Assembly: GCA_033763415.1 (NCBI GenBank)
Contig: JANRKP010000029.1
Span: forward strand, 148,413 to 212,412
Length of the DNA: 64,000 nucleotides
Source of the DNA: Candidatus Melainabacteria bacterium
Lineage (GTDB): Bacteria > Cyanobacteriota > Vampirovibrionia > Vampirovibrionales > JAJTHC01
Direction of reading: 5' to 3'
Shown here: in pieces, positions 1 through 64,000 of the stretch
Position numbering within the stretch: position 1 is the first letter of the stretch
Layout of the letters: each line of letters opens with the position of its first letter
The notes under the pieces: model-generated
Told to the model about the DNA's origin: nothing
What the model saw: only the letters and a program-made list of their open reading frames with translations
Databases searched by the model: none
Program-made: the position numbers and the translations under genes

Positions 1-70
1 TGTCTTTATCCGTAGGGTTTGTATAAAATGGAGTGCGGTAAGCAGTGTGCTGGAAAGGCAGTTTTGAGAA

Positions 71-775
71 ATGCTCAATCAGATCCGCGGTGGGCTGGTG
101 GTATCGGTACAGGCAGATGGGGCCGAGCCCTTGAATCAGCCCGATATCTTAACAGCGTTAGCTCAATCGGTTGTCTCTGGCGGCGCGATGGCTTTACGCC
201 TGGCCCAACCTCACAACATTAGGGCCATTCGTGCGGCGCTACCAAGCATTCCCCTAATTGGCCTAACCAAGCCAGAGCCTTTGCCCACACAGGCTTACGG
301 GCAGGTGTATATTACGCCCGGTTGGCCAGAGATGGAGTCTTTAGTTGCAGCAGGGGCAGAAATGATTGCAATGGATGCAACGGCTCGCCCGCGCCCGGGA
401 GGAGAGACGCTTGCCGTACTCGTTGAACGGTTCCGTAAGACGTACCCGCAGCACTGGCTGATGGCCGACGTGGACACGCTGGAAAACGGATTGAGCGCGG
501 CGGCGCTTGGCTTTGATTGCATTGGCACCACGCTGTCAGGGTATACGCCAGAAACGCTGAACCGAGACAATGGCCTGCCCGACTGGGATCTGTTGCGCCG
601 TTTGCGAGAGCGCGTTTCGGTGCCCATCTTGCTGGAAGGACGCGTTTGGGAACCAAGCCAGGTGGCCTATGCGTTTGAGCAAGGCGCCCATGCCGTGGTG
701 GTGGGCTCTGCCATTACTCGCCCCCAACTCATTACACGGCGCTTTGCCCAGCAGGCGTTAGCTGGGGGTGGGTGA
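71..775 (+). CDS. nanE: putative N-acetylmannosamine-6-phosphate 2-epimerase (NanE family)
   Basis: 234 aa. The N-terminus 'IRGGLVVSVQA' and the (beta/alpha) barrel-like pattern, with conserved Gly-rich segments typical of the NanE family, support the call. The start codon is preceded by 'gagaa'. Confidence 0.65.
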   Translation: MLNQIRGGLVVSVQADGAEPLNQPDILTALAQSVVSGGAMALRLAQPHNIRAIRAALPSIPLIGLTKPEPLPTQAYGQVYITPGWPEMESLVAAGAEMIAMDATARPRPGGETLAVLVERFRKTYPQHWLMADVDTLENGLSAAALGFDCIGTTLSGYTPETLNRDNGLPDWDLLRRLRERVSVPILLEGRVWEPSQVAYAFEQGAHAVVVGSAITRPQLITRRFAQQALAGGG

Positions 776-838
776 TGTCCTCTATTAAGTTTTCCAAACC
801 GCTTGAAGGATTTGCATTAGGAATCAACGCGCCTTTTC

Positions 839-934
839 TCTATAATGAGCGGCTGCCAACAGTGGCAAGCGTCTACTTTGGACAAGAGTCGCCGCGCCGC
901 TTTTTTTAAGCCTATACAGAAAGGACCTGCCCGA
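839..934 (+). promoter_or_regulatory. metK leader: TATAAT -10 box, small hairpin and GC-rich run followed by T7 tract (possible attenuator or riboswitch-like element)
   Basis: TATAAT at 839..844. Hairpin tgcca-acag-tggca at 854..867. 'gccgcgccgc' followed by ttttttt at 891..907, about 28 nt before the metK ATG at 935. RBS aaagga at 920..925. Confidence 0.3.
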
Positions 935-2221
935 ATGGCCACATCACGCTACCTGTTTACCTCCGAATCGGTTACGGAAGGTCACCCAGACAAGGTTTGC
1001 GATCAGATTTCCGATGCCATTTTGGATGCGTTTTTAATGCGCGACCCCAAAGCCCGCGTGGCGGCAGAAACCCTGGCAACGACGGGAATGGTGCTGGTTA
1101 CCGGAGAAATCACCTCTTCAACCTACGTGGACATTCCGGGAATTGCCCGCCAGGTCATTGAAGACATTGGCTATGTGGGTGAAAAAGGCGGTGGCTTTGA
1201 CGGAAGAACCTGTGGTGTCCTCACGAGCATTGACGAACAGTCTGCCGATATTGCCGGAGGCGTCAATCAGGCTAAAGAAGTGCGAGATCAGTTGACCAGT
1301 GACGAGATTGATCAAATTGGCGCCGGTGATCAAGGCATTATGTTTGGCTATGCCTGTAATGAAACCGACGCGTTGATGCCGCTGCCCATTCAGTTGGCCC
1401 ACGCGTTGGTGCATCGCCTGGCGGAAGTTCGTAAAAAAGGAATTTTGGGCTACCTGCGCCCGGATGGAAAGTCTCAGGTAACAGTGGAGTACGTCGCCGG
1501 TCGTCCATCTCGCATTGATACCATCGTGATCAGCACCCAACACGATCCAGAAATTCCCGGTTGCGCGGACAATGAGGCTGTTCAGGCCCGAATTGCGGCA
1601 GATCTTCATCAGCAGGTAATTTTGCCTGTTTTTCAAGGCTATGCCGTACAGCCCGATGCGCAGACACGCCTGTTGATTAACCCAAGTGGCCGGTTTGTGA
1701 TTGGGGGCCCTCAGGGCGATTGCGGTTTAACGGGCCGTAAAATCATTGTGGATACCTACGGTGGGTACTCTCGCCACGGTGGCGGTGCGTTTAGCGGCAA
1801 AGACCCTACCAAGGTAGACCGTTCTGCAGCGTATGCAGCCCGTTATGTGGCCAAAAACATTGTCGCCTCTGGGTTGGCGGATCGGTGTGAAGTGCAAATT
1901 GGTTATGCAATTGGGGTTGCACGCCCTGTATCGGTCAACATTAATACCTTTGGGACAGCCTCTTTGACGGATGACGAGATTGCCGAGCTGGTGAACCAAC
2001 ATTTTGACCTGCGCCCGGCGGCCATTATTCAGTCGTTTGATTTGACGGGCCTGCCAGCCCGGCGAAATGGCCGTTTCTACCGAGATTTGGCCGCTTACGG
2101 CCATGTGGGTCGTACCGATTTGAACTTGCCCTGGGAGCAAACGGACAAGGCGGAGCAGTTGCGTGAGGCATCGGCCCGTTTTTTCGGTCAAACTGAGCGC
2201 ACGATGGTTTCCGCTGGCTAG
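935..2221 (+). CDS. metK: S-adenosylmethionine synthetase
   Basis: Hallmark N-terminal motif '[25 protein letters not shown]', 'GAGDQG' and 'DTYGG' motifs. The track ORF 845..2221 is over-extended, and the likely ATG is at 935 (MATSRYLF...). Confidence 0.95.
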
Positions 2222-2599
2222 GGCTGCGGAAAAATTGTTCGTTCATTGCCCCTTCGTTCATTGTTGTGTTCGCGTATTGGCCTTGTTTGCGTATCGCCTA
2301 AGTAGCCTGGCCCTTTACGTGTCGGGCATTAGGATGGCGGGATGCCCAGCCACATTTCTCGTCTGACGGAGCATTCTTCTTGTTGAGCGTTGTCATTGAC
2401 GCCACCCGGACGCCCACCTAAGATCATGATTGGATAGGCTTTTTTATGTCAGGGTTTCTGCCGAACAAGGTCTTATTCTGGGCTTGCCCCTTCTCAAGCG
2501 CCCGCTTGTTTGTTACAGTATAAATAAGTTATACCTTTTTAAGGTATTCTGGATGTGTCCTTGACGATTCATCACACCCGCGCAGCCGAGGCAAACGCT

Positions 2600-3949
2600 A
2601 TGCACCTGGTGGTGGCTGGACTTCGATATAAAACAGCAACCATAGATATTCGTGAGCAGGTGGCTTTCTCCGAATCGGAGGTAGCTCAGGCGTTGCCACG
2701 GATTCGTTTGCTGCCGGGGGTGCGAGAGTGCGCCTTGCTGACCACCTGTAATCGCACGGAATGCTATATGGTGTGCGATGATCCACTGCTGGCCGTGCAG
2801 TCGCTGAAGTTGTTTTTGTCTCAGGACAAAGGCTTTGACGTGCAACGGCACCGCCGGGCGTTTTTTACACTAATGTACGAAGATGCGGTTTTACACCTGT
2901 TTCGCGTGGCCTCGGGGCTGGACAGTTTAATTTTGGGCGAAGGGCAAATTTTAGCCCAGGTAAAAGAGGCTTGGCAGTTGGCCCAGCGCTCGAAAACACA
3001 GGGTATTTTACTTGATCGACTCTTTCAGTGTGCCGTAACGGTGGGCAAGCGGGTTCGTAGCGAAACGGGCATTGCCCAACGAGACGCCAGCGTGAGTCAA
3101 GCGGCTTTGTCCTTTGTCATGCAGCGTCTTCCCAATTTTCATCAGCAGACCATTGCCGTTATTGGCGGTGGTAAAATGGCCGAAATCTTGCTGGAAGAAC
3201 TGATTTGCCAGTTAAGCCCCCCGCAGAAAGAGCAGCTTATGCTGGTGAACCGCAGCGAAGCCCGCCTGCAAGAGCTAACAGCCAAGTACGGAGTTCGTGG
3301 AGCGGGATGGGCTGAAATTGACGCCGTACTTGCAAAAGCAACCGTCGTGTTTGTGGCAACCGGTGCCCCGCATATCATTTTAAGTGCGGCGCGGCTCCAG
3401 CAGGCAGGGGTGTGCACCCGAGAAGAGTCGCCGCTGACGATTGTGGATATTTCCGTGCCTCGCAACGTGGAGCCGGAGGCGGCCCATTTGCCCGGAGTTC
3501 AGTTGTACAACACAGACAGCCTAGCCGAGCTGGATCAAGGCCTCGACGCCCTGTCTGCCGGATTGCCGCCCGGCACGCTGCTTCACGTAGACCGTATTTT
3601 AGAAGAAGAGTACAAGGCGTTTCATCATTGGCAGATTGGTCAGCCTGCCCGCGACGCCATTACACGCCTACGGGCGAAGGTGGAAGATATTCGCCAGCAC
3701 GAGGCAGCCTCATATACCGACGCGGGAACGTGCCCGCCGAGTATTTCCGGCTACGATCAGCTAATTGAGCAGGTTTCTCGCAGTTTAGTCAATAAAATCC
3801 TGCACGAGCCCACGGTTCGCCTGAAGGAGACAGGGCGTTACCCGGAAGAAGTGCAGCATTATGCCGCGTTTTTAGCCTATTTGTTTGATGCAGAGGCTCA
3901 ACAGCCGTTGCCGCGTCGGCTTCCCCTGCTGCAAGTTCGTTTGAACTAG
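2600..3949 (+). CDS. hemA: glutamyl-tRNA reductase
   Basis: 'MHLVVAGLRYKTATIDIREQVAF' and the catalytic 'LLTTCNRTECY' Cys motif are present, followed by a NADPH-binding Rossmann segment 'IAVIGGGKMAE'. The start is trimmed to the internal Met at 2600. Confidence 0.9.
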   Translation: MHLVVAGLRYKTATIDIREQVAFSESEVAQALPRIRLLPGVRECALLTTCNRTECYMVCDDPLLAVQSLKLFLSQDKGFDVQRHRRAFFTLMYEDAVLHLFRVASGLDSLILGEGQILAQVKEAWQLAQRSKTQGILLDRLFQCAVTVGKRVRSETGIAQRDASVSQAALSFVMQRLPNFHQQTIAVIGGGKMAEILLEELICQLSPPQKEQLMLVNRSEARLQELTAKYGVRGAGWAEIDAVLAKATVVFVATGAPHIILSAARLQQAGVCTREESPLTIVDISVPRNVEPEAAHLPGVQLYNTDSLAELDQGLDALSAGLPPGTLLHVDRILEEEYKAFHHWQIGQPARDAITRLRAKVEDIRQHEAASYTDAGTCPPSISGYDQLIEQVSRSLVNKILHEPTVRLKETGRYPEEVQHYAAFLAYLFDAEAQQPLPRRLPLLQVRLN

Positions 3950-3968
3950 GGGAATTGGAGTCGCCATT

Positions 3969-4973
3969 GTGTCGTCCTCAGCAGATGGACTTCGTCTCGG
4001 AACGCGAGACAGCGAACTGGCGCTTTATCAGGCCAGGATGGTGGCGGCTTTGCTTCAGGCCAAAGATCCGACCCTGAACGTGGAGTTGGTTGCCTATAAA
4101 ACGCAAGGCGATCGCTTTTTGGACGCCTCTTTTGTGCAGTTAAGTCGGCAAGGAATGACCGGCGTATTCGTCAAAGAACTAGAGCAGGCGCTTCTCTCCG
4201 GTGAGATTGACCTGGCAGTGCACAGTATGAAAGATATGCCCAGCCAACTGCCAGAAGGCCTAACCACCCACAGTATTGGCTTTCGAGAAGATCCGAGAGA
4301 TGTGTTACTGTTGCCCGACGGAAAAATGATAGGCAACATGCAAGAGTTGCCCTCTGGCAGTCGGATAGGAACCTCTTCCGCTAGACGAGTAGCCCAGTTG
4401 AAGCGTCTTTCGCCAAACTGGCAGTTTGAAGCCATTCGTGGAAACCTGCAAACACGCCTGCGAAAGCTGGATGAGTCCGGCGGTTATGATGCCCTGGTGC
4501 TGGCGGCGGCTGGCGTGCATCGCCTGGGTTGGGAAAGCCGCATTGCCTGTTATCTCAATCCGTTTTCCACAATGGTGCCCGCACCGGCCCAGGGTATTGT
4601 GGCGGTGGAATACCGAACCGACAATACCCAACTGGCAAAGCGCTTGTCCGCCTGCCAAGTGCCTGCCGTGGCAGTTATGGCTTATGTGGAGCGTTCCGTG
4701 ATGCGGTTGGTGGAAGGGGGCTGCCAGTTACCGCTGGGGGTGTTTGCCCATTGGCCTGTTGAGGACGACACTTTTTCTCCCTGGAATGCCTGTTTGGGAC
4801 AAATAAACACACAGACGCCACTTCAGGTGACGGCGTGCCTGCTCTCTCCTGATGGACAGCATTACCGCGAAGCGAAAACGGCCTGTTGGGTAGAACCGGC
4901 AGACACTTTGGAGGAGTCGTGTGAACGTCTCTGGCCGGTTGTCCAAAGTCTTGCCGCGCAACTTCGCGCCTGA
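3969..4973 (+). CDS. hemC: porphobilinogen deaminase (hydroxymethylbilane synthase)
   Basis: 'LRLGTRDSELALYQA...YKTQGDRFLD' and the 'HSMKD' motif. GTG start 20 nt after the hemA stop, so it is probably co-transcribed. Confidence 0.9.
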   Translation: MSSSADGLRLGTRDSELALYQARMVAALLQAKDPTLNVELVAYKTQGDRFLDASFVQLSRQGMTGVFVKELEQALLSGEIDLAVHSMKDMPSQLPEGLTTHSIGFREDPRDVLLLPDGKMIGNMQELPSGSRIGTSSARRVAQLKRLSPNWQFEAIRGNLQTRLRKLDESGGYDALVLAAAGVHRLGWESRIACYLNPFSTMVPAPAQGIVAVEYRTDNTQLAKRLSACQVPAVAVMAYVERSVMRLVEGGCQLPLGVFAHWPVEDDTFSPWNACLGQINTQTPLQVTACLLSPDGQHYREAKTACWVEPADTLEESCERLWPVVQSLAAQLRA

Positions 4974-4980
4974 GACGGCT

Positions 4981-6213
4981 TTACATGTTTTCGTAAATGC
5001 TAAACAAGGGTAGGTAAATAGACAGAGCCAGCACGGCAACCATAAGGCCCAGGACCACCAGCATAATGGGTTCCAGCATGGCGGTAAGCACTTCAACCCG
5101 CTGGTTAATTTCTTCTTCCAGGTATTCGAATGCGTTTTCCATCATTTTTTCCAGCTCCCCGGACTCTTCGCCGGTGGAGATCATTAACAAGACGAGATCC
5201 GGCACCATTTTGGTACTGGCCATGGCAATGGCCAAACGTTGGCCTGCCTGAATTTGCACGTTCACCTGGCGGTAAGCCGCCTTTACCACAGAATTTTGAA
5301 TGGTTTCCGCCGATAGATAGAGCGCTTCCACAATGGGAATACCGGCTGAAAACGAGACATGGAACGTGGAAATAAACTGGGAGTTGGCAATAAATTTGGT
5401 CAGTTCATCCAGCACCGGAATTTTAAGGAATGCGCGGTCGAGCAAGGCTGTGCCCTGGGGCGATTTAACGTATTTTAACAACCCGTAAATGGAAAAACCC
5501 AGTGCCGGAAAAAACACAAACCAAAAACCCCGCATAAAGTTGCTAATGGCCACCATAATTTGGGTAATCAAGGGGAGTTCAATACCCATTTTTTCGTACA
5601 CATCCACAAAGGTGGGAATGACCAGCAGAAACATGACCAACATGACCAGGCCCATAATACACATAACGATGGCCGGATAGATGGAGGCGGAAATGACTTT
5701 GCCCTTTAGCTTTTCCGACTTGGTGAGCAGGTCCGTCATTCGGTTCATGGTGGCGTCTAATTCGCCACTGGCCTCCCCGGCGCGTGTCACGTTGACGTAA
5801 ACATCGCTAAAGACTTTGGGGTGTTTGGCCAAGGCGTTGCTCATGGAAACCCCGGCCAGGATGTCTCGGCGAATTTGCCCAATAATGGCTTTAAACTTGG
5901 GGTTGTCCATATAGGTTTCAAAGTACATTAGGGCTTCCGTTACCGGAATGCCGGTCTTGAACATCATGCTCATGTTGCGGGTAAAGGTAATCAGCTCCTT
6001 AGAACCCACCCCACTGAACAGTTGCATGACGATTTTAATGGGGTTTTTGCTTCTAACCTGGTTGGGATCGGTGGTTACGACCTTAAGCTGGGTGGGCACC
6101 AACTCCTGTTCGCGCAGCATTTCTCGGGCTTCGCGTTCCGTGTTGGCGTTAATCACGCCACTCACCCGGCTGCGATCCGACATTTTAAGGGCGTTGTACT
6201 GATAGGTTGGCAT
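4981..6213 (-). CDS. type II secretion / type IV pilus inner-membrane platform protein (GspF/PilC family)
   Basis: Two GspF-domain repeats with 3 TM segments. The N-terminus 'MPTYQYNALK' is typical of PilC/GspF. The track ORF is over-extended by 15 codons. The gene is convergent with hemC. Confidence 0.88.
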   Translation of the reverse strand: MPTYQYNALKMSDRSRVSGVINANTEREAREMLREQELVPTQLKVVTTDPNQVRSKNPIKIVMQLFSGVGSKELITFTRNMSMMFKTGIPVTEALMYFETYMDNPKFKAIIGQIRRDILAGVSMSNALAKHPKVFSDVYVNVTRAGEASGELDATMNRMTDLLTKSEKLKGKVISASIYPAIVMCIMGLVMLVMFLLVIPTFVDVYEKMGIELPLITQIMVAISNFMRGFWFVFFPALGFSIYGLLKYVKSPQGTALLDRAFLKIPVLDELTKFIANSQFISTFHVSFSAGIPIVEALYLSAETIQNSVVKAAYRQVNVQIQAGQRLAIAMASTKMVPDLVLLMISTGEESGELEKMMENAFEYLEEEINQRVEVLTAMLEPIMLVVLGLMVAVLALSIYLPLFSIYENM

Positions 6214-6275
6214 ACCGTTTTGGCTCCGTGCGGTCTTTTTTTTCCGCTTTGAAAACAACGATTAGGGGGCTGCTA

Positions 6276-8054
6276 CTATCCGCCCAGGCTGACACCCATG
6301 ACCCGAATCACTTCATCGAGCGTGCTTTCTCCCAGCAGTACCTTTTCTCGGCCCCGCATGGCCAGTGTCTTCATGCCCGAAGAAATGGCGGCGTCCTCAA
6401 TTTCTAAGTCCGAACTGCTGTTGGTAATAAGCTGCTGAATTTCTCGATCCACCATTAAGATCTCGTACAAACCAATCCGGCCTAAATACCCGGTGTTGTT
6501 GCACATATCGCAGCCTCGGCCTCGGTGTAATGCAAGCTCTTGCTGCTGGCGGTTTTCGTCGTACGGAAACAGAATTTTCTTCTCCGCGGCGGTGGCCTTG
6601 TAAGGGGCTTTGCAGTGGGGGCAAACGCTTCGGATGAGTCGTTGCGCCACAACGCCCTTTAGGGCAGAAGCAATCAGGCTGGTAGAAGCCCCCATTTCGA
6701 TCATTCGGGTAATGGTGGCTGCTGTGCTGTTGCTGTGAATGGTGCTAAACACCAGGTGGCCTGTTAACGCCGCGTGAATGGCGGCTTCCAGGGTTTCATA
6801 GTCTCTAATTTCACCCACCATAATGACGTCTGGATCTTGTCTCAGCAAGGCCCGAAGACTGGTGGCGAATGTAAAATCGGCTTTGGGGTTTACCTGCGAT
6901 TGGTTGAGGCCTTCAATCGTTAATTCCACCGGGTCTTCCACGGTGGAAATGTTGGTCAGATCGTTATTAATTTTGTGGAGAATGGTGTACAGCGTGGTGG
7001 TTTTACCGGAACCCGTGGGACCACACACCAGCATAATGCCATAGGGAGACTTGTAGAGCGTTTCCAGCTTTTGAATGTCGTCGGCGTTAAAGCCCAGTTC
7101 GGGAAAATCGGTAATGTTTTTAGAAGGCCGTAAAATCCGAATAACGATTTTTTCCCGGTTCCCGGCCACGGGTAACGTGTTGACCCGCAGGTTGTATTCG
7201 CTGTTTTTGTACTTAATGCTAATCCGTCCATCTTGCGGACGACGGTGATCGGCAATATCCATTTGCGCCATCACTTTAATACGGGTCACGAAGCTCGATT
7301 CCATGTTTTGAGGAATGTCGAGCAGGTGTTTTAAAATGCCATCCACCCGAAAGCGCACCACGTACTTGTTACGCCGGGGCTCCACGTGAATATCACTGGC
7401 ATTGGCCTCAATACCCTCTTGAATAATGGAGTTAACCAGCTTAACCAACGGGTTGGACTGATCCGAGGCTTCGGCCTCCTGCCGCTGCTTGAGGCGGCTT
7501 TCTTCTTCTGAGGATCCCATGCCGGACTCTTGGGCCGTCGTCATGGATTCCAGCAGGTTGCTGGCCGCGCTGTCGTTGAGGTGCTTTTGGCAGAATTCTA
7601 AAAAGTCAAACTCGGTCGTTACCACCGCCTGGGGGCGCATGCCAGTAATAAAGGTAATTTCGTCAAAGGTGGAACGATCGCTGGGATCCACCATCGCAAT
7701 GACCAGCCTGCCTCCCGCGTTACTGACGGGAATGACCTGCTTTTCGCGCATAAACTCTTCGGGCAGCAGATCGATGAGTCGGGGATCCAGCTTAATTTGG
7801 GCCAAGCCCACGTAATTCAGGTTGTAGAAGAGGCTTTTGGCCTTGGCAAAGTCGTCTCGGGTAAGTTTGGCCCGGCGTACCAGCACCACGCCCACGGGCT
7901 GATTAACCTTTTGTGCCTCTTCCAGGGCAATGCGCAAATCGTCTTCGGAAACCCACTTTTGCTCCAACAGCACATCGGCCAAGGAGCGACCCCCGGCGGC
8001 TTTAGATGGCATGTTAGAGAGATTGGCGGAACTCAAGGCAATGATGATCCCCAA
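6276..8054 (-). CDS. type II secretion / type IV pilus assembly ATPase (GspE/PilB family)
   Basis: N-terminal GspII/MshE_N-like domain, Walker A 'GPTGSGKTTTLY', Asp/His boxes, and a tetracysteine motif (CPHC...CDMC). The true start may be the internal Met at about 8012. Confidence 0.9.
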   Translation of the reverse strand: MGIIIALSSANLSNMPSKAAGGRSLADVLLEQKWVSEDDLRIALEEAQKVNQPVGVVLVRRAKLTRDDFAKAKSLFYNLNYVGLAQIKLDPRLIDLLPEEFMREKQVIPVSNAGGRLVIAMVDPSDRSTFDEITFITGMRPQAVVTTEFDFLEFCQKHLNDSAASNLLESMTTAQESGMGSSEEESRLKQRQEAEASDQSNPLVKLVNSIIQEGIEANASDIHVEPRRNKYVVRFRVDGILKHLLDIPQNMESSFVTRIKVMAQMDIADHRRPQDGRISIKYKNSEYNLRVNTLPVAGNREKIVIRILRPSKNITDFPELGFNADDIQKLETLYKSPYGIMLVCGPTGSGKTTTLYTILHKINNDLTNISTVEDPVELTIEGLNQSQVNPKADFTFATSLRALLRQDPDVIMVGEIRDYETLEAAIHAALTGHLVFSTIHSNSTAATITRMIEMGASTSLIASALKGVVAQRLIRSVCPHCKAPYKATAAEKKILFPYDENRQQQELALHRGRGCDMCNNTGYLGRIGLYEILMVDREIQQLITNSSSDLEIEDAAISSGMKTLAMRGREKVLLGESTLDEVIRVMGVSLGG

Positions 8055-8229
8055 CGACTTGTTTGACCCGCCAGTGGTGCGGGTTTAGATGAGAAAACAC
8101 AAAACATTTTCCGGCAGTACCCGGTAGGCCAATCGTCCGTCGTCACAAAGTGGCTGAGCCCAGTGATTACATGACGTATCGACCGTTGGGCCAAGGGGCT
8201 GAAGCTTTGGGTTGCAATGCGCATAGCCG

Positions 8230-10407
8230 TTATTTCAACACCTCTTTAAAGCCACCAAAAGGTTGGCTGGGTTGTTTGCGCTGAAGGGTGGCCGCGTTTT
8301 CTGCAGCAGAGGCTGCTTTACTTTCCTGCGGTGTTGAAGAATGAGGCTCTAGCGGAATGCGACTACGCGCCGAGGTGCTGGAAACAGTATGGGTGGCAAC
8401 GGCAGCGGCGGCAACACCGCCCGTTTGTCCAAAACGAGATGTTTTGGGGGCGCTGGGTTGTAAATAATTGGAAGCGGTTGGCTTGCCTGGAGCACCACTG
8501 GCACCAGCCCCAGAGTCGGGGAGGCTTTGTGGCACGGCGTGGGGTGGAACGTGTCCCTGGTTGGGGTTAATGTAATTGCCGGGCGCGCCCACGCTGGGGT
8601 TTTCAAAGTAGGTTACGGCGGGCTCTTTAATAATGTGCGGAGTGACCATCAGCACCAGTTCGGTACGGCCACGCTGATTGCCGTTAAGGCCGTTAGAGGC
8701 TTTGAACATGGCCCCTAAAATGGGTAAGTCCGAAAGGCCGGGGATTTTTCGCCAGTCCTGAATGTTGGTTTCCTGGAGCAGGCCGCCAATAATCAACGTT
8801 TGTCCGTCGTGGACGCGAACCCCACTAATCGTGACATTTCGCGTGGCAATCAGCGGGGTTTGTGTCACAGCGGGGGGTGTTCCGCCAGAAGCAATACCGG
8901 TCACCTGGCTGACATCGGGCCGAAGGTTTAGGGTCACGGAACCATCGTTGGTAATGGTGGGGGTAATGGTCAGGCTCACACCCACGTTTTGCTTTTCCAC
9001 CGTGGTGTTTAACGTGGTGGCCCCGGCGGCGTTGGTATCTTGGGTGGTGTTAAACGTGGCCACTTCTTCCGTAATGCTAATTTGAGACTGGGTGCCATCC
9101 AACGCCAGAATGGTGGGGTTGGCTAAAATTTTGGAGTTTCTTTCCGTAAGCGAATTTAAAATGGAAAACGTGTTGAGAATCGGTAAACCGGCGGGATCAA
9201 ACGCCCGGTTGTAGCTCAAAATATTGGTGGCCGTCGTGGAACTGGGAATGAGATCCAGGGTCCATTCTCCCAGGCGGATTTGGCCAATGTTGGGCTCAAA
9301 CCGTTTATTGGTGGTGGCACCCACTTCAACCAGGGCCACTTCAATGGAAACCTGGGGCCGTTTAACATCCACCTGTCGAATAATCTCGTTGGCCATGGCC
9401 AGTTGTTCGGCCGTACCCATTACGGTTACGGAAGACGAAATGGGGTCGGCAATAATGGTCATGCTACCGGCTATGAGGGTAATGGGTCCCTGGGCTTGTA
9501 CTCCTCCGGCGGCGCCACCCGCACCACCTGCCGCTCCAGCAGCCCCTCCGGCTCCTCCAGCAGCACCACCCGCACCACCAATGGAAGGGGTAAAGTGTGC
9601 CACCAGTGCGTTGGCAACATACATGGGCGTATTGTGATGAATGGCGTACGTTCTGCGGTTGCGCGGCAGATCCACTTCGTTGAGCGCTTTCATCACCAGA
9701 CGTATATCGGCCTCGGTTCCCATAATGAGTAGCGAATTACTTTCCGGGTCAAAGGAGGCCACTGCCTCCTTGCTACCGCCTGGGCGGGCCGCCTTAAACA
9801 GCGTTTGGTTAAATTGGTCCGCCACGGCGGCGGCACTGCGGTACAGTACCGGAATGGCCTTAAAGGTTTGGGTGTTGAGGTTTTTCTCTTCGGCCACCTT
9901 TTGCGCAGCCACAATGAGGGTATTTCCATCTTTGTAGTAGGTTAAATCCGAAACGGTAAAAATGTACTCCAGCGCCTTGTTAATGGAAACGTTTTGCACA
10001 TCGACGGTCAGTGTGCCCTCAACCGAAGAATCCAGCAGGATGTTGAACTTGCCCTGCTTGGCCAAAATGTTGAGGATGTCTCTGAGATCGGCATCTCTCA
10101 TACTCAACGATACCGTGCTGCCCCCTGCGGCAATTTCCAAGTTGCGGTTAACGCTAATTTGGCCCTTTACCTGAGGCTCCAGCGATTTGTAGTTGGGTGG
10201 GCCACCTGGCTGGCTGGCTGGCTTTTCCAAACGCGGCTGAAGGGATTCCTCAATGGGTAAGCCGTTCCCGCCCCCGGCGGCCCAAAGGCTCAGGCTTCCG
10301 GGGCTTAACAGGTAGACAGATGACAACGCCAGAGACAAGATCGTTTTTGAGCGCCATAAGGCACAGGGAACGTTCGGCAAGGGTAAAATGGTGTTTGGGT
10401 GGCGCAT
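8230..10407 (-). CDS. secretin (GspD/PilQ family) with internal Gly/Ala repeat linker and Pro/Ser-rich C-terminal tail
   Basis: Signal peptide after MRHPNT. N0/N1-like domains. Secretin core 'NPTILALDGTQSQISITEEV...LVLMVTPHIIK'. Track ORF over-extended, and the likely start is 10407. Confidence 0.85.
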   Translation of the reverse strand: MRHPNTILPLPNVPCALWRSKTILSLALSSVYLLSPGSLSLWAAGGGNGLPIEESLQPRLEKPASQPGGPPNYKSLEPQVKGQISVNRNLEIAAGGSTVSLSMRDADLRDILNILAKQGKFNILLDSSVEGTLTVDVQNVSINKALEYIFTVSDLTYYKDGNTLIVAAQKVAEEKNLNTQTFKAIPVLYRSAAAVADQFNQTLFKAARPGGSKEAVASFDPESNSLLIMGTEADIRLVMKALNEVDLPRNRRTYAIHHNTPMYVANALVAHFTPSIGGAGGAAGGAGGAAGAAGGAGGAAGGVQAQGPITLIAGSMTIIADPISSSVTVMGTAEQLAMANEIIRQVDVKRPQVSIEVALVEVGATTNKRFEPNIGQIRLGEWTLDLIPSSTTATNILSYNRAFDPAGLPILNTFSILNSLTERNSKILANPTILALDGTQSQISITEEVATFNTTQDTNAAGATTLNTTVEKQNVGVSLTITPTITNDGSVTLNLRPDVSQVTGIASGGTPPAVTQTPLIATRNVTISGVRVHDGQTLIIGGLLQETNIQDWRKIPGLSDLPILGAMFKASNGLNGNQRGRTELVLMVTPHIIKEPAVTYFENPSVGAPGNYINPNQGHVPPHAVPQSLPDSGAGASGAPGKPTASNYLQPSAPKTSRFGQTGGVAAAAVATHTVSSTSARSRIPLEPHSSTPQESKAASAAENAATLQRKQPSQPFGGFKEVLK
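9499..9579 (-). repeat. in-frame low-complexity coding repeat (Gly-Ala)n within secretin
   Basis: The nucleotide tract is ggn/gcn-rich and imperfectly tandem, encoding 'GGAGGAAGGAGGAAGAAGGAGGAAGG'. It is not a CRISPR array, because there are no spacers. Confidence 0.8.
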
Positions 10408-10459
10408 CGGGTGTTCTCTAATCAAAAACGGTGACTGACGGTAACAAATAGCTGAAGGT

Positions 10460-11335
10460 TTAAGGCTTTTGGAGTTCATCTAAAATGCTTTTAACGCTGC
10501 TGCTAACCGCTTTGCTGTCTACAGCGCCCGGCTTGGTGGGTAATTGGTCGGGGGGTGTTGCACCACCACCCGAAGACGCACCAGGACTTCGACTTCGGCT
10601 GTCTTCGGAGGCTCCCTCTGAGCGGCCGCTGCTGCTGTTGCGATAGCCCACCACATCGGGTAAATCCAGTTTTCGGCTTTCCCCTTTTTTCTTGCTGGTA
10701 TCGCTCAGTTCCACGGCGTTGGGCCGAATGCTTTTAATGCGCAGCGCAGTTCCTTCCACCTGAATGGTTTGTCCGGCTTCCACCATCAACGTGCCATCGT
10801 TTTCGGTTTGTAAAATGGCCATGGGTTTCTTGGCGTTGTAGGAAATTCCCAGCAACGTCACGCTTTCCAGTGGAGAGACTTCGACAATGGGCGGTGGCGT
10901 GGGCCCGGCATTGGGCGTTTCCACCGTGGGCAGCGGTTCGGGCTCAGGCCGGGTTAGTTTGCTGTAAAAAGGGTCTGTGGGTAACTGAAGCAACGCATCG
11001 GCCATGGCCATGGTAATGGGGGCTCGGTTCCCATCGCGTGCAATGGGCTTAATAACCGGTTCGTTTGCCTGTGCCGTGGGCGGCGCAATGTTATTGCCTG
11101 GCAACGCGCCAGGGGTGGTTGCAATATCGCAGGCAGCCATCATCAACATAACGCTGGTTCCCAGTAAAACCAGAGTTTCCTTACGAGATGGGTTGCTGTG
11201 GGCAACCGATAGCACACTGATAGCCTCCTGATGAAGCGGTAATGGGTCATTTGTGAGAAATGGCGTGTGCGCTTTGCGTCTCAATGCACGAAAGCGTCCG
11301 TGTGGCTCCATTGAGCGAAGATCATGGGCACACAC
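10460..11335 (-). CDS. PilP / GspC-HR-like secretin-interacting protein (lipoprotein-like signal, Pro-rich linker, beta-sandwich domain, Ser/Gly-rich tail)
   Basis: Lipobox-like 'LMMAAC'. The segment 'SVTLLGISYNAKKPMAILQTENDGTLMVEAGQTIQVEGTALRIKSIRPNAVEL' matches the PilP/GspC HR-domain pattern. It sits immediately upstream of the secretin. The start is uncertain, and the internal Met at 11311 is possible. Confidence 0.5.
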   Translation of the reverse strand: MCAHDLRSMEPHGRFRALRRKAHTPFLTNDPLPLHQEAISVLSVAHSNPSRKETLVLLGTSVMLMMAACDIATTPGALPGNNIAPPTAQANEPVIKPIARDGNRAPITMAMADALLQLPTDPFYSKLTRPEPEPLPTVETPNAGPTPPPIVEVSPLESVTLLGISYNAKKPMAILQTENDGTLMVEAGQTIQVEGTALRIKSIRPNAVELSDTSKKKGESRKLDLPDVVGYRNSSSGRSEGASEDSRSRSPGASSGGGATPPDQLPTKPGAVDSKAVSSSVKSILDELQKP

Positions 11336-11731
11336 ACAACCGACTCTTCTCTCTAACAGTTAGGACGCAAAGCGCTTTTTTCACCCGTACCGGTGCCTGA
11401 ATCCATCAGTTGCCGACAAGGGGGCAAAGCCTGCCAATGCAAGACGATGTAAACACAGTCGTCCTCGCTCCATCATAGAGAAATCCGTGGGGGGAGGAAT
11501 CCTTCAATTAAATGAGCTTATTCGTGCGTTTGGGCGTGTTTGCGCATGACGGCCTACGGCGGGAGGAGGGAACATTAAGTTTTTCTTAACCGGATGGTCT
11601 TTTGGCCGCATCTTGCTTACCATATTGGCCAGACAATGTTCTAACGCATGCTTGGCAAGATACCACGCTTTCGAACAACAGTGCGTTCTTGCTGAGCTCG
11701 GTTTTGTGTTCCAAGGAGGTTGACAACGTCC

Positions 11732-12040
11732 ATGCCTGCTACAGAAACCCAAGTAAAGCTAAAGCCTATCGGCGATCGCGTGATCCTGGAAGTGTTGGAT
11801 GACGCTGAAAAATCCGAAGGCGGCATTTATATTCCTGATTCTGCTCGTGAAAAACCCCAGCGGGGTCGTGTGTTGGCCGTTGGTAAACGTAAGCTGAACG
11901 ATGGCCGCGAAGAAGAGCTCTACGTCAAAGTGGGCGAAGTGGTTCTGTTTGCCAAATACGGCGGCACCGATGTGAAGTTGGGCGATCGTGAATACAAAAT
12001 TCTTTCCGAGAAAGACATTTTGGCCGTTATTGAAGGCTAA
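11732..12040 (+). CDS. groES: co-chaperonin GroES
   Basis: 'VKLKPIGDRVILEV...IYIPDSA' canonical GroES. The ATG at 11732 is preceded by AGGAGG, while the track ORF begins at a TTG at 11720. Confidence 0.93.
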   Translation: MPATETQVKLKPIGDRVILEVLDDAEKSEGGIYIPDSAREKPQRGRVLAVGKRKLNDGREEELYVKVGEVVLFAKYGGTDVKLGDREYKILSEKDILAVIEG

Positions 12041-12095
12041 GTGCTACTTGGTTAGACGATTTTCTCTCTGTATTCAATCAGTAGTAATCCAATAG

Positions 12096-13742
<1,647 letters not shown>

Positions 13743-13886
13743 AGCGCGTTTCTAGCGTTTGACGTATTCGCTTAACATTGTTCTCATTCTAAAACCCTTC
13801 GTCCTGTGGCTGGCTTGCTGGCACAAGGCGGAGGGTTTTTACCGTGGAAGGCTTTGACTGATCAGCAGCCGGTTGTGGTTGCTTTC

Positions 13887-14270
13887 TCAGGTTTTGTCGC
13901 TATTGGCGGTAGCGGGGGGGTGGCTTTCAGCGGGAACTCCTGCTGCGGGTGTCTCCTCTGCTGGCTGAAGGGCTTCTTCCGACAGGGCGGCTTGCGGGGG
14001 GCCCTCCAGCGCCACGCTACCCGAGGAGGCTTCAGCGGCATCTTTAAATCCGTGCTGAGTTTTTTTGGGGCCAGAAGAAAGCGGCTTCTTTCCCTTGGGG
14101 TTGGCCCAAATGCGACCCATCCACAGGCCCAATGTACCCATCAGCAGTGCGGAACCCAACGCCAGTGGGACCAATCCCCAGGGCGGATTGCCATACCACA
14201 GGCCTGTGTACAGTATGATGCAGAGTGTGGCGCTGGCCGCCAAGCCTGCCATTTTTTGGCCGCTATCCAT
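13887..14270 (-). CDS. hypothetical small membrane protein (2 predicted TM helices, acidic/Pro-rich tail)
   Basis: ORF only. It lies 39 nt downstream of flhA on the same strand. Confidence 0.35.
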   Translation of the reverse strand: MDSGQKMAGLAASATLCIILYTGLWYGNPPWGLVPLALGSALLMGTLGLWMGRIWANPKGKKPLSSGPKKTQHGFKDAAEASSGSVALEGPPQAALSEEALQPAEETPAAGVPAESHPPATANSDKT

Positions 14271-14309
14271 GGTGGACGTTGGGTGTTCCTCTCATTCACA
14301 AACGACACG

Positions 14310-16481
14310 CTAAACCGCTAAGGGATTGCTGTTGGATTCAATACGAACCGAGCCCAGGGCCTGTACGCGAACGGTGGGGCCAATTTCGTTGTACGAAAGC
14401 ACGGCTATTTGCGGCAAAATCCGCTCAATTAATCGCCGGAAAGGCAGCCGAATTTTGGCGTTGCACAGCAGTACCGGCTGGGTGCCACTGCTGCTAATAA
14501 CCCGCTCCACTTCGCGGTTGAGCGCCTGGAGTAAATCCTGGGTAAACGTGGGGCTGAGCGCCAAGGATGCAAGCCCCAGACCGTTTTCTCCTTGGGTGAG
14601 ACTGGTGCCCATCAGTCCCTGGGCAAGCATTTCTTCCACCTCGGGGGCGAGGGTCACGACGGGGAGATCGCCCGTATCCGGGTTGAGGTGTTGTTTGCAA
14701 ATGGCGCGAGACAGCGCCATGCGCACCTGCTCTGTGAGGAAGTCGGCATCTTTCGACACACGGCAATGGTAGCTCAGGGCCTCTAAAATGCTGGACATAT
14801 CTCGGATGGAGACTTTTTCTTTCAGCAAATTCTGTAAAATGACGTGAAGCTCGGCCACGCTTAAGGTATCGGGAATGAGATCGTTGACCAGAGAGTCTGC
14901 GCTTTTACGAACGTTCTCCAACAGCTCCTGAACGTCTTTGCGGCTGAGGATATCGGGTGCAAGGCGTTTAAAAATTTCCGTCAGGTGCGTGGAAACAACC
15001 GCAGAGGCGCTAACCACCGTGTAGCCAGCCATCTCGGCATCGAGTTTTTGAAAGCCTTCAATCCACAAGGCGGGCAGACCAAAGGCAGGCTCTCGGGTTT
15101 CAATGCCTTCTATGGGCTCCACCCCATCCGGGTCTGTGCTCATGGCCAGCCACATATCGGCCATTACCTCGCCGGTGGCAACCGTAATGCCTTTAAGCTT
15201 AACGTTGTACTGGTTGGCGGGCAGTTGTAAATTGTCTCGCACCCGAACGGAGGGCAGCACCATGCCCAGTTCCGTGGCTACCTGGCGGCGGATTTGGGCA
15301 ATGCGCTCCAGCAGATCGCCCCCGGCTTCGGCCTCAATCAGTGGGACCAGTCGGTAACCAATTTCTAGCTCCAGTGGTTCCACGGTCAGGAGATCCATCA
15401 CATTGTCGCTGGGCGTCTTTTTCTTGCGTTTGGCTTTTTCTTGGGCTTCCTGCTGCTGTTTCTGGGCAACATCCTCCTGCTTTTTGGTGTTGTATAGCAA
15501 ATAGGCCGCCCCGCCTGCCACACCGCCCACTAATAAAAACGGAATGGTGGGCAAGCCAGGAATTAAGCCCATACCAATCAGCAAGCCCCCTAACACGCCC
15601 AACACCTTTGGGTTTTGGAACATTTGCGAGCCAATGTCTTCACTGAGGTCGCGCCGGTCATCGGTATCCGAGACGCGGGTGACCAGTAAGCCCGTTGCAG
15701 CAGAGATAATGAGCGCAGGCATTTGAGAGACCAATCCATCGCCCACGGTGAGAATCGTGTAGGTGGAGGCGGCCTGATCGATGGGCATGCCGAGCTGAAC
15801 AACACCAATAATTAAGCCGCCCACAATGTTAATGACCGTAATAATGATGGCCGCAATCGCATCGCCCTTTACAAACTTGCTGGCACCATCCATCGTACCG
15901 TAGAAGTCCGCCTCTTTTTGAATCATCGTTCGGCGTCGTTTGGCTTCTTTCTCGTCGATGGTTCCGGCGTTTAGATCGGCATCAATGCTGAGCTGTTTCC
16001 CTGGCATGGCGTCCAACGTAAACCGGGCCGCCACCTCCGAGACCCGTCCCGCCCCATTGGTAATAACAATAAAGTTAATAATGATAAGAATTATGAAAAT
16101 AAGCAAACCCACCACATAGTTGCCGCCAATGACAAACGAACCGAATGCGTGGACCACGCTTCCGGCTTCGCCATAAAGTAGAATGAGCCGTGTGGTGCTG
16201 ACGTTTAGCCCCAACCGGAACAGGGTAGAGAGCAGCAAAATAATGGGAAACGTTGAATACTGAAGGGGTTCCGTAGTGTAGAGCGTGACCAGTAAAATGG
16301 TGAGCGACAGTGCAATGTTGACCGTCAGCAACATATCGAGCAGTTGCGAGGGGATGGGAATAATCATCATGCAGACGATGAGCACCATGCCCACGGCCAA
16401 CAACACATCGTTGTGCTGAAACAGCTTTTGCCACTTTACGGGCGCGGCTTTGGTGTTGGGCGGTGGCGTGGCGCCGGCCAA
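14310..16481 (-). CDS. flhA: flagellar/type III export apparatus protein FlhA (FHIPEP family)
   Basis: 723 aa. Eight N-terminal TM helices with the FHIPEP signature 'GAGRVSEVAARFTLDAMPGKQLSIDADL', plus a large cytoplasmic C-domain. Confidence 0.88.
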   Translation of the reverse strand: MAGATPPPNTKAAPVKWQKLFQHNDVLLAVGMVLIVCMMIIPIPSQLLDMLLTVNIALSLTILLVTLYTTEPLQYSTFPIILLLSTLFRLGLNVSTTRLILLYGEAGSVVHAFGSFVIGGNYVVGLLIFIILIIINFIVITNGAGRVSEVAARFTLDAMPGKQLSIDADLNAGTIDEKEAKRRRTMIQKEADFYGTMDGASKFVKGDAIAAIIITVINIVGGLIIGVVQLGMPIDQAASTYTILTVGDGLVSQMPALIISAATGLLVTRVSDTDDRRDLSEDIGSQMFQNPKVLGVLGGLLIGMGLIPGLPTIPFLLVGGVAGGAAYLLYNTKKQEDVAQKQQQEAQEKAKRKKKTPSDNVMDLLTVEPLELEIGYRLVPLIEAEAGGDLLERIAQIRRQVATELGMVLPSVRVRDNLQLPANQYNVKLKGITVATGEVMADMWLAMSTDPDGVEPIEGIETREPAFGLPALWIEGFQKLDAEMAGYTVVSASAVVSTHLTEIFKRLAPDILSRKDVQELLENVRKSADSLVNDLIPDTLSVAELHVILQNLLKEKVSIRDMSSILEALSYHCRVSKDADFLTEQVRMALSRAICKQHLNPDTGDLPVVTLAPEVEEMLAQGLMGTSLTQGENGLGLASLALSPTFTQDLLQALNREVERVISSSGTQPVLLCNAKIRLPFRRLIERILPQIAVLSYNEIGPTVRVQALGSVRIESNSNPLAV

Positions 16482-16645
16482 GGCAATAATTCCTCTGCTC
16501 TCTTAAAATGTTGGTTGGGTAAAATGTGGTTTGGGTTGCTGCATTGCGCCATAACGGCTGAAAGTTTTATTCCCACCTATTATTTTGAAGCAAACGCCCA
16601 AGGGGGCAGCAACCACCTTTTGGTCAATCTTTGGCCGGTGGGGGT

Positions 16646-17605
16646 TCATTGGCCAGGGGCGGGCGTGGTTGTTTCCGTTGGGTACTCAATACAACCGGTC
16701 TGTGTGGCGTACCCACCCACCTGAACTCCGAGAATCTCTTTTGGCGCCGAGGGGTTTAGTTGTAGACATACCTGAATGTAGGCGGGCGAGTAGAGCGTCC
16801 AGCCCTGTTCTAGTTGCAAGGTAACCGCTGCCACCGGGTCACCCGGGGCAGCGATTGGGGCAGAGATTGAGGCAGACATAGGAGCAGCCAAAAGCCCGTA
16901 ATGGTGCAAATAACAGGCCAGTGCACCACTGGCGGAACCTGTCGCGGGTTCTTCGTCAATGCTGTAGCGGGGGGCAAAGTTACGGCAATGGGCCGTACTG
17001 TATGCCGCAATGGGCTCCAGGCAAAACACGTGGTAACCGGTCACCTGGTGCTCAACGCTCAACTGTCGAATGGCTTCAAAATCAGGCTCAAGTGTCCACA
17101 GTGTTTCGCGATCCTTTACTCCAACCAGAATATCCGGCAAACCGGTGGAAACAATCTGTACCGGGGCATGGGCCAGCAACTGGCTTGCAGCCATACCCAA
17201 GGACTGGGCAATGGGCTCTGGAGGGAGGATGGGCCCGTAGGAAGGTTGCTGCTGATCCATCCAAATGTAGCCATCGGGTAAAATGCGCACGTTTAACACT
17301 CCGGCCAGGGTTTCCTGCGTGTAGGTGCCGGGCTTTAAAATGCCCTGTTGAAACAGCAGTGCAAACGTGGCCACGGTGGCGTGTCCGCAAAAATCAACCT
17401 CGCCTGCCGGGGTAAAAAAGCGCACCCGAACGTCGGCCCGCTTGGAGGGCAACACAAACGCTGTTTCCGAAAAGCCAACGGCTTGGGCAATGGCCGTATA
17501 TTCTGCCGCGAGTAGGTCCGGCGCGTTTAGGACCACCCCAGCCCCATTGCCGCCGTTGGCCACAGCGCTGAAGGCTTGGAGGGTGTGGATGCGGAGTGGA
17601 GGCAT
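16646..17605 (-). CDS. PhzF-family isomerase-like protein
   Basis: 'GNGAGVVL...FSETAFVLP...FFTPAGEVDFCGHATVA' matches the PhzF fold motifs. Confidence 0.75.
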   Translation of the reverse strand: MPPLRIHTLQAFSAVANGGNGAGVVLNAPDLLAAEYTAIAQAVGFSETAFVLPSKRADVRVRFFTPAGEVDFCGHATVATFALLFQQGILKPGTYTQETLAGVLNVRILPDGYIWMDQQQPSYGPILPPEPIAQSLGMAASQLLAHAPVQIVSTGLPDILVGVKDRETLWTLEPDFEAIRQLSVEHQVTGYHVFCLEPIAAYSTAHCRNFAPRYSIDEEPATGSASGALACYLHHYGLLAAPMSASISAPIAAPGDPVAAVTLQLEQGWTLYSPAYIQVCLQLNPSAPKEILGVQVGGYATQTGCIEYPTETTTPAPGQ

Positions 17606-17635
17606 CTCTGTTGCCCTGCTGGTGTGGTGCTAAAG

Positions 17636-18469
17636 CTACAAAACCTTGCGTTGGCGTAATTGCTGAACAATGGCGTCTGCTTGCAGGGCCAATTGCGTAC
17701 AGGGCTCGCCGAGGTCTTTCATATCCAAACGATTGTTCTCCGAGGCAAACACTGTGCCAGGAGCCTGCCGACCAATCTCATTTAAAATGGGGGTTGCTCC
17801 GTCGCGAAAGTGAATCGATTGAATTTTTCCGAGCCCGAATAGCTCGGGCACAAACGCCGAGCGACCATAGGTTACACTGAACGCGGTTTTTTCCTTTGGC
17901 AGCCTGAGTGTAAAGGTATTTTCCACGAGACCATCGGCATGACGGGTGGTTTTCTCTGCAATAACGGTATGGTTGTTGGCAATGAGTTGCTTAGCTAGGG
18001 CAGCCTTTAAATGAAATCCGACCTCATTGGCGCTGAAAGTAGTGGCAGGTTCCAGACGAATATGCGTGGCGGCTAATACGCCTTTAAACGTGTCTAGCAC
18101 TTCCTGGGCCCGGCTTTGTTTTAGCGTCTCGCGCTCTTCTGCACTCAGTAGTTGAGGCGCATTGGTTTCTGCACGTTCCAGCAAACGGTTGCTAAACGCA
18201 ACCACATCTTCGCCTGCAAGCGCGGAGAAATGCTGCGTTCCATTGTGGCGTGTATCAATTTTGCCATTGAGGTAAGTGGGAGCCACCGTAACACTAATTT
18301 TTTGAGGGTCTTTGGCATCGGCAATTTGATTGGCCCGAGCTCTTAGTGTGTCTTCTTGCACGTTAATCTGGGCTTGTTCATCAATCAATTGCCGAGGAGA
18401 TTGAAACTCCCAGTCAATGGTTGCGCCAAACCGCTGAAAAGAAGTACCCATCATGGTGTTGAGCTCCAT
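17636..18469 (-). CDS. hypothetical protein (277 aa), embedded between flhB and the PhzF-family gene
   Basis: ORF with no recognisable motifs. Co-oriented, with 30-120 nt gaps to its neighbours. Confidence 0.45.
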   Translation of the reverse strand: MELNTMMGTSFQRFGATIDWEFQSPRQLIDEQAQINVQEDTLRARANQIADAKDPQKISVTVAPTYLNGKIDTRHNGTQHFSALAGEDVVAFSNRLLERAETNAPQLLSAEERETLKQSRAQEVLDTFKGVLAATHIRLEPATTFSANEVGFHLKAALAKQLIANNHTVIAEKTTRHADGLVENTFTLRLPKEKTAFSVTYGRSAFVPELFGLGKIQSIHFRDGATPILNEIGRQAPGTVFASENNRLDMKDLGEPCTQLALQADAIVQQLRQRKVL

Positions 18470-18592
18470 ATGCTAAAAAGCGTTTTTTCGCTTCTGAGTA
18501 ATCACAACGCACGTCAGTGCCAGCATAGACTGCTCCGGTGGTTTACGCAAAGGTTAACGCACTAATGATTACATTTGTAAATCGGCTTCACC

Positions 18593-19705
18593 CTAGTTGT
18601 CTTCTGGCAAGCTTGGTCGAGGGGCGGGCGAGTTGGGGCGGGTGCGCCGACTTTTATTTCTGGCGAACACGTAGGCCAGCACTTCGGCCACGGCAGCAAA
18701 CAAGTCGGGGGGAATCATCTGATCCACGTCCACGGCGGCATAGAGGGAGCGCGCCAACGGCTTGTTCTCCATCAGCGGCACGCCGTGTTCTTTGGCAAGC
18801 ATCCGAATCTGCATGGCCACGTGGTCCTTGCCTTTGGCCACCACCGTGGGCGCGGGGAAGAGGTCGGGGTCGTACTTAATGGCCACCGAAAAGTGGGTGG
18901 GGTTGGTAATCACCACATCCGCGGTGGGAACGGACACCATTTGCCGTTTCCGGGCCATTTGCGCAGCCGTTTGCCGAATGCGGCTCTTGATCATTGGATC
19001 GCCCTCGGTTTCCTTGCGCTCGTCTTTAATGTCCTGTTTGCTCATCATCAGTTGCTTTTCCAGCTCATAAGCCTGGTAGCGCCAATCAATCAGCCCAATG
19101 ACGAAGAAAATCGCGATGGACCACAGGGCAATCTGGCTTAAAATCTCCCCAATTAGGCTCAAGGCGGTTGGTAAATCCAGCAAGTTCAGCCCCATTAGCT
19201 CGGTTTGCCGCCCCATAATAACCATACTGGCAATGCTGCCCAATACAGCCATTTTAATAATGGCTTTGGCGCTCTCTACCATCGATCGCATGGAGACAAT
19301 GCGTTTGAAACCATTAATGGGGTTCAATTTATCCAGTTTGGGCTCCAGCGGCTTGGTAGTGAACAGGGGTTTAATCTGTACCAGGTTGATGAGAATGGCC
19401 GCCGTCGTGACGGTAAGCATCATGGGAACCAACAGCCAAATGAGTGTTTGCAACGCATCGGTCCACAGATCGCCAAACGTACTGACGGTGAGCGCTTGGG
19501 TGCTGAGCCGTTGATAGGTTCCTTGGAGAATGCCCGACAGACTGGCGTAAAAGTAGTTGCCGGAAAAAGAAACCAGCAACGCCAACGCGGCCAGAGAAAT
19601 GGCGGCGTTCAAGTCCTGACTTTTGGCAACCTGCCCTTGTTCGCGGGCCCGTTGCAGCTTGCGTGCGGTTGGTTTTTCAGTTCTGGATCCTGAGTCCTGG
19701 CTCAC
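18593..19705 (-). CDS. flhB: flagellar/type III export apparatus switch protein FlhB (SctU family)
   Basis: N-terminal 'SRTEKPTARKLQRAREQGQVAKSQDL', 4 TM helices, and the autocleavage site 'NPTH' in 'VVITNPTHFSVAIKY'. Confidence 0.9.
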   Translation of the reverse strand: MSQDSGSRTEKPTARKLQRAREQGQVAKSQDLNAAISLAALALLVSFSGNYFYASLSGILQGTYQRLSTQALTVSTFGDLWTDALQTLIWLLVPMMLTVTTAAILINLVQIKPLFTTKPLEPKLDKLNPINGFKRIVSMRSMVESAKAIIKMAVLGSIASMVIMGRQTELMGLNLLDLPTALSLIGEILSQIALWSIAIFFVIGLIDWRYQAYELEKQLMMSKQDIKDERKETEGDPMIKSRIRQTAAQMARKRQMVSVPTADVVITNPTHFSVAIKYDPDLFPAPTVVAKGKDHVAMQIRMLAKEHGVPLMENKPLARSLYAAVDVDQMIPPDLFAAVAEVLAYVFARNKSRRTRPNSPAPRPSLPEDN

Positions 19706-19753
19706 GAAAAAGCCCTCTTTCTCCTGCGAATGGTCAAAGGGTGTTCTCTGGTC

Positions 19754-20572
19754 TTAACCGGCCTGAAACAACCCCATCAGGGTCTTAATCAGTGCCTGGT
19801 CTTGCCGGGCCATGGCTTCCACCACCGTAGGCAGTGTTACGGCCATCATGCCCAAACCAATGGCAACCTTAAGCGGCATACTCACCATAAACACGTTCAT
19901 TTGGGGCATCACTTTGGCCATAAACGCCAACGCCACCTCAACTACCAACAGAACCCCGAGTACGGGTAAGCCCACCATCAGCGCGGTTACAAACAGATCG
20001 GCGGTGAGTTGAATAAAGCGTTCAGCCAAAAGCCCCCAAGATTTTTCCGTAAGGACTTGGCCCAGGGGAATGTGGCCAAAGCTGTGTGCAACGGCAACCA
20101 GCAGCCAGTGGTGCAAATTCAGCATCATAAACACAATCAGGCCCAGATACAGGTACCATTGCCCCACCACCGGGTTTTGTCCGCCAGTGGCCGGGTCTAC
20201 CTGGCTGGCAACCGAAAGCCCCATTTGCAGGCCAAGCAGGGTTCCCATATAGCGAATGCCGTGAAAGGCCAGTGTGGCGCTAAAGCCCAGCAGCAGCCCA
20301 ATCATTAATTCTTGCCCAATGAGGACTGCCAAAGCCCATTCGTGGGTGGGCAGTTGCTGGGTGGCGGGCTGGCCAAACAAGCCGTATCCATTTGCCACCA
20401 GGGGGCACAGTAGGAGGCTGACCACGGCGGTCAGGCCGATCATCAGATTGGGTGGCACCACAATCACCTGCATCAGCGGAGAGGCCCCAATCATGCCGCC
20501 AATTCGGGAAAAAACCAGCATAAACGCCAGCACGTGCGGTACGCTCAAGTAACTACCCAGGGAGGTATCCAT
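19754..20572 (-). CDS. fliR: flagellar/type III export gate protein FliR (SctT family)
   Basis: 272 aa polytopic membrane protein with a FliR-like N-terminus 'LAFMLVFSRIGGMIGASPL'. It lies 48 nt upstream of flhB. Confidence 0.8.
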   Translation of the reverse strand: MDTSLGSYLSVPHVLAFMLVFSRIGGMIGASPLMQVIVVPPNLMIGLTAVVSLLLCPLVANGYGLFGQPATQQLPTHEWALAVLIGQELMIGLLLGFSATLAFHGIRYMGTLLGLQMGLSVASQVDPATGGQNPVVGQWYLYLGLIVFMMLNLHHWLLVAVAHSFGHIPLGQVLTEKSWGLLAERFIQLTADLFVTALMVGLPVLGVLLVVEVALAFMAKVMPQMNVFMVSMPLKVAIGLGMMAVTLPTVVEAMARQDQALIKTLMGLFQAG

Positions 20573-20800
20573 TCCGTTGAACGCTCTCTCTCTCTCGTCT
20601 CTTCTTGCCGGTTTGCTGGGTGCGCCGGTGTTGGTAGGCGGGCTGCTGCCACCGTGGATGAAGCACCGGCGCTGGCACAGAGTGGGTGGCTATCCTAAGA
20701 ATAGAGGAGGTGCTGCCGGTCGCCATCCTTTAAGCAAAGGAAATGACTCCCTGGGGGCTTCTGCTTACAAAGGATTGACATGAAAATTAAAAAATGATAC

Positions 20801-21523
20801 TTGTTAAAGTATAATCTTCGCAAGTTTATCTTGCCCCTAAGGGAGGACCATTTTGGTGCTCCCTTTTGTAGTAGATACCCCTTAAGGACGTATGTTTTGG
20901 TTCGTGTGGCCGCTTTTGTCGATGGTTTCAATTGCTATCATCGCTTGGAAGATCATCTGAGAGAAACAGGAAAAAACCTAAAGTGGCTTAATTATGCGCA
21001 ACTCTTGCAGCGTGTTTGCACGGAAAATGCGCAATTAGTTCAATTAATCCGACAATCGGAGGCGAGCGTATACTATCGCGTTCATTTTTTCACGGCAATT
21101 CCAGAGTGGCGTGGACCTGAGGCGGTCGATCGTCATGCAAGGTACCTTTCTGCTTTAGACAGTATGGGGGTACAAGTTCACAAAGGTCGGTTTTCAAGCG
21201 ATCGCAAGGAAAAAGAGTCGGATGTGCACTTGGCCATACAATTGTATCGAAGCGCTGCACTGAATTTAGCGGATGTGATCGTTTTGTTTTCTGCCGATAC
21301 GGACTTTGTACCAGCCCTTCGACAGGTAAGAGAAGATTTTCCCAAAAAACATTTGGTACTAGTAACATTCAAAATGAAGCAAGTTCAAGGCTACGCCAGT
21401 TTGCAATCTCAAGCACATCAGCATATTCGCATTCGGTTGGATTTAATGGCCCAGTGCCAGCTGCCACAAACTATTGTTTACGAGGGTAAGACTATTGAAA
21501 GCCCCTACCGGTTGGGAGGTTAA
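20801..21523 (+). CDS. NYN-domain (LabA/PIN-like) protein in a low-GC islet
   Basis: 'RVAAFVDGFNCYH' and 'VIVLFSADTDFVPAL' are NYN hallmarks. The probable true start is the TTG at 20897 (MVRVAAFVDG...), 8 nt after 'aagga'. Local GC is about 45% against about 59% in the flanks. Confidence 0.6.
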   Translation: MLKYNLRKFILPLREDHFGAPFCSRYPLRTYVLVRVAAFVDGFNCYHRLEDHLRETGKNLKWLNYAQLLQRVCTENAQLVQLIRQSEASVYYRVHFFTAIPEWRGPEAVDRHARYLSALDSMGVQVHKGRFSSDRKEKESDVHLAIQLYRSAALNLADVIVLFSADTDFVPALRQVREDFPKKHLVLVTFKMKQVQGYASLQSQAHQHIRIRLDLMAQCQLPQTIVYEGKTIESPYRLGG

Positions 21524-21529
21524 TATTGC

Positions 21530-22756
21530 CTAGCCCATGGCCTTGCGCAGCGTAAAGCTAAACGTGGAGCCCTCGTTCGGGTTGCTTTCCACCCAAATAT
21601 CGCCGCCGTGAATTTGAACAATATGTTTCACAATGGACAAGCCCAGCCCCGTGCCGCCCTGATCGCGCGATCGGGCTTTATCCACCCGGTAAAACCGCTC
21701 AAACAGTCGAGGAATGTGTTTGGTTTCAATCCCGATGCCGGTATCGGCCACATCCACCTGAATGTAAGGCCCCACTTCAAACGCCGTTAGGGTCACCGTA
21801 CCGTGCTCCGGGGTGTATTTAATGGCGTTATCCACCAGGTTGGTGAACACTTGCTCCAGGCTGTTGGCATGCGCCAATACCTGGGGTAGGCCCGGTGAAA
21901 TTTTGGTGCGAATGGCAATGGCCTTGCCACTGGCATGTTCCAGGGCCAAAGTACGCACCCGCTCCAAGAAAGGCTCTAGCCGAACGGGCTCCAGATCGAG
22001 CTTGAAGTCCTGGGCCTCGAGTCGGGAGAGATCCAGTAGGTCTTCCACCAGGTTGGAGAGACGAATGGCATGGCGGTGAATGATCTCGATAAAATCGCGC
22101 GCAATCACCGGATCGCTCAGAGCACCATCCAGTAGCGTTTCTGCGTAGCCCTTTAACACACTCAGCGGCGTGCGTAGTTCGTGAGACACGTTGGCTACGA
22201 AGTCTCGCCGCATTTTTTCCGTGGTCTTCAACGGGGTGATATCCCTAAAAACGGCCAGGCAGCCCGTTACCTCCGCGTGACCTTCTTTGGTGAGCGGGGC
22301 AATTTGAATTTGAAACGATTTTTTGGGTCGGCTGGGACTAATGGCCACCTGAATTTCTCGGGAAACCGAATGGCCACGGGCCAACACCTCTGCCACGACC
22401 CCCTCTAGTTCCAGGCCGTGCATGGCTTCTCGGCCCGGGATTTTACCAATCAGCGATTTGGTGCAGCCGGGCAACTCCAGCATGTCGCACACGGCTTGGT
22501 TAGTCCACTGCAACCGGCCTTGGGCATCGCACACAAACACGCCATCGCCCATTTCGCGCAGAACGCGCATTAACGGATTTTCCGATTCCTCCAGCAAGAA
22601 AGGCAGTAGCGAGAGGGTGGAAAAAGGAGCGGCGGTTGCCTTGGGAGTGACCCATTCCGATAAAAGCTCGCCCTGGCCTAACACACCTTCTGATGTATTT
22701 TGGAACGGAAGGGTCATCTCTGAGGGATCAAGGTGGGTTGTCATCGGCGTTGTCAT
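21530..22756 (-). CDS. sensor histidine kinase (PAS + HisKA + HATPase_c; PhoR-like)
   Basis: H-box 'SHELRTPL', N/G boxes 'NLVDNAIKYT' and 'DTGIGI...GTGLGLSIVK'. The start is chosen at an internal Met because the track ORF overlaps the upstream regulator by 95 nt. Confidence 0.85.
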   Translation of the reverse strand: MTTPMTTHLDPSEMTLPFQNTSEGVLGQGELLSEWVTPKATAAPFSTLSLLPFLLEESENPLMRVLREMGDGVFVCDAQGRLQWTNQAVCDMLELPGCTKSLIGKIPGREAMHGLELEGVVAEVLARGHSVSREIQVAISPSRPKKSFQIQIAPLTKEGHAEVTGCLAVFRDITPLKTTEKMRRDFVANVSHELRTPLSVLKGYAETLLDGALSDPVIARDFIEIIHRHAIRLSNLVEDLLDLSRLEAQDFKLDLEPVRLEPFLERVRTLALEHASGKAIAIRTKISPGLPQVLAHANSLEQVFTNLVDNAIKYTPEHGTVTLTAFEVGPYIQVDVADTGIGIETKHIPRLFERFYRVDKARSRDQGGTGLGLSIVKHIVQIHGGDIWVESNPNEGSTFSFTLRKAMG

Positions 22757-22775
22757 CCCTCCAACCGTGGTACTG

Positions 22776-23498
22776 CTAGGCCGACTGACTGGCGTTGGCC
22801 GCATGGGGCAACCGGTTGGTAAGCAGGCGGTAACCAATGCCACGAACCGTTTCCAGGCTGTCTCGGGCAATGCCCAGCTTGGCCCGAAGCCTTTTTACGT
22901 GGGCGTCCACCGTACGATCCAGGACCTCGGTGGCCGACTCTTCCCAAACATCCACCAGAAGCTGCTCGCGCGTTCTGACCACGTTGGGGTGCCTCGCCAG
23001 TGTGAGTAAAATACGATATTCAATCGGCGTCAACCGAACTTCTTCCTCGGCGATAAAAACCCGGTACTCCTCGGGCACAATGCGAATGGGGCCGATATGA
23101 ATAATGGGTGGCGGCGTACTGCCGGAACGACCCAACATGGCCTTGACCCGTAACACCAGCTCTCTAGGGCTGAACGGTTTGGTCACATAGTCGTCGGCGC
23201 CGTGTTCAAAGCCAGCAATGCGGTCCTGTTCGGCAGAACGGGCCGTTAGCATTAAAATGGCGGGGACTTTATCCAGACCCTGGGCCTGTTTAATTTGTTG
23301 ACACAGCCGTAAGCCCGGCGTATCCGGCAGCATCAGATCCAAAATCACCAAATCCGGCCGCTTGTTCCAAACTAAATCCAGCGCAGAACTGCCATCGTAG
23401 GCGTAGAGAACGGTAAAACCTTCGTGCTCCAGGTTGTAACGCACCAAACGCACCAAATCTTGCTCATCATCCACCACAAGAATTTTGGGATTTACCAC
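22776..23498 (-). CDS. OmpR/PhoB-family response regulator
   Basis: REC domain 'ILVVDDEQDLVRLV...DLVILDLMLPD' plus a winged-helix output 'VRLTPIEYRILLTLARHPNVVRTREQL'. Confidence 0.9.
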   Translation of the reverse strand: MVNPKILVVDDEQDLVRLVRYNLEHEGFTVLYAYDGSSALDLVWNKRPDLVILDLMLPDTPGLRLCQQIKQAQGLDKVPAILMLTARSAEQDRIAGFEHGADDYVTKPFSPRELVLRVKAMLGRSGSTPPPIIHIGPIRIVPEEYRVFIAEEEVRLTPIEYRILLTLARHPNVVRTREQLLVDVWEESATEVLDRTVDAHVKRLRAKLGIARDSLETVRGIGYRLLTNRLPHAANASQSA

Positions 23499-24337
23499 AA
23501 GCGTTGTTGACCTCCAAGGGCTGTAAAGGCAGAGGTTTGGGCAAAAGAAGGGGCAGGGGGCATCGCGGCGCTGGGGGCAGACGAGAAAGCCACCACCGGA
23601 TGATGCGCATTTAAAGCCGCCGGGGCTCCCCCGGTGCGAAGCCCTGGGGCGCTTAAGCCCACGGCCGCAGCCGGACTGATTACAGAAAGACGCTGGCCCG
23701 GGGTTGCCATCATATTACCACGATTGTAATAACTTCCAAATTGAGGCAGTACCCTTTCCCCAGTCGCGTTATCGGCAACAACGGCTTGCCGAATATTAGA
23801 AATCGCTCCGGCCAGGGTCTGCACAAAGCGATTCATTGCATCAATAGATTGTGTGTTTTCAAGCGATTCGGCTTTTGCCATCTGCTGCAATTCAAGCTCT
23901 CGCTCGTGCGCCGCTTCTCGTCGGCCCATATTGTTTCCCACCACTTCGGAAAACGCATATGAAGGCCCGGCAACCCCGGCAAAGTTCAAGGCATACCCCA
24001 CGCTTTGCTCTGTAAACACACCAAGCTTTTTAAGCCCCGCTGGCATGGCTTCCACTAAATCTTTGGCCATTTGGTTGAACACGTTACGACCAATTGCCTT
24101 GTGGGTTACCGCTGCCAAGCCAAACGTGGTAAGCAACACGGCGCTTTCACGAACCACCAGAGCCTTCTGGTTATCGTTGCCCGTATTAAACCGCAGCCGG
24201 AACATGGACCCGATGCTTTTTTGCGCTGCCACCAACCCGGCAATAAATAACGATTCTCCCCAGCCTTTTTGAGTGGCCAGACGGCGACCCGCATCCAGGA
24301 GGACTTCGCCTGCCTTGAATAACGCATTGGGAGCCAT
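23492..24337 (-). CDS. hypothetical protein, upstream of and 8 nt overlapping the response regulator
   Basis: ORF only. The start is uncertain; the track gives 24463 and an internal Met lies at 24337. Confidence 0.35.
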   Translation of the reverse strand: MAPNALFKAGEVLLDAGRRLATQKGWGESLFIAGLVAAQKSIGSMFRLRFNTGNDNQKALVVRESAVLLTTFGLAAVTHKAIGRNVFNQMAKDLVEAMPAGLKKLGVFTEQSVGYALNFAGVAGPSYAFSEVVGNNMGRREAAHERELELQQMAKAESLENTQSIDAMNRFVQTLAGAISNIRQAVVADNATGERVLPQFGSYYNRGNMMATPGQRLSVISPAAAVGLSAPGLRTGGAPAALNAHHPVVAFSSAPSAAMPPAPSFAQTSAFTALGGQQRLW

Positions 24338-24624
24338 AATCAACGTGAATCCTCGTGGAAGACGGATAGAATAAACGGGGGGAACGGACTTTGGCGACAA
24401 GTACAGTAACCTTATGAGCCGAATCCTAAGATAGTTGTGTGACGATCCAATGACATCCGGCATGCCCGGGGCCGGAATGCTTCAAATTGCGCAATGCCTT
24501 GTTACAGACGACAACCCTCGTAAAGCGGCGCGCCACGCCAAAGGAAAGCGGCTTTACAGGCCTCAGGGTGAGGGCTTACAGGCCGGTTACTCCTACAGAA
24601 AAATGACGGTCTCTCGACCAAACT

Positions 24625-25152
24625 CTACGACACGGACACTTCACCGGGGGCGTCGTCCACCGGTTGGCCGCGACGGCGAATGAGATCGGTTTTCAGTGAG
24701 TCAATCCGATCGATCATCAAAACGCCCTCTAAGTGATCCAGCTCGTGCTGAATGGCAATGGCCTCTAAGTCCGCCACGGTATAGCAAATGGGCTCGCCAT
24801 TCTCGTTAACCGCCTCTACAGTCAGGCGCGTCGCCCGCTTGGAGTTCACCAGATAATCTGGAAAGCTCAAACAGCCTTCGCGCACACTTTTATTGCGAGA
24901 CTGTTTGACGATGTGAGGATTGATGAGAATTTTTAACTCGCTCTGGGTGGTCTTGGCCGTAATATCCATAATAAACAGCCGCAGCGGCACACCCACCTGG
25001 GGGGCCGCCAGCCCTACCGCGCCAGGGTGCTGGTACATGGTTTCCACCATATCCGCAACCAAGGCCCTCAGTTCGGAATCGAACCGAACCACTGGCTCAC
25101 AGACGGCTCTTAAAACAGGGTGAGGGTACTTGTAGACCTTTAAAATGGCCAT
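24625..25152 (-). CDS. def: peptide deformylase
   Basis: 'GVGLAAPQVG', 'EGCLSFP' and 'HELDHLEG' are the three Def motifs. Confidence 0.92.
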   Translation of the reverse strand: MAILKVYKYPHPVLRAVCEPVVRFDSELRALVADMVETMYQHPGAVGLAAPQVGVPLRLFIMDITAKTTQSELKILINPHIVKQSRNKSVREGCLSFPDYLVNSKRATRLTVEAVNENGEPICYTVADLEAIAIQHELDHLEGVLMIDRIDSLKTDLIRRRGQPVDDAPGEVSVS

Positions 25153-25252
25153 TGGGGCGAGGAATCCAAGGCGGCTTTTTGTATTAACCAGTGTGAAACG
25201 TCAATCATATTGAGAAAAATCTTTATGCTAGCAACTAAAAGTAACGACGGGT

Positions 25253-25843
25253 CTAAAAAACAGCCGCCTCAATTTCACGGACCTGAATTTCAACCGAAAT
25301 GGCCTTGGCCAGCGAGGCCAGCGATTGCTTCAGCGTTTCTGAAGCGAGAGCCGCCGGAGCTTCGACCTCTAACATCATGAGGTACACCGGACTGTCCTCT
25401 CCTTCAATAATGCGGGCGTTGAGATCGGTAATGTTTACCTGCAACTGGCTTAGGTGTTGCGCAACCTGGTGGGTAATGCCCGTACGGTCGCGTCCGGCCA
25501 CGGAAATGAGGTAGGGCTGAGCACCGTTTTTGGGTCCTTGTGCCGGGCTCACTGGGTTAAAGTCTTCATTGAGCAGTTTGGCCACCAACGTTAAGCCAAC
25601 CCGCTCCTCCACCGCCTGTAGGGCAGACTGAATGGCGGGCAGGCTGATTGTGACCGGAACGGAAATGATCAAAATCATGGCGAACTCGTGGGCCAGCCGC
25701 GTCATGGTGGAATCTTCAATATTGCACTCGAACTGGCAAAGCACTTCGGCCAGCGCCGCCACCATGCCGGGCCGATCGTGACCGACACCACTGACCACTA
25801 CTTTGTAATAGGAAGACGACATGGGCTCAGGGGATTCCTCCAA
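25253..25843 (-). CDS. tandem ACT-domain protein (GcvR-like)
   Basis: Two ACT-like repeats ('VVVSGVGHDRPGMVAALAEVL', 'LISVAGRDRTGITHQVAQHL'), 196 aa. Confidence 0.55.
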   Translation of the reverse strand: MEESPEPMSSSYYKVVVSGVGHDRPGMVAALAEVLCQFECNIEDSTMTRLAHEFAMILIISVPVTISLPAIQSALQAVEERVGLTLVAKLLNEDFNPVSPAQGPKNGAQPYLISVAGRDRTGITHQVAQHLSQLQVNITDLNARIIEGEDSPVYLMMLEVEAPAALASETLKQSLASLAKAISVEIQVREIEAAVF

Positions 25844-25964
25844 GCGTGTAGGCTAGGGTTTGTTCTTGGGCTATAGGGCTTTTGTTGTGACGCGCGGGCA
25901 GGCAAGGGCCAACACAATGTGTCTGTGTATTTGTAAAACATCCTAGCAGGAATAGCGCGCCGCG

Positions 25965-27119
25965 TTAAGAGGGCTTGCCCGGTTTAAAGTAGCTTTTCGG
26001 GTCTAGTACGTCTCGCACGGCATCGCCTACCACGTTAAAGGCCAGTACGGCCACAAAAATTAAAAATCCGGGGGCGAGCATCCACGGGCGGGTAATCAGG
26101 TTGTTAATGTCTTGGGCGTCTTTCAGCATGTTGCCCCAACTGGCATCTGGCTGCTGAATGCCAAGCCCCAAAAAACTAAGGCCGGATTCTGCCAAAATGT
26201 AGCCCGGCACGCCAATCGTCATGGCCACAATGACGTAACTGGCCGTTTGGGGCAACACGTGGCGAATGACAATCCAGGCGTCCGCCATGCCTAGGGCGCG
26301 GGCTGCTTCCACAAACTCCTGGTTTTTAATGGAAAGCACCATGCCCCGCACCACGCGGCTTAAACCTGCCCAGCCCACAAAGGCCAAAATGGCTACCACC
26401 AACGCAAACCGAAGCGTACTCGGCATATTGGCCGGTAAAATGGCGGCCATGCTAATCAGTAAATACAACGTGGGGATCGACATCAGCACTTCGGCCACAC
26501 GCATCATGGCAGTGTCTATCCAGCCGCCCCAGTAGCCGGAAATACCGCCGTACAACAACCCGAGCGGAAAGGCGATAAACAGACTTAAAAACCCAATGGT
26601 CAAAGAAATTCTGCCGCCAAACAGCAGGCGCGAAAAATGATCGCGACCGTGCATATCCAACCCCAGCAGGGCAACCCACCCGGGCGACGCAACCCCAAAC
26701 AGGTGCACGTTACTTGGAATAAGCCCAAACAGCCTATACGGCGTACCTTGGCAAAAGAACTCAATGGGGTAGGGCTTTTCGGTATCCGGGGTAAAAACGT
26801 ACTGGTAGCGGTTGCGATCGAACGTTTTTTTACTGCCCAGCACATAAGGCCAGGTCCACTGGCCGGTTTTTCCATCAATCATGTAAATGGCGCTCGGTGG
26901 GGCGTTGGCCACATCGCGCCGGTCCCAATGCTTACCGTAGGGTGCTAAAAAATCTGCAAAGCCCACGGCCAGGTACAACAAAACCAGCACTAACACGGCG
27001 GCCCCGGCAATTTTATCCTGCCGAAGCTTTTGCCACAGTTGCGCAAAGGTGCCCGCCATTGTGGCGGGCTGTGGTTTTTCGACCGTGCTAGACGGGGTGG
27101 TGGGGTTCAACTGGCTCAT
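25965..27119 (-). CDS. ABC transporter permease (DppC/OppC family)
   Basis: 6 TM segments with the EAA-loop region 'ARALGMADAWIVIRHVLPQT' and a long N-terminal periplasmic extension. Confidence 0.82.
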   Translation of the reverse strand: MSQLNPTTPSSTVEKPQPATMAGTFAQLWQKLRQDKIAGAAVLVLVLLYLAVGFADFLAPYGKHWDRRDVANAPPSAIYMIDGKTGQWTWPYVLGSKKTFDRNRYQYVFTPDTEKPYPIEFFCQGTPYRLFGLIPSNVHLFGVASPGWVALLGLDMHGRDHFSRLLFGGRISLTIGFLSLFIAFPLGLLYGGISGYWGGWIDTAMMRVAEVLMSIPTLYLLISMAAILPANMPSTLRFALVVAILAFVGWAGLSRVVRGMVLSIKNQEFVEAARALGMADAWIVIRHVLPQTASYVIVAMTIGVPGYILAESGLSFLGLGIQQPDASWGNMLKDAQDINNLITRPWMLAPGFLIFVAVLAFNVVGDAVRDVLDPKSYFKPGKPS

Positions 27120-27148
27120 CTTCTAAGGGGATCCATACTCCTGTGGCA

Positions 27149-28192
27149 TTAGGCCAAACCCACCCGCGGATCCACCCAGTGTAGCAGTAAATCCGCCAGT
27201 AAATTGCCAACAATCAGCATCAGGCACGATAGCACCAGCGAAGCCATCACCAGGTTGGCATCGCCCTGAATGGCCGCCTGATAGGTAAGAAAACCCAGGC
27301 CGGGATAATTTAAGACGGTTTCAATCAGCACAGTGCCAGATAGCATTGCCGCCAATTCGTAACCCAGCATGGTCACCAAGGGGTTAATGGCGTTACGCAC
27401 CGCGTGCTTGTAAATCACTAGCCATTCCGGCAGGCCTTTGGCTCTGGCCGTTTTTACGTATTCCGCCTGGAGCACATCGAGTAAGTTGCCGCGCATTTGG
27501 CGCATTAGCCCGGCAATGCCAGAAAACCCCAGAACCGCCACCGGCAGTACCAAATGATGGGCCATATCCAGCAGTTGTTCCGGGAAAGACAGACTGGAAA
27601 AATGGCTGCTGGTGAGCCCTCCTACCGGAAACCACCCGGTTTGAACCGCCAACATGGCCAAAATGAGCGCCAACACAAAGCCAGGAAACGCCATACCAAT
27701 GGAAGAAAAAAGGGTCAGGAGCCTATCGGCAGCTGAGCGCCAGTAAATGGCGGCGTATACACCCAGCGGAATGGCCAGCCCCCACGTAACCAGCATACTG
27801 AGCAGGTTGAGCAATAATGTGTTGCCTGAGCGGCTTGCCAGCAAAGTGGCCACATTTTCGCCCTTGTTGGTTTGGCCCAAATCCAACTGAATGAAATGGG
27901 TTAGCCAGCGCCAATACTGCACGAGCAAGGGCTGATCCAGCCCCAGGCGTTCTTCTTCCTTGGCCAAAGCTTGCGGAGAAATTTGAGGGTTTTGCCTTAA
28001 ATCCGCCAGCGGATCAATGGGTTGTTTAAGTTCCACGCGTTCCAGCAGCCGAATGGGGCCACTGGCGGTGGGTATTTCAATGGGTCCCAGCGCAATGTGA
28101 TATCGCATTAAAAAAAAGCCAATAATAGAGACGGCCAGCACGGTTGGCAACGCCTGGGCGACCCGCTTTAAAATGTAAATGGCCAAGGACAT
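27149..28192 (-). CDS. ABC transporter permease (DppB/OppB family)
   Basis: N-terminal 'MSLAIYILKRVAQALPTVLAVSII' and the EAA motif 'YVKTARAKGLPEWLVIYKHAVRNA'. It lies 30 nt upstream of the partner permease. Confidence 0.85.
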   Translation of the reverse strand: MSLAIYILKRVAQALPTVLAVSIIGFFLMRYHIALGPIEIPTASGPIRLLERVELKQPIDPLADLRQNPQISPQALAKEEERLGLDQPLLVQYWRWLTHFIQLDLGQTNKGENVATLLASRSGNTLLLNLLSMLVTWGLAIPLGVYAAIYWRSAADRLLTLFSSIGMAFPGFVLALILAMLAVQTGWFPVGGLTSSHFSSLSFPEQLLDMAHHLVLPVAVLGFSGIAGLMRQMRGNLLDVLQAEYVKTARAKGLPEWLVIYKHAVRNAINPLVTMLGYELAAMLSGTVLIETVLNYPGLGFLTYQAAIQGDANLVMASLVLSCLMLIVGNLLADLLLHWVDPRVGLA

Positions 28193-28577
28193 CGGGCGTT
28201 TTGGTTCCCACTCCGTTAAAAAACACTACTAGTACACGTCGAGTGTCTGTGTTGCTGGGTCTCTTCTCAACGCAGCGCTTGTCACTCCTAGAGGCAATGC
28301 GTGCCGTTTGTTCCCAGGCAAATGTGTGTTTATCATACACCGTTGGGTCGTCTCTGTGGTATTTGTTTTTTAATACCACCGATGTGGTTTTTGGGCTGTA
28401 ATGGTACGATAGAAGCCCAAAGCGTTCTTGCCTCCTGCGCATTCATCTCCTGCATCCATTGGGTCCGCCAGGCCAACGCCTAACCTTTTGGTTGGCAAGG
28501 CCCATTGGCAAAAAGGCTTGGCAAAGAGGCGTTGAGCACACACGCAATGAGACACAGCCACCTCGGTCAGGATTCAG

Positions 28578-29555
28578 ATGTCTTCCACGTTTAAAGAGAA
28601 ACTGCAACAGCAACAGCCCGTACTCACGGTGGAGCTTTCCCCGCCCAAAGGGGTGAATGTGGAGCCACTTTTGCGACGGGCGCAGGTTTTGGCCCCTTGG
28701 GTGGATGCCATTAATGTGCCGGACTGTCAGCGCGCCATTTTAAAAATGAGTTCCTTGGCCACCTGCCAGCGAATAGAACAGGCCACCGGGGTGGAAACCG
28801 TTTGGCAGCTCACGTGTCGGGATCGAAACCTCATCGCACTGCAATCGGACCTGTTGGGCGGCTACGCCTTGGGCTTGCGTAACGTGTTGGCCCTCACCGG
28901 CGATCCGGTGCAGGTGGGCGACCAAAACCCGCTGGCCAAACAGGTCTTTCATCTGGAAGCGGTTCGTCTACTGGGCCTGTTGGGTAAACTCAATCAGGAT
29001 TTGGACGCCACGGGCAAGCCGCTCAAATCCGGGGGGCCTCGGTTTACGGTGGGCAGTGCGCTCAACCCGTTTCGTTTAAACAGCAGTGCGCAACTGGCAC
29101 GCTTAAAACTCAAAATGGAACAAGGCATCGACTTCTTCCAGACTCAGCCCGTCTATCAGCCCGCCTACGCAGAGCAAACCCTGGTGGCAGTGTATGAGGT
29201 GGCACAACAGCTTGGGTGTCCGCCCCCACGGGTGCTGGTGGGCATTATTCCACCCAAATCGGCGGAGATGGCCCGTTTTTTAAACCAGGCGGTGGCCGGG
29301 GTTCAAATTCCCCAGCGGGTGATCGATCTGTTGGAGCGCGCCGACGACCCCGTGGCCGAAAGCCTGAAGGTGTGCGAAGAAATTATTGAGCGCCTGGCGC
29401 CATTTGTGAATGGCTTCCATATTATGCCGGTGGCGGTGGAAGGTCGGGTGTTGCCACTGGTAGAAGCCGTGGCCAAGCATTTGGGCATCCAGCCCTCTCA
29501 ACACGGCAAGCTCCCTCAAACTGAGGATACGGTGGCGGTGGCGCAATCGCTATAA
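28578..29555 (+). CDS. metF: 5,10-methylenetetrahydrofolate reductase (MetF family)
   Basis: 'VLTVELSPPKG', 'RNVLALTGDP' and 'GIDFFQTQPVY' match MetF family blocks. Confidence 0.8.
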   Translation: MSSTFKEKLQQQQPVLTVELSPPKGVNVEPLLRRAQVLAPWVDAINVPDCQRAILKMSSLATCQRIEQATGVETVWQLTCRDRNLIALQSDLLGGYALGLRNVLALTGDPVQVGDQNPLAKQVFHLEAVRLLGLLGKLNQDLDATGKPLKSGGPRFTVGSALNPFRLNSSAQLARLKLKMEQGIDFFQTQPVYQPAYAEQTLVAVYEVAQQLGCPPPRVLVGIIPPKSAEMARFLNQAVAGVQIPQRVIDLLERADDPVAESLKVCEEIIERLAPFVNGFHIMPVAVEGRVLPLVEAVAKHLGIQPSQHGKLPQTEDTVAVAQSL

Positions 29556-29712
29556 TCCTTCACAGGGGTGCTAAGAGGTCTGTCTTCATTCCAAAATTCC
29601 TGTCACGCCCACCCTTTGGGTTTTGCCAGGATGTTCACCGAGATGTTCGATAACACGGAGATTGGGTTGGATGTTTGTGCTGAATCGTTTGTTGAAATTG
29701 CAGCGAAATACA

Positions 29713-30282
29713 ATGTTAGGTCTCCTGCTATTGGCCGCAAGTTGTTCTTTGGCAACACTATTGCCGCTTGCTTGGGCCAACGAACTCAGCGGTCACGACG
29801 ATGGCGGGCTACGCTCTGGCTCTCCGTCACATCACCCCCCCGTGCGGCTCTATGTGATTAACCCTGATTTTCCGCCTGCCCGTTTTTCAGACTATCCCCT
29901 GCCACCGGTGGAAGAAACGCGCTTTTGGCAACTGCTCGATACCGCATTGGATAAAACTCAAACGCTCACCCTGACCGAAAATATCGAGCAGGCCGATTAT
30001 CGCGTCGAGTTATTGTGCACAGGCATTACCTATTGCAGCAAGCTTCAGGTCAATGTGTACAGCCCACAACGAGACGCCTTGGCCTCCTATCAGCTAAAGG
30101 TGCGCCGCTACCCCTGGCAGTCTTTCGATCTGGCTCGGACCGCTTCTGTTCTCGGCAGCACACTCACCGAGCGCGTGGCTTTGCTCCAGCAGGGAGGCGT
30201 GGGTAGCTTTGGAATTGAAGGCAGCGCACTTCCCTTACGGCAGTCGTCTGGGGCGGCTTCTCGGAAACACCAAACCCCCTAA
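29713..30282 (+). CDS. hypothetical secreted protein
   Basis: Signal peptide 'MLGLLLLAASCSLATLLPLAWA'. The track ORF starts 30 codons earlier. Confidence 0.4.
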   Translation: MLGLLLLAASCSLATLLPLAWANELSGHDDGGLRSGSPSHHPPVRLYVINPDFPPARFSDYPLPPVEETRFWQLLDTALDKTQTLTLTENIEQADYRVELLCTGITYCSKLQVNVYSPQRDALASYQLKVRRYPWQSFDLARTASVLGSTLTERVALLQQGGVGSFGIEGSALPLRQSSGAASRKHQTP

Positions 30283-30434
30283 TTATCTTCTTGGTGTTTC
30301 TGGCGAAAGCACTGTAAAAAACATTGAGTTGCGCTTGTGACCACACAGGTGCTTGCACCGCTTGGTTTTGGCTGACAGCAAGCGCCTCTTACCTATATGG
30401 CGGCATCGTTAACCCCTCAGCGATGCTTTGAAAA

Positions 30435-30520
30435 TGGTGGGCGAGAAGGGACTCGAACCCCCACGGTTTGCACCACTGGTTCCTAAGACCAGCGCGTCTA
30501 CCATTCCGCCACTCGCCCAC
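30435..30520 (-). tRNA. tRNA-Leu (anticodon UAG), genomically encoded CCA
   Basis: The reverse complement GTGGGCGAGTGGCGGAATGGTAGACGCGCTGGTCTTAGGAACCAGTGGTGCAAACCGTGGGGGTTCGAGTCCCTTCTCGCCCACCA folds as a cloverleaf. The acceptor stem is 7 bp, the anticodon loop is CTTAGGA (TAG), and it has the long variable arm and T-loop GGTTCGAGTCC. Confidence 0.85.
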
Positions 30521-30630
30521 ACGGGTTGGCAGGGGGCTATCTTAGCACGGCAAGGCAACGGAAACCAAGCCATCGGCAACCTTGACTCATCAGTCGCGCA
30601 ACACTCCGTAACGCATGGCAACACGGAGGC

Positions 30631-32307
30631 TTGAGCGGTTTTTATAGGGCATTGTTGTTGGTGTCACCAAGTGGGTCTGCGCGTGATAGCATGACGGCCT
30701 GCCAACTGTGTAAAAAGGATGTTCTGACAATGGGCGTGACCCTCCTGCCACCCACCTACCCGGCAATGTCTGCACCAGGCAACGGCATGGGCGTGGCCCC
30801 ACCGCTGGCTTTAGGCAATTCGGCTGCAACTACGGCCGCAAACAACATTGTGCCCTTTCGGCAGCCCGCGCCACCGGCACCGTGGGCACAGCCGCCCCAG
30901 CGCGTGCAAAGCTTTACCTCTCCCAGTGGTACACCCATTCATCTGTACGTATTGGGTAACGGCCACCGTGTGCTGGTAGAACAACGCCCAACAGATGTCA
31001 TCAGCATGCGTACGTTCATCAACGCGGGTTCCATTAACGAAAACCCCATTTTCAGCAGCGGTTTGTACGGTCCCACGGGCAGTCCGTCTGGAATTGCACA
31101 CCTGGATGAGCACTGCCATTTCCTGACCACGCAGCATTTTCCGGTTAAGAACAGTTGGGTGGCCGCCGTGGAACAACTCGGCTCACAGCTCAACGCTTCA
31201 ACCGGGTATGAGGTGATTCAGCACGAGCTGTTTTTCAACAAGGAAGCCCTGCCGCAAATGATTCGCCTGCACGGCGAGGCGGTCATGCACCCGCTGTACA
31301 ACCGCGATTTACTGGTGCAAGAAAAACGAAACGTCCTCAACGAAGCGTCCGAGCGCACGGCCAGCCCGGAAGCCCAAATTTACAACAAAACCCTGGAACT
31401 TCTGTTTGATCGGCCCCACTTCCAGTCGTTGGGCGTTCGGCAAGACGTTATTAACACCAGCGCCGAGCAGTTACAGACCTTTTTTAACCGATACTACACG
31501 CCCACCAATATGCTTACCGTCATTTCCGGCGATGTAAACCCAGAGACCGTGGTTGCCCAACTGAACGAAGATTTTGGCAGCAACCCCAACCGGGGCGGGC
31601 CCAACAACGCGTCTCTCAAAATTGCGCTCAAGCCAGGAGAAATTCGTAGCGCCACGGTTTACGACCCGCAGTTAACCTACGGCGTGGTCAATCTAACGTT
31701 TCCAGCGCCCGGCAAAAACAACCTGAAAGATCGCGTGGCAATGGAGTGCTTGCTCACCCTGTTAAACGATGGCGCGTTGTCGTTGTTCCAGCGCTATTTG
31801 CAGGATCAGTGGAAGTTAGCAACCGAAGTCGGCGTGGAGTATATGCCCACCAAAACCGCCGGAATGGCACAAATTGGTTTCCACACCACCCCAGGAGACG
31901 AAAAACAGGCCTTGGGCGCAACCTTGGCCATACTCAAACGAATGAACGACAAGCCAATTTCTGCTGAAAAGCTGCAAGAGGTGAAAAATAAACTGCTTTA
32001 TGGCTACCAGCGGAGTTTAAACGATGCAGAGGTGGTCACAAGCCTGATGGGCTCTGAGGCGTTGACGGGTACGCTCACCTATTTTAATCATTACGCGGAC
32101 TTAGTGGGCAGTATTACCCCGGATGATATTCAGCGCGTGGCGCAACAGTACCTCAATCCGCAGTCTTACGTGTTGGTTTATGGCTTACCGGGTCCACAGC
32201 GCGCGCTTTCCAATACCACGGTGGTTCAGGGGCAGCCTCAACAGCCAAACGCATTTCAAACGGCCACCATTCCCACGGTGGTCTATCCAGTGGGAGGGCC
32301 AATGTAA
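30631..32307 (+). CDS. M16 (insulinase/pitrilysin) family peptidase-like protein
   Basis: Inverted zincin motif H-x-x-E-H in 'GIAHLDEHCHF' plus a downstream Glu-containing segment. The N-terminal start is uncertain. Confidence 0.6.
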   Translation: MSGFYRALLLVSPSGSARDSMTACQLCKKDVLTMGVTLLPPTYPAMSAPGNGMGVAPPLALGNSAATTAANNIVPFRQPAPPAPWAQPPQRVQSFTSPSGTPIHLYVLGNGHRVLVEQRPTDVISMRTFINAGSINENPIFSSGLYGPTGSPSGIAHLDEHCHFLTTQHFPVKNSWVAAVEQLGSQLNASTGYEVIQHELFFNKEALPQMIRLHGEAVMHPLYNRDLLVQEKRNVLNEASERTASPEAQIYNKTLELLFDRPHFQSLGVRQDVINTSAEQLQTFFNRYYTPTNMLTVISGDVNPETVVAQLNEDFGSNPNRGGPNNASLKIALKPGEIRSATVYDPQLTYGVVNLTFPAPGKNNLKDRVAMECLLTLLNDGALSLFQRYLQDQWKLATEVGVEYMPTKTAGMAQIGFHTTPGDEKQALGATLAILKRMNDKPISAEKLQEVKNKLLYGYQRSLNDAEVVTSLMGSEALTGTLTYFNHYADLVGSITPDDIQRVAQQYLNPQSYVLVYGLPGPQRALSNTTVVQGQPQQPNAFQTATIPTVVYPVGGPM

Positions 32308-33992
32308 TGGTAGGACTTCCCTCGGCTTCCGCTCCCTATTTCAACCAACCGGTCGTAGCACCACAAACGTTTAGCCCTCCTGTGGGTAGCTCCAATCCAT
32401 CTGTTACCGAAAATCCATTTATCGTAACGCCTGCTCCTGGCTATAACGCTTCGGCAGGCACTATGCCTTCTGCAGCCCCCAGCCTGTCGGACCGAATGAT
32501 TGGCATTCCCACGCCGCAAGCATTGCACAACGGCACGGCTGGCTACTTTCAGCAGGCCGCCAACCAGTATTACAGCAATCTCACCGTACTCATTCCCATC
32601 GATCAGCGCTTTATCGGCCCTCGGTTCCTGGTGCCCGAAATGCTGATAGACGGCTCTCCACAAACCAAGGAGCTGATGGAGCGCTGCGCCACTGAAGGCA
32701 TTGCGGTGGATGCGGGCGTGGCTGGCGACCAGATGGCCATTAATATTAACGGCCCCGCCGGTAAAGAGCGCGAGATGATCCAAGTGGCAATGGGTCTGCT
32801 GACCCGCCCGCAGGTGGATGGTTGGACGTTTCAGACCATTCAGCAAAACCTGCTCAAGGCGCTGGAAGAAACCCGCAACATGCCTGAAACTCCCCTGCAT
32901 GAAATGGTGGTTAAACAGCTCTACGGGGCCAACCACCCACTGGCCCACGCAACCGATGAGATTATCGGCGCCATTCGGCAAGCCACGCCACAGTCGGCCA
33001 TGGCCGTATACCAACAGGTGGTCAGTCAGCCACAAAACCTGAAACTAACCATGGTTTCCTCCTTGCCCGTGGATCAACAGGCGGTACTGGTCAACCAAGG
33101 CATTGCCCAGGCGGGCTGGTACACCAACCCGTTGGTTGCCAAAACCGTCCCGCCCAGCATTCCCATTCAGCAGTTAGGGCAAGGGCCCAGCCGCCCTGTG
33201 CTGGTGCCCAGCGAAGCCTTGGACCGGGCACACGTGATTAAAAGCTGGTTGGCTCCAACCGTTGGAGACCCGGACTATGCCTCTTTTGTGCTGTTAACCA
33301 AAATGCTCGGCGGTATGACGGGTGGATTTTTCCGCATTATGCGTACGGAACGCGGCCTGGTGTATAGCACGCAACAGTCCTACACGCCACACCAAAATGG
33401 CGCCTCCTACAAAGTGATGGCCCAGGTGGACTACGACAAAATTCCGCAAGCCCTCGAAGGCCTTAAACAAGCCGTGCAAGAAGTGGTTACCCAGCCGATT
33501 GCCCCCGAAGTGCTAGAGAAAGTAAAGCAAAAGTATCTGGTGGATTTACGGGCCGCCAAACAGAGTTCCGAAGGGATTGCGGGGCTCAGTTTACCCTGGT
33601 TGGTCAATGGCAAAGACCCCAAGCATCCTGCGGATCTGGAAAATCAAATCAAGGCCGTCACCGCAGACGACATTCGCCGGGTGGCACTACGGGTGTTTGG
33701 CCCCAGCGGTTATGAAGTCATTGGCATCTCTGCCCCACAAGCCATTTTGCAGCAAGCTTTCCCAGGCTACCCGCTCACCAACAGGCCTGGCAACCCAACA
33801 TCAGCTACTGGCGGGTTCATTCGCAATAACATTGCGCCGTTCCAACGACCACCCGCCCAAGTAAGCATTCCGCCCAGCCCACCTGCGCCCAACAACCAGC
33901 AGGCCCCCCTTGGGTTACCGGCTGCAACTGCGCTACCACTAGGCTATCTGCCGGTTGGCGGTTACGGAAACCCAAGCCCTGCACAGCCATAA
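32307..33992 (+). CDS. M16 family peptidase-like protein (probable non-catalytic partner), Pro-rich termini
   Basis: Paralogous architecture to the upstream gene with no HxxEH motif. Start and stop are coupled (ATGG at 32304..32307). Confidence 0.5.
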   Translation: MVGLPSASAPYFNQPVVAPQTFSPPVGSSNPSVTENPFIVTPAPGYNASAGTMPSAAPSLSDRMIGIPTPQALHNGTAGYFQQAANQYYSNLTVLIPIDQRFIGPRFLVPEMLIDGSPQTKELMERCATEGIAVDAGVAGDQMAININGPAGKEREMIQVAMGLLTRPQVDGWTFQTIQQNLLKALEETRNMPETPLHEMVVKQLYGANHPLAHATDEIIGAIRQATPQSAMAVYQQVVSQPQNLKLTMVSSLPVDQQAVLVNQGIAQAGWYTNPLVAKTVPPSIPIQQLGQGPSRPVLVPSEALDRAHVIKSWLAPTVGDPDYASFVLLTKMLGGMTGGFFRIMRTERGLVYSTQQSYTPHQNGASYKVMAQVDYDKIPQALEGLKQAVQEVVTQPIAPEVLEKVKQKYLVDLRAAKQSSEGIAGLSLPWLVNGKDPKHPADLENQIKAVTADDIRRVALRVFGPSGYEVIGISAPQAILQQAFPGYPLTNRPGNPTSATGGFIRNNIAPFQRPPAQVSIPPSPPAPNNQQAPLGLPAATALPLGYLPVGGYGNPSPAQP

Positions 33993-34062
33993 AAGCCCGC
34001 ACGATTTTTTCGTATCCTGTCCATGACCCTCCTTTCAGGTTAACCGCATCATCAGGAAAGAG

Positions 34063-34635
34063 TTGACAATGAACCGCCTCGGCCCACCAGCACCCTCCAG
34101 CCAACATCCGTCCGCATCTGCCCAGCTACGTTTTAGCGCGCTCGATCCCAGTACGGTGCACACGGGAGACTGGCTCAGTCGTCCCAACCACCTGTACCGA
34201 GCCAACGAAGTCGAAGATCCCGCCTATCACGTGAGTGATACCGTCTATTTCCAGGTCACGGTGCCGCCCAAACACGACCCCGTTGAAGACAACCCCAACT
34301 ACCAACACCGCTGGATTGCCAAAGGCCGCTACTTTAACACCAACGGCGAACCCATTCACCATCAGCCGGAAGATTACCAGGCGTTTTTTGTCGATCCGGC
34401 CACCGGAATGGACCCCGAAGTCTCGCGAATTCCAGAACCCGCCTTTGCCAAGCGTGCCCAAACCCTAACGCCCGAACCCACGGAAGGCATTGCCCCCTTT
34501 TTACAGCATTTTAAAACCGCAATAGGGTTGCTGCTCAGCCTTGGCCTTGCAATGGGTCTTCTGTTCGGGCTACTGCTACGCAGTACGGGCAACACCACCG
34601 CCACGACAGCCACCCCAGAAAACCCGGCAGCTTAA
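34063..34635 (+). CDS. hypothetical protein with C-terminal TM anchor
   Basis: ORF, followed by a strong terminator. Confidence 0.35.
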   Translation: MTMNRLGPPAPSSQHPSASAQLRFSALDPSTVHTGDWLSRPNHLYRANEVEDPAYHVSDTVYFQVTVPPKHDPVEDNPNYQHRWIAKGRYFNTNGEPIHHQPEDYQAFFVDPATGMDPEVSRIPEPAFAKRAQTLTPEPTEGIAPFLQHFKTAIGLLLSLGLAMGLLFGLLLRSTGNTTATTATPENPAA

Positions 34636-34670
34636 AGGCATCCAGGACACCAACAGCTTGAGGATCACAC

Positions 34671-34703
34671 AAAAACACCGCTGTAAATTCAGCGGTGTTT
34701 TTT
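34671..34703. terminator. bidirectional rho-independent terminator
   Basis: 10-bp perfect stem aacaccgctg/cagcggtgtt (34674..34683 / 34690..34699) with a 6-nt loop, flanked by an A5 run upstream and a T6 run downstream. It serves the convergent genes 34063..34635 (+) and rpsR (-). Confidence 0.8.
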
Positions 34704-34773
34704 ATTGAGCTTGAAAAAACTTTTGCCGATCGCCCAGGATCAAAAACCCGGCAAGGAACGCTTGCGATAGTTT

Positions 34774-34998
34774 CTATGCGCCTTCCAGCGTAAACGGCAA
34801 CAGACCGGCAGCCCGAGCCTGTTTAACTGCACGCGCCAACTGACGCTGATAGCGAGCGCTCACGCCCGTAATACGGCGAGGCAAAATCTTACCCCGATCG
34901 GTTAGAAAGCGCTTCAGTAAGTTTGCGTCTTTGTAATCGATATAAGGAATTTTGTTGGCCAGGAAGTAACAGCGTTTTTTCGGACGATCAGAAGCCAT
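34774..34998 (-). CDS. rpsR: 30S ribosomal protein S18
   Basis: '[63 protein letters not shown]' is near-consensus S18. ATG at 34998. Confidence 0.92.
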
Positions 34999-35243
34999 GG
35001 AACACACTCTTGTTGGTTGTTGCTACAAACAGGCAATAAACACCTTGCGACAAGCTTAACATCTTATCGTTTGGGTAGTGTAAAAGGAAGATGCGTTTCG
35101 GTCAAGCCAACCGAGACAATCCACACGATAAGACCACCAGAGAAGACTACCGGGCCCCGTAGCCGGTCAAAAAACTGGTTTTCCCGGTCAAAACTGGTTT
35201 TCAAAGGGCATTAGGCCGTGTCGGCATTCAATGTTTTCGCAGC

Positions 35244-37604
35244 CTAAGGGGCCGATGACTGTACCGATGAAGGGGCCGTGTCAGACTCAGAAGCAGGCGG
35301 CGGGAGAGACGCGTCATCGTGTTGGGCGCCCACTTGGTTTCTACCAGCCTCCTTGGCCCGGTACAAACCTTGGTCGGCAAACTCAATCAGTTCCGTGGGG
35401 CTGCCGCCGTGGCTGGGGTAGGTGGCCACCCCAACACTAATGGTTACATTTTTATTGACATTCGGAGCAATCGGGTAGGCTTCTTCGGCCACCAAACGCA
35501 CCACTTTACGAGCCACTTCCAGTGCTTCCGCCTCGTTGGCCCTATCTAGCACAATGGCCATTTCTTCGCCCCCGTAGCGGGCCACCAAGTCGTCGCTTCG
35601 CACAGAATTTTCCAGCTTGCGGGCCACGTGGCGCAGCACCTCATCGCCCGCCTGATGACCATATGTATCGTTAAACTTTTTAAAGAAGTCGATATCAATC
35701 AGCATTAACGAGAATTTGCTACCACCCCGTTCGGCCTTTTGAATAGCCCGTTGCATATACTCCTGAAAGTAACGATGGTTGTAGAGGCCGGTCAAACCAT
35801 CGGTAGTGGCCAGCTTGTACGTGCGCTCGTAGTCCCTGTCTCTGCTAATGTACTTCACCATATAGGTAAACGTGGTGGTTAGCACCAGGCACACCACCGG
35901 CATTGCAATATCCAGCCACAGCAGGTTGTGCTTAAACAGCAGTACGGTAATGGAAATATAAATGGCCGCCACCAAAAAAGCGGCAAACAGCCCCATTAAG
36001 GCAGAACGCATGCGAATAATGGCCAACGCGCTGAGCAAACAAATGACACCGGAAATCAAAATGTTGTTCGTAGGGTCCAGCCGGTGAATAAAGCCCGCAT
36101 TTTGGTATAAATTGTCAAACAGGGTGGCTTGCAACACCACGCCCGGCAAAATCCGGGAAATGGGCGTGGTTTTAATATCAAAACTGGCAACCGCCGTGGT
36201 TCCCACAAAAATGATCTTATCCTTAAACAGCGCCAACAGTTGCTGATCCCGCTCCGTTGGCTGGCCTGCCTTGGCGTGTCGGATGGCTTTCAACACCTCG
36301 GCGGCAGAAATAATGGGGTACGGCTTGGGTTCAAAATGCTGCTTAAGGGCCTGGCGCACCTGCTCCATCATGCGCTCCACATCCACCAATTCTTTTTGTA
36401 GCAGGGTATTGCCGGGGTTTTGCTGCAAGCGCGCCTGCAACTGCTGATGGTAGGGCTCCAACTCTTGCGTCAGATAGTGCCGGTAAGACTGTTCATCCAC
36501 ATTGACGTTGTACCAGTTGATAATAAGCTGGCCATCGCGGGTCAGGGGCAAATCCCGATCGAGAAAGCGCAAGCGGCCCTTTTCCGTCAGGGTAAACAAT
36601 GGGTCCGTGTGCGCGGATGGGGGGGCTTTGCCAGCGGCCGGTTTGGCAGAAACTTGCTTCAAGCGCTGTTCTTCCAAGGCCAATTCCGTCACCAGCTTCA
36701 GGGTAAAGTGCGGCATGTGGACCTCTGTGGGCCTTTCCAGCAGGGCTCCCGCCGGGGTTAGTAGTAGTCCGCGTTTTGGGTCAACCCGTCGGCCCGACTG
36801 ATCCTGCCAAATGGTTTGGCCTTGAGCCGTTTTTACGGCCCGAAACGGCCTGGCCCGACTCTCAACAGGCACCGTGGTTTTCAGGCGAAAAATAAGCGGG
36901 TTCGAGCGGCTCACGCCATCATCATCTCGGCTGTGGTTTACCACCGCCAGCCGGTGGCCTGTCTCGTAAAAGCCCGCCATCACCGGACGAAAATTGTTGT
37001 AAGTAATGTACTTGTCCGTGTAAAAACCATCGGCGCCCGTTAGCGGACGACTTTGCCTGGGCTTCATTTGGTTATCCAGTCGCAAGGCCATTGGCTGAAT
37101 ACGCGCCATATCGCTGGCCGTAATCTGGCGATCGTTTTCCTGGTTCTCGTACTTGTAGTTATCCAAATTCATACCCAAATACACGTTTCGATACTTGGCA
37201 AAGGCGTCCACCAGTCGTCGATCGTCGCCCTCAGATCCGCGCCGGTTGGCGATAAACAAAATATCGTAGGCAATCATACGCGCCCCAGCCCGCTCAAAGT
37301 ATTCGATCATTTCCGCATGCAGGCTGCGCGGCCAGGGCCAGGTGCCATATTCGGGCTCATACAGGTAGAGGGTGGGGTCGTCAAAGGCCACAATCACAAT
37401 ATCTTTGCTGGGCTGGCGCTCAATATCGCCTAGTTTCAGCGCCATTCGCAAATCAAAGGTCTTTCGCTCAAAATCTTCAATGAGTTGAGGAATGTTAAAC
37501 CGGTTAGAGAGCACAAACAGCGTAAACGCAATGAGTAAGGACAGGCCCAGCACAATCAACTGGTTGGCTCGGCGCGGTCGTTTTTTATTTTGCTCTGTGG
37601 CCAT
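35244..37604 (-). CDS. CHASE2 sensor domain-containing diguanylate cyclase (GGDEF; active-site variant GGEEM)
   Basis: N-terminal TM, a roughly 350-aa periplasmic CHASE2-like region, 3 TM helices, then a GGDEF domain ('TDGLTGLYNHRYF...IDIDFFKKFNDTYGHQAGDEVL...RYGGEEMAIVL'). Confidence 0.82.
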   Translation of the reverse strand: MATEQNKKRPRRANQLIVLGLSLLIAFTLFVLSNRFNIPQLIEDFERKTFDLRMALKLGDIERQPSKDIVIVAFDDPTLYLYEPEYGTWPWPRSLHAEMIEYFERAGARMIAYDILFIANRRGSEGDDRRLVDAFAKYRNVYLGMNLDNYKYENQENDRQITASDMARIQPMALRLDNQMKPRQSRPLTGADGFYTDKYITYNNFRPVMAGFYETGHRLAVVNHSRDDDGVSRSNPLIFRLKTTVPVESRARPFRAVKTAQGQTIWQDQSGRRVDPKRGLLLTPAGALLERPTEVHMPHFTLKLVTELALEEQRLKQVSAKPAAGKAPPSAHTDPLFTLTEKGRLRFLDRDLPLTRDGQLIINWYNVNVDEQSYRHYLTQELEPYHQQLQARLQQNPGNTLLQKELVDVERMMEQVRQALKQHFEPKPYPIISAAEVLKAIRHAKAGQPTERDQQLLALFKDKIIFVGTTAVASFDIKTTPISRILPGVVLQATLFDNLYQNAGFIHRLDPTNNILISGVICLLSALAIIRMRSALMGLFAAFLVAAIYISITVLLFKHNLLWLDIAMPVVCLVLTTTFTYMVKYISRDRDYERTYKLATTDGLTGLYNHRYFQEYMQRAIQKAERGGSKFSLMLIDIDFFKKFNDTYGHQAGDEVLRHVARKLENSVRSDDLVARYGGEEMAIVLDRANEAEALEVARKVVRLVAEEAYPIAPNVNKNVTISVGVATYPSHGGSPTELIEFADQGLYRAKEAGRNQVGAQHDDASLPPPASESDTAPSSVQSSAP

Positions 37605-37866
37605 GCCAACTCCCCGATGAATGGCTTACGGTTTTGGGTGTCCGGCGCACGCAACACGCCTGATAAGATCTCTCGTCCGCCAGCAACAAAACTGGAACGC
37701 TCCGCTTAGAGATTGTGACGCTTTGAAACACGTTATGGGCTTTGTGCCAATGCGCTTTGCTATACCACCTTACGAGAGAACCCCGGGTGGAGAGAATCCT
37801 TCCGACAGATGAACTTATACAAAAAGTGGGCCGCCTTGCCCTACACCCACGGCAAGGGCCAGCGGC

Positions 37867-39036
37867 TTACCAGCAATAGCGTTCTCGCCACAAACTGCCC
37901 AACAGCAAAATGGCCAAAGCCACAGCCGATAGTACAAAGCTCAACTCTATCTCCCGATCCTGATACCGAAGCGACTGCTGCTGCACTTGGGCATACACAC
38001 TGTCAAAATCCTGCGGACGAAGCACCCTGAAGAAACGACCACGGGCCAAGCGGGCAATTTCCCGCAAGGTAGCCTCGCTAAAAGTAACCGGCAACCATTG
38101 CCCCTGGTATTCAATCAGGGTGGGTTCATCCGTACCCACGGCCACCGTGTGCACGGGTACTCCTGCTTGCCTCGCCTGCATAGCGGCCACATCCCACGGA
38201 TAGCCCTCGCGACTGTCGCCATCGCTAATCAGCACCATCACCTTGCCCGGCAACTTCGCGCTACTTTCGGGTGGAAGGGTCGAAGGCGTGGAGTCCTCAG
38301 GCGCCATTTCGGGCAACACGGACCACTCTTGCAGCGGCGGTAACTCTGTCTGGATTGGAACCTCCATCGCCCTCAAGGAAGCCATCATTGCACCGCCAAT
38401 GGCCGTCTTGGGCTCCAGCATCCGTCGGTTTAGCCCAGACAAGGCCCGCACCAAAGTAAGACGATCTCGGGTGGGCGGACTCAGCACATAGCTATTTTCC
38501 GCAAAAACGGTAAGCCCCACCCGCACCGAACGCGGCACACTTTGCACAAAAGCCATGGCCGCTTGCTTTGCCGCTGTAATTCGGTCCGGCGCAACATCTT
38601 CCGCCATCATGCTCAAGGAAATATCGAGCACCAGCATTACATCCACGGCATTTTCCGGCACACGGGCCAGCAGCGCAGGCCGAGACACCGCCCCTACCAA
38701 CAACACCACACACACGGAAGCACACACCGGCCACAGCAAACGAGAAAACCCTCGGGGTTGTTTCCGAATGGCGGCAAGCAAGCTGGCTGCGCCAAACACC
38801 ATAGCCCCATCCAGGCGAGCTTTGCACAAACCAACATAAAGCCGCCACCAAAGCGGCAGTAACAGTAACAGCAGCCAGGCCCACGGCCAACGAATCACCC
38901 AGCCCGTGATGCGAAGATCGCCCGCAGTGTTACCAAGAGCAAGCCAAGACAGGCCACTACTGAGCCCCAACCAAGAAAAAGCCGACGCAAAAAACGCCAG
39001 TAAAACGGCCCAAAAACTTTCCAACATCTCCAGCAT
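37867..39036 (-). CDS. von Willebrand factor A domain membrane protein (BatA-like)
   Basis: TM helices then vWA MIDAS 'DVMLVLDISLSMMAEDVAPDRI'. Its start overlaps the upstream stop by 1 nt (TGATG at 39034..39038). Track ORF over-extended. Confidence 0.8.
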   Translation of the reverse strand: MLEMLESFWAVLLAFFASAFSWLGLSSGLSWLALGNTAGDLRITGWVIRWPWAWLLLLLLPLWWRLYVGLCKARLDGAMVFGAASLLAAIRKQPRGFSRLLWPVCASVCVVLLVGAVSRPALLARVPENAVDVMLVLDISLSMMAEDVAPDRITAAKQAAMAFVQSVPRSVRVGLTVFAENSYVLSPPTRDRLTLVRALSGLNRRMLEPKTAIGGAMMASLRAMEVPIQTELPPLQEWSVLPEMAPEDSTPSTLPPESSAKLPGKVMVLISDGDSREGYPWDVAAMQARQAGVPVHTVAVGTDEPTLIEYQGQWLPVTFSEATLREIARLARGRFFRVLRPQDFDSVYAQVQQQSLRYQDREIELSFVLSAVALAILLLGSLWRERYCW

Positions 39037-40119
39037 CAACCAGCCCTCCGCTGAAGGCCCAAGCACTGCATCACCCCGGCAACAACGCCTATTGGTGAAC
39101 GGTTGGCGCCCACAGGCATTAGCAGAGAGGCCGCGCCCAATCGGCTTAACAACACTGCCCAACGGGCTTGCCGATCTTGCACTTCGGCCTGCATGTGCGC
39201 CAAAACCTGCTCAGCCGTCCCCTCCACCCAAACAAGCGTTCCCTGTTCCGGGTCCTGTAGGGGAAGGCCTATTTTTTTAGGCTGGTTTTTAAAGTCCGCT
39301 GCGCCCCAACCCGCCGCAACGGGGGCTTGCAACAGCAGCCAAAGCCAATCAATCCCCCGGCCCGGCGGAGAAACGGACGACAGCACCTCAAAAGCCAAAT
39401 CGGGCCAATGCATCCCATCGGTTAACAACAAAACCCGCGCCCCAGGCGTCGCCTTCAGTATGGCAACCCAGCGTTTCGTCAGCTCAAGCCAATACGCCGC
39501 CGCATCAAAAAATGCGGGGGCAGGCAACGCAGCCACAGAGGCGGACCGAACTACTGCCCGTAAGGCGTGCTGAATGCGGGCACGCTGCCCAGCGCCAGTG
39601 GCGGGTTGAATCAATACATCGGGCGTACCGGGGTGCGTAAACACCAACAAGCCCACCTGTGCGCACTGGTTTAACAGGTTCTCGGCCAACGTGGAGGCCA
39701 GCTCACAGGCATACACCGCGTTGGAAAAAGCTTTTTCCGCGCCCTGCATGGAGGGAGACGCATCCACAAACAGCCAAACCGTGGGCCGGGTTTCCTCCTG
39801 GTAGCGGCGCACGTAGGGGGTGAGGGTTCGGGCCAACACATTCCAGTCCAGCGCCCGCACATCATCGCCGGGTTGGTACGGCTGCAAGCGATCAAATTCC
39901 AAGCCCTGGCCCAAACGACGCGTGGCCCGACCCTCCATCGGCAAACGGGCTGTGGCTGTAGTAAATGGCAATGGTTCCGGCAACAAACCCGCTTCAGTTG
40001 GGGCCAACAACTGCGCCAAACACGCTTCCACGTAGGCCGCCGGTTGCCACAGCACCAACCACGCCTGCTTTAACTGAGCCAACCCCTTTTCAAACAAAAT
40101 CCGGCGCCTCTCACGCATT
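39036..40119 (-). CDS. DUF58 domain protein
   Basis: DUF58 signature 'GLEFDRLQPYQPGDDVRALDWNVLART'. True ATG at 40119..40117, inside an ATGCGTGA overlap with the MoxR stop. The 100-codon Cys/Trp/Arg-rich N-terminal extension in the track ORF is out-of-gene read-through. Confidence 0.78.
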
Positions 40120-41148
40120 GACAGAGGAACGCGTTGTAGCAATCGAGCCGTGCTCCTGCCACAGGCTCTCCAGCAGCGCTTCCACCGTGTGGCCCGCGGC
40201 CAACCCCTGGTAGGAGATCCACACCCGATGCCGCAAGCAATCCAGTAAAACAGCGCGCAGATCTTCTGGCAGCACATAGGTTCGCCCCTGCAACAGAGCC
40301 AACGCCTTACTGGCGCTGGCCAAAGCCAAACTCCCCCGTGGAGAGGCCCCTGCGTGAATAAACCGCTCCAAGCCACCAGGCAGCGGCACGCGCCCGCGTG
40401 TTGCCTGCACCACCTGAACAATCGTCGCCATCATCGCCGGGTCCAGATACACCTGCTGCACCTGCTGGGCAATGGTGGCCAACGCATCGGCAGAAACAAT
40501 CCCGACGGGCGGCGCTGCAACCGCAACACCTCCTTCGCCCACGCGCTGCAAAATAGCCAACTCCGCAACGGAATCGGGATAATCGACCAGCAGCTTGAAC
40601 AAAAAGCGATCCAACTGAGCTTCAGGCAACGGGTAGGTCCCTTCGGATTCCAGCGGGTTTTGTGTGGCCATAACCAAAAAAGGTTTTGGCAGCACAAAGG
40701 TTTCGTGGCCCAGGGTTACCTGGCCTTCCTGCATGGCTTCCAACAGGGCGCTTTGCACTTTGGCGGGTGCCCGGTTAATTTCATCGGCCAGTACAAAGTG
40801 GGTAAAAATAGGCCCCGGCTCTGTTGTAAACTGACCATTGGCCGGGTTGTAAATGCGGGTGCCCACCACGTCGGATGGCAACAAATCCGGCGTGAACTGA
40901 ATGCGCTTAAACCCCAAAGACAACACCTGGGCCAAAGTTTTTAGCATTAGGGTTTTGGCCAACCCGGGGGCGCCTTCCACCAGCACGTGGCCGTGTACCA
41001 TCACGGCCATCAGCAAGCGCTCCATTAAGGCATCCTGGCCCACAATCACTTTTTTCATCTCATAGCGCACCCGCTCCAGCAGTTGGCGGGTCTGCTCTGC
41101 CTGGGTTTCGGTCAGTGGGTTACGATCGGAGGAAGCGGATGCGTTCAT
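40111..41148 (-). CDS. MoxR-family AAA+ ATPase
   Basis: Walker A 'GAPGLAKT', Walker B 'LLADEINRAP', 345 aa; the size and architecture match the MoxR family. Confidence 0.9.
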   Translation of the reverse strand: MNASASSDRNPLTETQAEQTRQLLERVRYEMKKVIVGQDALMERLLMAVMVHGHVLVEGAPGLAKTLMLKTLAQVLSLGFKRIQFTPDLLPSDVVGTRIYNPANGQFTTEPGPIFTHFVLADEINRAPAKVQSALLEAMQEGQVTLGHETFVLPKPFLVMATQNPLESEGTYPLPEAQLDRFLFKLLVDYPDSVAELAILQRVGEGGVAVAAPPVGIVSADALATIAQQVQQVYLDPAMMATIVQVVQATRGRVPLPGGLERFIHAGASPRGSLALASASKALALLQGRTYVLPEDLRAVLLDCLRHRVWISYQGLAAGHTVEALLESLWQEHGSIATTRSSVNA

Positions 41149-41246
41149 AGGGCTATTATATCGGCGAATTCAAAATCATTCTACACCAGCACGAAGGCCA
41201 ACACAGAGCAAAAACCCGCTGCAACCGGCGTTTATTTTTTGCCTTG

Positions 41247-42248
41247 CTACAACAGGTTAATATACACGGGCTTATTGGCCTGGTAATCCAGCCCAAAGTA
41301 GTCCAGCATAATAATTTCCGTACAATGGCCGGGCTTCAGGTTCACAATCAACCGATCGACCAGATGATGGATGAGAAACAGTCCCCGACCGTGAGAGTCC
41401 AACAGGCCTTCGCCACTCACGTTGCGCTCCATCCAGTACAAAATATCTTTACCGGTTAGCTTGCCACCCTGATCGATAATGGAAATACCAATACAATCCT
41501 TGGTTTCGGCATATTGCACCGTTACATACTCTGTGGGTAACAGGGCCTCAATGGGCGAACCTTTTTCGTATTTGTCTTCGCCCGCCTCATTTTTATTGGC
41601 GTGGTAAACCGCGTTGGTAATGGCCTCAATGACCGCCGTACAAAGATCATCCACATTTTTAACGCGCACCTGTTCAAAGCGCTTTCTCAGCGTATGGAAG
41701 CACGTCATAATATCTTCGCTATTTTGAATGGAAAACGTGTCAACCGAAGTCCCTTCCGGCAAATAGTTTGCCAGCCCAAAGGCAGAAGAAGGGTTTAACA
41801 GGTTGTTAATTACCGTGGAAAGCTCTTGGTAGTTAAACGGAACCGCCTTGGCAATGATGTTGAAAAAGCCCTTTTCCTTGGCGGTACGAATGTAATCTTC
41901 CACGTGGTAGGCGGTAATTAAAGCTTTTTGGGCCTGCGGCTGCACCTGCTGCGCGTAGTCCAACACGGCAAAACCATCCGGGCCCGGCAAATGAATGTCT
42001 GAAATGACCAAATCGTACAAGAGCCCGGCGTTCAGTTGGGCAAAGGCCTGGTTCCCATCGCAGCAGGCATCCACCTTGAGTTGGTAGGGCGCTTCGTGAT
42101 ATTGCTCCAGATAGTTCACCAGGCTGTCGCGAATCACCTCGTCGTCTTCGACAATCATCAACCGGTAGCAACGAACCGGCTCAGCCAGAGCCGGGGGCTC
42201 ACAGAGCGGTTTCGTATCGATTGACTGGGGAATGCGCGCCTGACTCAC
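41247..42248 (-). CDS. response-regulator receiver fused to RsbW/SpoIIAB-like anti-sigma-factor GHKL kinase domain
   Basis: REC 'MIVEDDEVIRDSL...DLVISDIHLPGPDGFAVL'. C-terminal N-box 'EAITNAVYHA', G1 'IIDQGGK' and G2 'HGRGLFLI' match the anti-sigma serine-kinase family. Confidence 0.65.
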   Translation of the reverse strand: MSQARIPQSIDTKPLCEPPALAEPVRCYRLMIVEDDEVIRDSLVNYLEQYHEAPYQLKVDACCDGNQAFAQLNAGLLYDLVISDIHLPGPDGFAVLDYAQQVQPQAQKALITAYHVEDYIRTAKEKGFFNIIAKAVPFNYQELSTVINNLLNPSSAFGLANYLPEGTSVDTFSIQNSEDIMTCFHTLRKRFEQVRVKNVDDLCTAVIEAITNAVYHANKNEAGEDKYEKGSPIEALLPTEYVTVQYAETKDCIGISIIDQGGKLTGKDILYWMERNVSGEGLLDSHGRGLFLIHHLVDRLIVNLKPGHCTEIIMLDYFGLDYQANKPVYINLL

Positions 42249-42337
42249 GTCCGTACTAAGCTCCTGCTCTATTTTGCTGTTGTTCTATTGCCTGCTTTTG
42301 CTCTATCTTGCATTACTCTATTCTTCTCTGCGTTGCT

Positions 42338-43600
42338 TTAGCCAATCCGCCTCGGTACGCTGTCTGAAGCCAAGGGCAAAGTCACGGTAAAAGTGGTTCC
42401 TTGGCCCGGTTGGCTTTCTACAGACAGGGCGCCACCGTGCATTTCCATTGTTTTATAAGAAATACTTAAGCCCAGCCCGACCCCGCCACGGCCTTTGGTG
42501 GTAAAAAACGGCTCAAAAATTTGCTCCAATACGTCGGGTGGCATGCCTTGGCCTTCATCTCTCACCAGACAGTGAACAAAGTACACGGGCTCTTTGGTTC
42601 GTTTATCGGCTACGGGACCGGAAAGCTGAAAGCCAATTTCAATATGGGGTTGTCCCTCAGAGGCTTCCGTTGCGTTTTTAAACAGGTTGTAAAACACTTG
42701 CTCCATTCGCACCCGGTCCACCTTCACCAGTAACGGGCACTCCAACGGCAACCAGCTAAACTGCGCGTTAGCAAACACGGGCTGTTGGGCAATATCGGCC
42801 ACAAATTTTTGCAGAAACTCTCCCCAATCCACCGGTTCCAGGGTCATTCTGGCTGGCTTGGCATAGTCCATTAAGTCTCTCACCAGCACGGTGGCTCTGC
42901 GGGTGGCGTCTGTGGCACGGTTCATTTCTTGTCCAATGACGCTAAACATCTCTTCCAGGTTCCGACAAAACGGATCGTCGAGACCGATTTGTTCTGCAAT
43001 GTGCTTATGGGTCTTGGCCAACTTCATTTTTGCCAATTCCACACTCATGGAAATACCAATGACCGGATTGTTTAACTCGTGCGCCACGCCGGTAATCATG
43101 GCCCCCATGGCCGCCAGCTTTTTAGACTGAAACAACTCGTCTTTAATCCGCTCGGCCTGCTGACGATCCAGCAAGACCTGGGTAATGTCGGAAAAGATAA
43201 AAAACTTCACCTGCCCCATTTCGGGCAGGTGCCGAATGGTGAGCGAAAAACCAAACGTGACCGGGCGCGGGCTGGCCAGCTCCACCACAGAAGGCTCTGA
43301 TGACGGGTTTTCGACGAGCGACATCTCTACCGGTGATGGCGGAAGCAACAGTTCTATTTGAGAGCGTGCGATGGTTTCTTGAGTCGTGGCAATGAGGGTG
43401 GCTAACGGCTGTAAATAGGGCGGAAACGCCTCCAAACGCTCAAACGGTTGCATTGCTTCCGTGCCCAACAAGGCGTACGCCTTCTGGTTCATGTGCAACA
43501 GGTCTCCTGCCGCATTCACCATCATCAAGGCGGAAGGCAACTCATCCAGCACCGTGGTCATCCAGTGGGTTGCCAGCGATCGAGGCGCGCCCGACGTCAT
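42338..43600 (-). CDS. sensor histidine kinase (PAS-like N-domain, HisKA, HATPase_c), cytoplasmic
   Basis: H-box 'VAHELNNPV', N-box 'NLFKNATEA' and G-boxes 'DEGQGM...GGVGLGLSIS'. The start is trimmed to the ATGA overlap with the upstream gene at 43597..43600. Confidence 0.82.
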   Translation of the reverse strand: MTSGAPRSLATHWMTTVLDELPSALMMVNAAGDLLHMNQKAYALLGTEAMQPFERLEAFPPYLQPLATLIATTQETIARSQIELLLPPSPVEMSLVENPSSEPSVVELASPRPVTFGFSLTIRHLPEMGQVKFFIFSDITQVLLDRQQAERIKDELFQSKKLAAMGAMITGVAHELNNPVIGISMSVELAKMKLAKTHKHIAEQIGLDDPFCRNLEEMFSVIGQEMNRATDATRRATVLVRDLMDYAKPARMTLEPVDWGEFLQKFVADIAQQPVFANAQFSWLPLECPLLVKVDRVRMEQVFYNLFKNATEASEGQPHIEIGFQLSGPVADKRTKEPVYFVHCLVRDEGQGMPPDVLEQIFEPFFTTKGRGGVGLGLSISYKTMEMHGGALSVESQPGQGTTFTVTLPLASDSVPRRIG

Positions 43601-44562
43601 TGCGGCAAATCCTCCGACACGGGAGCAGGCGCTATTGCTGAAGCTGCTGCTGTTTGTTGCTCGGCAGAATGGGGGACCCACGCCTGCACAACGGTTGACT
43701 GCATTGCTAACTCTCCCACCAGTGTTCCGGCAACCCAATAGCCTAAAGCAAATGCAGAACCTGGCTCGCTATCTGACGAATTAACCCATTCACTGGCCGA
43801 TTGTTGACGACGCGAACGGTTTTCCAGCCGAACAAGATACCGCTCGGATGGATGGCACCAGAGCCCCCCCTGAGCATCCACAACAATCGACTGGTACAAT
43901 GCCGGTATCACCCGATCATACACCCAGAGGAGCCGAATGTGATCCACCGGACGTTGGGCTTTTTGAGCCAACGCCTGTTGAAAGCGTATTTTTTGCCGCG
44001 CCCCAAACCGATGCAATGGCAAGGGTCGCCTGAGTAAAGGGAGCTGATCGAAGCGGGCAGGAACGGGCCTTACCAGTGCACGAATACGCCCAAAGAGCCG
44101 TTGCAACACCTTCGGGGCAGACACCTTGGGCACTTCCCACGCCCAACTGGTAACAGCAGGCTGAACCACGGCCCAGCTTTTTGTATGCACGTCTTCCAGC
44201 GGAGACAGGCACGCCCCCTCCACTTGCAGGGTCATCTGGGTAATGGGCACCGCCTGCGTGTTTGCTACCGGAGGACAAGGTGGCTCTGAAAGGACTTGCA
44301 GCAATTCCAGGTCCGGCATTGGCGCCAAAAGAACCACCGCTGCACAGTCCATTGGAACACATTTTATTTCTGCCAAAGGCTCCTGGGAAGGGTTTAATGC
44401 CGATTTTACCAGCGGTTGCCACTGCGGAATCACCATACCATAGTTGTCGCAATCGGCAGACAGGATAAAGTACGTGAGATTCGGTTTAATTTCCAAGGGA
44501 ACCGTAAACAGGGCCACCTGCTTAAACGCCATTGCCAGCGTTTTCTTTAAGTCTTCCAGCAT
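43597..44562 (-). CDS. hypothetical protein (321 aa) in fliA operon
   Basis: ORF, translationally coupled to the downstream kinase. Confidence 0.4.
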   Translation of the reverse strand: MLEDLKKTLAMAFKQVALFTVPLEIKPNLTYFILSADCDNYGMVIPQWQPLVKSALNPSQEPLAEIKCVPMDCAAVVLLAPMPDLELLQVLSEPPCPPVANTQAVPITQMTLQVEGACLSPLEDVHTKSWAVVQPAVTSWAWEVPKVSAPKVLQRLFGRIRALVRPVPARFDQLPLLRRPLPLHRFGARQKIRFQQALAQKAQRPVDHIRLLWVYDRVIPALYQSIVVDAQGGLWCHPSERYLVRLENRSRRQQSASEWVNSSDSEPGSAFALGYWVAGTLVGELAMQSTVVQAWVPHSAEQQTAAASAIAPAPVSEDLPQ

Positions 44563-44571
44563 AATCCAAAA

Positions 44572-45246
44572 TCACGTGCGGGCTGGCGTGGGCTGTAACA
44601 GGCCAGATTCCTTACAAATGGTTTCCAGCGCACGCTCCACCCGCCCCATCGGCTCGTAAACATCCATAGCACTGCCCAGTTCCACCAACAGCCAGGCTTT
44701 TTCAACCAAGGCGCTACGCCCACCAGCCAGCACCTCTTCCGGCTGTTTTTCCGCAACAGCCGCGGCGTTGGCCGCCTCCGTGTGTGGTTCTGCGGTTTTA
44801 CTGCCAGCAACCGGGTTACGAACCAACGCCTGTTGCACCCGAACCGGGCTGGACTCCGCACTGGTTTGCAACAAACACTCCGCCTCAGAAAGATCCTGGA
44901 AACTGCCCGCCACCCCCAAGGGTGCGGCCTTGGTTTCACTAATCCGTAAAATACTGTAGCCCTTGGCCGGGTAGTCCAACAGCAAGTCATCCTGCACCAA
45001 CAGCAGTTGGAACTGGGTTTCCAGGCTTTTAATGAGGGTTTCCTGAATGACTTCTCGCTTAATGTACTGCGGCAGCACCTTGCCGTATAAAATCTGCTGT
45101 ATTTTAGAAGGCTGGATCGGTTCCGTGTAGCGAAACTCCACTGGCAAGCCCCGACTATCGGTTACCATGGCCCCACCCACGTACACGTTGGGCATGGGCG
45201 AGATAATGAGCAGGTACGCCAGGCGACTACTTTGTGGTGACTTCAC
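44572..45246 (-). CDS. hypothetical protein (224 aa) in fliA operon
   Basis: ORF, 9 nt upstream of the next gene and 31 nt downstream of fliA. Confidence 0.4.
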   Translation of the reverse strand: MKSPQSSRLAYLLIISPMPNVYVGGAMVTDSRGLPVEFRYTEPIQPSKIQQILYGKVLPQYIKREVIQETLIKSLETQFQLLLVQDDLLLDYPAKGYSILRISETKAAPLGVAGSFQDLSEAECLLQTSAESSPVRVQQALVRNPVAGSKTAEPHTEAANAAAVAEKQPEEVLAGGRSALVEKAWLLVELGSAMDVYEPMGRVERALETICKESGLLQPTPART

Positions 45247-45277
45247 CCCCCTGAGCCCTCCTATGATCGTGTGCGTT

Positions 45278-46117
45278 TTATTGGCTTAATTTGTTGCGCA
45301 AGCGCAAAATGGCCTGGGCATGGAGCTGGCACACCCGCGATTCGGAGACGCTAATTACTTCGCCAATCTCTTTCAGCGTCATATTTTCGTGGTAGTACAG
45401 CGCAATTAGCAGTTTTTCGCGCTCCGGCAAGGAGGCAATGGCCTCTGCCAGGCGACGACGCAGATCGCCAGCCTCAAACTCGCCTTGGGGATCCGGGCTG
45501 TTCTTGTCCATTACCGTATCCATCAGCGACAGCGAGCCACCACCGGAATCGTCCGAGCCCCAACTGTCATCCAAGGAAAGTACCAGGTTACTGCTTTCGG
45601 CCAGCATGGTTTGCACTTTGGCCTTGGTAATGCCCAACTCTTTGGCCAAGTCATCATCGGTGGGGGCACGGCCCAGTTTTTCTTCCAACCGTGCATAGGC
45701 TTCATTCAGGTCGCGGCTGCGCTTGCGCACCCCTCGCGGAATCCAATCCTGCAAACGTAACTGATCAATAATGGCGCCACGAATCCGGGTCACGGCATAG
45801 GTTTCAAACTTCAGGCCGCGATCCGGGTCAAAGCGTTCCACCGCCTCCATCAGCCCAATCGTGCCATAGCTAATCAGATCCTCAGGGCCAATACTCACCG
45901 GTAGCGTAACCGGCAAACGACTGACCACGTAGCGCACCAAGTGCAGATAGTGCAAAATGAGCTGCTCTCGAATTTGCGCATTGCCCTGGCTGGATTTGTA
46001 CTTCTTCCAGAGGGCTAAAATCTCTTCTGCCTTGCCATTGGACGCACTTCGGGCTGGTTTCTCAACCTTACCACCGGGCGTTGATAGCTTGGGAATGGAG
46101 CGCTTGACTTCAGACAT
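45278..46117 (-). CDS. fliA: RNA polymerase sigma-28 factor (FliA/WhiG/SigD family)
   Basis: Region 2 'YAVTRIRGAIIDQLRLQDWIPRGVRKR' and region 4 'LPEREKLLIALYYHENMTLKEIGEVISVSESRVCQLHAQAILRLRNKL' align closely with FliA from enteric bacteria. Confidence 0.85.
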   Translation of the reverse strand: MSEVKRSIPKLSTPGGKVEKPARSASNGKAEEILALWKKYKSSQGNAQIREQLILHYLHLVRYVVSRLPVTLPVSIGPEDLISYGTIGLMEAVERFDPDRGLKFETYAVTRIRGAIIDQLRLQDWIPRGVRKRSRDLNEAYARLEEKLGRAPTDDDLAKELGITKAKVQTMLAESSNLVLSLDDSWGSDDSGGGSLSLMDTVMDKNSPDPQGEFEAGDLRRRLAEAIASLPEREKLLIALYYHENMTLKEIGEVISVSESRVCQLHAQAILRLRNKLSQ

Positions 46118-46554
46118 ATCGAGGCGTCACTGGCTACCTACAACTGACTCTATGACCGGGCACAACGGCAAACAGCTAAACTGCACCCTGCTTCGTACGC
46201 GTTTGTACAGGTCGCTAAATATTTCCTCAGGGATCCGGGCTTACCTCTGCCTGCACCATGCCCCAATAACCCAGGAGGTTAAACCGGCCGTTTTGCAAAA
46301 CAAACTACCAGACCCTATGCTTCGTTATTGTAGAAAGCTTGCCCAGTCCACCAACTCCCCACAACAAGGGATTTTTTCATTTCCCCCCAAAACACAGAGC
46401 GTCTGGAGGAGAAGCCGCCTTGGCTATGGGCCATTTACTAGCAATTTAAAACCAAGACTGTTTTTTTAAGTACCTTGCCCGCATACAAAGCCGCAACAGG
46501 CAAACTCTGATTCTCTATCTAGCAACAGGACCCCCCTTAAGGAATTCACCACGC

Positions 46555-47496
46555 ATGTCCTTGCCATTCGCCCCCTACCCACGCCCCCTCATCACTCCCC
46601 CTGCCAATCCTCAACACCTTCAGGTAACTCCATTGCGCTGGAAAGGACTACCAGAGCAGACCGAGCCACATTTTCGTCCTATGACAGAGCACATTGATAC
46701 TCGTTTTTACGACAGTCAAGAGCCCTTCCACGCCGGATGGCAAAAGGCCATGGAGTGGATAACAACCGATATCACCGCTATGGCAAACAACCTTCAGCCC
46801 TTACCGTTAAAAATACTGGAAATGGGTCCGTTCCAAGGAAATTCTACACAAGTGTTGGCCAATGGTTTAGCACAATGGCAAAATCAAAGCCCCTCCAACC
46901 GTCAATGGCAATTAACAACCGTTGAATATGATTCAACAGCCATTCCTCAGCTAAGCGAAAGATTTAAGAACGAGCCTGCAGTTGTAACGGTAAATCAAAG
47001 CATTTTGGAATACATTCCACAAACGAAACAACAGGCATTTACAGCCACTTTTGCACTCACTCATCTTCCCAAAGCGCAGAGAAAACAACTGTTTGAGCAC
47101 CTTAAACAACACGTTCTAACCCCTGTGGGAACGCTCTATATTGCAGAGGAATGCTTCGCAGAGCACAATGAGCAAGCCCCTTTAGCCCATCAGTGGGCAG
47201 CCATCAAGCATCATTTTAATGTCATTGCAGACGCACTCTTCCACAAGCGTTTTCAGCTTGCTTTTATGGAGTATCAGGCTTACCGCTCGGACGGGCAAGG
47301 GGACTTTAAAACCACGGTTTCCAAAATGATTGACGAGTTAGAACAGGCTGGATTTTCAGTAGAAACTCGTAAAATGTATCCACTCAAACAAAACCAGGCC
47401 GGACAACACGACATTGCGCCCTTTGGTTACGAGCATTCTGGGGGCGTATACGTATTTAAGGCTTGCTTACAACAACCAAGCAAACCAGAGCATTAA
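46555..47496 (+). CDS. putative SAM-dependent methyltransferase
   Basis: Motif I-like 'ILEMGPFQG' and post-II-like 'VGTLYIAEE'. Weak. Confidence 0.35.
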   Translation: MSLPFAPYPRPLITPPANPQHLQVTPLRWKGLPEQTEPHFRPMTEHIDTRFYDSQEPFHAGWQKAMEWITTDITAMANNLQPLPLKILEMGPFQGNSTQVLANGLAQWQNQSPSNRQWQLTTVEYDSTAIPQLSERFKNEPAVVTVNQSILEYIPQTKQQAFTATFALTHLPKAQRKQLFEHLKQHVLTPVGTLYIAEECFAEHNEQAPLAHQWAAIKHHFNVIADALFHKRFQLAFMEYQAYRSDGQGDFKTTVSKMIDELEQAGFSVETRKMYPLKQNQAGQHDIAPFGYEHSGGVYVFKACLQQPSKPEH

Positions 47497-48614
47497 GCTG
47501 GCAAGCGTTCGCCCGTATCGGGATGGAACCACAATAAATGTTGGGCGTTTAGCGCAAACCAAACCGTTTCTCCCGCCGCAACCGGCTTCCACTCAGCAGA
47601 AACCCTGGCCACCAGTGGAACACCGGACAGCCCGCCACCCGATGGCAGCGCGCCATAGACCAATTGCTCGCTTCCCAACAGTTCCACACGCTCTAGTAGC
47701 AATGGCAGCTTTAAACAGCCCGGCGCCAAGCCCTCCTGGCCAGAATGTTCCGAGCATTCTGGGACAAGCGGCGTCAACTGCTCAGGCCGAAAACCAACCT
47801 CCACCGGCACACCGCTGGATTGAGACAACCCCGTCGGCCAGCGGAGCGTACCCGTTGCATCGGTAAACAAGCCATCCGCCTGAATATCGCCAGAAATCAA
47901 ATTGATCGTACCCATAAACTGGGCCACAAACCGATTGCTTGGCTGCTGGTAAACTACCAAAGGCCGATCCACCTCTTGAACCACACCCTGGTTTAGCACC
48001 ACAATCCGGTCGCCCAGGGTCATGGCTTCCGTTTGATCATGGGTAACATAAATGGTGGTGGCCTTTAAGCGTTGGTGCAAACGGGCAATTTCCACCCGCA
48101 TATGCTGCCGCAGCCGCGCATCCAGGTTGGAAAGCGGCTCATCCATTAAAAACACTTTGGGATTTCGCACAATGGCGCGCCCCAGGGCTACCCGTTGGCG
48201 CTGCCCCCCAGAAAGCTGCTTGGGCTTACGCGTGAGCAAAGATTCCAACTCTAAAATTTTCGCAGCTTCTTCCACCCGCTGACGAATTTGTGTCTTGGGG
48301 GTTCGGCGCATTTTAAGCCCAAACGCCATGTTGTCAAACACGCTCATATGCGGGTACAGCGCATAGTTCTGAAACACCATCGCAATATCGCGGTCTTTGG
48401 GATGAACCTCGTTCACCACACGACCATCAATGGCAATAGTGCCCTCTGTTGGCGATTCCAGGCCAGCCAGCAGGCGCAGCAGCGTGCTTTTTCCGCAACC
48501 ACTGGGCCCCACCAGCACCAGAAACTCCTGGTCCTGAACGGTCACATCAATGTGGCGCAGTACGGACTGACTGCCAAACGCCTTGCTGATTTGCCTGAAA
48601 ACAACTTCTGCCAT
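47493..48614 (-). CDS. ABC transporter ATP-binding protein (MalK/UgpC family, with C-terminal TOBE-like domain)
   Basis: Walker A 'GPSGCGKST', signature 'LSGGQRQRVALGRA', Walker B 'FLMDEPLSNLD'. The start is trimmed to MAEVVFRQ. Confidence 0.9.
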   Translation of the reverse strand: MAEVVFRQISKAFGSQSVLRHIDVTVQDQEFLVLVGPSGCGKSTLLRLLAGLESPTEGTIAIDGRVVNEVHPKDRDIAMVFQNYALYPHMSVFDNMAFGLKMRRTPKTQIRQRVEEAAKILELESLLTRKPKQLSGGQRQRVALGRAIVRNPKVFLMDEPLSNLDARLRQHMRVEIARLHQRLKATTIYVTHDQTEAMTLGDRIVVLNQGVVQEVDRPLVVYQQPSNRFVAQFMGTINLISGDIQADGLFTDATGTLRWPTGLSQSSGVPVEVGFRPEQLTPLVPECSEHSGQEGLAPGCLKLPLLLERVELLGSEQLVYGALPSGGGLSGVPLVARVSAEWKPVAAGETVWFALNAQHLLWFHPDTGERLPA

Positions 48615-48731
48615 GGCCACTATTATGGCGGCCTCGGCCTGTTTTGACAAATGCCTCTTTCCCTAGCACCCAGGCCTCCGGCGCGGTGCCAACTTTTTAA
48701 CCGTAACCCCTCACGAAATAAATGCCTGACG

Positions 48732-49037
48732 TTACGGCGCCACGACGGTTTGAATCACCGTTGTCGGCAACCACTGCACCGAACTGACCATGCGCTTGGC
48801 GGGTAAATGCATTGCCACTACCGGCGCGGGTTGTGGCTGCGGCAACCACTGTAACCAAACACCGGCCAACCAGTCGCCATCTAAACGACCGGCCTGATCC
48901 TGCTGGGCCAAAGCATAAATAGCCATAACACTGACGATTAGGAAGCTAAACAAAGTAACGTCAAACAACGTTCTAATCCCACCCATCGATGGTTTTCCTC
49001 CGAACGTGCCTTGTGTGTGTCCCCGAACAATCCCCAA
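48732..49037 (-). CDS. hypothetical small membrane protein
   Basis: ORF with one TM helix. Confidence 0.3.
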   Translation of the reverse strand: MGIVRGHTQGTFGGKPSMGGIRTLFDVTLFSFLIVSVMAIYALAQQDQAGRLDGDWLAGVWLQWLPQPQPAPVVAMHLPAKRMVSSVQWLPTTVIQTVVAP

Positions 49038-49197
49038 GAAAATGAGAAATAGTGCTACAGCCAGTATAGTTTGTTTCTAAAGTCGTCGCAAGGGAGACAG
49101 CAACATTACTTAATCTTTTATTTATATTTCAGAACCCACCTCGGTTAAAAAAGTAACCGCCCGCCGCAGCCCATTCGGGTTGGTAGGGGTTGCATTA

Positions 49198-49515
49198 TTA
49201 TTTATCCATCTCCACCCAAGTGAGCCAGGGAATAGGAATAATTGGGGTTGGACGCCACTGGGTCACCAACTTGTATTGACGACGGCCGTCTTCGTATTGG
49301 TGCGCCGATCCATTAGGTGCTTTTTGGATATCCCGAAACTCGCGTAAACGTTGCACGGCCTCACGTTCCGCCTGAGCTTTCCCTTCTGGTACCAGGCTAA
49401 ACCAGTTTAAATCGTAACTGGCCGAACGATCGTGCTGAAGATTTTCGACCCTCGTCCAGGATAACGGTCCTGTAAACCGTGGAGAAGGGGTCTGAAATGA
49501 ACCCAGAATCGGCAT
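49198..49515 (-). CDS. hypothetical protein (105 aa)
   Basis: ORF, with AT-rich DNA downstream. Confidence 0.35.
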   Translation of the reverse strand: MPILGSFQTPSPRFTGPLSWTRVENLQHDRSASYDLNWFSLVPEGKAQAEREAVQRLREFRDIQKAPNGSAHQYEDGRRQYKLVTQWRPTPIIPIPWLTWVEMDK

Positions 49516-49631
49516 TTGTTACTTTCCTCAACCAACCTTGAAAATGGGTAAACAATATTTTGGCGTAACGCGTACCACGCACTTTGCCGAAACCATGGTA
49601 TTAAGCCCGTATTGAATGTCAACACACACAC

Positions 49632-50114
49632 CTAGTTGGCATGCGCCTTTAATAACGGATACAGGGCTTGCAGGGCCAACAGGTAACTATTTACCCCAAA
49701 GCCTGCTATAACGCCCACCGCCACCGGGCTAATGTAGGAGTGTTGACGAAAGGCTTCTCGTTTAAAAACCTGGCTCACGTGGACTTCAATGATCGGCTTT
49801 TTGTAGTCTAACAACGTATCGTGCAAGGCAATACTGGTATGCGTATACGCACCTGCATTAATAATTAACCCATCTGTGTTGTGGCGGGCCGCCTGAATGT
49901 CATCAATCAAAACGCCTTCGTGGTTGCTTTGGCGACAATGAACATCGACATCGCCCAAGGATTCCGCCACTTCTTGCAGTTGCTTTTCCACCTCGGCCAG
50001 CGTCTCTTTCCCGTAAAGACGGGCATCTCGTTCCCCCAACAAGTTGAGGTTGGGACCATTGAGCACCAACACCTGGTATTTCTTATGCCGGTGGGACTGA
50101 AGCTGCGTGACCAT
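49632..50114 (-). CDS. aroQ: 3-dehydroquinate dehydratase, type II
   Basis: 'VLVLNGPNLNLLGERD...HCRQSNHEG...INAGAYTHTSIALHD' covers the type II DHQase motifs. The start is trimmed to MVTQLQ. Confidence 0.88.
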   Translation of the reverse strand: MVTQLQSHRHKKYQVLVLNGPNLNLLGERDARLYGKETLAEVEKQLQEVAESLGDVDVHCRQSNHEGVLIDDIQAARHNTDGLIINAGAYTHTSIALHDTLLDYKKPIIEVHVSQVFKREAFRQHSYISPVAVGVIAGFGVNSYLLALQALYPLLKAHAN

Positions 50115-50343
50115 AACTTGACGACTCTCCTGCTCTGTATTGGCACGGCGCTGCACCGTTTTTAACACACAGCCCAAGCACTGCGCAATGCAAAACATTT
50201 TGCAGAGCCACCTTTGACGCACGCCAAGGCTTGACTTAAAGGGCCATTTCTTCTATTCCAAAGGGAGACCCAAGAAACGTCTTCGTTCCTGATGACGCCC
50301 CACAAACTGTAGGTTAAACCCATCATTCAACAAAGGATACGCC

Positions 50344-50760
50344 ATGAATCGCTTTGCACTGAACACCGGACTTTTTTTAGCGGGCTGTGCGGTTAGCGCC
50401 ACTGTTGGCGCCACCGTTCCCAACCTGGCGCAGGCAAAACCCATTTCCCCCGCACAAAGCCAAGCGTTAACCCACCCGACCACTGGACTCCAAAACAAAG
50501 GCACGCAGGAGTTTCACGGCATTCAATACACCCTCTTGGAAGGCAAAAGCATCATGAACGGCGATCTCCAAACGCTGGGCGTGCTGCAACACCGTGGCTT
50601 CACCACCTCGTTAAACCGGGGTAAAACCCCAACCCAAGCCCTACAAGCTTTAAAAAACGAAGGAAAGATCCACAACCAACAAAAAATTGTGGTTTACGAT
50701 CTCAAGCCCACCAATGGCGCTTCGGGCGCCCCACAAACCACCATTGTGGCCTGGCAGTAG
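50344..50760 (+). CDS. hypothetical lipoprotein
   Basis: Signal peptide plus lipobox 'FLAGCAV'. Confidence 0.4.
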   Translation: MNRFALNTGLFLAGCAVSATVGATVPNLAQAKPISPAQSQALTHPTTGLQNKGTQEFHGIQYTLLEGKSIMNGDLQTLGVLQHRGFTTSLNRGKTPTQALQALKNEGKIHNQQKIVVYDLKPTNGASGAPQTTIVAWQ

Positions 50761-50912
50761 CAGTACAGAAAGGACAATGGGCAGCTGCAAACAGCAGCGT
50801 CTGTCCTCTCTAAAAGGGTACGCATTTTTCAACCCGGCTTGGGTTTTTTATGGGTTATAGCAGCCCCGTAAACACTGGACGGCAAAATAGTAACGACCCA
50901 TGAGAACAACCC

Positions 50913-51917
50913 ATGCTCACCCAACACGCCTTTGCTGAACGCGCATATTTTAATACGGCCAGCCCACAATGCCAGGTGTTGGCTCGTGGCCAACACAGCG
51001 CGACGCGCCATTTAGCCATTTATTTTGGAAAAAGTAATCCACAGCCCGGCACGATCGCATCAGACTGTTTTATTGCTTCTGCTGCTGGCCCACGCACGCC
51101 TGCACCGTATAGAACGACCCCCCACGCACTTCGTTTTGCGGCCAATGCCTTTGCCAACCAGGCCAACAATCTGTTTGCGGACTATCCTTTGTTTGCCCAG
51201 CACACCGCCCAACAGGCCGCACAAAAATTACAGCAAGGCTCCCTGCGCTCTGCTCAAGATTTGTACTGGTGGCTGGCACGACAGCGCCGACAGTACCAGG
51301 CCGAAAAAACCGGCACCCCGGCCAGCCAGCTTCCGCACGGAAAACCCCGGCTGACTGACGCCACTACCCCACTGACCCCCACCCCAGAGTATGGCAAGCG
51401 CTTTGAGGCGGAAATTCCGCTGTTTTTAGGCTGGATGGCCAGACACCCCGAGCAAGTGTACACCGATTCGCAAGGGTTTCGCTGCGTAACCCAACCATAC
51501 CGGCTGGTCAGCACAGGCCAGCTCATTCCCCTTACCACGGTTGCCCAACGCCCTGAGGATGGATTTTGCGAGCTGCGGCACAGCCCCTATGAGCCCAGTA
51601 TTGTGCAAGCCCGCCAAGAACGGGAATGGCTGTTTGAACAAACGATGAACCCGCAAGCCAGCATCGGGCAGAGACTGCATCATTTATCCAACCTGGTTTA
51701 CCTGGATTACCACTTAATGCAAACCGAACGGGGCAACGCGGCCATTACGGATATTGAAGCCGCCGCACTGGCGCAAACACTTGGCTTGCAGTGGCGGCCA
51801 GATGGTGATGCCATGGACTTAGTGGCCATGCGAAGCACGCCCAACGAGTTTGAACAAGTGTTTTTAAGCAAATTAGCCCGGCTGCCCCAGGCGCTAATGA
51901 GCCCTGTGGCCGTTTAA
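50913..51917 (+). CDS. hypothetical protein (334 aa)
   Basis: ORF only. Confidence 0.35.
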   Translation: MLTQHAFAERAYFNTASPQCQVLARGQHSATRHLAIYFGKSNPQPGTIASDCFIASAAGPRTPAPYRTTPHALRFAANAFANQANNLFADYPLFAQHTAQQAAQKLQQGSLRSAQDLYWWLARQRRQYQAEKTGTPASQLPHGKPRLTDATTPLTPTPEYGKRFEAEIPLFLGWMARHPEQVYTDSQGFRCVTQPYRLVSTGQLIPLTTVAQRPEDGFCELRHSPYEPSIVQARQEREWLFEQTMNPQASIGQRLHHLSNLVYLDYHLMQTERGNAAITDIEAAALAQTLGLQWRPDGDAMDLVAMRSTPNEFEQVFLSKLARLPQALMSPVAV

Positions 51918-51947
51918 AAAACAGAAAAAGCAGCTAACCGCTTTTTT

Positions 51948-53070
51948 CTAGACAACGCTCGCTGGCGAACTATTCTGTAAGCGCAACATGGACTCGATAA
52001 ACGGATCCAGGTCTCCATCGAGCACGGCTTGCACATTGCCATTCTCGTGCAAGGTACGATGATCCTTCACCAGCGTGTAGGGTTGCAGCACGTAGGAGCG
52101 AATTTGGCTGCCAAAATTAATATCCACGGCCTCGCCCTTAATGGCGCTCATTCTGGCCTCCTGCTCAGCCAGTTTTTTGGCTAGCAGTTTGGAACGCAAC
52201 ATATCCATGGCAATCTCTTTGTTCTGGTGCTGGCTGCGCTCGCGCTGGCAGCGCACCACAATGCCGCTTGGCTTATGGACGATACGTACAGCCGTTTCCA
52301 CCTTATTCACGTTTTGGCCCCCGGCCCCACCACTGCGGGCAGCAGAAAATTCAATATCTTCAGGCCGAATTTCAATATCTGCATCCGAAACGCCTTCTAC
52401 CACCGGGCTTACCTCCAGAGAGGCAAAGCTGGTTTGGCGCTTCCCAGAGGCATTAAACGGGGAAATTCGAACCAAACGATGCACCCCCCGCTCCGCCTGA
52501 GCATAGCCGTAGGCAAACGGCCCACTGAGGCGGAAACTACTGCTTTTAATGCCCGCCTCTTCCCCTTCAGACGTATCGAGCATCTCCACGCGAAAGCCTC
52601 GGGTTTCTGCCCAGCGCGTGTACATTCTCAGCAGCATTTGGGCCCAATCCTGGGCGTCGGTTCCACCCGCACCGGCGTTTACCGTCAGCAGCGCGTCGTT
52701 TCCGTCATATTCGCCACACAACAGGCGTTGCAACTCCCACTGCTCCAAGGATTTCTCCAAAGCCGCCAGCTCGCGCGAGGCCTCTTGCAGCGTCTCGCCG
52801 TCTTCCGCCTCTTCGCCCAGTTCAATCAGCACCGCCACATCGCTGGCCTGACGCTGCCATTGAGTAATTTGCTCAAAATCGGCCTTGAGGCGATTGAGAT
52901 GCTGTAAGGTCGCCTGCGCCGCCGTGGGAGCATCCCAAAAGGCAGGATCCAGTGTTTGTTGTTCCAAACGCTCCAACTCGGCACGCGCTTCTGGCGTGTC
53001 AAAGAAACCCCCTGGCCGCTTCAATACGAGGAGCCAGACTGTCCAATTTTCGTTTTAGTTCGGTAAACAT
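51948..53070 (-). CDS. prfB: peptide chain release factor 2, requires programmed +1 ribosomal frameshift
   Basis: The downstream frame (track ORF 51948..53024) carries GGQ in '[17 protein letters not shown]'. The upstream frame starts at ATG 53070 and encodes [23 protein letters not shown], ending at an in-frame TGA within AGGGGG-TTT-CTT-TGA-C (52999..53012 on the minus strand), which is the canonical prfB shift site. Confidence 0.9.
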
Positions 53071-53518
53071 GGCCTGATTATACGGCGGGCAAAATTTTTA
53101 AGAAACCGTTTTTGAGGCGATGAAACGCGTTCCAGAAAAATAGCTCCGCTGCTTAAAGGAAGTTTGTGGACAACGAACAAAAGTACAATACGATTTTAAC
53201 GAGATGAGAGCAGAGACCTGCCTGAGCAACCACACCAGCGGTGTGGCCAAGCCCGTGTGGCCGAGCCCGTGTAGCCGACAAAGGGCAATACCTCATTTCG
53301 TCTCCACACACACACCTCCTGCCAGACGTTGCCAGCGGCTTTTCGGGCAACTTGCCAACCGGCTTGCCAGAGTAGGGTCCTGGTTGAGTTGATAGCAAAC
53401 TTGATAGCAAACACACGCTTTTACACAAGCCAAACGGTACGTCGCCTGTTTATTCTACGCCTTATTCATCGTCTGTTTACCGTAAGCCATTAACACACAC
53501 AGGGAGTGAAGCGGCTTT

Positions 53519-53791
53519 ATGAGCCTTCAGCTAATTCAGCAACTGTTAACCAGTCAGTCCAACCAGGCCATCCAAACCGCGGGCCCACTGCCCAACGTTT
53601 CGCCCGCCAACCTAAACCGAAACATTAGCAGCGGGCCACTGGGTCAAAACAATCCGTTTTTACTGGCCAATAACGCCAAGCACACGGCATCAAAAATCGG
53701 GGTCAACTGCCCGCTGGAGCGGCCCATGTTTCTCGGCTACCGAGACAACCAGGCGCTGTACGGGGGAGCCCGGCTGTTTATTCTCTCATAG
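53519..53791 (+). CDS. hypothetical small protein
   Basis: ORF with an RBS-like 'agggag' upstream. Confidence 0.25.
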   Translation: MSLQLIQQLLTSQSNQAIQTAGPLPNVSPANLNRNISSGPLGQNNPFLLANNAKHTASKIGVNCPLERPMFLGYRDNQALYGGARLFILS

Positions 53792-53805
53792 CGCCCGCGC
53801 CATTG

Positions 53806-54861
53806 TTACTCCATGACCAGTTCAGACTCTGCAAGAGCTGCCGCTCTTGAAACGAATCGCTCAGGGTCAGGCTCCCCATCGCCCATCAAACGGCTGAGGA
53901 GTAGCTGAATTCTCTCACGCATCAGGTCTCGAACATAACTTGGCGAGAGCACCTCGCAATAGGCGCCATACTTTGCCAAACGGCTCACCAGCGCCTCGCA
54001 GTCATCCGTCTTGGCTCGCACCATCAACACCGGTTGCTCGGAAGAAACCAACAGTTCCTCATTGGGGTAGGGTCGATAGCTTTTGGCCAACCGGCCCGAA
54101 AGCTGAAACAGCACATTGACCGTTCTACCGCGGGCCTGCACTTTGGTTGGCAACTGGCTCACGCGCGCAATGAGCTGAAGGTTAATTTTAACCAACTGGT
54201 GTGTATCACAATTCATGCCAATTAAATAATTATGGACCCCTTCCTGCACAATGCGGTGAGGCTCCACGGTTACGCGCTGAGATGAAGCGGCCTCCTCGGC
54301 ACGGCACTCCAGCACCACAATCAGGGCATCTCGGCACAGTTTTCGAAAGCGGTTCAGGTCCTGGTACATCAACTCGCTGTTTTGAAGCGTTGCCGGAAGC
54401 TGCAAGCTGGAAAATTGAAACTGGTGCTTTTGCCCATCACTGAGGGCCCAATCCACTTTTTCCAACAGTTGATGGCACTGACACAACAGCTCATCATCCG
54501 GCTGGGCAAGCAGGCAACTGTAAAGCTTTCGGGCCACCACAAGCAAGGATTCATCCAAATCCAGCGGCAAAGGGTTTTGGTTTAACGTGTAATTAAACTG
54601 GTTTTTCCTGGAAGCTGGCGGAATATCGCACCCCACACGGCGTAAGGTATTAATATACTTGGTAATCGTTTCACTGTTGTATGTTCGACGAATAAATGGA
54701 TTGTCGAACAACAGCAGGTTCAGCTCCAACAAACCCAGGGAACGATTTTGCACCAGCAGCAGCAAAATATACAACACCCGGTACGCCGATGTGCTGTAAT
54801 TGGACTTATCCGCACCAGTGCCCTCTTGCGAAAGCACGTCTATATCACTCATGGGGGTCAT
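53806..54861 (-). CDS. HTH-WYL-domain transcriptional regulator (PafB/PafC-like)
   Basis: N-terminal wHTH 'SAYRVLYILLLLVQNRSLGLLEL' and a WYL core 'EPHRIVQEGVHNYLIGMNCDTHQLVKINLQLI'. Confidence 0.65.
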   Translation of the reverse strand: MTPMSDIDVLSQEGTGADKSNYSTSAYRVLYILLLLVQNRSLGLLELNLLLFDNPFIRRTYNSETITKYINTLRRVGCDIPPASRKNQFNYTLNQNPLPLDLDESLLVVARKLYSCLLAQPDDELLCQCHQLLEKVDWALSDGQKHQFQFSSLQLPATLQNSELMYQDLNRFRKLCRDALIVVLECRAEEAASSQRVTVEPHRIVQEGVHNYLIGMNCDTHQLVKINLQLIARVSQLPTKVQARGRTVNVLFQLSGRLAKSYRPYPNEELLVSSEQPVLMVRAKTDDCEALVSRLAKYGAYCEVLSPSYVRDLMRERIQLLLSRLMGDGEPDPERFVSRAAALAESELVME

Positions 54862-55849
54862 CGTACAGTTCGTTCATTCCTACCAATGTCTCTAACATAA
54901 CCTGCTTAAACGCAACCGGGCGCAGCACATCAAACGGCAAGCCACGCTCCAGTAAAATTTGTCGGAGCGAAAAAAAGTCTCTTGTCCGCAGTGAAACATC
55001 GCTAGCGCTTTCCGCCAGCTCCTTAGGCGCCAACACCGGCGCCACGGATTCTCCCAGGCCAAACGGAACAAAGTCCTGGGCGTTAAGGCCATAGAAACGA
55101 ATAATGACCAACGGGAGCTGCCCCTGAGAAGCCTGAAGCCCCTGCAACACATCCGGGCGGTCGGTCACCTGCTCAAAGGCAATAATCCGGTCCACGCGCA
55201 GCAGAGAAAGCTCTTCCTGCTCCTCTCGGTGGCCGTGCAAATAAATGGCTCCACGGCGATAGATGAGCCCTTCCGGCAGAAGAAAAAAGGTCTCACAACC
55301 CTTTACCGGCGATTCGTAGACAATGCGTAACAAATTTTGAGAGTCGACCACGGCTTCCAAACGCTGAATAATTTGCCGCTGCGCCTCATAGTCCAGGCTT
55401 CGGCTGTGGCTAAAGAGTCGCTCTAGCTGCTCTTCCTTGTTTGGAATAATGGATTGTTCGAGCAGACGCTTAAACAAACGATCCAGCGTGAGCATTTCCT
55501 GGTAAGTAAAGCTTTTTTCGGCAAAAATTTTCGCCGAAACCAACGTATTAACATCGCTTTGGGTTAGATACAGCCCAAACGGGTGCTGAATCAACTCATG
55601 TCGAAAGCCGTTCGTGGGTGTAGGCCGACTGATTTTACAGCCCAACATTCGCAAGGTGTTCATGTACAGCCACATAGAGTCGGCTGACAGTGTTTTTTTA
55701 ATCAGCGGATCGGCCAAAAAGCGCTGGTTTAAATCCTCTACACTCAGCGGGCCGCAATGCAGCCACTGCAAAATCTTAAAAATACGGTAAGCGGTTGTGT
55801 TCAAAGGAGACGGCTTTTGTTGAAGCGTTTCAGTCGTCACCGGCATCAC
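54845..55849 (-). CDS. HTH-WYL-domain transcriptional regulator (paralog of downstream gene)
   Basis: wHTH 'TAYRIFKILQWLHCGPLSVEDL' and a WYL core 'LIYRRGAIYLHGHREEQEELSLLRVDRI'. It overlaps the downstream paralog by 17 nt. Confidence 0.65.
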   Translation of the reverse strand: MMPVTTETLQQKPSPLNTTAYRIFKILQWLHCGPLSVEDLNQRFLADPLIKKTLSADSMWLYMNTLRMLGCKISRPTPTNGFRHELIQHPFGLYLTQSDVNTLVSAKIFAEKSFTYQEMLTLDRLFKRLLEQSIIPNKEEQLERLFSHSRSLDYEAQRQIIQRLEAVVDSQNLLRIVYESPVKGCETFFLLPEGLIYRRGAIYLHGHREEQEELSLLRVDRIIAFEQVTDRPDVLQGLQASQGQLPLVIIRFYGLNAQDFVPFGLGESVAPVLAPKELAESASDVSLRTRDFFSLRQILLERGLPFDVLRPVAFKQVMLETLVGMNELYDDPHE

Positions 55850-56059
55850 TCCTGAGCCTAGCGTACACTTTTAATTTCAGGCCAACATCTGAACTAAAAA
55901 ACAAAAAGAGTAGCAAAAGTGCCCTGCAAGCGCCCACGTTTGCCTACCCAATGAATATGCACAAAATATAACATTTGCAGGTAACCCTAAGATGATGCTT
56001 GAGGCCAAAGGCTTTGTAAACAAGCATATTTTCGATTTTTTGATTTCCACGGCCAGGTA

Positions 56060-56090
56060 GCAAAAAATATTTCAGAGAAATATTTTTTGC
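56060..56090. repeat. perfect 14-bp inverted repeat with 3-nt spacer (gcaaaaaatatttc-aga-gaaatattttttgc)
   Basis: Arms at 56060..56073 and 56077..56090 are exact reverse complements. Located in the AT-rich intergenic region between pth (3' end) and the WYL regulator pair (5' end). Confidence 0.85.
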
Positions 56091-56168
56091 ACGGCAGCAG
56101 GCAAGGGCGCACCTGCACCCCATTTTTAGACAGCACGCCTTAAATCCTACCCAAGCACTGCACTTGGA

Positions 56169-56804
56169 CTATGCGGGCGGGGCGCCATTAAAGCGGTTCA
56201 TCGCCTCTGCAACAGGGTGCTGCATACAAAAGGCCAGGGCTTCCAGCGCCTGATGGGTCATCGCCGTTACCTTGGGTTGCTCTTCGTCGGAAAACTTTCC
56301 CAATACGTGATCAACCACCCCTTCATGAGCCGAATGTTCCTGAGGCAGGCCAACCCCCAAACGAAGCCTTGGAAAATCCTGCCGGTTGGACAATTTTTGA
56401 ATGATCGACTTCATACCGTTGTGTCCGCCCGCACTTCCAGAAAGTCGAATACGTAAACGCCCCACAGGCAAGGCCATATCATCGTAAACCACCATCAGGC
56501 GATCCAGAGAAATGGGATATTGACTGACCAGTGGCTGCACTGCCTGGCCAGACAAATTCATGTACGTGGTGGGCTTTAACAAAATAACCGAAGCCCCGTG
56601 CCAAAGCCCACTTGTGACCAACCCTGGAACCACCGTAGCACTTCGCCAAGACCAGCCCTCCGCAGCAGCCAGCCTATCCAGAACCTCAAAGCCAATATTG
56701 TGCCGGGTTTTCGCATAACGCTCTCCCGGATTACCCAAGCCCACCAGTAGCCAATCCACCGCTGTTGGCAGGCGATCCCGCTTGATTTGACGAAACCAGT
56801 GCAT
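56169..56804 (-). CDS. pth: peptidyl-tRNA hydrolase
   Basis: 'LLVGLGNPGERYAKTRHNIGF' and 'GGHNGMKS' Pth motifs. The start is possibly downstream of the 56804 Met. Confidence 0.9.
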   Translation of the reverse strand: MHWFRQIKRDRLPTAVDWLLVGLGNPGERYAKTRHNIGFEVLDRLAAAEGWSWRSATVVPGLVTSGLWHGASVILLKPTTYMNLSGQAVQPLVSQYPISLDRLMVVYDDMALPVGRLRIRLSGSAGGHNGMKSIIQKLSNRQDFPRLRLGVGLPQEHSAHEGVVDHVLGKFSDEEQPKVTAMTHQALEALAFCMQHPVAEAMNRFNGAPPA

Positions 56805-57099
56805 GGCCCATACCTATTTTATACAGCCGACCGCACAGAAAACAGTAGCAAAAGGAAGAAAAACTGGCAAACAATGCGCTTGAGTGGTTTTAAAAAATGG
56901 AATGACTGGCCAAACGCATGCGGACGACCCGATTCAAGAAACCAACCCCAGTGCCGATAGCACGTTCAGCGAATGATTGTTTTTTATTCCGCCTGCCAGA
57001 CCGGCCAAATTTAAAGAATTTCATCACAACCCGCCCGAATTCATGAAAGCTCTGCTACCATTGAGGTAATGGTTCTGGATACTGTCTCGCATACACTAA

Positions 57100-57540
57100 T
57101 TGAAGACACCCTACCAGGACCAAGCTAACCATAAAGGACAACCCACATCCGTGACCACGACACGACAGACCAACCCAAGCCATCGCGCCTTACCGCCAGT
57201 TTTTCTGCACGTAAACCGGCGCTGGTTTGCCTGCCTGCTAACCGTCAACACGTTGTTACTACTGGTAACCAGCCCTGTTGCAGTGGCAGCCGATTCCTTA
57301 TCCTCTCAGGCACTCTCGCCCTGGGTCGCATCCATTCGTCGAATTGCCACACCCAAGCTGGATTCGGTAGGAATGGGCCGGGTTAACAACAGCCACTACC
57401 AAACCCTATTAATGGAATTATGGCTGCAAAGCCAACAGTTTTGGAACCCTACCGAAGCGCCCCCCAGTCCCTACCAACCCTCTAGCCGAGAGGCATCCTC
57501 ATCGTCTCTGCTACCAGAGCCTTTTCCATCAAAGCCCTGA
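57100..57540 (+). CDS. hypothetical membrane protein
   Basis: ORF with one TM helix and a Pro/Ser-rich tail. Confidence 0.3.
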   Translation: MKTPYQDQANHKGQPTSVTTTRQTNPSHRALPPVFLHVNRRWFACLLTVNTLLLLVTSPVAVAADSLSSQALSPWVASIRRIATPKLDSVGMGRVNNSHYQTLLMELWLQSQQFWNPTEAPPSPYQPSSREASSSSLLPEPFPSKP

Positions 57541-57562
57541 CGGTTTGTTATGAAATAACGCT

Positions 57563-58435
57563 ATGCAAGAAGCCGCCAAAAACAAAAAAGTCCGGCTGGA
57601 TGCTCTATTGCTGAGCCGTGGTTTGGCCGAAAGCAAGACACAGGCTCAAGGCCTGATTTTAGCAGGCCTTGTCCAGGTGAAAGGGCAGCGCGTGGACAAG
57701 CCTGGCCAACAGGTGCCTAGCACCACGGAGTTAAGCGTCAGCCAGCCCGAACACCCGTACGTGAGCCGAGGGGGGATGAAGCTCGCCTTTGCGCTGGAGC
57801 AGTTTCAGGTCAGCCCATTGGGTCGGGTTTGCCTGGATGTTGGCGCTTCCACCGGAGGCTTTACGGATTGCCTACTTCAGCAGGGCGCCCAAAGTGTATT
57901 GGCATTGGATGTTGGATACGGACAGCTCCATTGGCGTTTAAGGCAACACCCACAAGTATTGAGCCTGGAGAGAACCCACATTCGAGACCTCATCTGGCCG
58001 GAAGACAAACTGGCCCGGCCCACACTGGCCGTTATTGACGTTTCTTTTATTTCGCTCAAAAAGGTGCTTCCCGGCGTGATGAAACACCTGGAAGGCAACC
58101 TCTCCGCAGAAGAAGCCCCACCCCAGGTGATTGCTTTGCTAAAACCACAGTTTGAATACCTGGATTACATTCCTCCGGCAGCCGCACAGCGATTTCGAGG
58201 CGTGGTTCAGCACGCCCAGCAGCACGAGCAGATTATTGGCGGGCTGCTGGGCGACCTAGCCACTTTGTGCGGCCATTGGCAGGTCACGCAACTCATTGGC
58301 TCGCCCATTCACGGCAGCAAGGGCAACCGAGAGTTTTTAATCCACCTACAACCCAAGACCGCCAGCAAACCGATTGTCTCAGAGGCAGAAATCCGTCGCG
58401 TGGTTTACGAAACTCCTGACGCTGGCACAACATAG
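57563..58435 (+). CDS. tlyA: TlyA-family rRNA 2'-O-methyltransferase (S4 domain + FtsJ-like)
   Basis: S4 'VRLDALLLSRGLAESKTQAQGLILAGLVQVKGQRVDKPG' and MTase 'CLDVGASTGGFTDCLLQQGA'. Confidence 0.85.
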   Translation: MQEAAKNKKVRLDALLLSRGLAESKTQAQGLILAGLVQVKGQRVDKPGQQVPSTTELSVSQPEHPYVSRGGMKLAFALEQFQVSPLGRVCLDVGASTGGFTDCLLQQGAQSVLALDVGYGQLHWRLRQHPQVLSLERTHIRDLIWPEDKLARPTLAVIDVSFISLKKVLPGVMKHLEGNLSAEEAPPQVIALLKPQFEYLDYIPPAAAQRFRGVVQHAQQHEQIIGGLLGDLATLCGHWQVTQLIGSPIHGSKGNREFLIHLQPKTASKPIVSEAEIRRVVYETPDAGTT

Positions 58436-58465
58436 ACCGTGGCAACGGTTCTGGCCATCGAGAAT

Positions 58466-58492
58466 TAAAGTCTGCGCGGGGCAAGCCGATAC
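58466..58492 (+). promoter_or_regulatory. sigma-28 (FliA)-type promoter match TAAA-N15-GCCGATAC
   Basis: taaa at 58466..58469, a 15-nt spacer, then gccgatac at 58485..58492. Consensus is TAAA-N15-GCCGATAA. It lies 29 nt upstream of ORF 58521..58754. Confidence 0.5.
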
Positions 58493-58520
58493 CTTCTTTG
58501 TAGCAAAGCATGTCTAGCGA

Positions 58521-58754
58521 TTGCGTCATCATCGCGTTTTAAATTTGACAGGAGGTCGGCTTGGGCCTATGAACCCAGATCACTATCCGCGGGCCAGGCA
58601 GTCCGCACCGTTTCAGCACCCACAACAACCATCGGTCCAAGTTCGGGTGGAAGCAATCCGCAAACCCACTATTTCCCTGCCAGATTGGCTGGCGATGGGC
58701 GGGGGCCTATGGCTTATTGCCTGGACCCTGGCCACCACCTGCCTGTTTCTCTAA
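58521..58754 (+). CDS. hypothetical small protein with C-terminal TM helix
   Basis: 77-aa ORF; an internal Met at 58569 follows an AGGAGG. Confidence 0.3.
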   Translation: MRHHRVLNLTGGRLGPMNPDHYPRARQSAPFQHPQQPSVQVRVEAIRKPTISLPDWLAMGGGLWLIAWTLATTCLFL

Positions 58755-58952
58755 CCTTGGCTAGAACCACGTAGCGAGTTTCTAAAAAAATTAGGTATCT
58801 GCTTCTTTTGCAAGGCTGGCGGTCACGATAAACCCAGCCAACGTTCATTCAAGCTGGTGGCGGCGTCTTCTGCACCACCGGAGATCCACGGTTTCTTTTT
58901 TCATTTTTCAATTCTCAGGCCGACCGTCTGTGACCGGTCGGCTAACCCAAGC

Positions 58953-58979
58953 CACCCACTTGTTGGGTGCTTTTTTTTT
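58953..58979 (+). terminator. rho-independent terminator-like hairpin plus T9 tract, preceded by a second 8-bp hairpin (58919..58942)
   Basis: caccca-cttgt-tgggtg then c-ttttttttt, and upstream of it gccgaccg-N8-cggtcggc. Confidence 0.6.
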
Positions 58980-59101
58980 GCGCATCTTTTTTCGATGATG
59001 GAAAAAACACGTTAACGATGCTTTTAAAAATATGGAGGTTGGATCATGCGCCTTGACGTCAACCGCAGGCAATGATCGATTGGGAGGAAGGTTTACCCAC
59101 A

Positions 59102-60280
59102 ATGAACAGCACCCACACGGCCCTGGCCGAGAAAACCACCGCGCTGTACCAAAACCACGTGCACCGTGGCGCAAAAATGACCCCGTTTGCAGGCTGGCAA
59201 ATGCCGCTGCAATTTAGCCGTGTGCTGCAAGAGCATGCCGCCGTTCGTGAGGCCGCCGGTCTATTTGATGTTTCCCATATGGGGATACTGGTGTTTGAAG
59301 GCCCCAGCACTGCCGTCGTTCGTCGGTTTTTAGACGGGCTGGTGCCCAGAGACCTTGAAAAACGACTCCAGCCGGGCAAGGCCGTGTACACCCAATTTTT
59401 AAACGAAGCCGGTGGCATTCTGGACGACCTGATAGTCTATCAACTGCCGCCAGAGGCCCAAACCCTGGGCTTCCAGGGCGAATTTCTAGTGGTGTGCAAC
59501 GCCGCAAACGTCATTGAGAACTGCCAGTGGATTGACGCCCACCAGCCGGAAAAAGTGGGGGTTCGCGTCCACTTGCAGTACGATCGCTTCAGCCTTTTGG
59601 CCTTGCAAGGTCCCAAATTCCTGCAAGTTATGCAAACGGTCGGCTTCCAGGAAGTGGATCTGCCAAAGCGTTTTGGGGTTTCTGTTTGCACCTTACACAC
59701 AGGCGCTACCCACTGCACGGTGCTTGCCGCCCGAACCGGCTATACCGGCGAAGATGGCCTGGAGCTTATTGTGCCAAACGCCTATGCAGAATGGCTATGG
59801 GATACGCTGCTAAACCAAAACGAAGCAACGGGACTGCTGCCGGTTGGTTTGGCGGCTCGGGACACCCTAAGAACAGAAGCCGCGCTGCCGCTACACGGCC
59901 AAGATATTGGGCCAGACACCACCCCACTGGAGGCGGGCTTGGGCTGGTCGGTTGATTGGAGCAAGCCCCTGCCCTATGTGGGGCAAAGCGCCATACACGC
60001 CCAACAAGAAAAAGGACTTGCCAGAATTTACCACTGCTTTAAACTGAAGAAGCAGACCATTCCCCGCCCACACGACCCCCTGATGCTTGAGGGACAAGTC
60101 GTCGGTGAGGTAACCAGTGGAACCGTTTCCCCCTGTTTAGATGCTGCCATCGGCATGGGGTATGTTTCCACCAGTGCACCGCTAGCGCCTGGAAGCTCGC
60201 TGACGGTACTTGGCCGAAAAGGGGTGGCAATGGAAGCCAAGGTTGTTACCCGACCTTTCTACAAAAGCACCCTTTTGTAA
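59102..60280 (+). CDS. gcvT: glycine cleavage system T protein (aminomethyltransferase)
   Basis: 'MTPFAGWQMPLQFSRVLQEHAAVREAAGLFDVSHMG'. The start is taken at MNSTHT, with a GGAGGA upstream; the track ORF starts at 59072. Confidence 0.9.
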   Translation: MNSTHTALAEKTTALYQNHVHRGAKMTPFAGWQMPLQFSRVLQEHAAVREAAGLFDVSHMGILVFEGPSTAVVRRFLDGLVPRDLEKRLQPGKAVYTQFLNEAGGILDDLIVYQLPPEAQTLGFQGEFLVVCNAANVIENCQWIDAHQPEKVGVRVHLQYDRFSLLALQGPKFLQVMQTVGFQEVDLPKRFGVSVCTLHTGATHCTVLAARTGYTGEDGLELIVPNAYAEWLWDTLLNQNEATGLLPVGLAARDTLRTEAALPLHGQDIGPDTTPLEAGLGWSVDWSKPLPYVGQSAIHAQQEKGLARIYHCFKLKKQTIPRPHDPLMLEGQVVGEVTSGTVSPCLDAAIGMGYVSTSAPLAPGSSLTVLGRKGVAMEAKVVTRPFYKSTLL

Positions 60281-60517
60281 GTCGCCTCTGTGTGTAAGTA
60301 CCCACTTACGAACAAGGTACCTGTTACGAAATGTCTGACAAAATGTCTGTCATCCCTCGGGGGTTGCTTTTGTTGTAAAGTTCAAGGTGCCAACACAATG
60401 CACCCGTACTCGTTTCCAGGCCAAGGTACTGCCTCTGGCAGCCCAGGCCCCGTCATAGAAACCAGACACCAGTGCTTATTTCATTCAACCACACGGCAAC
60501 GGAGGTGCTAAAAAGCT

Positions 60518-60922
60518 GTGGACAATTACACTATTCCCGCAGAGGTTCGTTTAACCGAAACACACGAATACATCCGTGTGGAAGATGGTCGTGCGCTGAT
60601 TGGCATTTCTCACGTGGCTGCCGAGCGCCTGGGCGATATTGTGTACGTGGATCTGCCCGAAAATGGCCAAACCATTGAAAAAGGCGAAACTTTTGGCAGT
60701 GTCGAATCGGTCAAAGCCGCTTCTGACCTCTACATGCCAGTGAGTGGCGAAATTATTAGCATTAACACCCAGTTGGCCGACGAGCCCGACCTGATTAACC
60801 AAGATTGCTACGGCGATGGCTGGATGATTGAGGTGGAAATGAGCAACCCAGATGAACTCAACAGCTTGCTTACAGCAAAATCTTATATGGATTTTGTGGA
60901 AAACGCGGCTGAAAACAGCTAG
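60518..60922 (+). CDS. gcvH: glycine cleavage system H protein
   Basis: 'THEYIRVEDGRALIGISHVA' and the lipoyl-Lys context 'FGSVESVKAASDLYMPVSGEI'. Confidence 0.92.
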   Translation: MDNYTIPAEVRLTETHEYIRVEDGRALIGISHVAAERLGDIVYVDLPENGQTIEKGETFGSVESVKAASDLYMPVSGEIISINTQLADEPDLINQDCYGDGWMIEVEMSNPDELNSLLTAKSYMDFVENAAENS

Positions 60923-61107
60923 GGTGCTTTTGTGGCGTTGCTGACGCTCGCCCCATCCACCTCTCTCAACGTCAACCGTTGGCCAACGTTCTTGTTACTG
61001 GTTGCCAAGCCCTGTACTTTGCATTGAACACCTTGGGTTTTGCGTTGCACGCCCACGCACCTTGGAAAAATCCACGTAAAATTCTCTCGTTTTTCTCATA
61101 GAAAAAG

Positions 61108-61147
61108 CCCACCAACTGGTGTAAAGTGTAATTGTTGGAGGGTTTTT
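61108..61147 (+). terminator. possible terminator between gcvH and gcvPA
   Basis: cccaccaac-N17-gttggaggg has one internal mismatch, followed by ttttt. Confidence 0.35.
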
Positions 61148-61403
61148 GAACTTAGGCCATTGCAAACGGGTTTATGCTAGCCATTGGTTGAGCGTTGCTT
61201 TCACTCCGATGCAGATTCTTCAAACGCGCAATCGCGACTGGCTTAGTAACCTCCAGCCCGATACGGCATTTCCCTGCCGTCTGGTTTCTTCTGTTCGTTG
61301 GGTTTGTTAAACCACGGTTTCGTTCTGTTGGGTGGGCCAACACGCTGGGGCTGGCTCGCTGCGGTTAATTACCATGGTCCTCAGGGATGTTTCGAGGTGT
61401 TCT

Positions 61404-62939
61404 GTGTCTAACTTTTTACCCCACACTGCCGCCGATCGGCAGGCGATGTTAAAAGCCATTGGCGTGTCTGGCATTGATGCTTTGTTTGAGGATATTCCCG
61501 CCCAACTGAGAGGCCCCAAACATTACACGGCGCTACCTGCCGACGGCCTGAGCGAACTGGAAATACAAGATGCTCTCAAACAGCTCGCCACGGAAAACAA
61601 AGCCACGGAACTCGCCTGCTTTTTAGGCGGCGGCGCCTACGATCGCTTTATTCCGCAGGCGGTCAATACCATTGCCAGCCGTTCGGAGTTTGCCACCTCC
61701 TACACGCCCTATCAGCCAGAAATTAGCCAGGGCACGCTCCAGGTCATCTATGAGTTCCAATCGATGATGGCCAGCCTCACCGGCATGGATGTCGTCAACG
61801 CCTCCGTGTACGACGGGGCTTCGGCCGTGACGGAGGCCGCCCTAATGGCCGCAAGGCTGACCAAGCGAAACCACATTTGGGTCTCTCGCAACGTTCATCC
61901 AGATTATCGCCGGGTGCTAAGCACCTATGTGCAGGCCAACCAAAGCCTCTCGTTGCAAGAGTTTTCTGCCAACATCCAGCCAGAAGAGCTTCCCCGTTCA
62001 GAGAACAACCCCGCGTGCATTATCTTGCAGTGGCCAGGCTACCTCGGAACGCTTGAAGATCCAACCCCGTGGCAGGCCTACTGCGAACAACACCAAATTC
62101 TGTTGGTTGTCGTTGCCGATCCCGTCTCCTTGGGCGTGCTGGAACCCCCCGGGCAATACGGCGCATCCATTGTGGTGGGGGAACTCCAGCCTTTGGGTAA
62201 CCATTTGGCATACGGCGGCCCCTATTGCGGCTACATTGCAACGCGAAAGCAATATTTAAGACAACTTCCTGGACGGCTCGTTGGTAGAAGTGTCGATTCT
62301 CAGGGAAGGCCCTGCTTTACGCTAACGCTACAAACCCGAGAGCAACATATTCGGCGAGAAAAAGCCACCAGCAACATTTGTACCAACCAGGCGCTTAATC
62401 TGCTGAAAGCCACCGTGTATCTCTCCTTGCTCGGTCCGCAAGGTTTGGCCACCGTGGCCAGCGTGTCGGCCCAACGTTGCCACTATTTGGTGGAAAAACT
62501 CTGCCAGATAGAGGGCATTGCGCTGTTATTTCCAGACCAGCCTTTCCTGTTTGAAGCGGCCTTGAAACTAAGCCAGCCAACCGCTCTGTTTTTAAAAGCG
62601 CTGGAGCGCCAAGGCATACTGGGCGGCATTGAACTGGGCAAAGCCTACACGGAATACCCCAATGCGCTGTTAGTGACAACCACGGAGAAAACGCACCCCA
62701 ACCTCATTGAACGTTACATTCAGGTGGCCAAGGATTTTTTTAACCCTGCCACCGCCGTCTCTCCGCCCCAAGCTTTGGATGAGGAGGAATGGGCTCGCCC
62801 GAGTGCAGACCCCTTTGCCTACGCAGAGAAGATAAGCGCTACCGGCAGCGGTAGTCTCCATCATCGTAATTGCGTGATAGTACCGGCGGGTAACAGCAAC
62901 GCACCAGCCACCAGCGGGGAAGGAGTTAGCGCCCGATGA
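61404..62939 (+). CDS. gcvPA: glycine dehydrogenase (decarboxylating) subunit 1
   Basis: 'PHTAADRQAMLKAIGV...FLGGGAYDRFIPQAV...YTPYQPEISQG'. The probable GTG start at 61404 is preceded by GAGGTG, and the track ORF starts at 61332. There is a roughly 70-aa C-terminal extension beyond typical GcvPA. Confidence 0.85.
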   Translation: MSNFLPHTAADRQAMLKAIGVSGIDALFEDIPAQLRGPKHYTALPADGLSELEIQDALKQLATENKATELACFLGGGAYDRFIPQAVNTIASRSEFATSYTPYQPEISQGTLQVIYEFQSMMASLTGMDVVNASVYDGASAVTEAALMAARLTKRNHIWVSRNVHPDYRRVLSTYVQANQSLSLQEFSANIQPEELPRSENNPACIILQWPGYLGTLEDPTPWQAYCEQHQILLVVVADPVSLGVLEPPGQYGASIVVGELQPLGNHLAYGGPYCGYIATRKQYLRQLPGRLVGRSVDSQGRPCFTLTLQTREQHIRREKATSNICTNQALNLLKATVYLSLLGPQGLATVASVSAQRCHYLVEKLCQIEGIALLFPDQPFLFEAALKLSQPTALFLKALERQGILGGIELGKAYTEYPNALLVTTTEKTHPNLIERYIQVAKDFFNPATAVSPPQALDEEEWARPSADPFAYAEKISATGSGSLHHRNCVIVPAGNSNAPATSGEGVSAR

Positions 62940-64000
62940 GCACAGCACACAGCCTATTGGAACCCTTGATTTTTGAAGCCTCCAGCCCCGGCCACCAAGG
63001 GGTGAGCCTTCCGGCCAGTGGGGTTCCCGAACGCCCTTTGCAAGCGCTACTGCCCCAGGCTTGGCTGAGAAAAAAACCGGCCCAACTGCCAGAAGTCTCT
63101 CAGCTAGAAACCGTACGCCATTTCACCCGTCTATCTCAGCTAAACCACTGTATTGATACGGGCTTTTATCCGCTGGGCTCCTGCACCATGAAGTACAACC
63201 CCAAGGTGTGCGACACCTACAACCAGCTAGAAGGCTTTACCGCACTCCACCCGATGGCGCCAGAACATCTCTGCCAAGGAACCCTTGGGTTAATGTATCG
63301 GCTACAGCATTGCCTGATGGACATTACCGGCTTTGATGCCGTTACCCTACAGCCTGCCGCAGGCGCTCAGGGTGAACTGGTTGGTATGATGATGGTCCAA
63401 AGCTACTTTCGGCAAAAAAACGACACTGCCCGCACCGAGGTGATCATTCCAGACTCGGCCCACGGAACCAATCCGGCTTCGGCAGGCATGTGCGGCTTTG
63501 ATGTCAAAGAGTTGCGCAGTGACCCCAAAACAGGCCGCGTCGACTTGGAAAAACTGGCCAAGCTGCTCTCTCACAAAACGGCAGCCCTGATGTTAACCAA
63601 CCCTAGCACGCTAGGGCTGTTTGAATCCGACATTTTAACCATTAGCCAACTGGTGCACGATGCGGGGGGGCTCATGTACTATGACGGCGCCAACCTGAAC
63701 GCCGTCATGGGCCAGGCCAGACCTGCCGATATGGGCTTTGATGTCATGCACATTAATACGCACAAAACCTTTGCCACACCCCACGGCGGGGGCGGCCCCG
63801 GCAGCGGACCGGTTGCAGTCAACCGGCGTCTGGAAGCGTTTTTGCCAAGCCCCATCGTTACTTTTGACGGCATTCGTTATGGCCTCGACTGGGATCGTCC
63901 CCATAGTATTGGCCAGGTAAAGGCCTTTTATGGCAACGTAGAGATGATGGTTCGCGCCTACGCGTACATTTTGGCCCACGGTGCAAGCGGGTTGGCCCAG
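62936..64000 (+). CDS. gcvPB: glycine dehydrogenase (decarboxylating) subunit 2, 3'-truncated by window end
   Basis: The ATG overlaps the gcvPA TGA (ATGA at 62936..62939). The translation MSTAHSLLEPLIFEASSPGHQGVSLP...GFYPLGSCTMKYNPK... matches the GcvPB N-terminus. No stop occurs before 64000, which is why it is absent from the ORF track. Confidence 0.88.
   Translation, partial: MSTAHSLLEPLIFEASSPGHQGVSLPASGVPERPLQALLPQAWLRKKPAQLPEVSQLETVRHFTRLSQLNHCIDTGFYPLGSCTMKYNPKVCDTYNQLEGFTALHPMAPEHLCQGTLGLMYRLQHCLMDITGFDAVTLQPAAGAQGELVGMMMVQSYFRQKNDTARTEVIIPDSAHGTNPASAGMCGFDVKELRSDPKTGRVDLEKLAKLLSHKTAALMLTNPSTLGLFESDILTISQLVHDAGGLMYYDGANLNAVMGQARPADMGFDVMHINTHKTFATPHGGGGPGSGPVAVNRRLEAFLPSPIVTFDGIRYGLDWDRPHSIGQVKAFYGNVEMMVRAYAYILAHGASGLAQ

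Follow-up and report, generated by a model that had tools for sequence, protein, structure and literature searches.

The export-gate genes fliR, flhB and flhA present in the analyzed 64-kb stretch of DNA (hereafter the window), which is part of a 285-kb contig of the metagenome-assembled genome (MAG) of a 'Candidatus Melainabacteria bacterium', most likely reflect an ordinary, lineage-specific local rearrangement accompanied by passenger genes, rather than a new secretion machine. According to the account that we favor, and that we consider probable as a whole, the host would be a flagellated, Vampirovibrionales-like (Melainabacteria) bacterium, whose ancestor possessed a free-standing fliP-fliQ-fliR-flhB-flhA operon followed by a small membrane-protein ORF, and this operon would have been broken twice in this genome. 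One break, a rearrangement or insertion at the junction of fliQ and fliR, would have parted fliPQ from fliR at a junction where a defence-type NYN gene of low GC content now lies on the other strand. The other would have resulted from insertion between flhB and flhA of an orphan gene of foreign composition, here called X, and a gene for a PhzF-family isomerase. The remaining FliR, FlhB and FlhA would be functional and would form a normal flagellar gate together with FliP5-FliQ4, the genes for which would lie elsewhere in the genome, and X and PhzF would be passengers, possibly co-transcribed with the gate genes, and not gate components.

The block is encoded on the minus strand. It is headed by fliR (19754..20572; 272 aa), encoding a flagellar T3SS export-gate subunit (Pfam Bac_export_1, E 4.4e-58; annotated as FliR by NCBI, P0122), which is followed by flhB (18593..19705; 370 aa) for the export-gate switch protein (Bac_export_2, E 6.4e-126). 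The next two genes, both probable passengers, are X (17636..18469; 277 aa), whose function is unassigned, and the PhzF-family isomerase-like gene (16646..17605; 319 aa; PhzC-PhzF, E 7e-52). The last one, flhA (14310..16481), encodes the export-gate ring protein (723 aa from a TTG start; FHIPEP, E 4e-266), and has a GAGGA-type ribosome-binding site 9 nt before the TTG codon. These five ORFs, their coordinates and strand had been proposed from the sequence alone; their identities are borne out by Pfam, as is the lack of a domain in the 277-aa protein. The intergenic gaps are short, as had been noted, and measure 48 nt (fliR-flhB), 123 nt (flhB-X), 30 nt (X-phzF) and 164 nt (phzF-flhA), the last one slightly exceeding the proposed range of 30-120 nt. 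Directly downstream of flhA, the minus-strand orfY (13887..14270) encodes a predicted two-TM protein of 127 aa without a Pfam family. It is more likely to be the gene at this position than the overlapping plus-strand ORF 13806-14321, which is probably not a gene, because orfY is homologous to the ORF located after flhA in the relative L001 (tblastn, E 1.6e-8); a comparable ORF is found in the same position in L039. Outside the cluster, the window contains fliA/whiG (45278..46117, minus strand), encoding the flagellar sigma-28 factor (NCBIfam TIGR02479 FliA_WhiG, 269 bits, cut-off 189.6; Pfam sigma-70 regions r2, r3 and r4), whose presence shows that flagellar regulation is retained.

The breakpoint upstream of fliR corresponds to a gap of 228 nt (20573..20800), which is the site of fliQ in relatives, and no FliQ-like coding potential was found there in any frame. 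The 78-aa ORF at 20695-20931 on the minus strand was rejected as fliQ, since an HMM search showed that it is not FliQ-like. Across the 64 kb, tblastn searches with FliP and FliQ of a relative gave only chance matches (E of at least 0.27), and FliP and FliQ HMMs built from three Vampirovibrionales sequences, run with the --max option against the six-frame translation of the window, reached a best E value of 1.6 and detected no remnant. The claim of the sequence-only reading that fliR is not preceded by fliP and fliQ therefore stands, and neither gene is found elsewhere in the window. Its claim that flagellar structural genes are missing beyond the block, with fliA being present, agrees with the Pfam analysis of gene-like ORFs of at least 150 aa, in which FliA/WhiG was the only further flagellar protein in the 64 kb. 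The low-GC islet upstream of fliR is real at the gene level: the NYN-domain gene at the breakpoint (20801..21523, plus strand; Pfam NYN, E 2.6e-13) has a GC content of 0.447 and a GC3 of 0.427, versus a GC3 of about 0.60-0.69 in its neighbors, and its match to PADLOC HEC-09 (E 1.1e-26), which covers positions 3-195 of the 203 in the profile, makes it a candidate defence gene.

To interpret this organization we compared the gate genes of eight Vampirovibrionales relatives (L001, L038, L039, L040, L041, L042, L084 and V. chlorellavorus). The adjacency of fliR and flhB is kept in all eight sets, L042 showing flhB-flhA up to the contig end. Directly upstream of fliR, fliP-fliQ are present at five loci and in V. 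chlorellavorus, and flhB lies directly beside flhA at six loci and in V. chlorellavorus. The order is dnaJ-fliP-fliQ-fliR-flhB-flhA-orfY in L001 and L039, where nothing is inserted and neighboring genes are 0-165 nt apart, fliP-fliQ-fliR-flhB-flhA in L040 and L084, and fliR-flhB-flhA up to the contig end in L041. At least 11 pairs of FliP and FliR matches on equal-sized contigs, among the matches listed, are consistent with linkage being the rule. In V. chlorellavorus, which swims by means of a polar flagellum (PMC4451040), the five genes are consecutive (IMG 2600255743-47), and its remaining flagellar genes are distributed among 15 or more loci (PMC4451040 Table S3). Hence, the five-gene block normally stands alone in this order, away from other flagellar genes, and the lack of fliF, fliG and flg genes in the 64 kb is what is to be expected. 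L038 contains fliPQR-flhB without flhA, indicating that breakpoints do occur in the gate operon.

The proteins themselves are normally conserved. FliR, FlhB and FlhA of the window share 43-51%, 49-56% and 72-73% identity, respectively, with those of the relatives, which are 50-53%, 49-56% and 74% identical among themselves. The window proteins keep 85% (FliR), 89% (FlhB) and 91% (FlhA) of the positions at which the other orthologues do not vary, and in the independent lineages L001 and L038 these values are 82-92%; the three proteins are as conserved as their orthologues. FliR is full length against Bac_export_1, the FlhA match spans positions 1-656 of the 657 of the FHIPEP profile, and the NPTH autocleavage motif of FlhB is intact (VITNPTHFSVAIKY is present). 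The closest matches to all three are Vampirovibrionales FliR, FlhB and FlhA, and, judged by these flagellar orthologues, the flagellated lineage and the presence of FliA/WhiG, the gate is flagellar and not that of an injectisome. The normal conservation together with the intact NPTH motif suggests that the export gate is probably functional and, hence, that fliPQ are probably encoded elsewhere in the genome. The proposal that the block is a reduced or repurposed apparatus is undercut by this conservation, and also by the isolation of the block being typical of the order.

The alternative that survives best, although we consider it unlikely, is that the genome lost the fliPQ genes of this set and that FliR, FlhB and FlhA pair with the FliP and FliQ of a second, paralogous flagellar-type set. 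FliR is closely packed into the FliP5Q4 helix, and we know of no documented case in which FliR, FlhB and FlhA of one system work with FliP and FliQ of a paralogous one. A partner switch should shift conserved interface positions of FliR, and none is visible at a coarse level; the normal constraint on the three proteins, on the other hand, is also in keeping with such a hybrid gate. It may further be supported by the observation that none of the best 120 database matches to Vampirovibrionales (set-A) FliP is recognizably from this MAG, even though it should be noted that a FliP of about 72% identity would rank near the lower edge of these matches. V. chlorellavorus carries two paralogous sets of export-gate genes, one being the contiguous five-gene block and the other consisting of spoA/fliN-fliO-fliP-fliQ-fliR, a lone flhB, and fliH-flhA (PMC4451040), which makes a second source of FliPQ plausible in the order. 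Taken together, it appears doubtful that fliPQ are truly lost and that the gate is chimeric with FliP and FliQ of a second set or, less likely still, that X was recruited to it. A second alternative, that motility was lost and that fliR, flhB and flhA persist as non-functional relics of an operon from which fliPQ were deleted, could explain the local absence of fliPQ and the interruption of the operon by foreign-looking genes. However, the three ORFs are of full length and their family scores are very strong, NPTH and fliA are intact, and in divergence as well as in the invariant residues kept the proteins match lineages whose operon is intact (although a very recent loss could look alike), and we consider such decay very improbable.

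The two genes located between flhB and flhA had been regarded as candidate novel accessory components. X (MDX2085853.1, SFZ03_10755; called by NCBI as 272 aa, with its start at 18454) was the sole match to itself in a search among 5.8 billion proteins, and seven weak homologues (E 1e-7 to 7.5e-4) were retrieved when 1.84 billion representatives were scanned in full with HMMER. It thus belongs to a tiny orphan family with eight representatives in 1.84 billion. X has no match in Pfam, NCBIfam or PADLOC, and all eight family members lack a Pfam or NCBIfam match. X is a real protein, and in an AF2 model based on the alignment of the eight sequences (pLDDT 73) its fold is confidently predicted in most regions. 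The best hit of a profile search against the PDB was a histone-fold protein at E 0.45, and Foldseek found nothing in the PDB at E<0.001, the best hit being a weak HPF/YfiA-like sub-domain. The suggestion that the 277-aa protein might be an analogue of FliH, FliJ, FlhF or FlhG finds no backing in these searches, and FliO and FlhE were rejected along with these four, there being no similarity in sequence, profile or fold. The PhzF gene does belong to the PhzF family (PF02567, 177.1 bits against a threshold of 27; TIGR00654, 182.7 against 76.2), but remains below the cut-off of the equivalog NF007625 (185.9 versus 386 bits). Its product has 3edn and E. coli YddE (1qy9) as nearest solved structures, and matches the PhzF/YddE isomerases (3edn, 1qy9, 1u1v) over residues 5-248 (E 1.5e-35 to 3edn), whereas its C-terminal ~70 residues are divergent, with a low-complexity insert. 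No phenazine genes are located near it. Its GC3 of 0.61 is host-like, and the gene is therefore not obviously foreign; the GC3 of X is 0.49, versus 0.60-0.69 in its neighbors.

Based on their position, X and PhzF could be accessory or regulatory parts of the flagellar export apparatus that are specific to this lineage, or substrates exported by the apparatus. Both are on the strand of flhB and flhA with little intergenic space, predictions show no strong terminator or promoter between the genes, and X is a real protein without a known function. Since they are on the same strand, the X-phzF gap is 30 nt, and convincing terminators are lacking, X and phzF may be co-transcribed with the gate genes. 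Nevertheless, the comparative data largely contradict a role in export. Neither gene is present at the gate locus of L001, L039, L040, L041, L042, L084 or V. chlorellavorus, and no relative examined has them between flhB and flhA. Four of the X homologues (P0209-P0211, P0214) have non-flagellar neighborhoods, on contigs devoid of flagellar genes, and X itself is unlike the known flagellar families and atypical in codon composition. PhzF-family enzymes are soluble isomerases and, to our knowledge, have no flagellar role. A function of either protein in the apparatus hence seems most unlikely to us, and both genes are better regarded as probable passengers without a flagellar role. Finally, a chimeric contig, mis-joined upstream of fliR and/or around X-phzF, might be considered for a metagenome-assembled sequence in which both junctions coincide with compositionally atypical genes, but it is very improbable in view of the length of the contig (285 kb), the uniform GC on both sides, the lack of flanking repeats at the junctions able to cause mis-joins, and the fact that two mis-joins would have had to arise independently within 4 kb and to leave every ORF intact.

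With respect to known systems, the flagellar CORE (FliO/P/Q/R, FlhB, FlhA) is reused for nanotubes, whose formation is severely reduced by deletion of fliO, fliP, fliQ or flhA (Bhattacharya et al. 2019; PMC6456723). This is a documented non-flagellar role of the export gate, of the kind of repurposing that had been proposed for the window; however, the nanotube CORE still needs FliP and FliQ, and no feature of the window points to a nanotube role. The closest likeness is with the free-standing Vampirovibrionales cluster (V. chlorellavorus, L001, L039, L040, L084), with which the window shares the order and strand of fliR-flhB...flhA, the small membrane ORF after flhA and the isolation from other flagellar genes. 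It differs from this cluster in having an opposite-strand NYN/HEC-09 gene instead of fliP-fliQ upstream of fliR, X and PhzF between flhB and flhA, and different flanks (groEL and a two-component system, versus dnaJ/lpt in the relatives). The rare orphan family defined by X and the small membrane ORF, which is weakly conserved in the order, are of modest value. If the gate were chimeric or X had been recruited, this would constitute natural subunit exchange or innovation in a FliP5Q4R1 core that is otherwise rigid, and the two published gate sets of V. chlorellavorus make the FliPQ partner of FliR a directly testable question. In Campylobacterota (Helicobacter, Campylobacter), flagellar genes number more than 50 and are found at about 30 loci (PMC9321776), and the export-gate genes are unlinked yet functional, so that a normal flagellum does not require fliR to be linked to fliPQ. 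That scattering occurred independently in another phylum, and the window has only one extra break compared with its close relatives. If the simple reading is true, the compact fliPQR-flhBA operon of the Vampirovibrionales can split and acquire passengers, for which the flagellar genes of Campylobacterota offer a precedent.

The export-gate genes of the window lie on the minus strand in the order fliR (19754-20572; Pfam Bac_export_1, E 4e-58), flhB (18593-19705; Bac_export_2, E 6e-126), a gene for a 277-aa protein without Pfam family, here named X (17636-18469), a PhzF-family gene (16646-17605; Pfam, E 7e-52) and flhA (14310-16481; FHIPEP, E 4e-266). An ORF check together with Pfam confirmed these five minus-strand ORFs at the coordinates that a previous sequence-only reading had assigned to them. 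The gaps between them are 48 nt (fliR-flhB), 123 nt (flhB-X), 30 nt (X-phzF) and 164 nt (phzF-flhA), and 228 nt lie 5' of fliR. That reading had also claimed that fliP and fliQ are missing. This holds for the entire 64 kb, where there is no remnant of them either: tblastn with the proteins of a relative gave chance-level matches only, and the best E-value obtained with FliP/FliQ HMMs from three Vampirovibrionales, run with filters off against the six-frame translation, was 1.6. Among the gene-like ORFs of at least 150 aa in the window, Pfam detected no further flagellar structural genes, and the sole other flagellar gene encodes a FliA/WhiG sigma factor (45278-46117), again as had been proposed. 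Thus, as a description, the finding is real. It should be noted that a promoter/terminator scan gave counts at or under the shuffled expectation and carries no information on operon structure; the Rfam search returned a tRNA-Leu alone, and riboswitches were absent from the intergenic gaps.

The nearest FlhB, FliR and FlhA sequences belong to Vampirovibrionales/Vampirovibrio MAGs, and the window FliR is deposited at NCBI under the same organism name as X (MDX2085853.1), which lies on a 285-kb contig and is itself the single match to X when 5.8 billion clustered proteins are searched. The order has a cultured member, Vampirovibrio chlorellavorus, which swims by means of a single polar flagellum (PMC4451040). 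In one Vampirovibrionales MAG (locus L001) the gene order is lptA-lptB-lptFG-dnaJ-fliP-fliQ-fliR-flhB-flhA, after which come a 131-aa ORF and unrelated genes; this arrangement recurs in locus L039. Two JGI metagenome contigs (L040 and L084) also carry fliP-fliQ-fliR-flhB-flhA, and two other loci run to the contig end with fliR-flhB-flhA (L041) and flhB-flhA (L042). The fliP-fliQ gap of L040 (5033-5674) is ~640 nt, compared with ~160 nt in L084, a close relative of it. In addition, at least 11 FliP/FliR match pairs are located on equal-sized contigs, which is consistent with linkage being the rule. No gene is present between flhB and flhA in any relative examined, and X and PhzF genes are not nearby either. 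[quoted passage not shown] Taken together, the gate blocks of the relatives indicate that a five-gene gate operon standing alone is the ancestral state in the order and, hence, a neighborhood without other flagellar genes, such as that of the window, is normal. The genes upstream of the operon in relatives (dnaJ, lptA/B/FG) were absent from the window when sought by synteny. Breaks of the gate operon do occur in this group, since locus L038, which has the FliR most similar to that of the window (49-51% identity), contains fliP-fliQ-fliR-flhB (8974-11914) with no flhA after flhB. The break in L038 is independent of that in the window and lies at another junction of the operon.

The identities between the window proteins and those of the relatives (FliR 43-51%, FlhB 49-56%, FlhA 72-73%) are essentially equal to those among the relatives themselves (50-53%, 49-56% and 74%, respectively). 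In a leave-one-out comparison, where a position does not vary among all the other orthologues, it is conserved in the window FliR, FlhB and FlhA in 85%, 89% and 91% of cases, respectively; for the independent lineages L001 and L038 the figure is 82-92%. The NPTH autocleavage motif is present in the window FlhB. These three lines of sequence evidence argue that the window gate genes are not decaying and that they are under the same constraint as those in genomes with an intact operon.

At the position where relatives have fliQ, the window contains 228 nt of non-coding DNA followed by an opposite-strand NYN-domain gene (20801-21523, plus strand), for which PADLOC gave a match to its candidate defence family HEC-09 (E 1.1e-26). 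The low GC content noticed previously for this gene was borne out by its GC3 of 0.43, the lowest among 24 genes sampled (neighbors, 0.60-0.69). Such a gene at the fliQ site is in keeping with foreign DNA having inserted at the fliQ|fliR junction, or with a rearrangement there. Judging from its very low GC3 and its HEC-09 match, the gene probably represents a single-gene candidate defence islet gained by horizontal transfer. Around the inserted genes, a search for repeats and att-like sites gave short, chance-level matches only.

X is a real but orphan gene: when 1.84 billion representatives were scanned in full with HMMER, no more than seven homologues turned up, all of them weak (E 1e-7 to 7.5e-4). 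Their common N-terminal domain contains the motifs RFGA, I-D-KDP, NG--F and AE--AP-L-S-EE (alignment A1). The AlphaFold model built from the homologue alignment is usable (pLDDT 73, pTM 0.63) and predicts an alpha/beta domain at the N terminus, then a helical hairpin and, at the C terminus, a beta-sheet. No significant match to a known fold or family was obtained for X: the X-family profile gave empty results against PDB sequences and Pfam, and the best that Foldseek retrieved from the PDB was a weak similarity of the N-terminal ~95 residues to HPF/YfiA-type beta-alpha-beta folds (E ~0.09). At 0.49, the GC3 of X is well under the values of its neighbors (0.60-0.69), suggesting recent acquisition or rapid turnover. 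We rejected the N-terminal RF[GS]A motif as an export signal because in the AF2 model it lies within beta-strand 1 of the folded domain; the motif is probably structural. RF[GS]A-like starts are also found in a few other hypothetical proteins (L036, 3860-4996; window, 34063-34635). In L034, an X homologue (233-1012) is followed by a second ORF (1048-1290) with the same N-terminal PRFGA, and the two look like tandem paralogues.

The PhzF-family protein scores above the thresholds of its family, is most similar to the uncharacterized isomerases 3edn and YddE, and is encoded by a gene of host-like composition; no counterpart exists in the gate loci of the relatives. PADLOC gave no match for either X or PhzF. 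On the four readable contigs with X homologues, the neighbors are hypothetical and metabolic genes, and no flagellar genes were found within up to 10 kb on each side. The view that X and PhzF are novel gate components is therefore unsupported, and neither gene behaves as a conserved flagellar component.

Several other features of the window were observed. A small protein of 127-154 aa is encoded downstream of flhA in the window (13887-14270, minus strand), L001 (13233-13628) and L039 (13463-13927) (tblastn E 1.6e-8). Two TM helices are predicted in this protein, its tail is disordered and it lacks a Pfam family. Its gene occupies the same position as that of the enterobacterial FlhE, but the proteins are unrelated. 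A plus-strand ORF overlapping it (13806-14321) is probably spurious. A type IV pilus/T2SS-like block (4981-10479, minus strand) comprises pilC (T2SSF), pilB (T2SSE, MshEN domain) and an STN-domain secretin, and is adjoined by a gene for a 291-aa protein without family (10460-11335). The minus strand also carries adjacent WYL- and WCX-domain regulator-like genes (53806-55849) and a MoxR AAA+/DUF58/VWA triad (37867-41148), where long ORFs overlap because alternative start codons lie upstream. Finally, a 334-aa protein (50913-51917, plus strand) has a sub-threshold match to the Pfam AvrB_AvrC type III effector family (E 4e-4; 20.1 bits versus a cut-off of 23.2).

The arrangement is best explained by a lineage-specific rearrangement that would have broken the known gate operon, with X and PhzF as passenger genes. 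The FliP5Q4R1-FlhB1-FlhA9 complex requires FliP and FliQ (stoichiometry summarized in PMC6456723) and, given the constraint on the gate genes, the simplest inference is that both would be encoded elsewhere in the same genome. With the FliP of a relative as query, none of the best 120 of 8000 matches could be recognized as coming from this MAG, either by an MDX208... accession or by name, and a FliP of ~72% identity would sit at the edge of these 120. A mixed gate is conceivable if the MAG also has a second gene set and truly lacks the fliP and fliQ of the contiguous set. The published gene table of V. chlorellavorus gives two copies each of fliP, fliQ, fliR, flhB, flhA, fliF, fliE, flgB/C, motA/B and fliH, which implies two paralogous flagellar-type gene sets in a bacterium described with one polar flagellum; the second copies of the gate genes are arranged as spoA/fliN-fliO-fliP-fliQ-fliR, a lone flhB and fliH-flhA (PMC4451040 Table S3). 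We consider such a mixed gate improbable. Flagellar genes are scattered anyway in the Vampirovibrionales, and functional gates from unlinked genes are well known: in the Campylobacterota, more than 50 flagellar genes are distributed over ~30 loci (PMC9321776).

Follow-up and report, generated by a model that had tools for sequence, protein, structure and literature searches.

We examined two overlapping genes, here called A (wylA-like) and B (wylB-like), in a metagenome-assembled genome (MAG) of the Vampirovibrionales (Melainabacteria). The whole stretch of DNA analysed, 64 kb in length, is referred to below as the window. The features that matter for the argument lie on it as follows.

53519..53791, plus strand: gene C, 90 aa, tail-to-tail with B and 14 nt from the B stop
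53806..54861, minus strand: gene B, an open reading frame of 351 aa, paralogous to A; its WYL pocket is degenerate, its wHTH and WCX are strongly conserved, and it is proposed as the partner subunit
54845..54861, minus strand: overlap of the A stop and the B start, 17 nt
54845..55849, minus strand: gene A, an open reading frame of 334 aa from a GTG (331 aa in the NCBI model), with a wHTH, a three-helix bundle, a WYL and a WCX domain; proposed ligand-sensing subunit
55992..55997, minus strand: -10-like CATCAT from the promoter scan, 17 nt after TTTACA
56015..56020, minus strand: -35-like TTTACA from the promoter scan, overlapping the right half-site of the candidate operator
56014..56043, minus strand: candidate operator, present in the window as a weak copy (minus strand TCAAAAAATCGAAAATATGCTTGTTTACAA)
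56060..56090, no strand: inverted repeat with arms 56060-56073 and 56077-56090, perfect (14/14), 3-nt loop
56169..56804, minus strand: pth, peptidyl-tRNA hydrolase (Pfam Pept_tRNA_hydro, 8.5e-64), the upstream neighbour, given for context only

The open reading frames agree with the first-pass annotation of this DNA, which had described genes of 351 and 334 aa running in the same direction with a 17-nt overlap. An alternative ATG start of B, seen in the sequence, would give an overlap with A of 8 nt. Across loci the two genes overlap or nearly touch, the junction in relatives varying between an overlap of 14 nt and a gap of 57 nt in the gene calls. The overlap of stop and start suggests that A and B are translationally coupled.

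Domains, fold and conservation of the A/B pair

The two proteins had initially been read as tandem wHTH-WYL paralogues with a C-terminal extension, and Pfam, hhalign and AF2/Foldseek all bear this out. The Pfam WYL domain (PF13280) was found in A at 32.6 bits (cut-off 21.8), and WCX (PF25583) was found in B at 30.6 bits (cut-off 23.9). The WYL domain of B scored a sub-threshold 15.3 bits against the same 21.8-bit cut-off, and its fold was matched by Foldseek and by hhalign to A. The WCX of A aligned with that of B (hhalign) and with the C-domain of DriD (Foldseek), and several A homologues carry precomputed PF25583 matches. Pairwise BLASTP of A against B aligned the N-terminal wHTH alone (35% over 86 aa); full-length paralogy was recovered by profile-profile comparison with hhalign (probability 99.9, E 1e-34, 309 columns).

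The AF2 models had pLDDT values of 85.7 (A) and 81.5 (B), and in them the wHTH helices and wing occupy residues ~15-85 of A and ~24-92 of B. A check of the WYL fold by structure prediction, suggested along with the earlier reading, found that both models match WYL regulators over their full length: Foldseek returned DriD, PafB/PafC, CapW and BrxR, and the alignments with DriD and PafBC take in the wHTH of both proteins. The best match for A was DriD (9e-11), followed by PafBC (4e-10), and that for B was PafB (2e-12). Single-sequence searches of the PDB returned nothing for B and at best an E of about 1 for A, so profiles are needed to relate these proteins to known structures.

The two pockets differ in the residues expected to contact a ligand. 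A keeps the arginines of the sequence LLRVDRI (R215 and R218 in the 331-aa model), which are equivalent to PafB R211 and R214 and are present in 12 of 13 homologues. In PafB these two residues are essential for ssDNA binding, whereas the PafC arginines are dispensable (PMC11804915). The same positions in B are N227 and L230, and at the first of them (PafB R211) 19 of 20 B homologues have a non-basic residue (N, D, Q, E or P). Three further arginines, R181, R204 and R208, also matter in PafB (PMC11804915); A is without equivalents of them, and its ligand may therefore differ. The wHTH is strongly conserved inside the A family and inside the B family, each taken separately. B is thus under strong constraint although it has lost the ligand arginines, and is more readily understood as a partner subunit than as an independent sensor.

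The order A then B is kept at 14 genome loci, at eight more, in two divergent pairs and in one Gastranaerophilales MAG. Neither A alone nor B alone was found at any of the ~25 related loci, which span two orders; the single-copy orthologues that the first-pass annotation had named as evidence against its reading were never encountered in these relatives. Judged by this distribution, A/B is an ancient pair that is core to the class Vampirovibrionia (Melainabacteria). Its neighbours in the window are pth, prfB, aroQ, a tlyA-like gene, gcvT and gcvP (gcvTHP), joined in relatives by a PRK-family kinase, and the gene order pth-(kinase)-A-B-C-prfB-aroQ has been conserved by vertical descent. There is no pafA or Pup-proteasome locus beside A/B in the window, and no defence gene lies within +/-10 kb at any locus examined. 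The neighbours are all housekeeping genes, in keeping with the earlier statement that neither pafA nor a defence gene is nearby, and the neighbourhood across relatives likewise places this WYL pair outside the known contexts of Pup-proteasome and defence, as had been supposed.

Gene C belongs to the same conserved block. An HMM scan located it at the same position in 17 of 17 core loci, and a small open reading frame is called at this position in four further loci, including L022, where both flanks differ. Conservation is found in its C-terminal half (NPF..A.N...F...YGVNRPL.KPMFLGYRD....YGG.RLFILY). Searches of Pfam, NCBIfam and the PDB gave no match for C, which NCBI names a hypothetical protein (MDX2085887.1). 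Its best PDB alignment, at E 0.56, is meaningless, as it falls on the C-terminus of the construct, apparently an expression tag.

The region upstream of A and the comM sites

The spacer upstream of A (55850..56168, 319 bp) has a GC content of 42.9%, a value within the bottom 0.4% of 319-nt windows, whereas the window has 53.9%. The AT-richness first remarked on for this region of ~320 bp is therefore real, and so is the perfect 14-bp inverted repeat at 56060..56090, which occurs once in the window against a chance expectation of 0. The suggestion that this palindrome is the operator of the pair is not supported: no counterpart was found in ~25 related loci, including L023 and L026, which have pth directly upstream of A, and the conserved element is instead the adjacent 56014..56043. 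The repeat is lineage-specific; it follows the pth stop and comes before the candidate operator, and its RNA hairpin (predicted dG -22.3 kcal/mol, z -4.9) is located 79 nt past the pth stop. The terminator scan did not call this hairpin, because its stem is AU-rich. Probably, 56060..56090 is a pth 3' hairpin or an insulator rather than a conserved operator.

The candidate operator, in contrast, is found upstream of A at every related locus, those with differing flanks included. Its 21-bp core has the consensus AAACCGA-N7-TCGGTTT. In the window, the core runs from 56038 to 56018 as AAATCGA-N7-CTTGTTT, a weak copy (25.6 bits) whose right half agrees with the consensus at 4/7 positions; the element is situated 17 bp downstream of the palindrome. 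Scores with the position weight matrix (PWM) were 30-46 bits in most loci and 14-20 bits in three divergent loci. Conservation of the left inner core reaches 1.69 bits per position vs. 0.82 for the right, and such unequal half-sites are expected for two unlike DNA-binding heads. Of 21 A promoters, 15 conserve the -35-like TTTACA and 20 have it with at most one mismatch. In most A promoters CAnnAT follows 17 nt on (18 nt for L010 and L013), as it also does at the three comM promoters, without exception. The whole arrangement, an operator overlapping TTTACA with CAnnAT 17-18 nt further, is present in most of the 24 aligned promoters, and the operator accompanies the A-B promoter even where the flanks have been rearranged (L022, L023, L026 and the window).

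Exact and near-exact searches of the 64-kb window found no second operator site, the A site being the only PWM match above 14 bits. No A-type operator was detected before C or prfB, and the region upstream of A showed no further conserved motif. Rfam identified one tRNA as its sole match in the window, which indicates that the A leader contains no known RNA element. A metagenome-wide scan for the exact operator returned three loci, two of them upstream of A homologues. The exact match at L015 was dismissed as chance, as it lies in a hairpin after crcB, with glnB and amtB as neighbours, and the organism is AT-rich and unrelated.

The operator-plus-promoter arrangement also precedes comM in three genomes, with scores of 25.7 bits (L013/L021), 20.7 bits (L024) and 30.3 bits (L028). 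These sites are situated 55-105 nt upstream of comM, the spacing to CAnnAT is 17 nt in each, and the comM site and the A site of one genome share genome-specific variants. The gene is absent from this 64-kb window; where comM lies within 10 kb of the locus, it is the sole regulon member found beyond A-B. ComM is a branch-migration helicase whose gene is reported to be SOS-regulated in Caulobacter (PMC3323433), and the presence of the operator at comM therefore points to a DNA-damage or recombination regulon. That the pair may control an unlinked regulon, as the first-pass annotation had proposed, is supported by this candidate operator before comM.

Proposed mechanism and alternatives

We propose that A/B is a PafBC-like heterodimeric, ssDNA-sensing factor, derived from a duplication of its own, that controls itself and comM, and we put the chance that this is correct at a little better than even. 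A and B would most likely act as one heterodimeric factor. A, with its canonical WYL pocket, would be the sensor of a nucleic-acid signal, for which ssDNA is the most probable candidate by analogy with PafBC, DriD and CapW. B, with its degenerate pocket, would contribute the WCX dimer interface and a second head for DNA binding. The expected binding site of this dimer is the 21-bp pseudo-palindrome, the right half of which lies over the -35-like TTTACA and is followed by the weak -10 CAnnAT. This operator-plus-promoter unit would drive the A-B operon itself, a case of autoregulation, and the same candidate unit may drive comM in at least three genomes. Activation by A/B is slightly favoured by analogy, since DriD and PafBC promoters have a similarly placed site and a similarly weak -10. 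A good -35-like hexamer is present inside the operator, and repression by occlusion fits equally well.

It is possible that A and B are separate, co-transcribed homodimers with operators and ligands of their own; the motif would then belong to one of them and the other would act on other targets. All characterised WYL regulators except PafBC are homodimeric (PMC11804915), a pseudo-palindromic operator could suit a homodimer, and each wHTH is strongly conserved in its own family. However, the pair is unsplit across two orders with genes that overlap or abut, B is constrained despite its lost ligand arginines, the operator halves are unequally conserved, and a single conserved motif, with no second one seen, lies upstream of A. 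On balance, we regard separate homodimers as unlikely. The motif might also be the site of another factor, global or LexA-like, acting on A-B and comM while the targets of A/B lie elsewhere, a reading that we find distinctly unlikely. Regulator genes are commonly under another stress regulator and the comM link suits any DNA-damage regulator, but the motif stays with the A-B promoter despite the rearranged flanks, and its 7-N7-7 geometry and -35 overlap match DriD, the only WYL regulator whose complex with DNA has been solved. To our knowledge, the motif is unlike the consensus sites of cyanobacterial LexA, NtcA and CRP.

It is very unlikely that the palindrome at 56060..56090, rather than the conserved motif, is the operator of A/B. 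Its perfect repeat is not expected by chance, it stands close to the motif, and the 8-mer CAAAAAAT is common to it and to the left edge of the motif; nevertheless, it is confined to this lineage, its half-site spacing is unlike that of the conserved operator, and a stable RNA hairpin fits a pth 3'-end structure, even though the AU-rich stem is not that of a canonical terminator. We give hardly any credence to a role of A/B as a BrxR/CapW-type repressor of a phage-defence system. PADLOC models for "WYL, CAS-associated signalling" do match both proteins at 1e-11 to 1e-12 (PADLOC model PDLC01457 spans A from residue 20 to 227 and B from residue 26 to 309), and CapW and BrxR are among the structural matches. 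However, these models describe WYL domains in general, better structural matches are given by DriD and PafBC, and the one extra target found is comM. The neighbours are housekeeping genes in vertically conserved synteny with no defence gene among them, and the defence reading was therefore rejected.

If A/B is indeed a heterodimeric factor, it would be a second heterodimeric WYL pair, from a separate duplication and further along in that one pocket has been lost, and thus a natural comparison to PafBC. It may show why WYL factors turn asymmetric and how one sensor drives a two-headed DNA binder. We found no WYL literature on Vampirovibrionia, a poorly studied sister class of Cyanobacteria, and the candidate operator, the promoter architecture, one target (comM) and the associated small protein C would together provide a first concrete handle on stress regulation in this class. 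A bolder version, which we offer tentatively and think less apt to be right than wrong, is that A/B evolved independently as a second heterodimeric WYL master regulator, one that runs the DNA-damage/recombination response of the whole class Vampirovibrionia, the non-photosynthetic cyanobacteria, with a sensor, a pseudo-sensor and a DriD-like operator, and that C is a new small effector or modulator, such as a division inhibitor or an anti-regulator.

Comparison with known WYL regulators

CapW and BrxR, the WYL repressors of defence islands (PDB 9c5g, 7tb5, 7qfz, 7t8k), have the same domain architecture as A and B and are weaker structural matches than DriD or PafBC (2e-6 to 1e-3 for A, 2e-7 to 7e-5 for B). 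CapW is described as sensing ssDNA, and CapW/BrxR as autoregulating via an inverted repeat that overlaps the promoter (PMC11662680). They differ from A/B in being homodimers that adjoin CBASS or BREX operons, whereas no defence gene is found at A/B.

DriD of Caulobacter crescentus (PDB 8tp8, 9pfq), an ssDNA-sensing, SOS-independent regulator of the DNA-damage response, is the best structural match for A; the sequence similarity to it is marginal (E 0.008-0.04). DriD binds ATACGAC-N7-GTCGTAT, a site that overlaps the -35 position (PMC13004042). The candidate operator of A/B shares this 7-N7-7 geometry, the overlap with the -35 position and a fixed distance to the -10. In contrast, DriD is a homodimer encoded by a single gene and A/B is always two paralogous genes, the half-site is ATACGAC in DriD vs. 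AAACCGA here, and DriD promoters have no -35 whereas TTTACA is present at A promoters.

The closest parallel is PafBC of Mycobacterium and Arthrobacter (PDB 9fnd, 7p5x, 6sj9), which with its orthologues comprises the only heterodimeric WYL proteins reported, according to a 2025 paper (PMC11804915). PafBC likewise consists of two side-by-side paralogous wHTH-WYL-WCX subunits, in tandem or fused, and PafB is the best structural match for B. The WYL domains are unequal in both systems: the PafB pocket is essential and that of PafC dispensable, and here A is intact and B degenerate. The two also share a chromosomal, non-defence context and a likely DNA-damage regulon. However, PafBC is a physical heterodimer that binds ssDNA and RNA polymerase (sigma adaptation), whereas for A/B a heterodimer is proposed, with indirect support from the strict pairing, the asymmetric pocket and the asymmetric operator. 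The A/B locus is without pafA or Pup-proteasome genes and belongs to the Vampirovibrionia, and its candidate operator, at the -35 position, is a pseudo-palindrome of two half-sites. The RecA-NDp motif, TGTCGGTG-N8-TAnnnT, gave one one-mismatch match in 64 kb vs. 0.6 expected, and this was not upstream of A; it was rejected as a target site of A/B, given the lack of enrichment and the different conserved motif.

The profile comparisons also set the pair apart from PafBC in descent. The A profile scored 105-130 bits with B-family proteins and 12-19 bits with DriD and PafC, and the B profile scored 19-21 bits with PafB and PafC. Matches of the A and B profiles to PafB/PafC in the PDB amounted to 12-21 bits (E 1e-3 to 0.6), and set against the 105-130 bits between A and B this leaves no room for orthology with PafBC. 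A and B resemble each other far more than either resembles PafB, PafC or DriD and, on these sequence scores, the pair arose by a duplication separate from that of actinobacterial PafB/PafC.

Genes A and B, the adjoining ORF and their neighbourhood

The overlapping pair of regulator genes, here A and B, and the small ORF that adjoins B, here C, lie as follows.

54845..55849, minus strand: gene A, an ORF of 334 aa from GTG (331 aa in the NCBI model)
53806..54861, minus strand: gene B, an ORF of 351 aa
53519..53791, plus strand: gene C, an ORF of 90 aa, tail-to-tail with B (NCBI hypothetical protein MDX2085887.1)

A and B overlap by 17 nt (8 nt with the second ATG of B as its start), and NCBI lists both products, from a 285-kb contig, as 'WYL domain-containing protein [Candidatus Melainabacteria bacterium]'. 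The first-pass annotation had described the gene pair, its overlap, an AT-rich spacer and an inverted repeat, and each detail was confirmed from the sequence. Gene A scored 32.6 bits against Pfam WYL (cut-off 21.8); B scored 30.6 bits against WCX (cut-off 23.9) and a sub-threshold 15.3 bits against WYL. BLASTP aligned the N-terminal wHTH alone (35% over 86 aa), but the family profiles aligned by hhalign across 309 columns (probability 99.9, E 1e-34, 20% identity), and A and B are therefore full-length paralogues. AF2 models built from the family alignments (pLDDT 85.7 for A and 81.5 for B) both contain a wHTH, a helical bundle, a β-rich WYL domain and an α/β WCX domain. All Foldseek matches to the PDB at E < 1e-3 were WYL regulators, in the order DriD (9e-11), PafBC (4e-10), CapW and BrxR for A, and PafB (2e-12), DriD, PafC, CapW and BrxR for B. 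A WYL fold is predicted for both proteins, and we have next to no doubt that they are paralogous WYL regulators.

A scan of one genome per species returned 14 loci, all from Vampirovibrionales and including V. chlorellavorus NCIMB 11383, and A was followed directly by B in 14/14. Where the contigs are long enough, the gene order is gcvT, tlyA-like, pth, a PRK-family kinase on the opposite strand, A, B, prfB, aroQ. Eight further loci, obtained through homologues, all keep the pair, even L022, in which both flanks have changed (lipB, ShlB). Orthologues might have been single-copy; no lone A or lone B occurred among the loci examined. The divergent pairs L018 and L019 and a Gastranaerophilales MAG, L027, likewise have a B-like gene behind an A-like one, in unrelated neighbourhoods; therefore, the pair was in place before at least two orders within the class Vampirovibrionia diverged. 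An exhaustive profile search over 1.84 billion entries delimited a small, discrete clade, with 381 representatives at E ≤ 1e-10, of which 124 reached E ≤ 1e-30. As had been proposed, pafA is absent from the window locus, where the neighbours are housekeeping genes rather than a defence island.

Several features of the neighbourhood deserve mention. Comparison of window 55850..56168 with L001-L014, L021, L024, L025, L028 and L029 showed that in most relatives pth and A are separated by a gene for a P-loop kinase of the PRK/uridine-kinase family (~275 aa, Pfam PF00485), transcribed divergently. It is missing there in the window, L023 and L026, all with pth directly upstream of A, and no homologue was detected in the 64-kb window. 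In the relatives aroQ directly follows prfB, and a 334-aa ORF at 50913..51917 (plus strand) has no counterpart there; its residues 233-314 match Pfam AvrB_AvrC weakly, below threshold (E 4e-4, 20.1 bits, cut-off 23.2). All related loci conserve a programmed +1 frameshift site in prfB (window ~53030..53110, minus strand), CTT TGA C after a GGGGG Shine-Dalgarno-like run (GTGTCAAAGAAACCCCC as reverse complement in relatives), upstream of the main RF2 ORF, so that ~25 codons are missing from the start of prfB as listed (51948..53024). Two of the 14 loci are labelled as filamentous cyanobacterium MAGs, Oculatellaceae and Coleofasciculaceae (L006, DATNQC010000145.1; L010, DATNPJ010000034.1), but carry full Vampirovibrionales synteny and the conserved element upstream of A, at a divergence equal to that of true Vampirovibrionales, and are probably mis-binned contigs of a predator or associate.

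Gene C was found by HMM scan in 17/17 core Vampirovibrionales loci, and a small ORF was called at its position in four more, including L022 with both flanks different. Neither the divergent pairs (L018, L019) nor Gastranaerophilales have it, and it had no match in Pfam, NCBIfam or the PDB. Its C-terminal half is strongly conserved (NPF..A.N...F...YGVNRPL.KPMFLGYRD....YGG.RLFILY). The gap to the B stop is 14 nt in the window and ranges elsewhere from a 34-nt overlap to 85 nt; with so small a gap, the transcript 3′ ends probably overlap. C may be functionally tied to the A-B pair. Upstream of C, relatives (for example L013 ~7380-7420, L004 and L011) share a conserved block, CGGGACGCnnTTGACA-N11-TAGAATA (TTGACA-N11-TAGAAT), often with a short inverted repeat across TAGAAT, CTAGAATAC...TCTAG; the window copy, at ~53440-53480, is degenerate. 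At 11 nt, the spacer is shorter than a sigma-70 −35/−10 pair would allow, and the block is a different element from that upstream of A.

The conserved element upstream of A and the adjacent palindrome

The intergenic DNA upstream of A contains a single conserved block in every locus, with the consensus ttgtAAAACCGAAnATTTaTCcgTTTACa; the remainder is unalignable between genomes. Its core is a 21-bp pseudo-palindrome, AAACCGA-N7-TCGGTTT, which runs into a −35-like TTTACA, the final TTT of the core also opening the hexamer. A −10-like CAnnAT (CAACAT, CATCAT, CACTAT or CAGTAT) mostly follows 17 nt past TTTACA (18 nt in two loci). Relative to this predicted A promoter, the core would span about −53 to −33.

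56043 to 56014, minus strand: window copy of the putative operator, TCAAAAAATCGAAAATATGCTTGTTTACAA, at 25.6 bits (30-46 bits in most relatives)
56020-56015, minus strand: −35-like TTTACA, from an independent promoter scan
55997-55992, minus strand: −10-like CATCAT, 17 nt after TTTACA, from the same scan
56060-56073 and 56077-56090, no strand: perfect 14/14 inverted repeat with a 3-nt loop

We consider it probable that this motif is the operator of A/B. The inner left half of the core, CCGA, carries 1.69 bits per position versus 0.82 for the inner right half, TCGG, an inequality that would fit two non-identical DNA-binding heads. In L023 (9908..9947), the motif lies inside a longer 16-nt inverted repeat, GTAAAACGCCCTATAC / GTATAGTGCCGTTTAC, which suggests that the recognised site includes the outer GTAAA...TTTAC arms.

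The first-pass annotation had instead flagged the 56060..56090 palindrome as a possible operator or pth terminator. The surrounding spacer (55850..56168, 319 bp) has a GC content of 42.9%, compared with 53.9% window-wide, a value within the lowest 0.4% for stretches of this size. The palindrome lies 79 nt past the stop of pth, which ends at 56169, and 17 bp ahead of the operator block. The repeat is unique in the window, where none is expected by chance. It is unlikely to be the A/B operator: none of the relatives has a counterpart, not even L023 and L026 with pth directly upstream of A, and the conserved element is the one at 56014..56043. An auxiliary site beside the operator might be read from CAAAAAAT, common to the palindrome and the operator edge, but nothing else supports this. 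The RNA would form a stable hairpin (−22.3 kcal/mol, z −4.9), but the stem is nearly all A·U and a terminator scan makes no call. Most likely the palindrome is a lineage-specific pth 3′ structure or insulator that arose here on loss of the kinase gene.

comM as a candidate second target

ComM acts in natural transformation as a branch-migration helicase. When a PWM from the A sites was run over the fetched loci (about 390 kb) and the 64-kb window, just three sites exceeded 20 bits beyond the A promoters and L015, a metagenome contig, and all three lay upstream of comM, which Pfam identifies as a YifB/ComM Mg-chelatase/MCM-like ATPase. They come from the three genomes that have comM within reach.

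comM site in L013/L021: 25.7 bits
comM site in L024: 20.7 bits
comM site in L028: 30.3 bits

Each is oriented toward comM, 55-105 nt before its start, with CAGAAT or CACAAT 17 nt after the site. Moreover, the A and comM sites of the same genome share variants, both carrying AAAAACGAAGATTT.TCCCTT in L024 and AAAACCGAACATTTATCCCTTT in L028. The shared variants, spacing and position at comM are therefore good evidence that one factor would act at at least two promoters, those of A-B and comM. The 64-kb window contains neither comM nor a second operator site. In Caulobacter, comM is reported to be SOS-regulated (PMC3323433).

A perfect match to the core at L015 4076..4096 (contig Ga0070727_10000794, from an unrelated AT-rich organism) is a hairpin, AAAAACCGA-N7-TCGGTTTTT, between crcB and glnB-amtB. 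We judged it a chance or terminator-like match, and it warns against regulon searches by exact pattern.

Asymmetry between A and B, a proposed mechanism and relation to PafBC and DriD

PafB cannot bind ssDNA without R211 and R214, whereas the equivalents in PafC are dispensable (PMC11804915). HMMER aligned 'LLRVDRI' of A to 'FRLSRI' of PafB, and both arginines are present in 12/13 A homologues. B has N227 and L230 at these positions; in 19 of 20 B homologues the R211 position holds N, D, Q, E or P, and the R214 position varies. Nevertheless, the B wHTH is near-invariant, its WCX domain is highly conserved ('GRLAKxYRxYP…RLxKYG..C.VxxP') and a family-specific 'RQLPxK' motif follows the WYL domain. 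With its sensor pocket apparently lost, under strong constraint and always beside an intact A, B would resemble an obligate partner subunit.

We propose a model in which synthesis of A and B is coupled and the two assemble into a PafBC-like heterodimer. The A WYL pocket would sense ssDNA or a related nucleic-acid signal, and at the A-B and comM promoters the two wHTH heads would recognise the asymmetric 7-N7-7 site, located at the −35 position. We lean toward heterodimer formation; that the ligand is ssDNA itself seems to us an evenly balanced proposition. Activation is consistent with the operator position, with the weak −10 and with the activator role of both DriD and PafBC, the closest relatives by structure, but a fairly good −35 inside the operator would also permit repression by occlusion, as with CapW and BrxR.

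Our literature search turned up no publication about WYL proteins from Vampirovibrio or Melainabacteria. The A profile scored 105-130 bits against B-family proteins, versus 16-19 bits against DriD and 12.7 bits against PafC, and the B profile scored 21 bits against PafB and 18.9 bits against PafC. Therefore, A and B are each other's closest relatives and go back to a duplication separate from the PafB/PafC split. The match to PafBC drawn in the first-pass annotation stands for gene architecture but not for family membership, the A-B pair lying outside the PafBC family. The DriD site, ATACGAC-N7-GTCGTAT, overlaps the −35 position and keeps a constant distance to the −10 (PMC13004042); it shares its 7-N7-7 geometry and −35 overlap with the putative A/B operator. 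The A-B pair, whose heterodimeric assembly we infer, is PafBC-like yet of independent origin, class-wide in distribution and equipped with a putative operator that resembles the DriD site.
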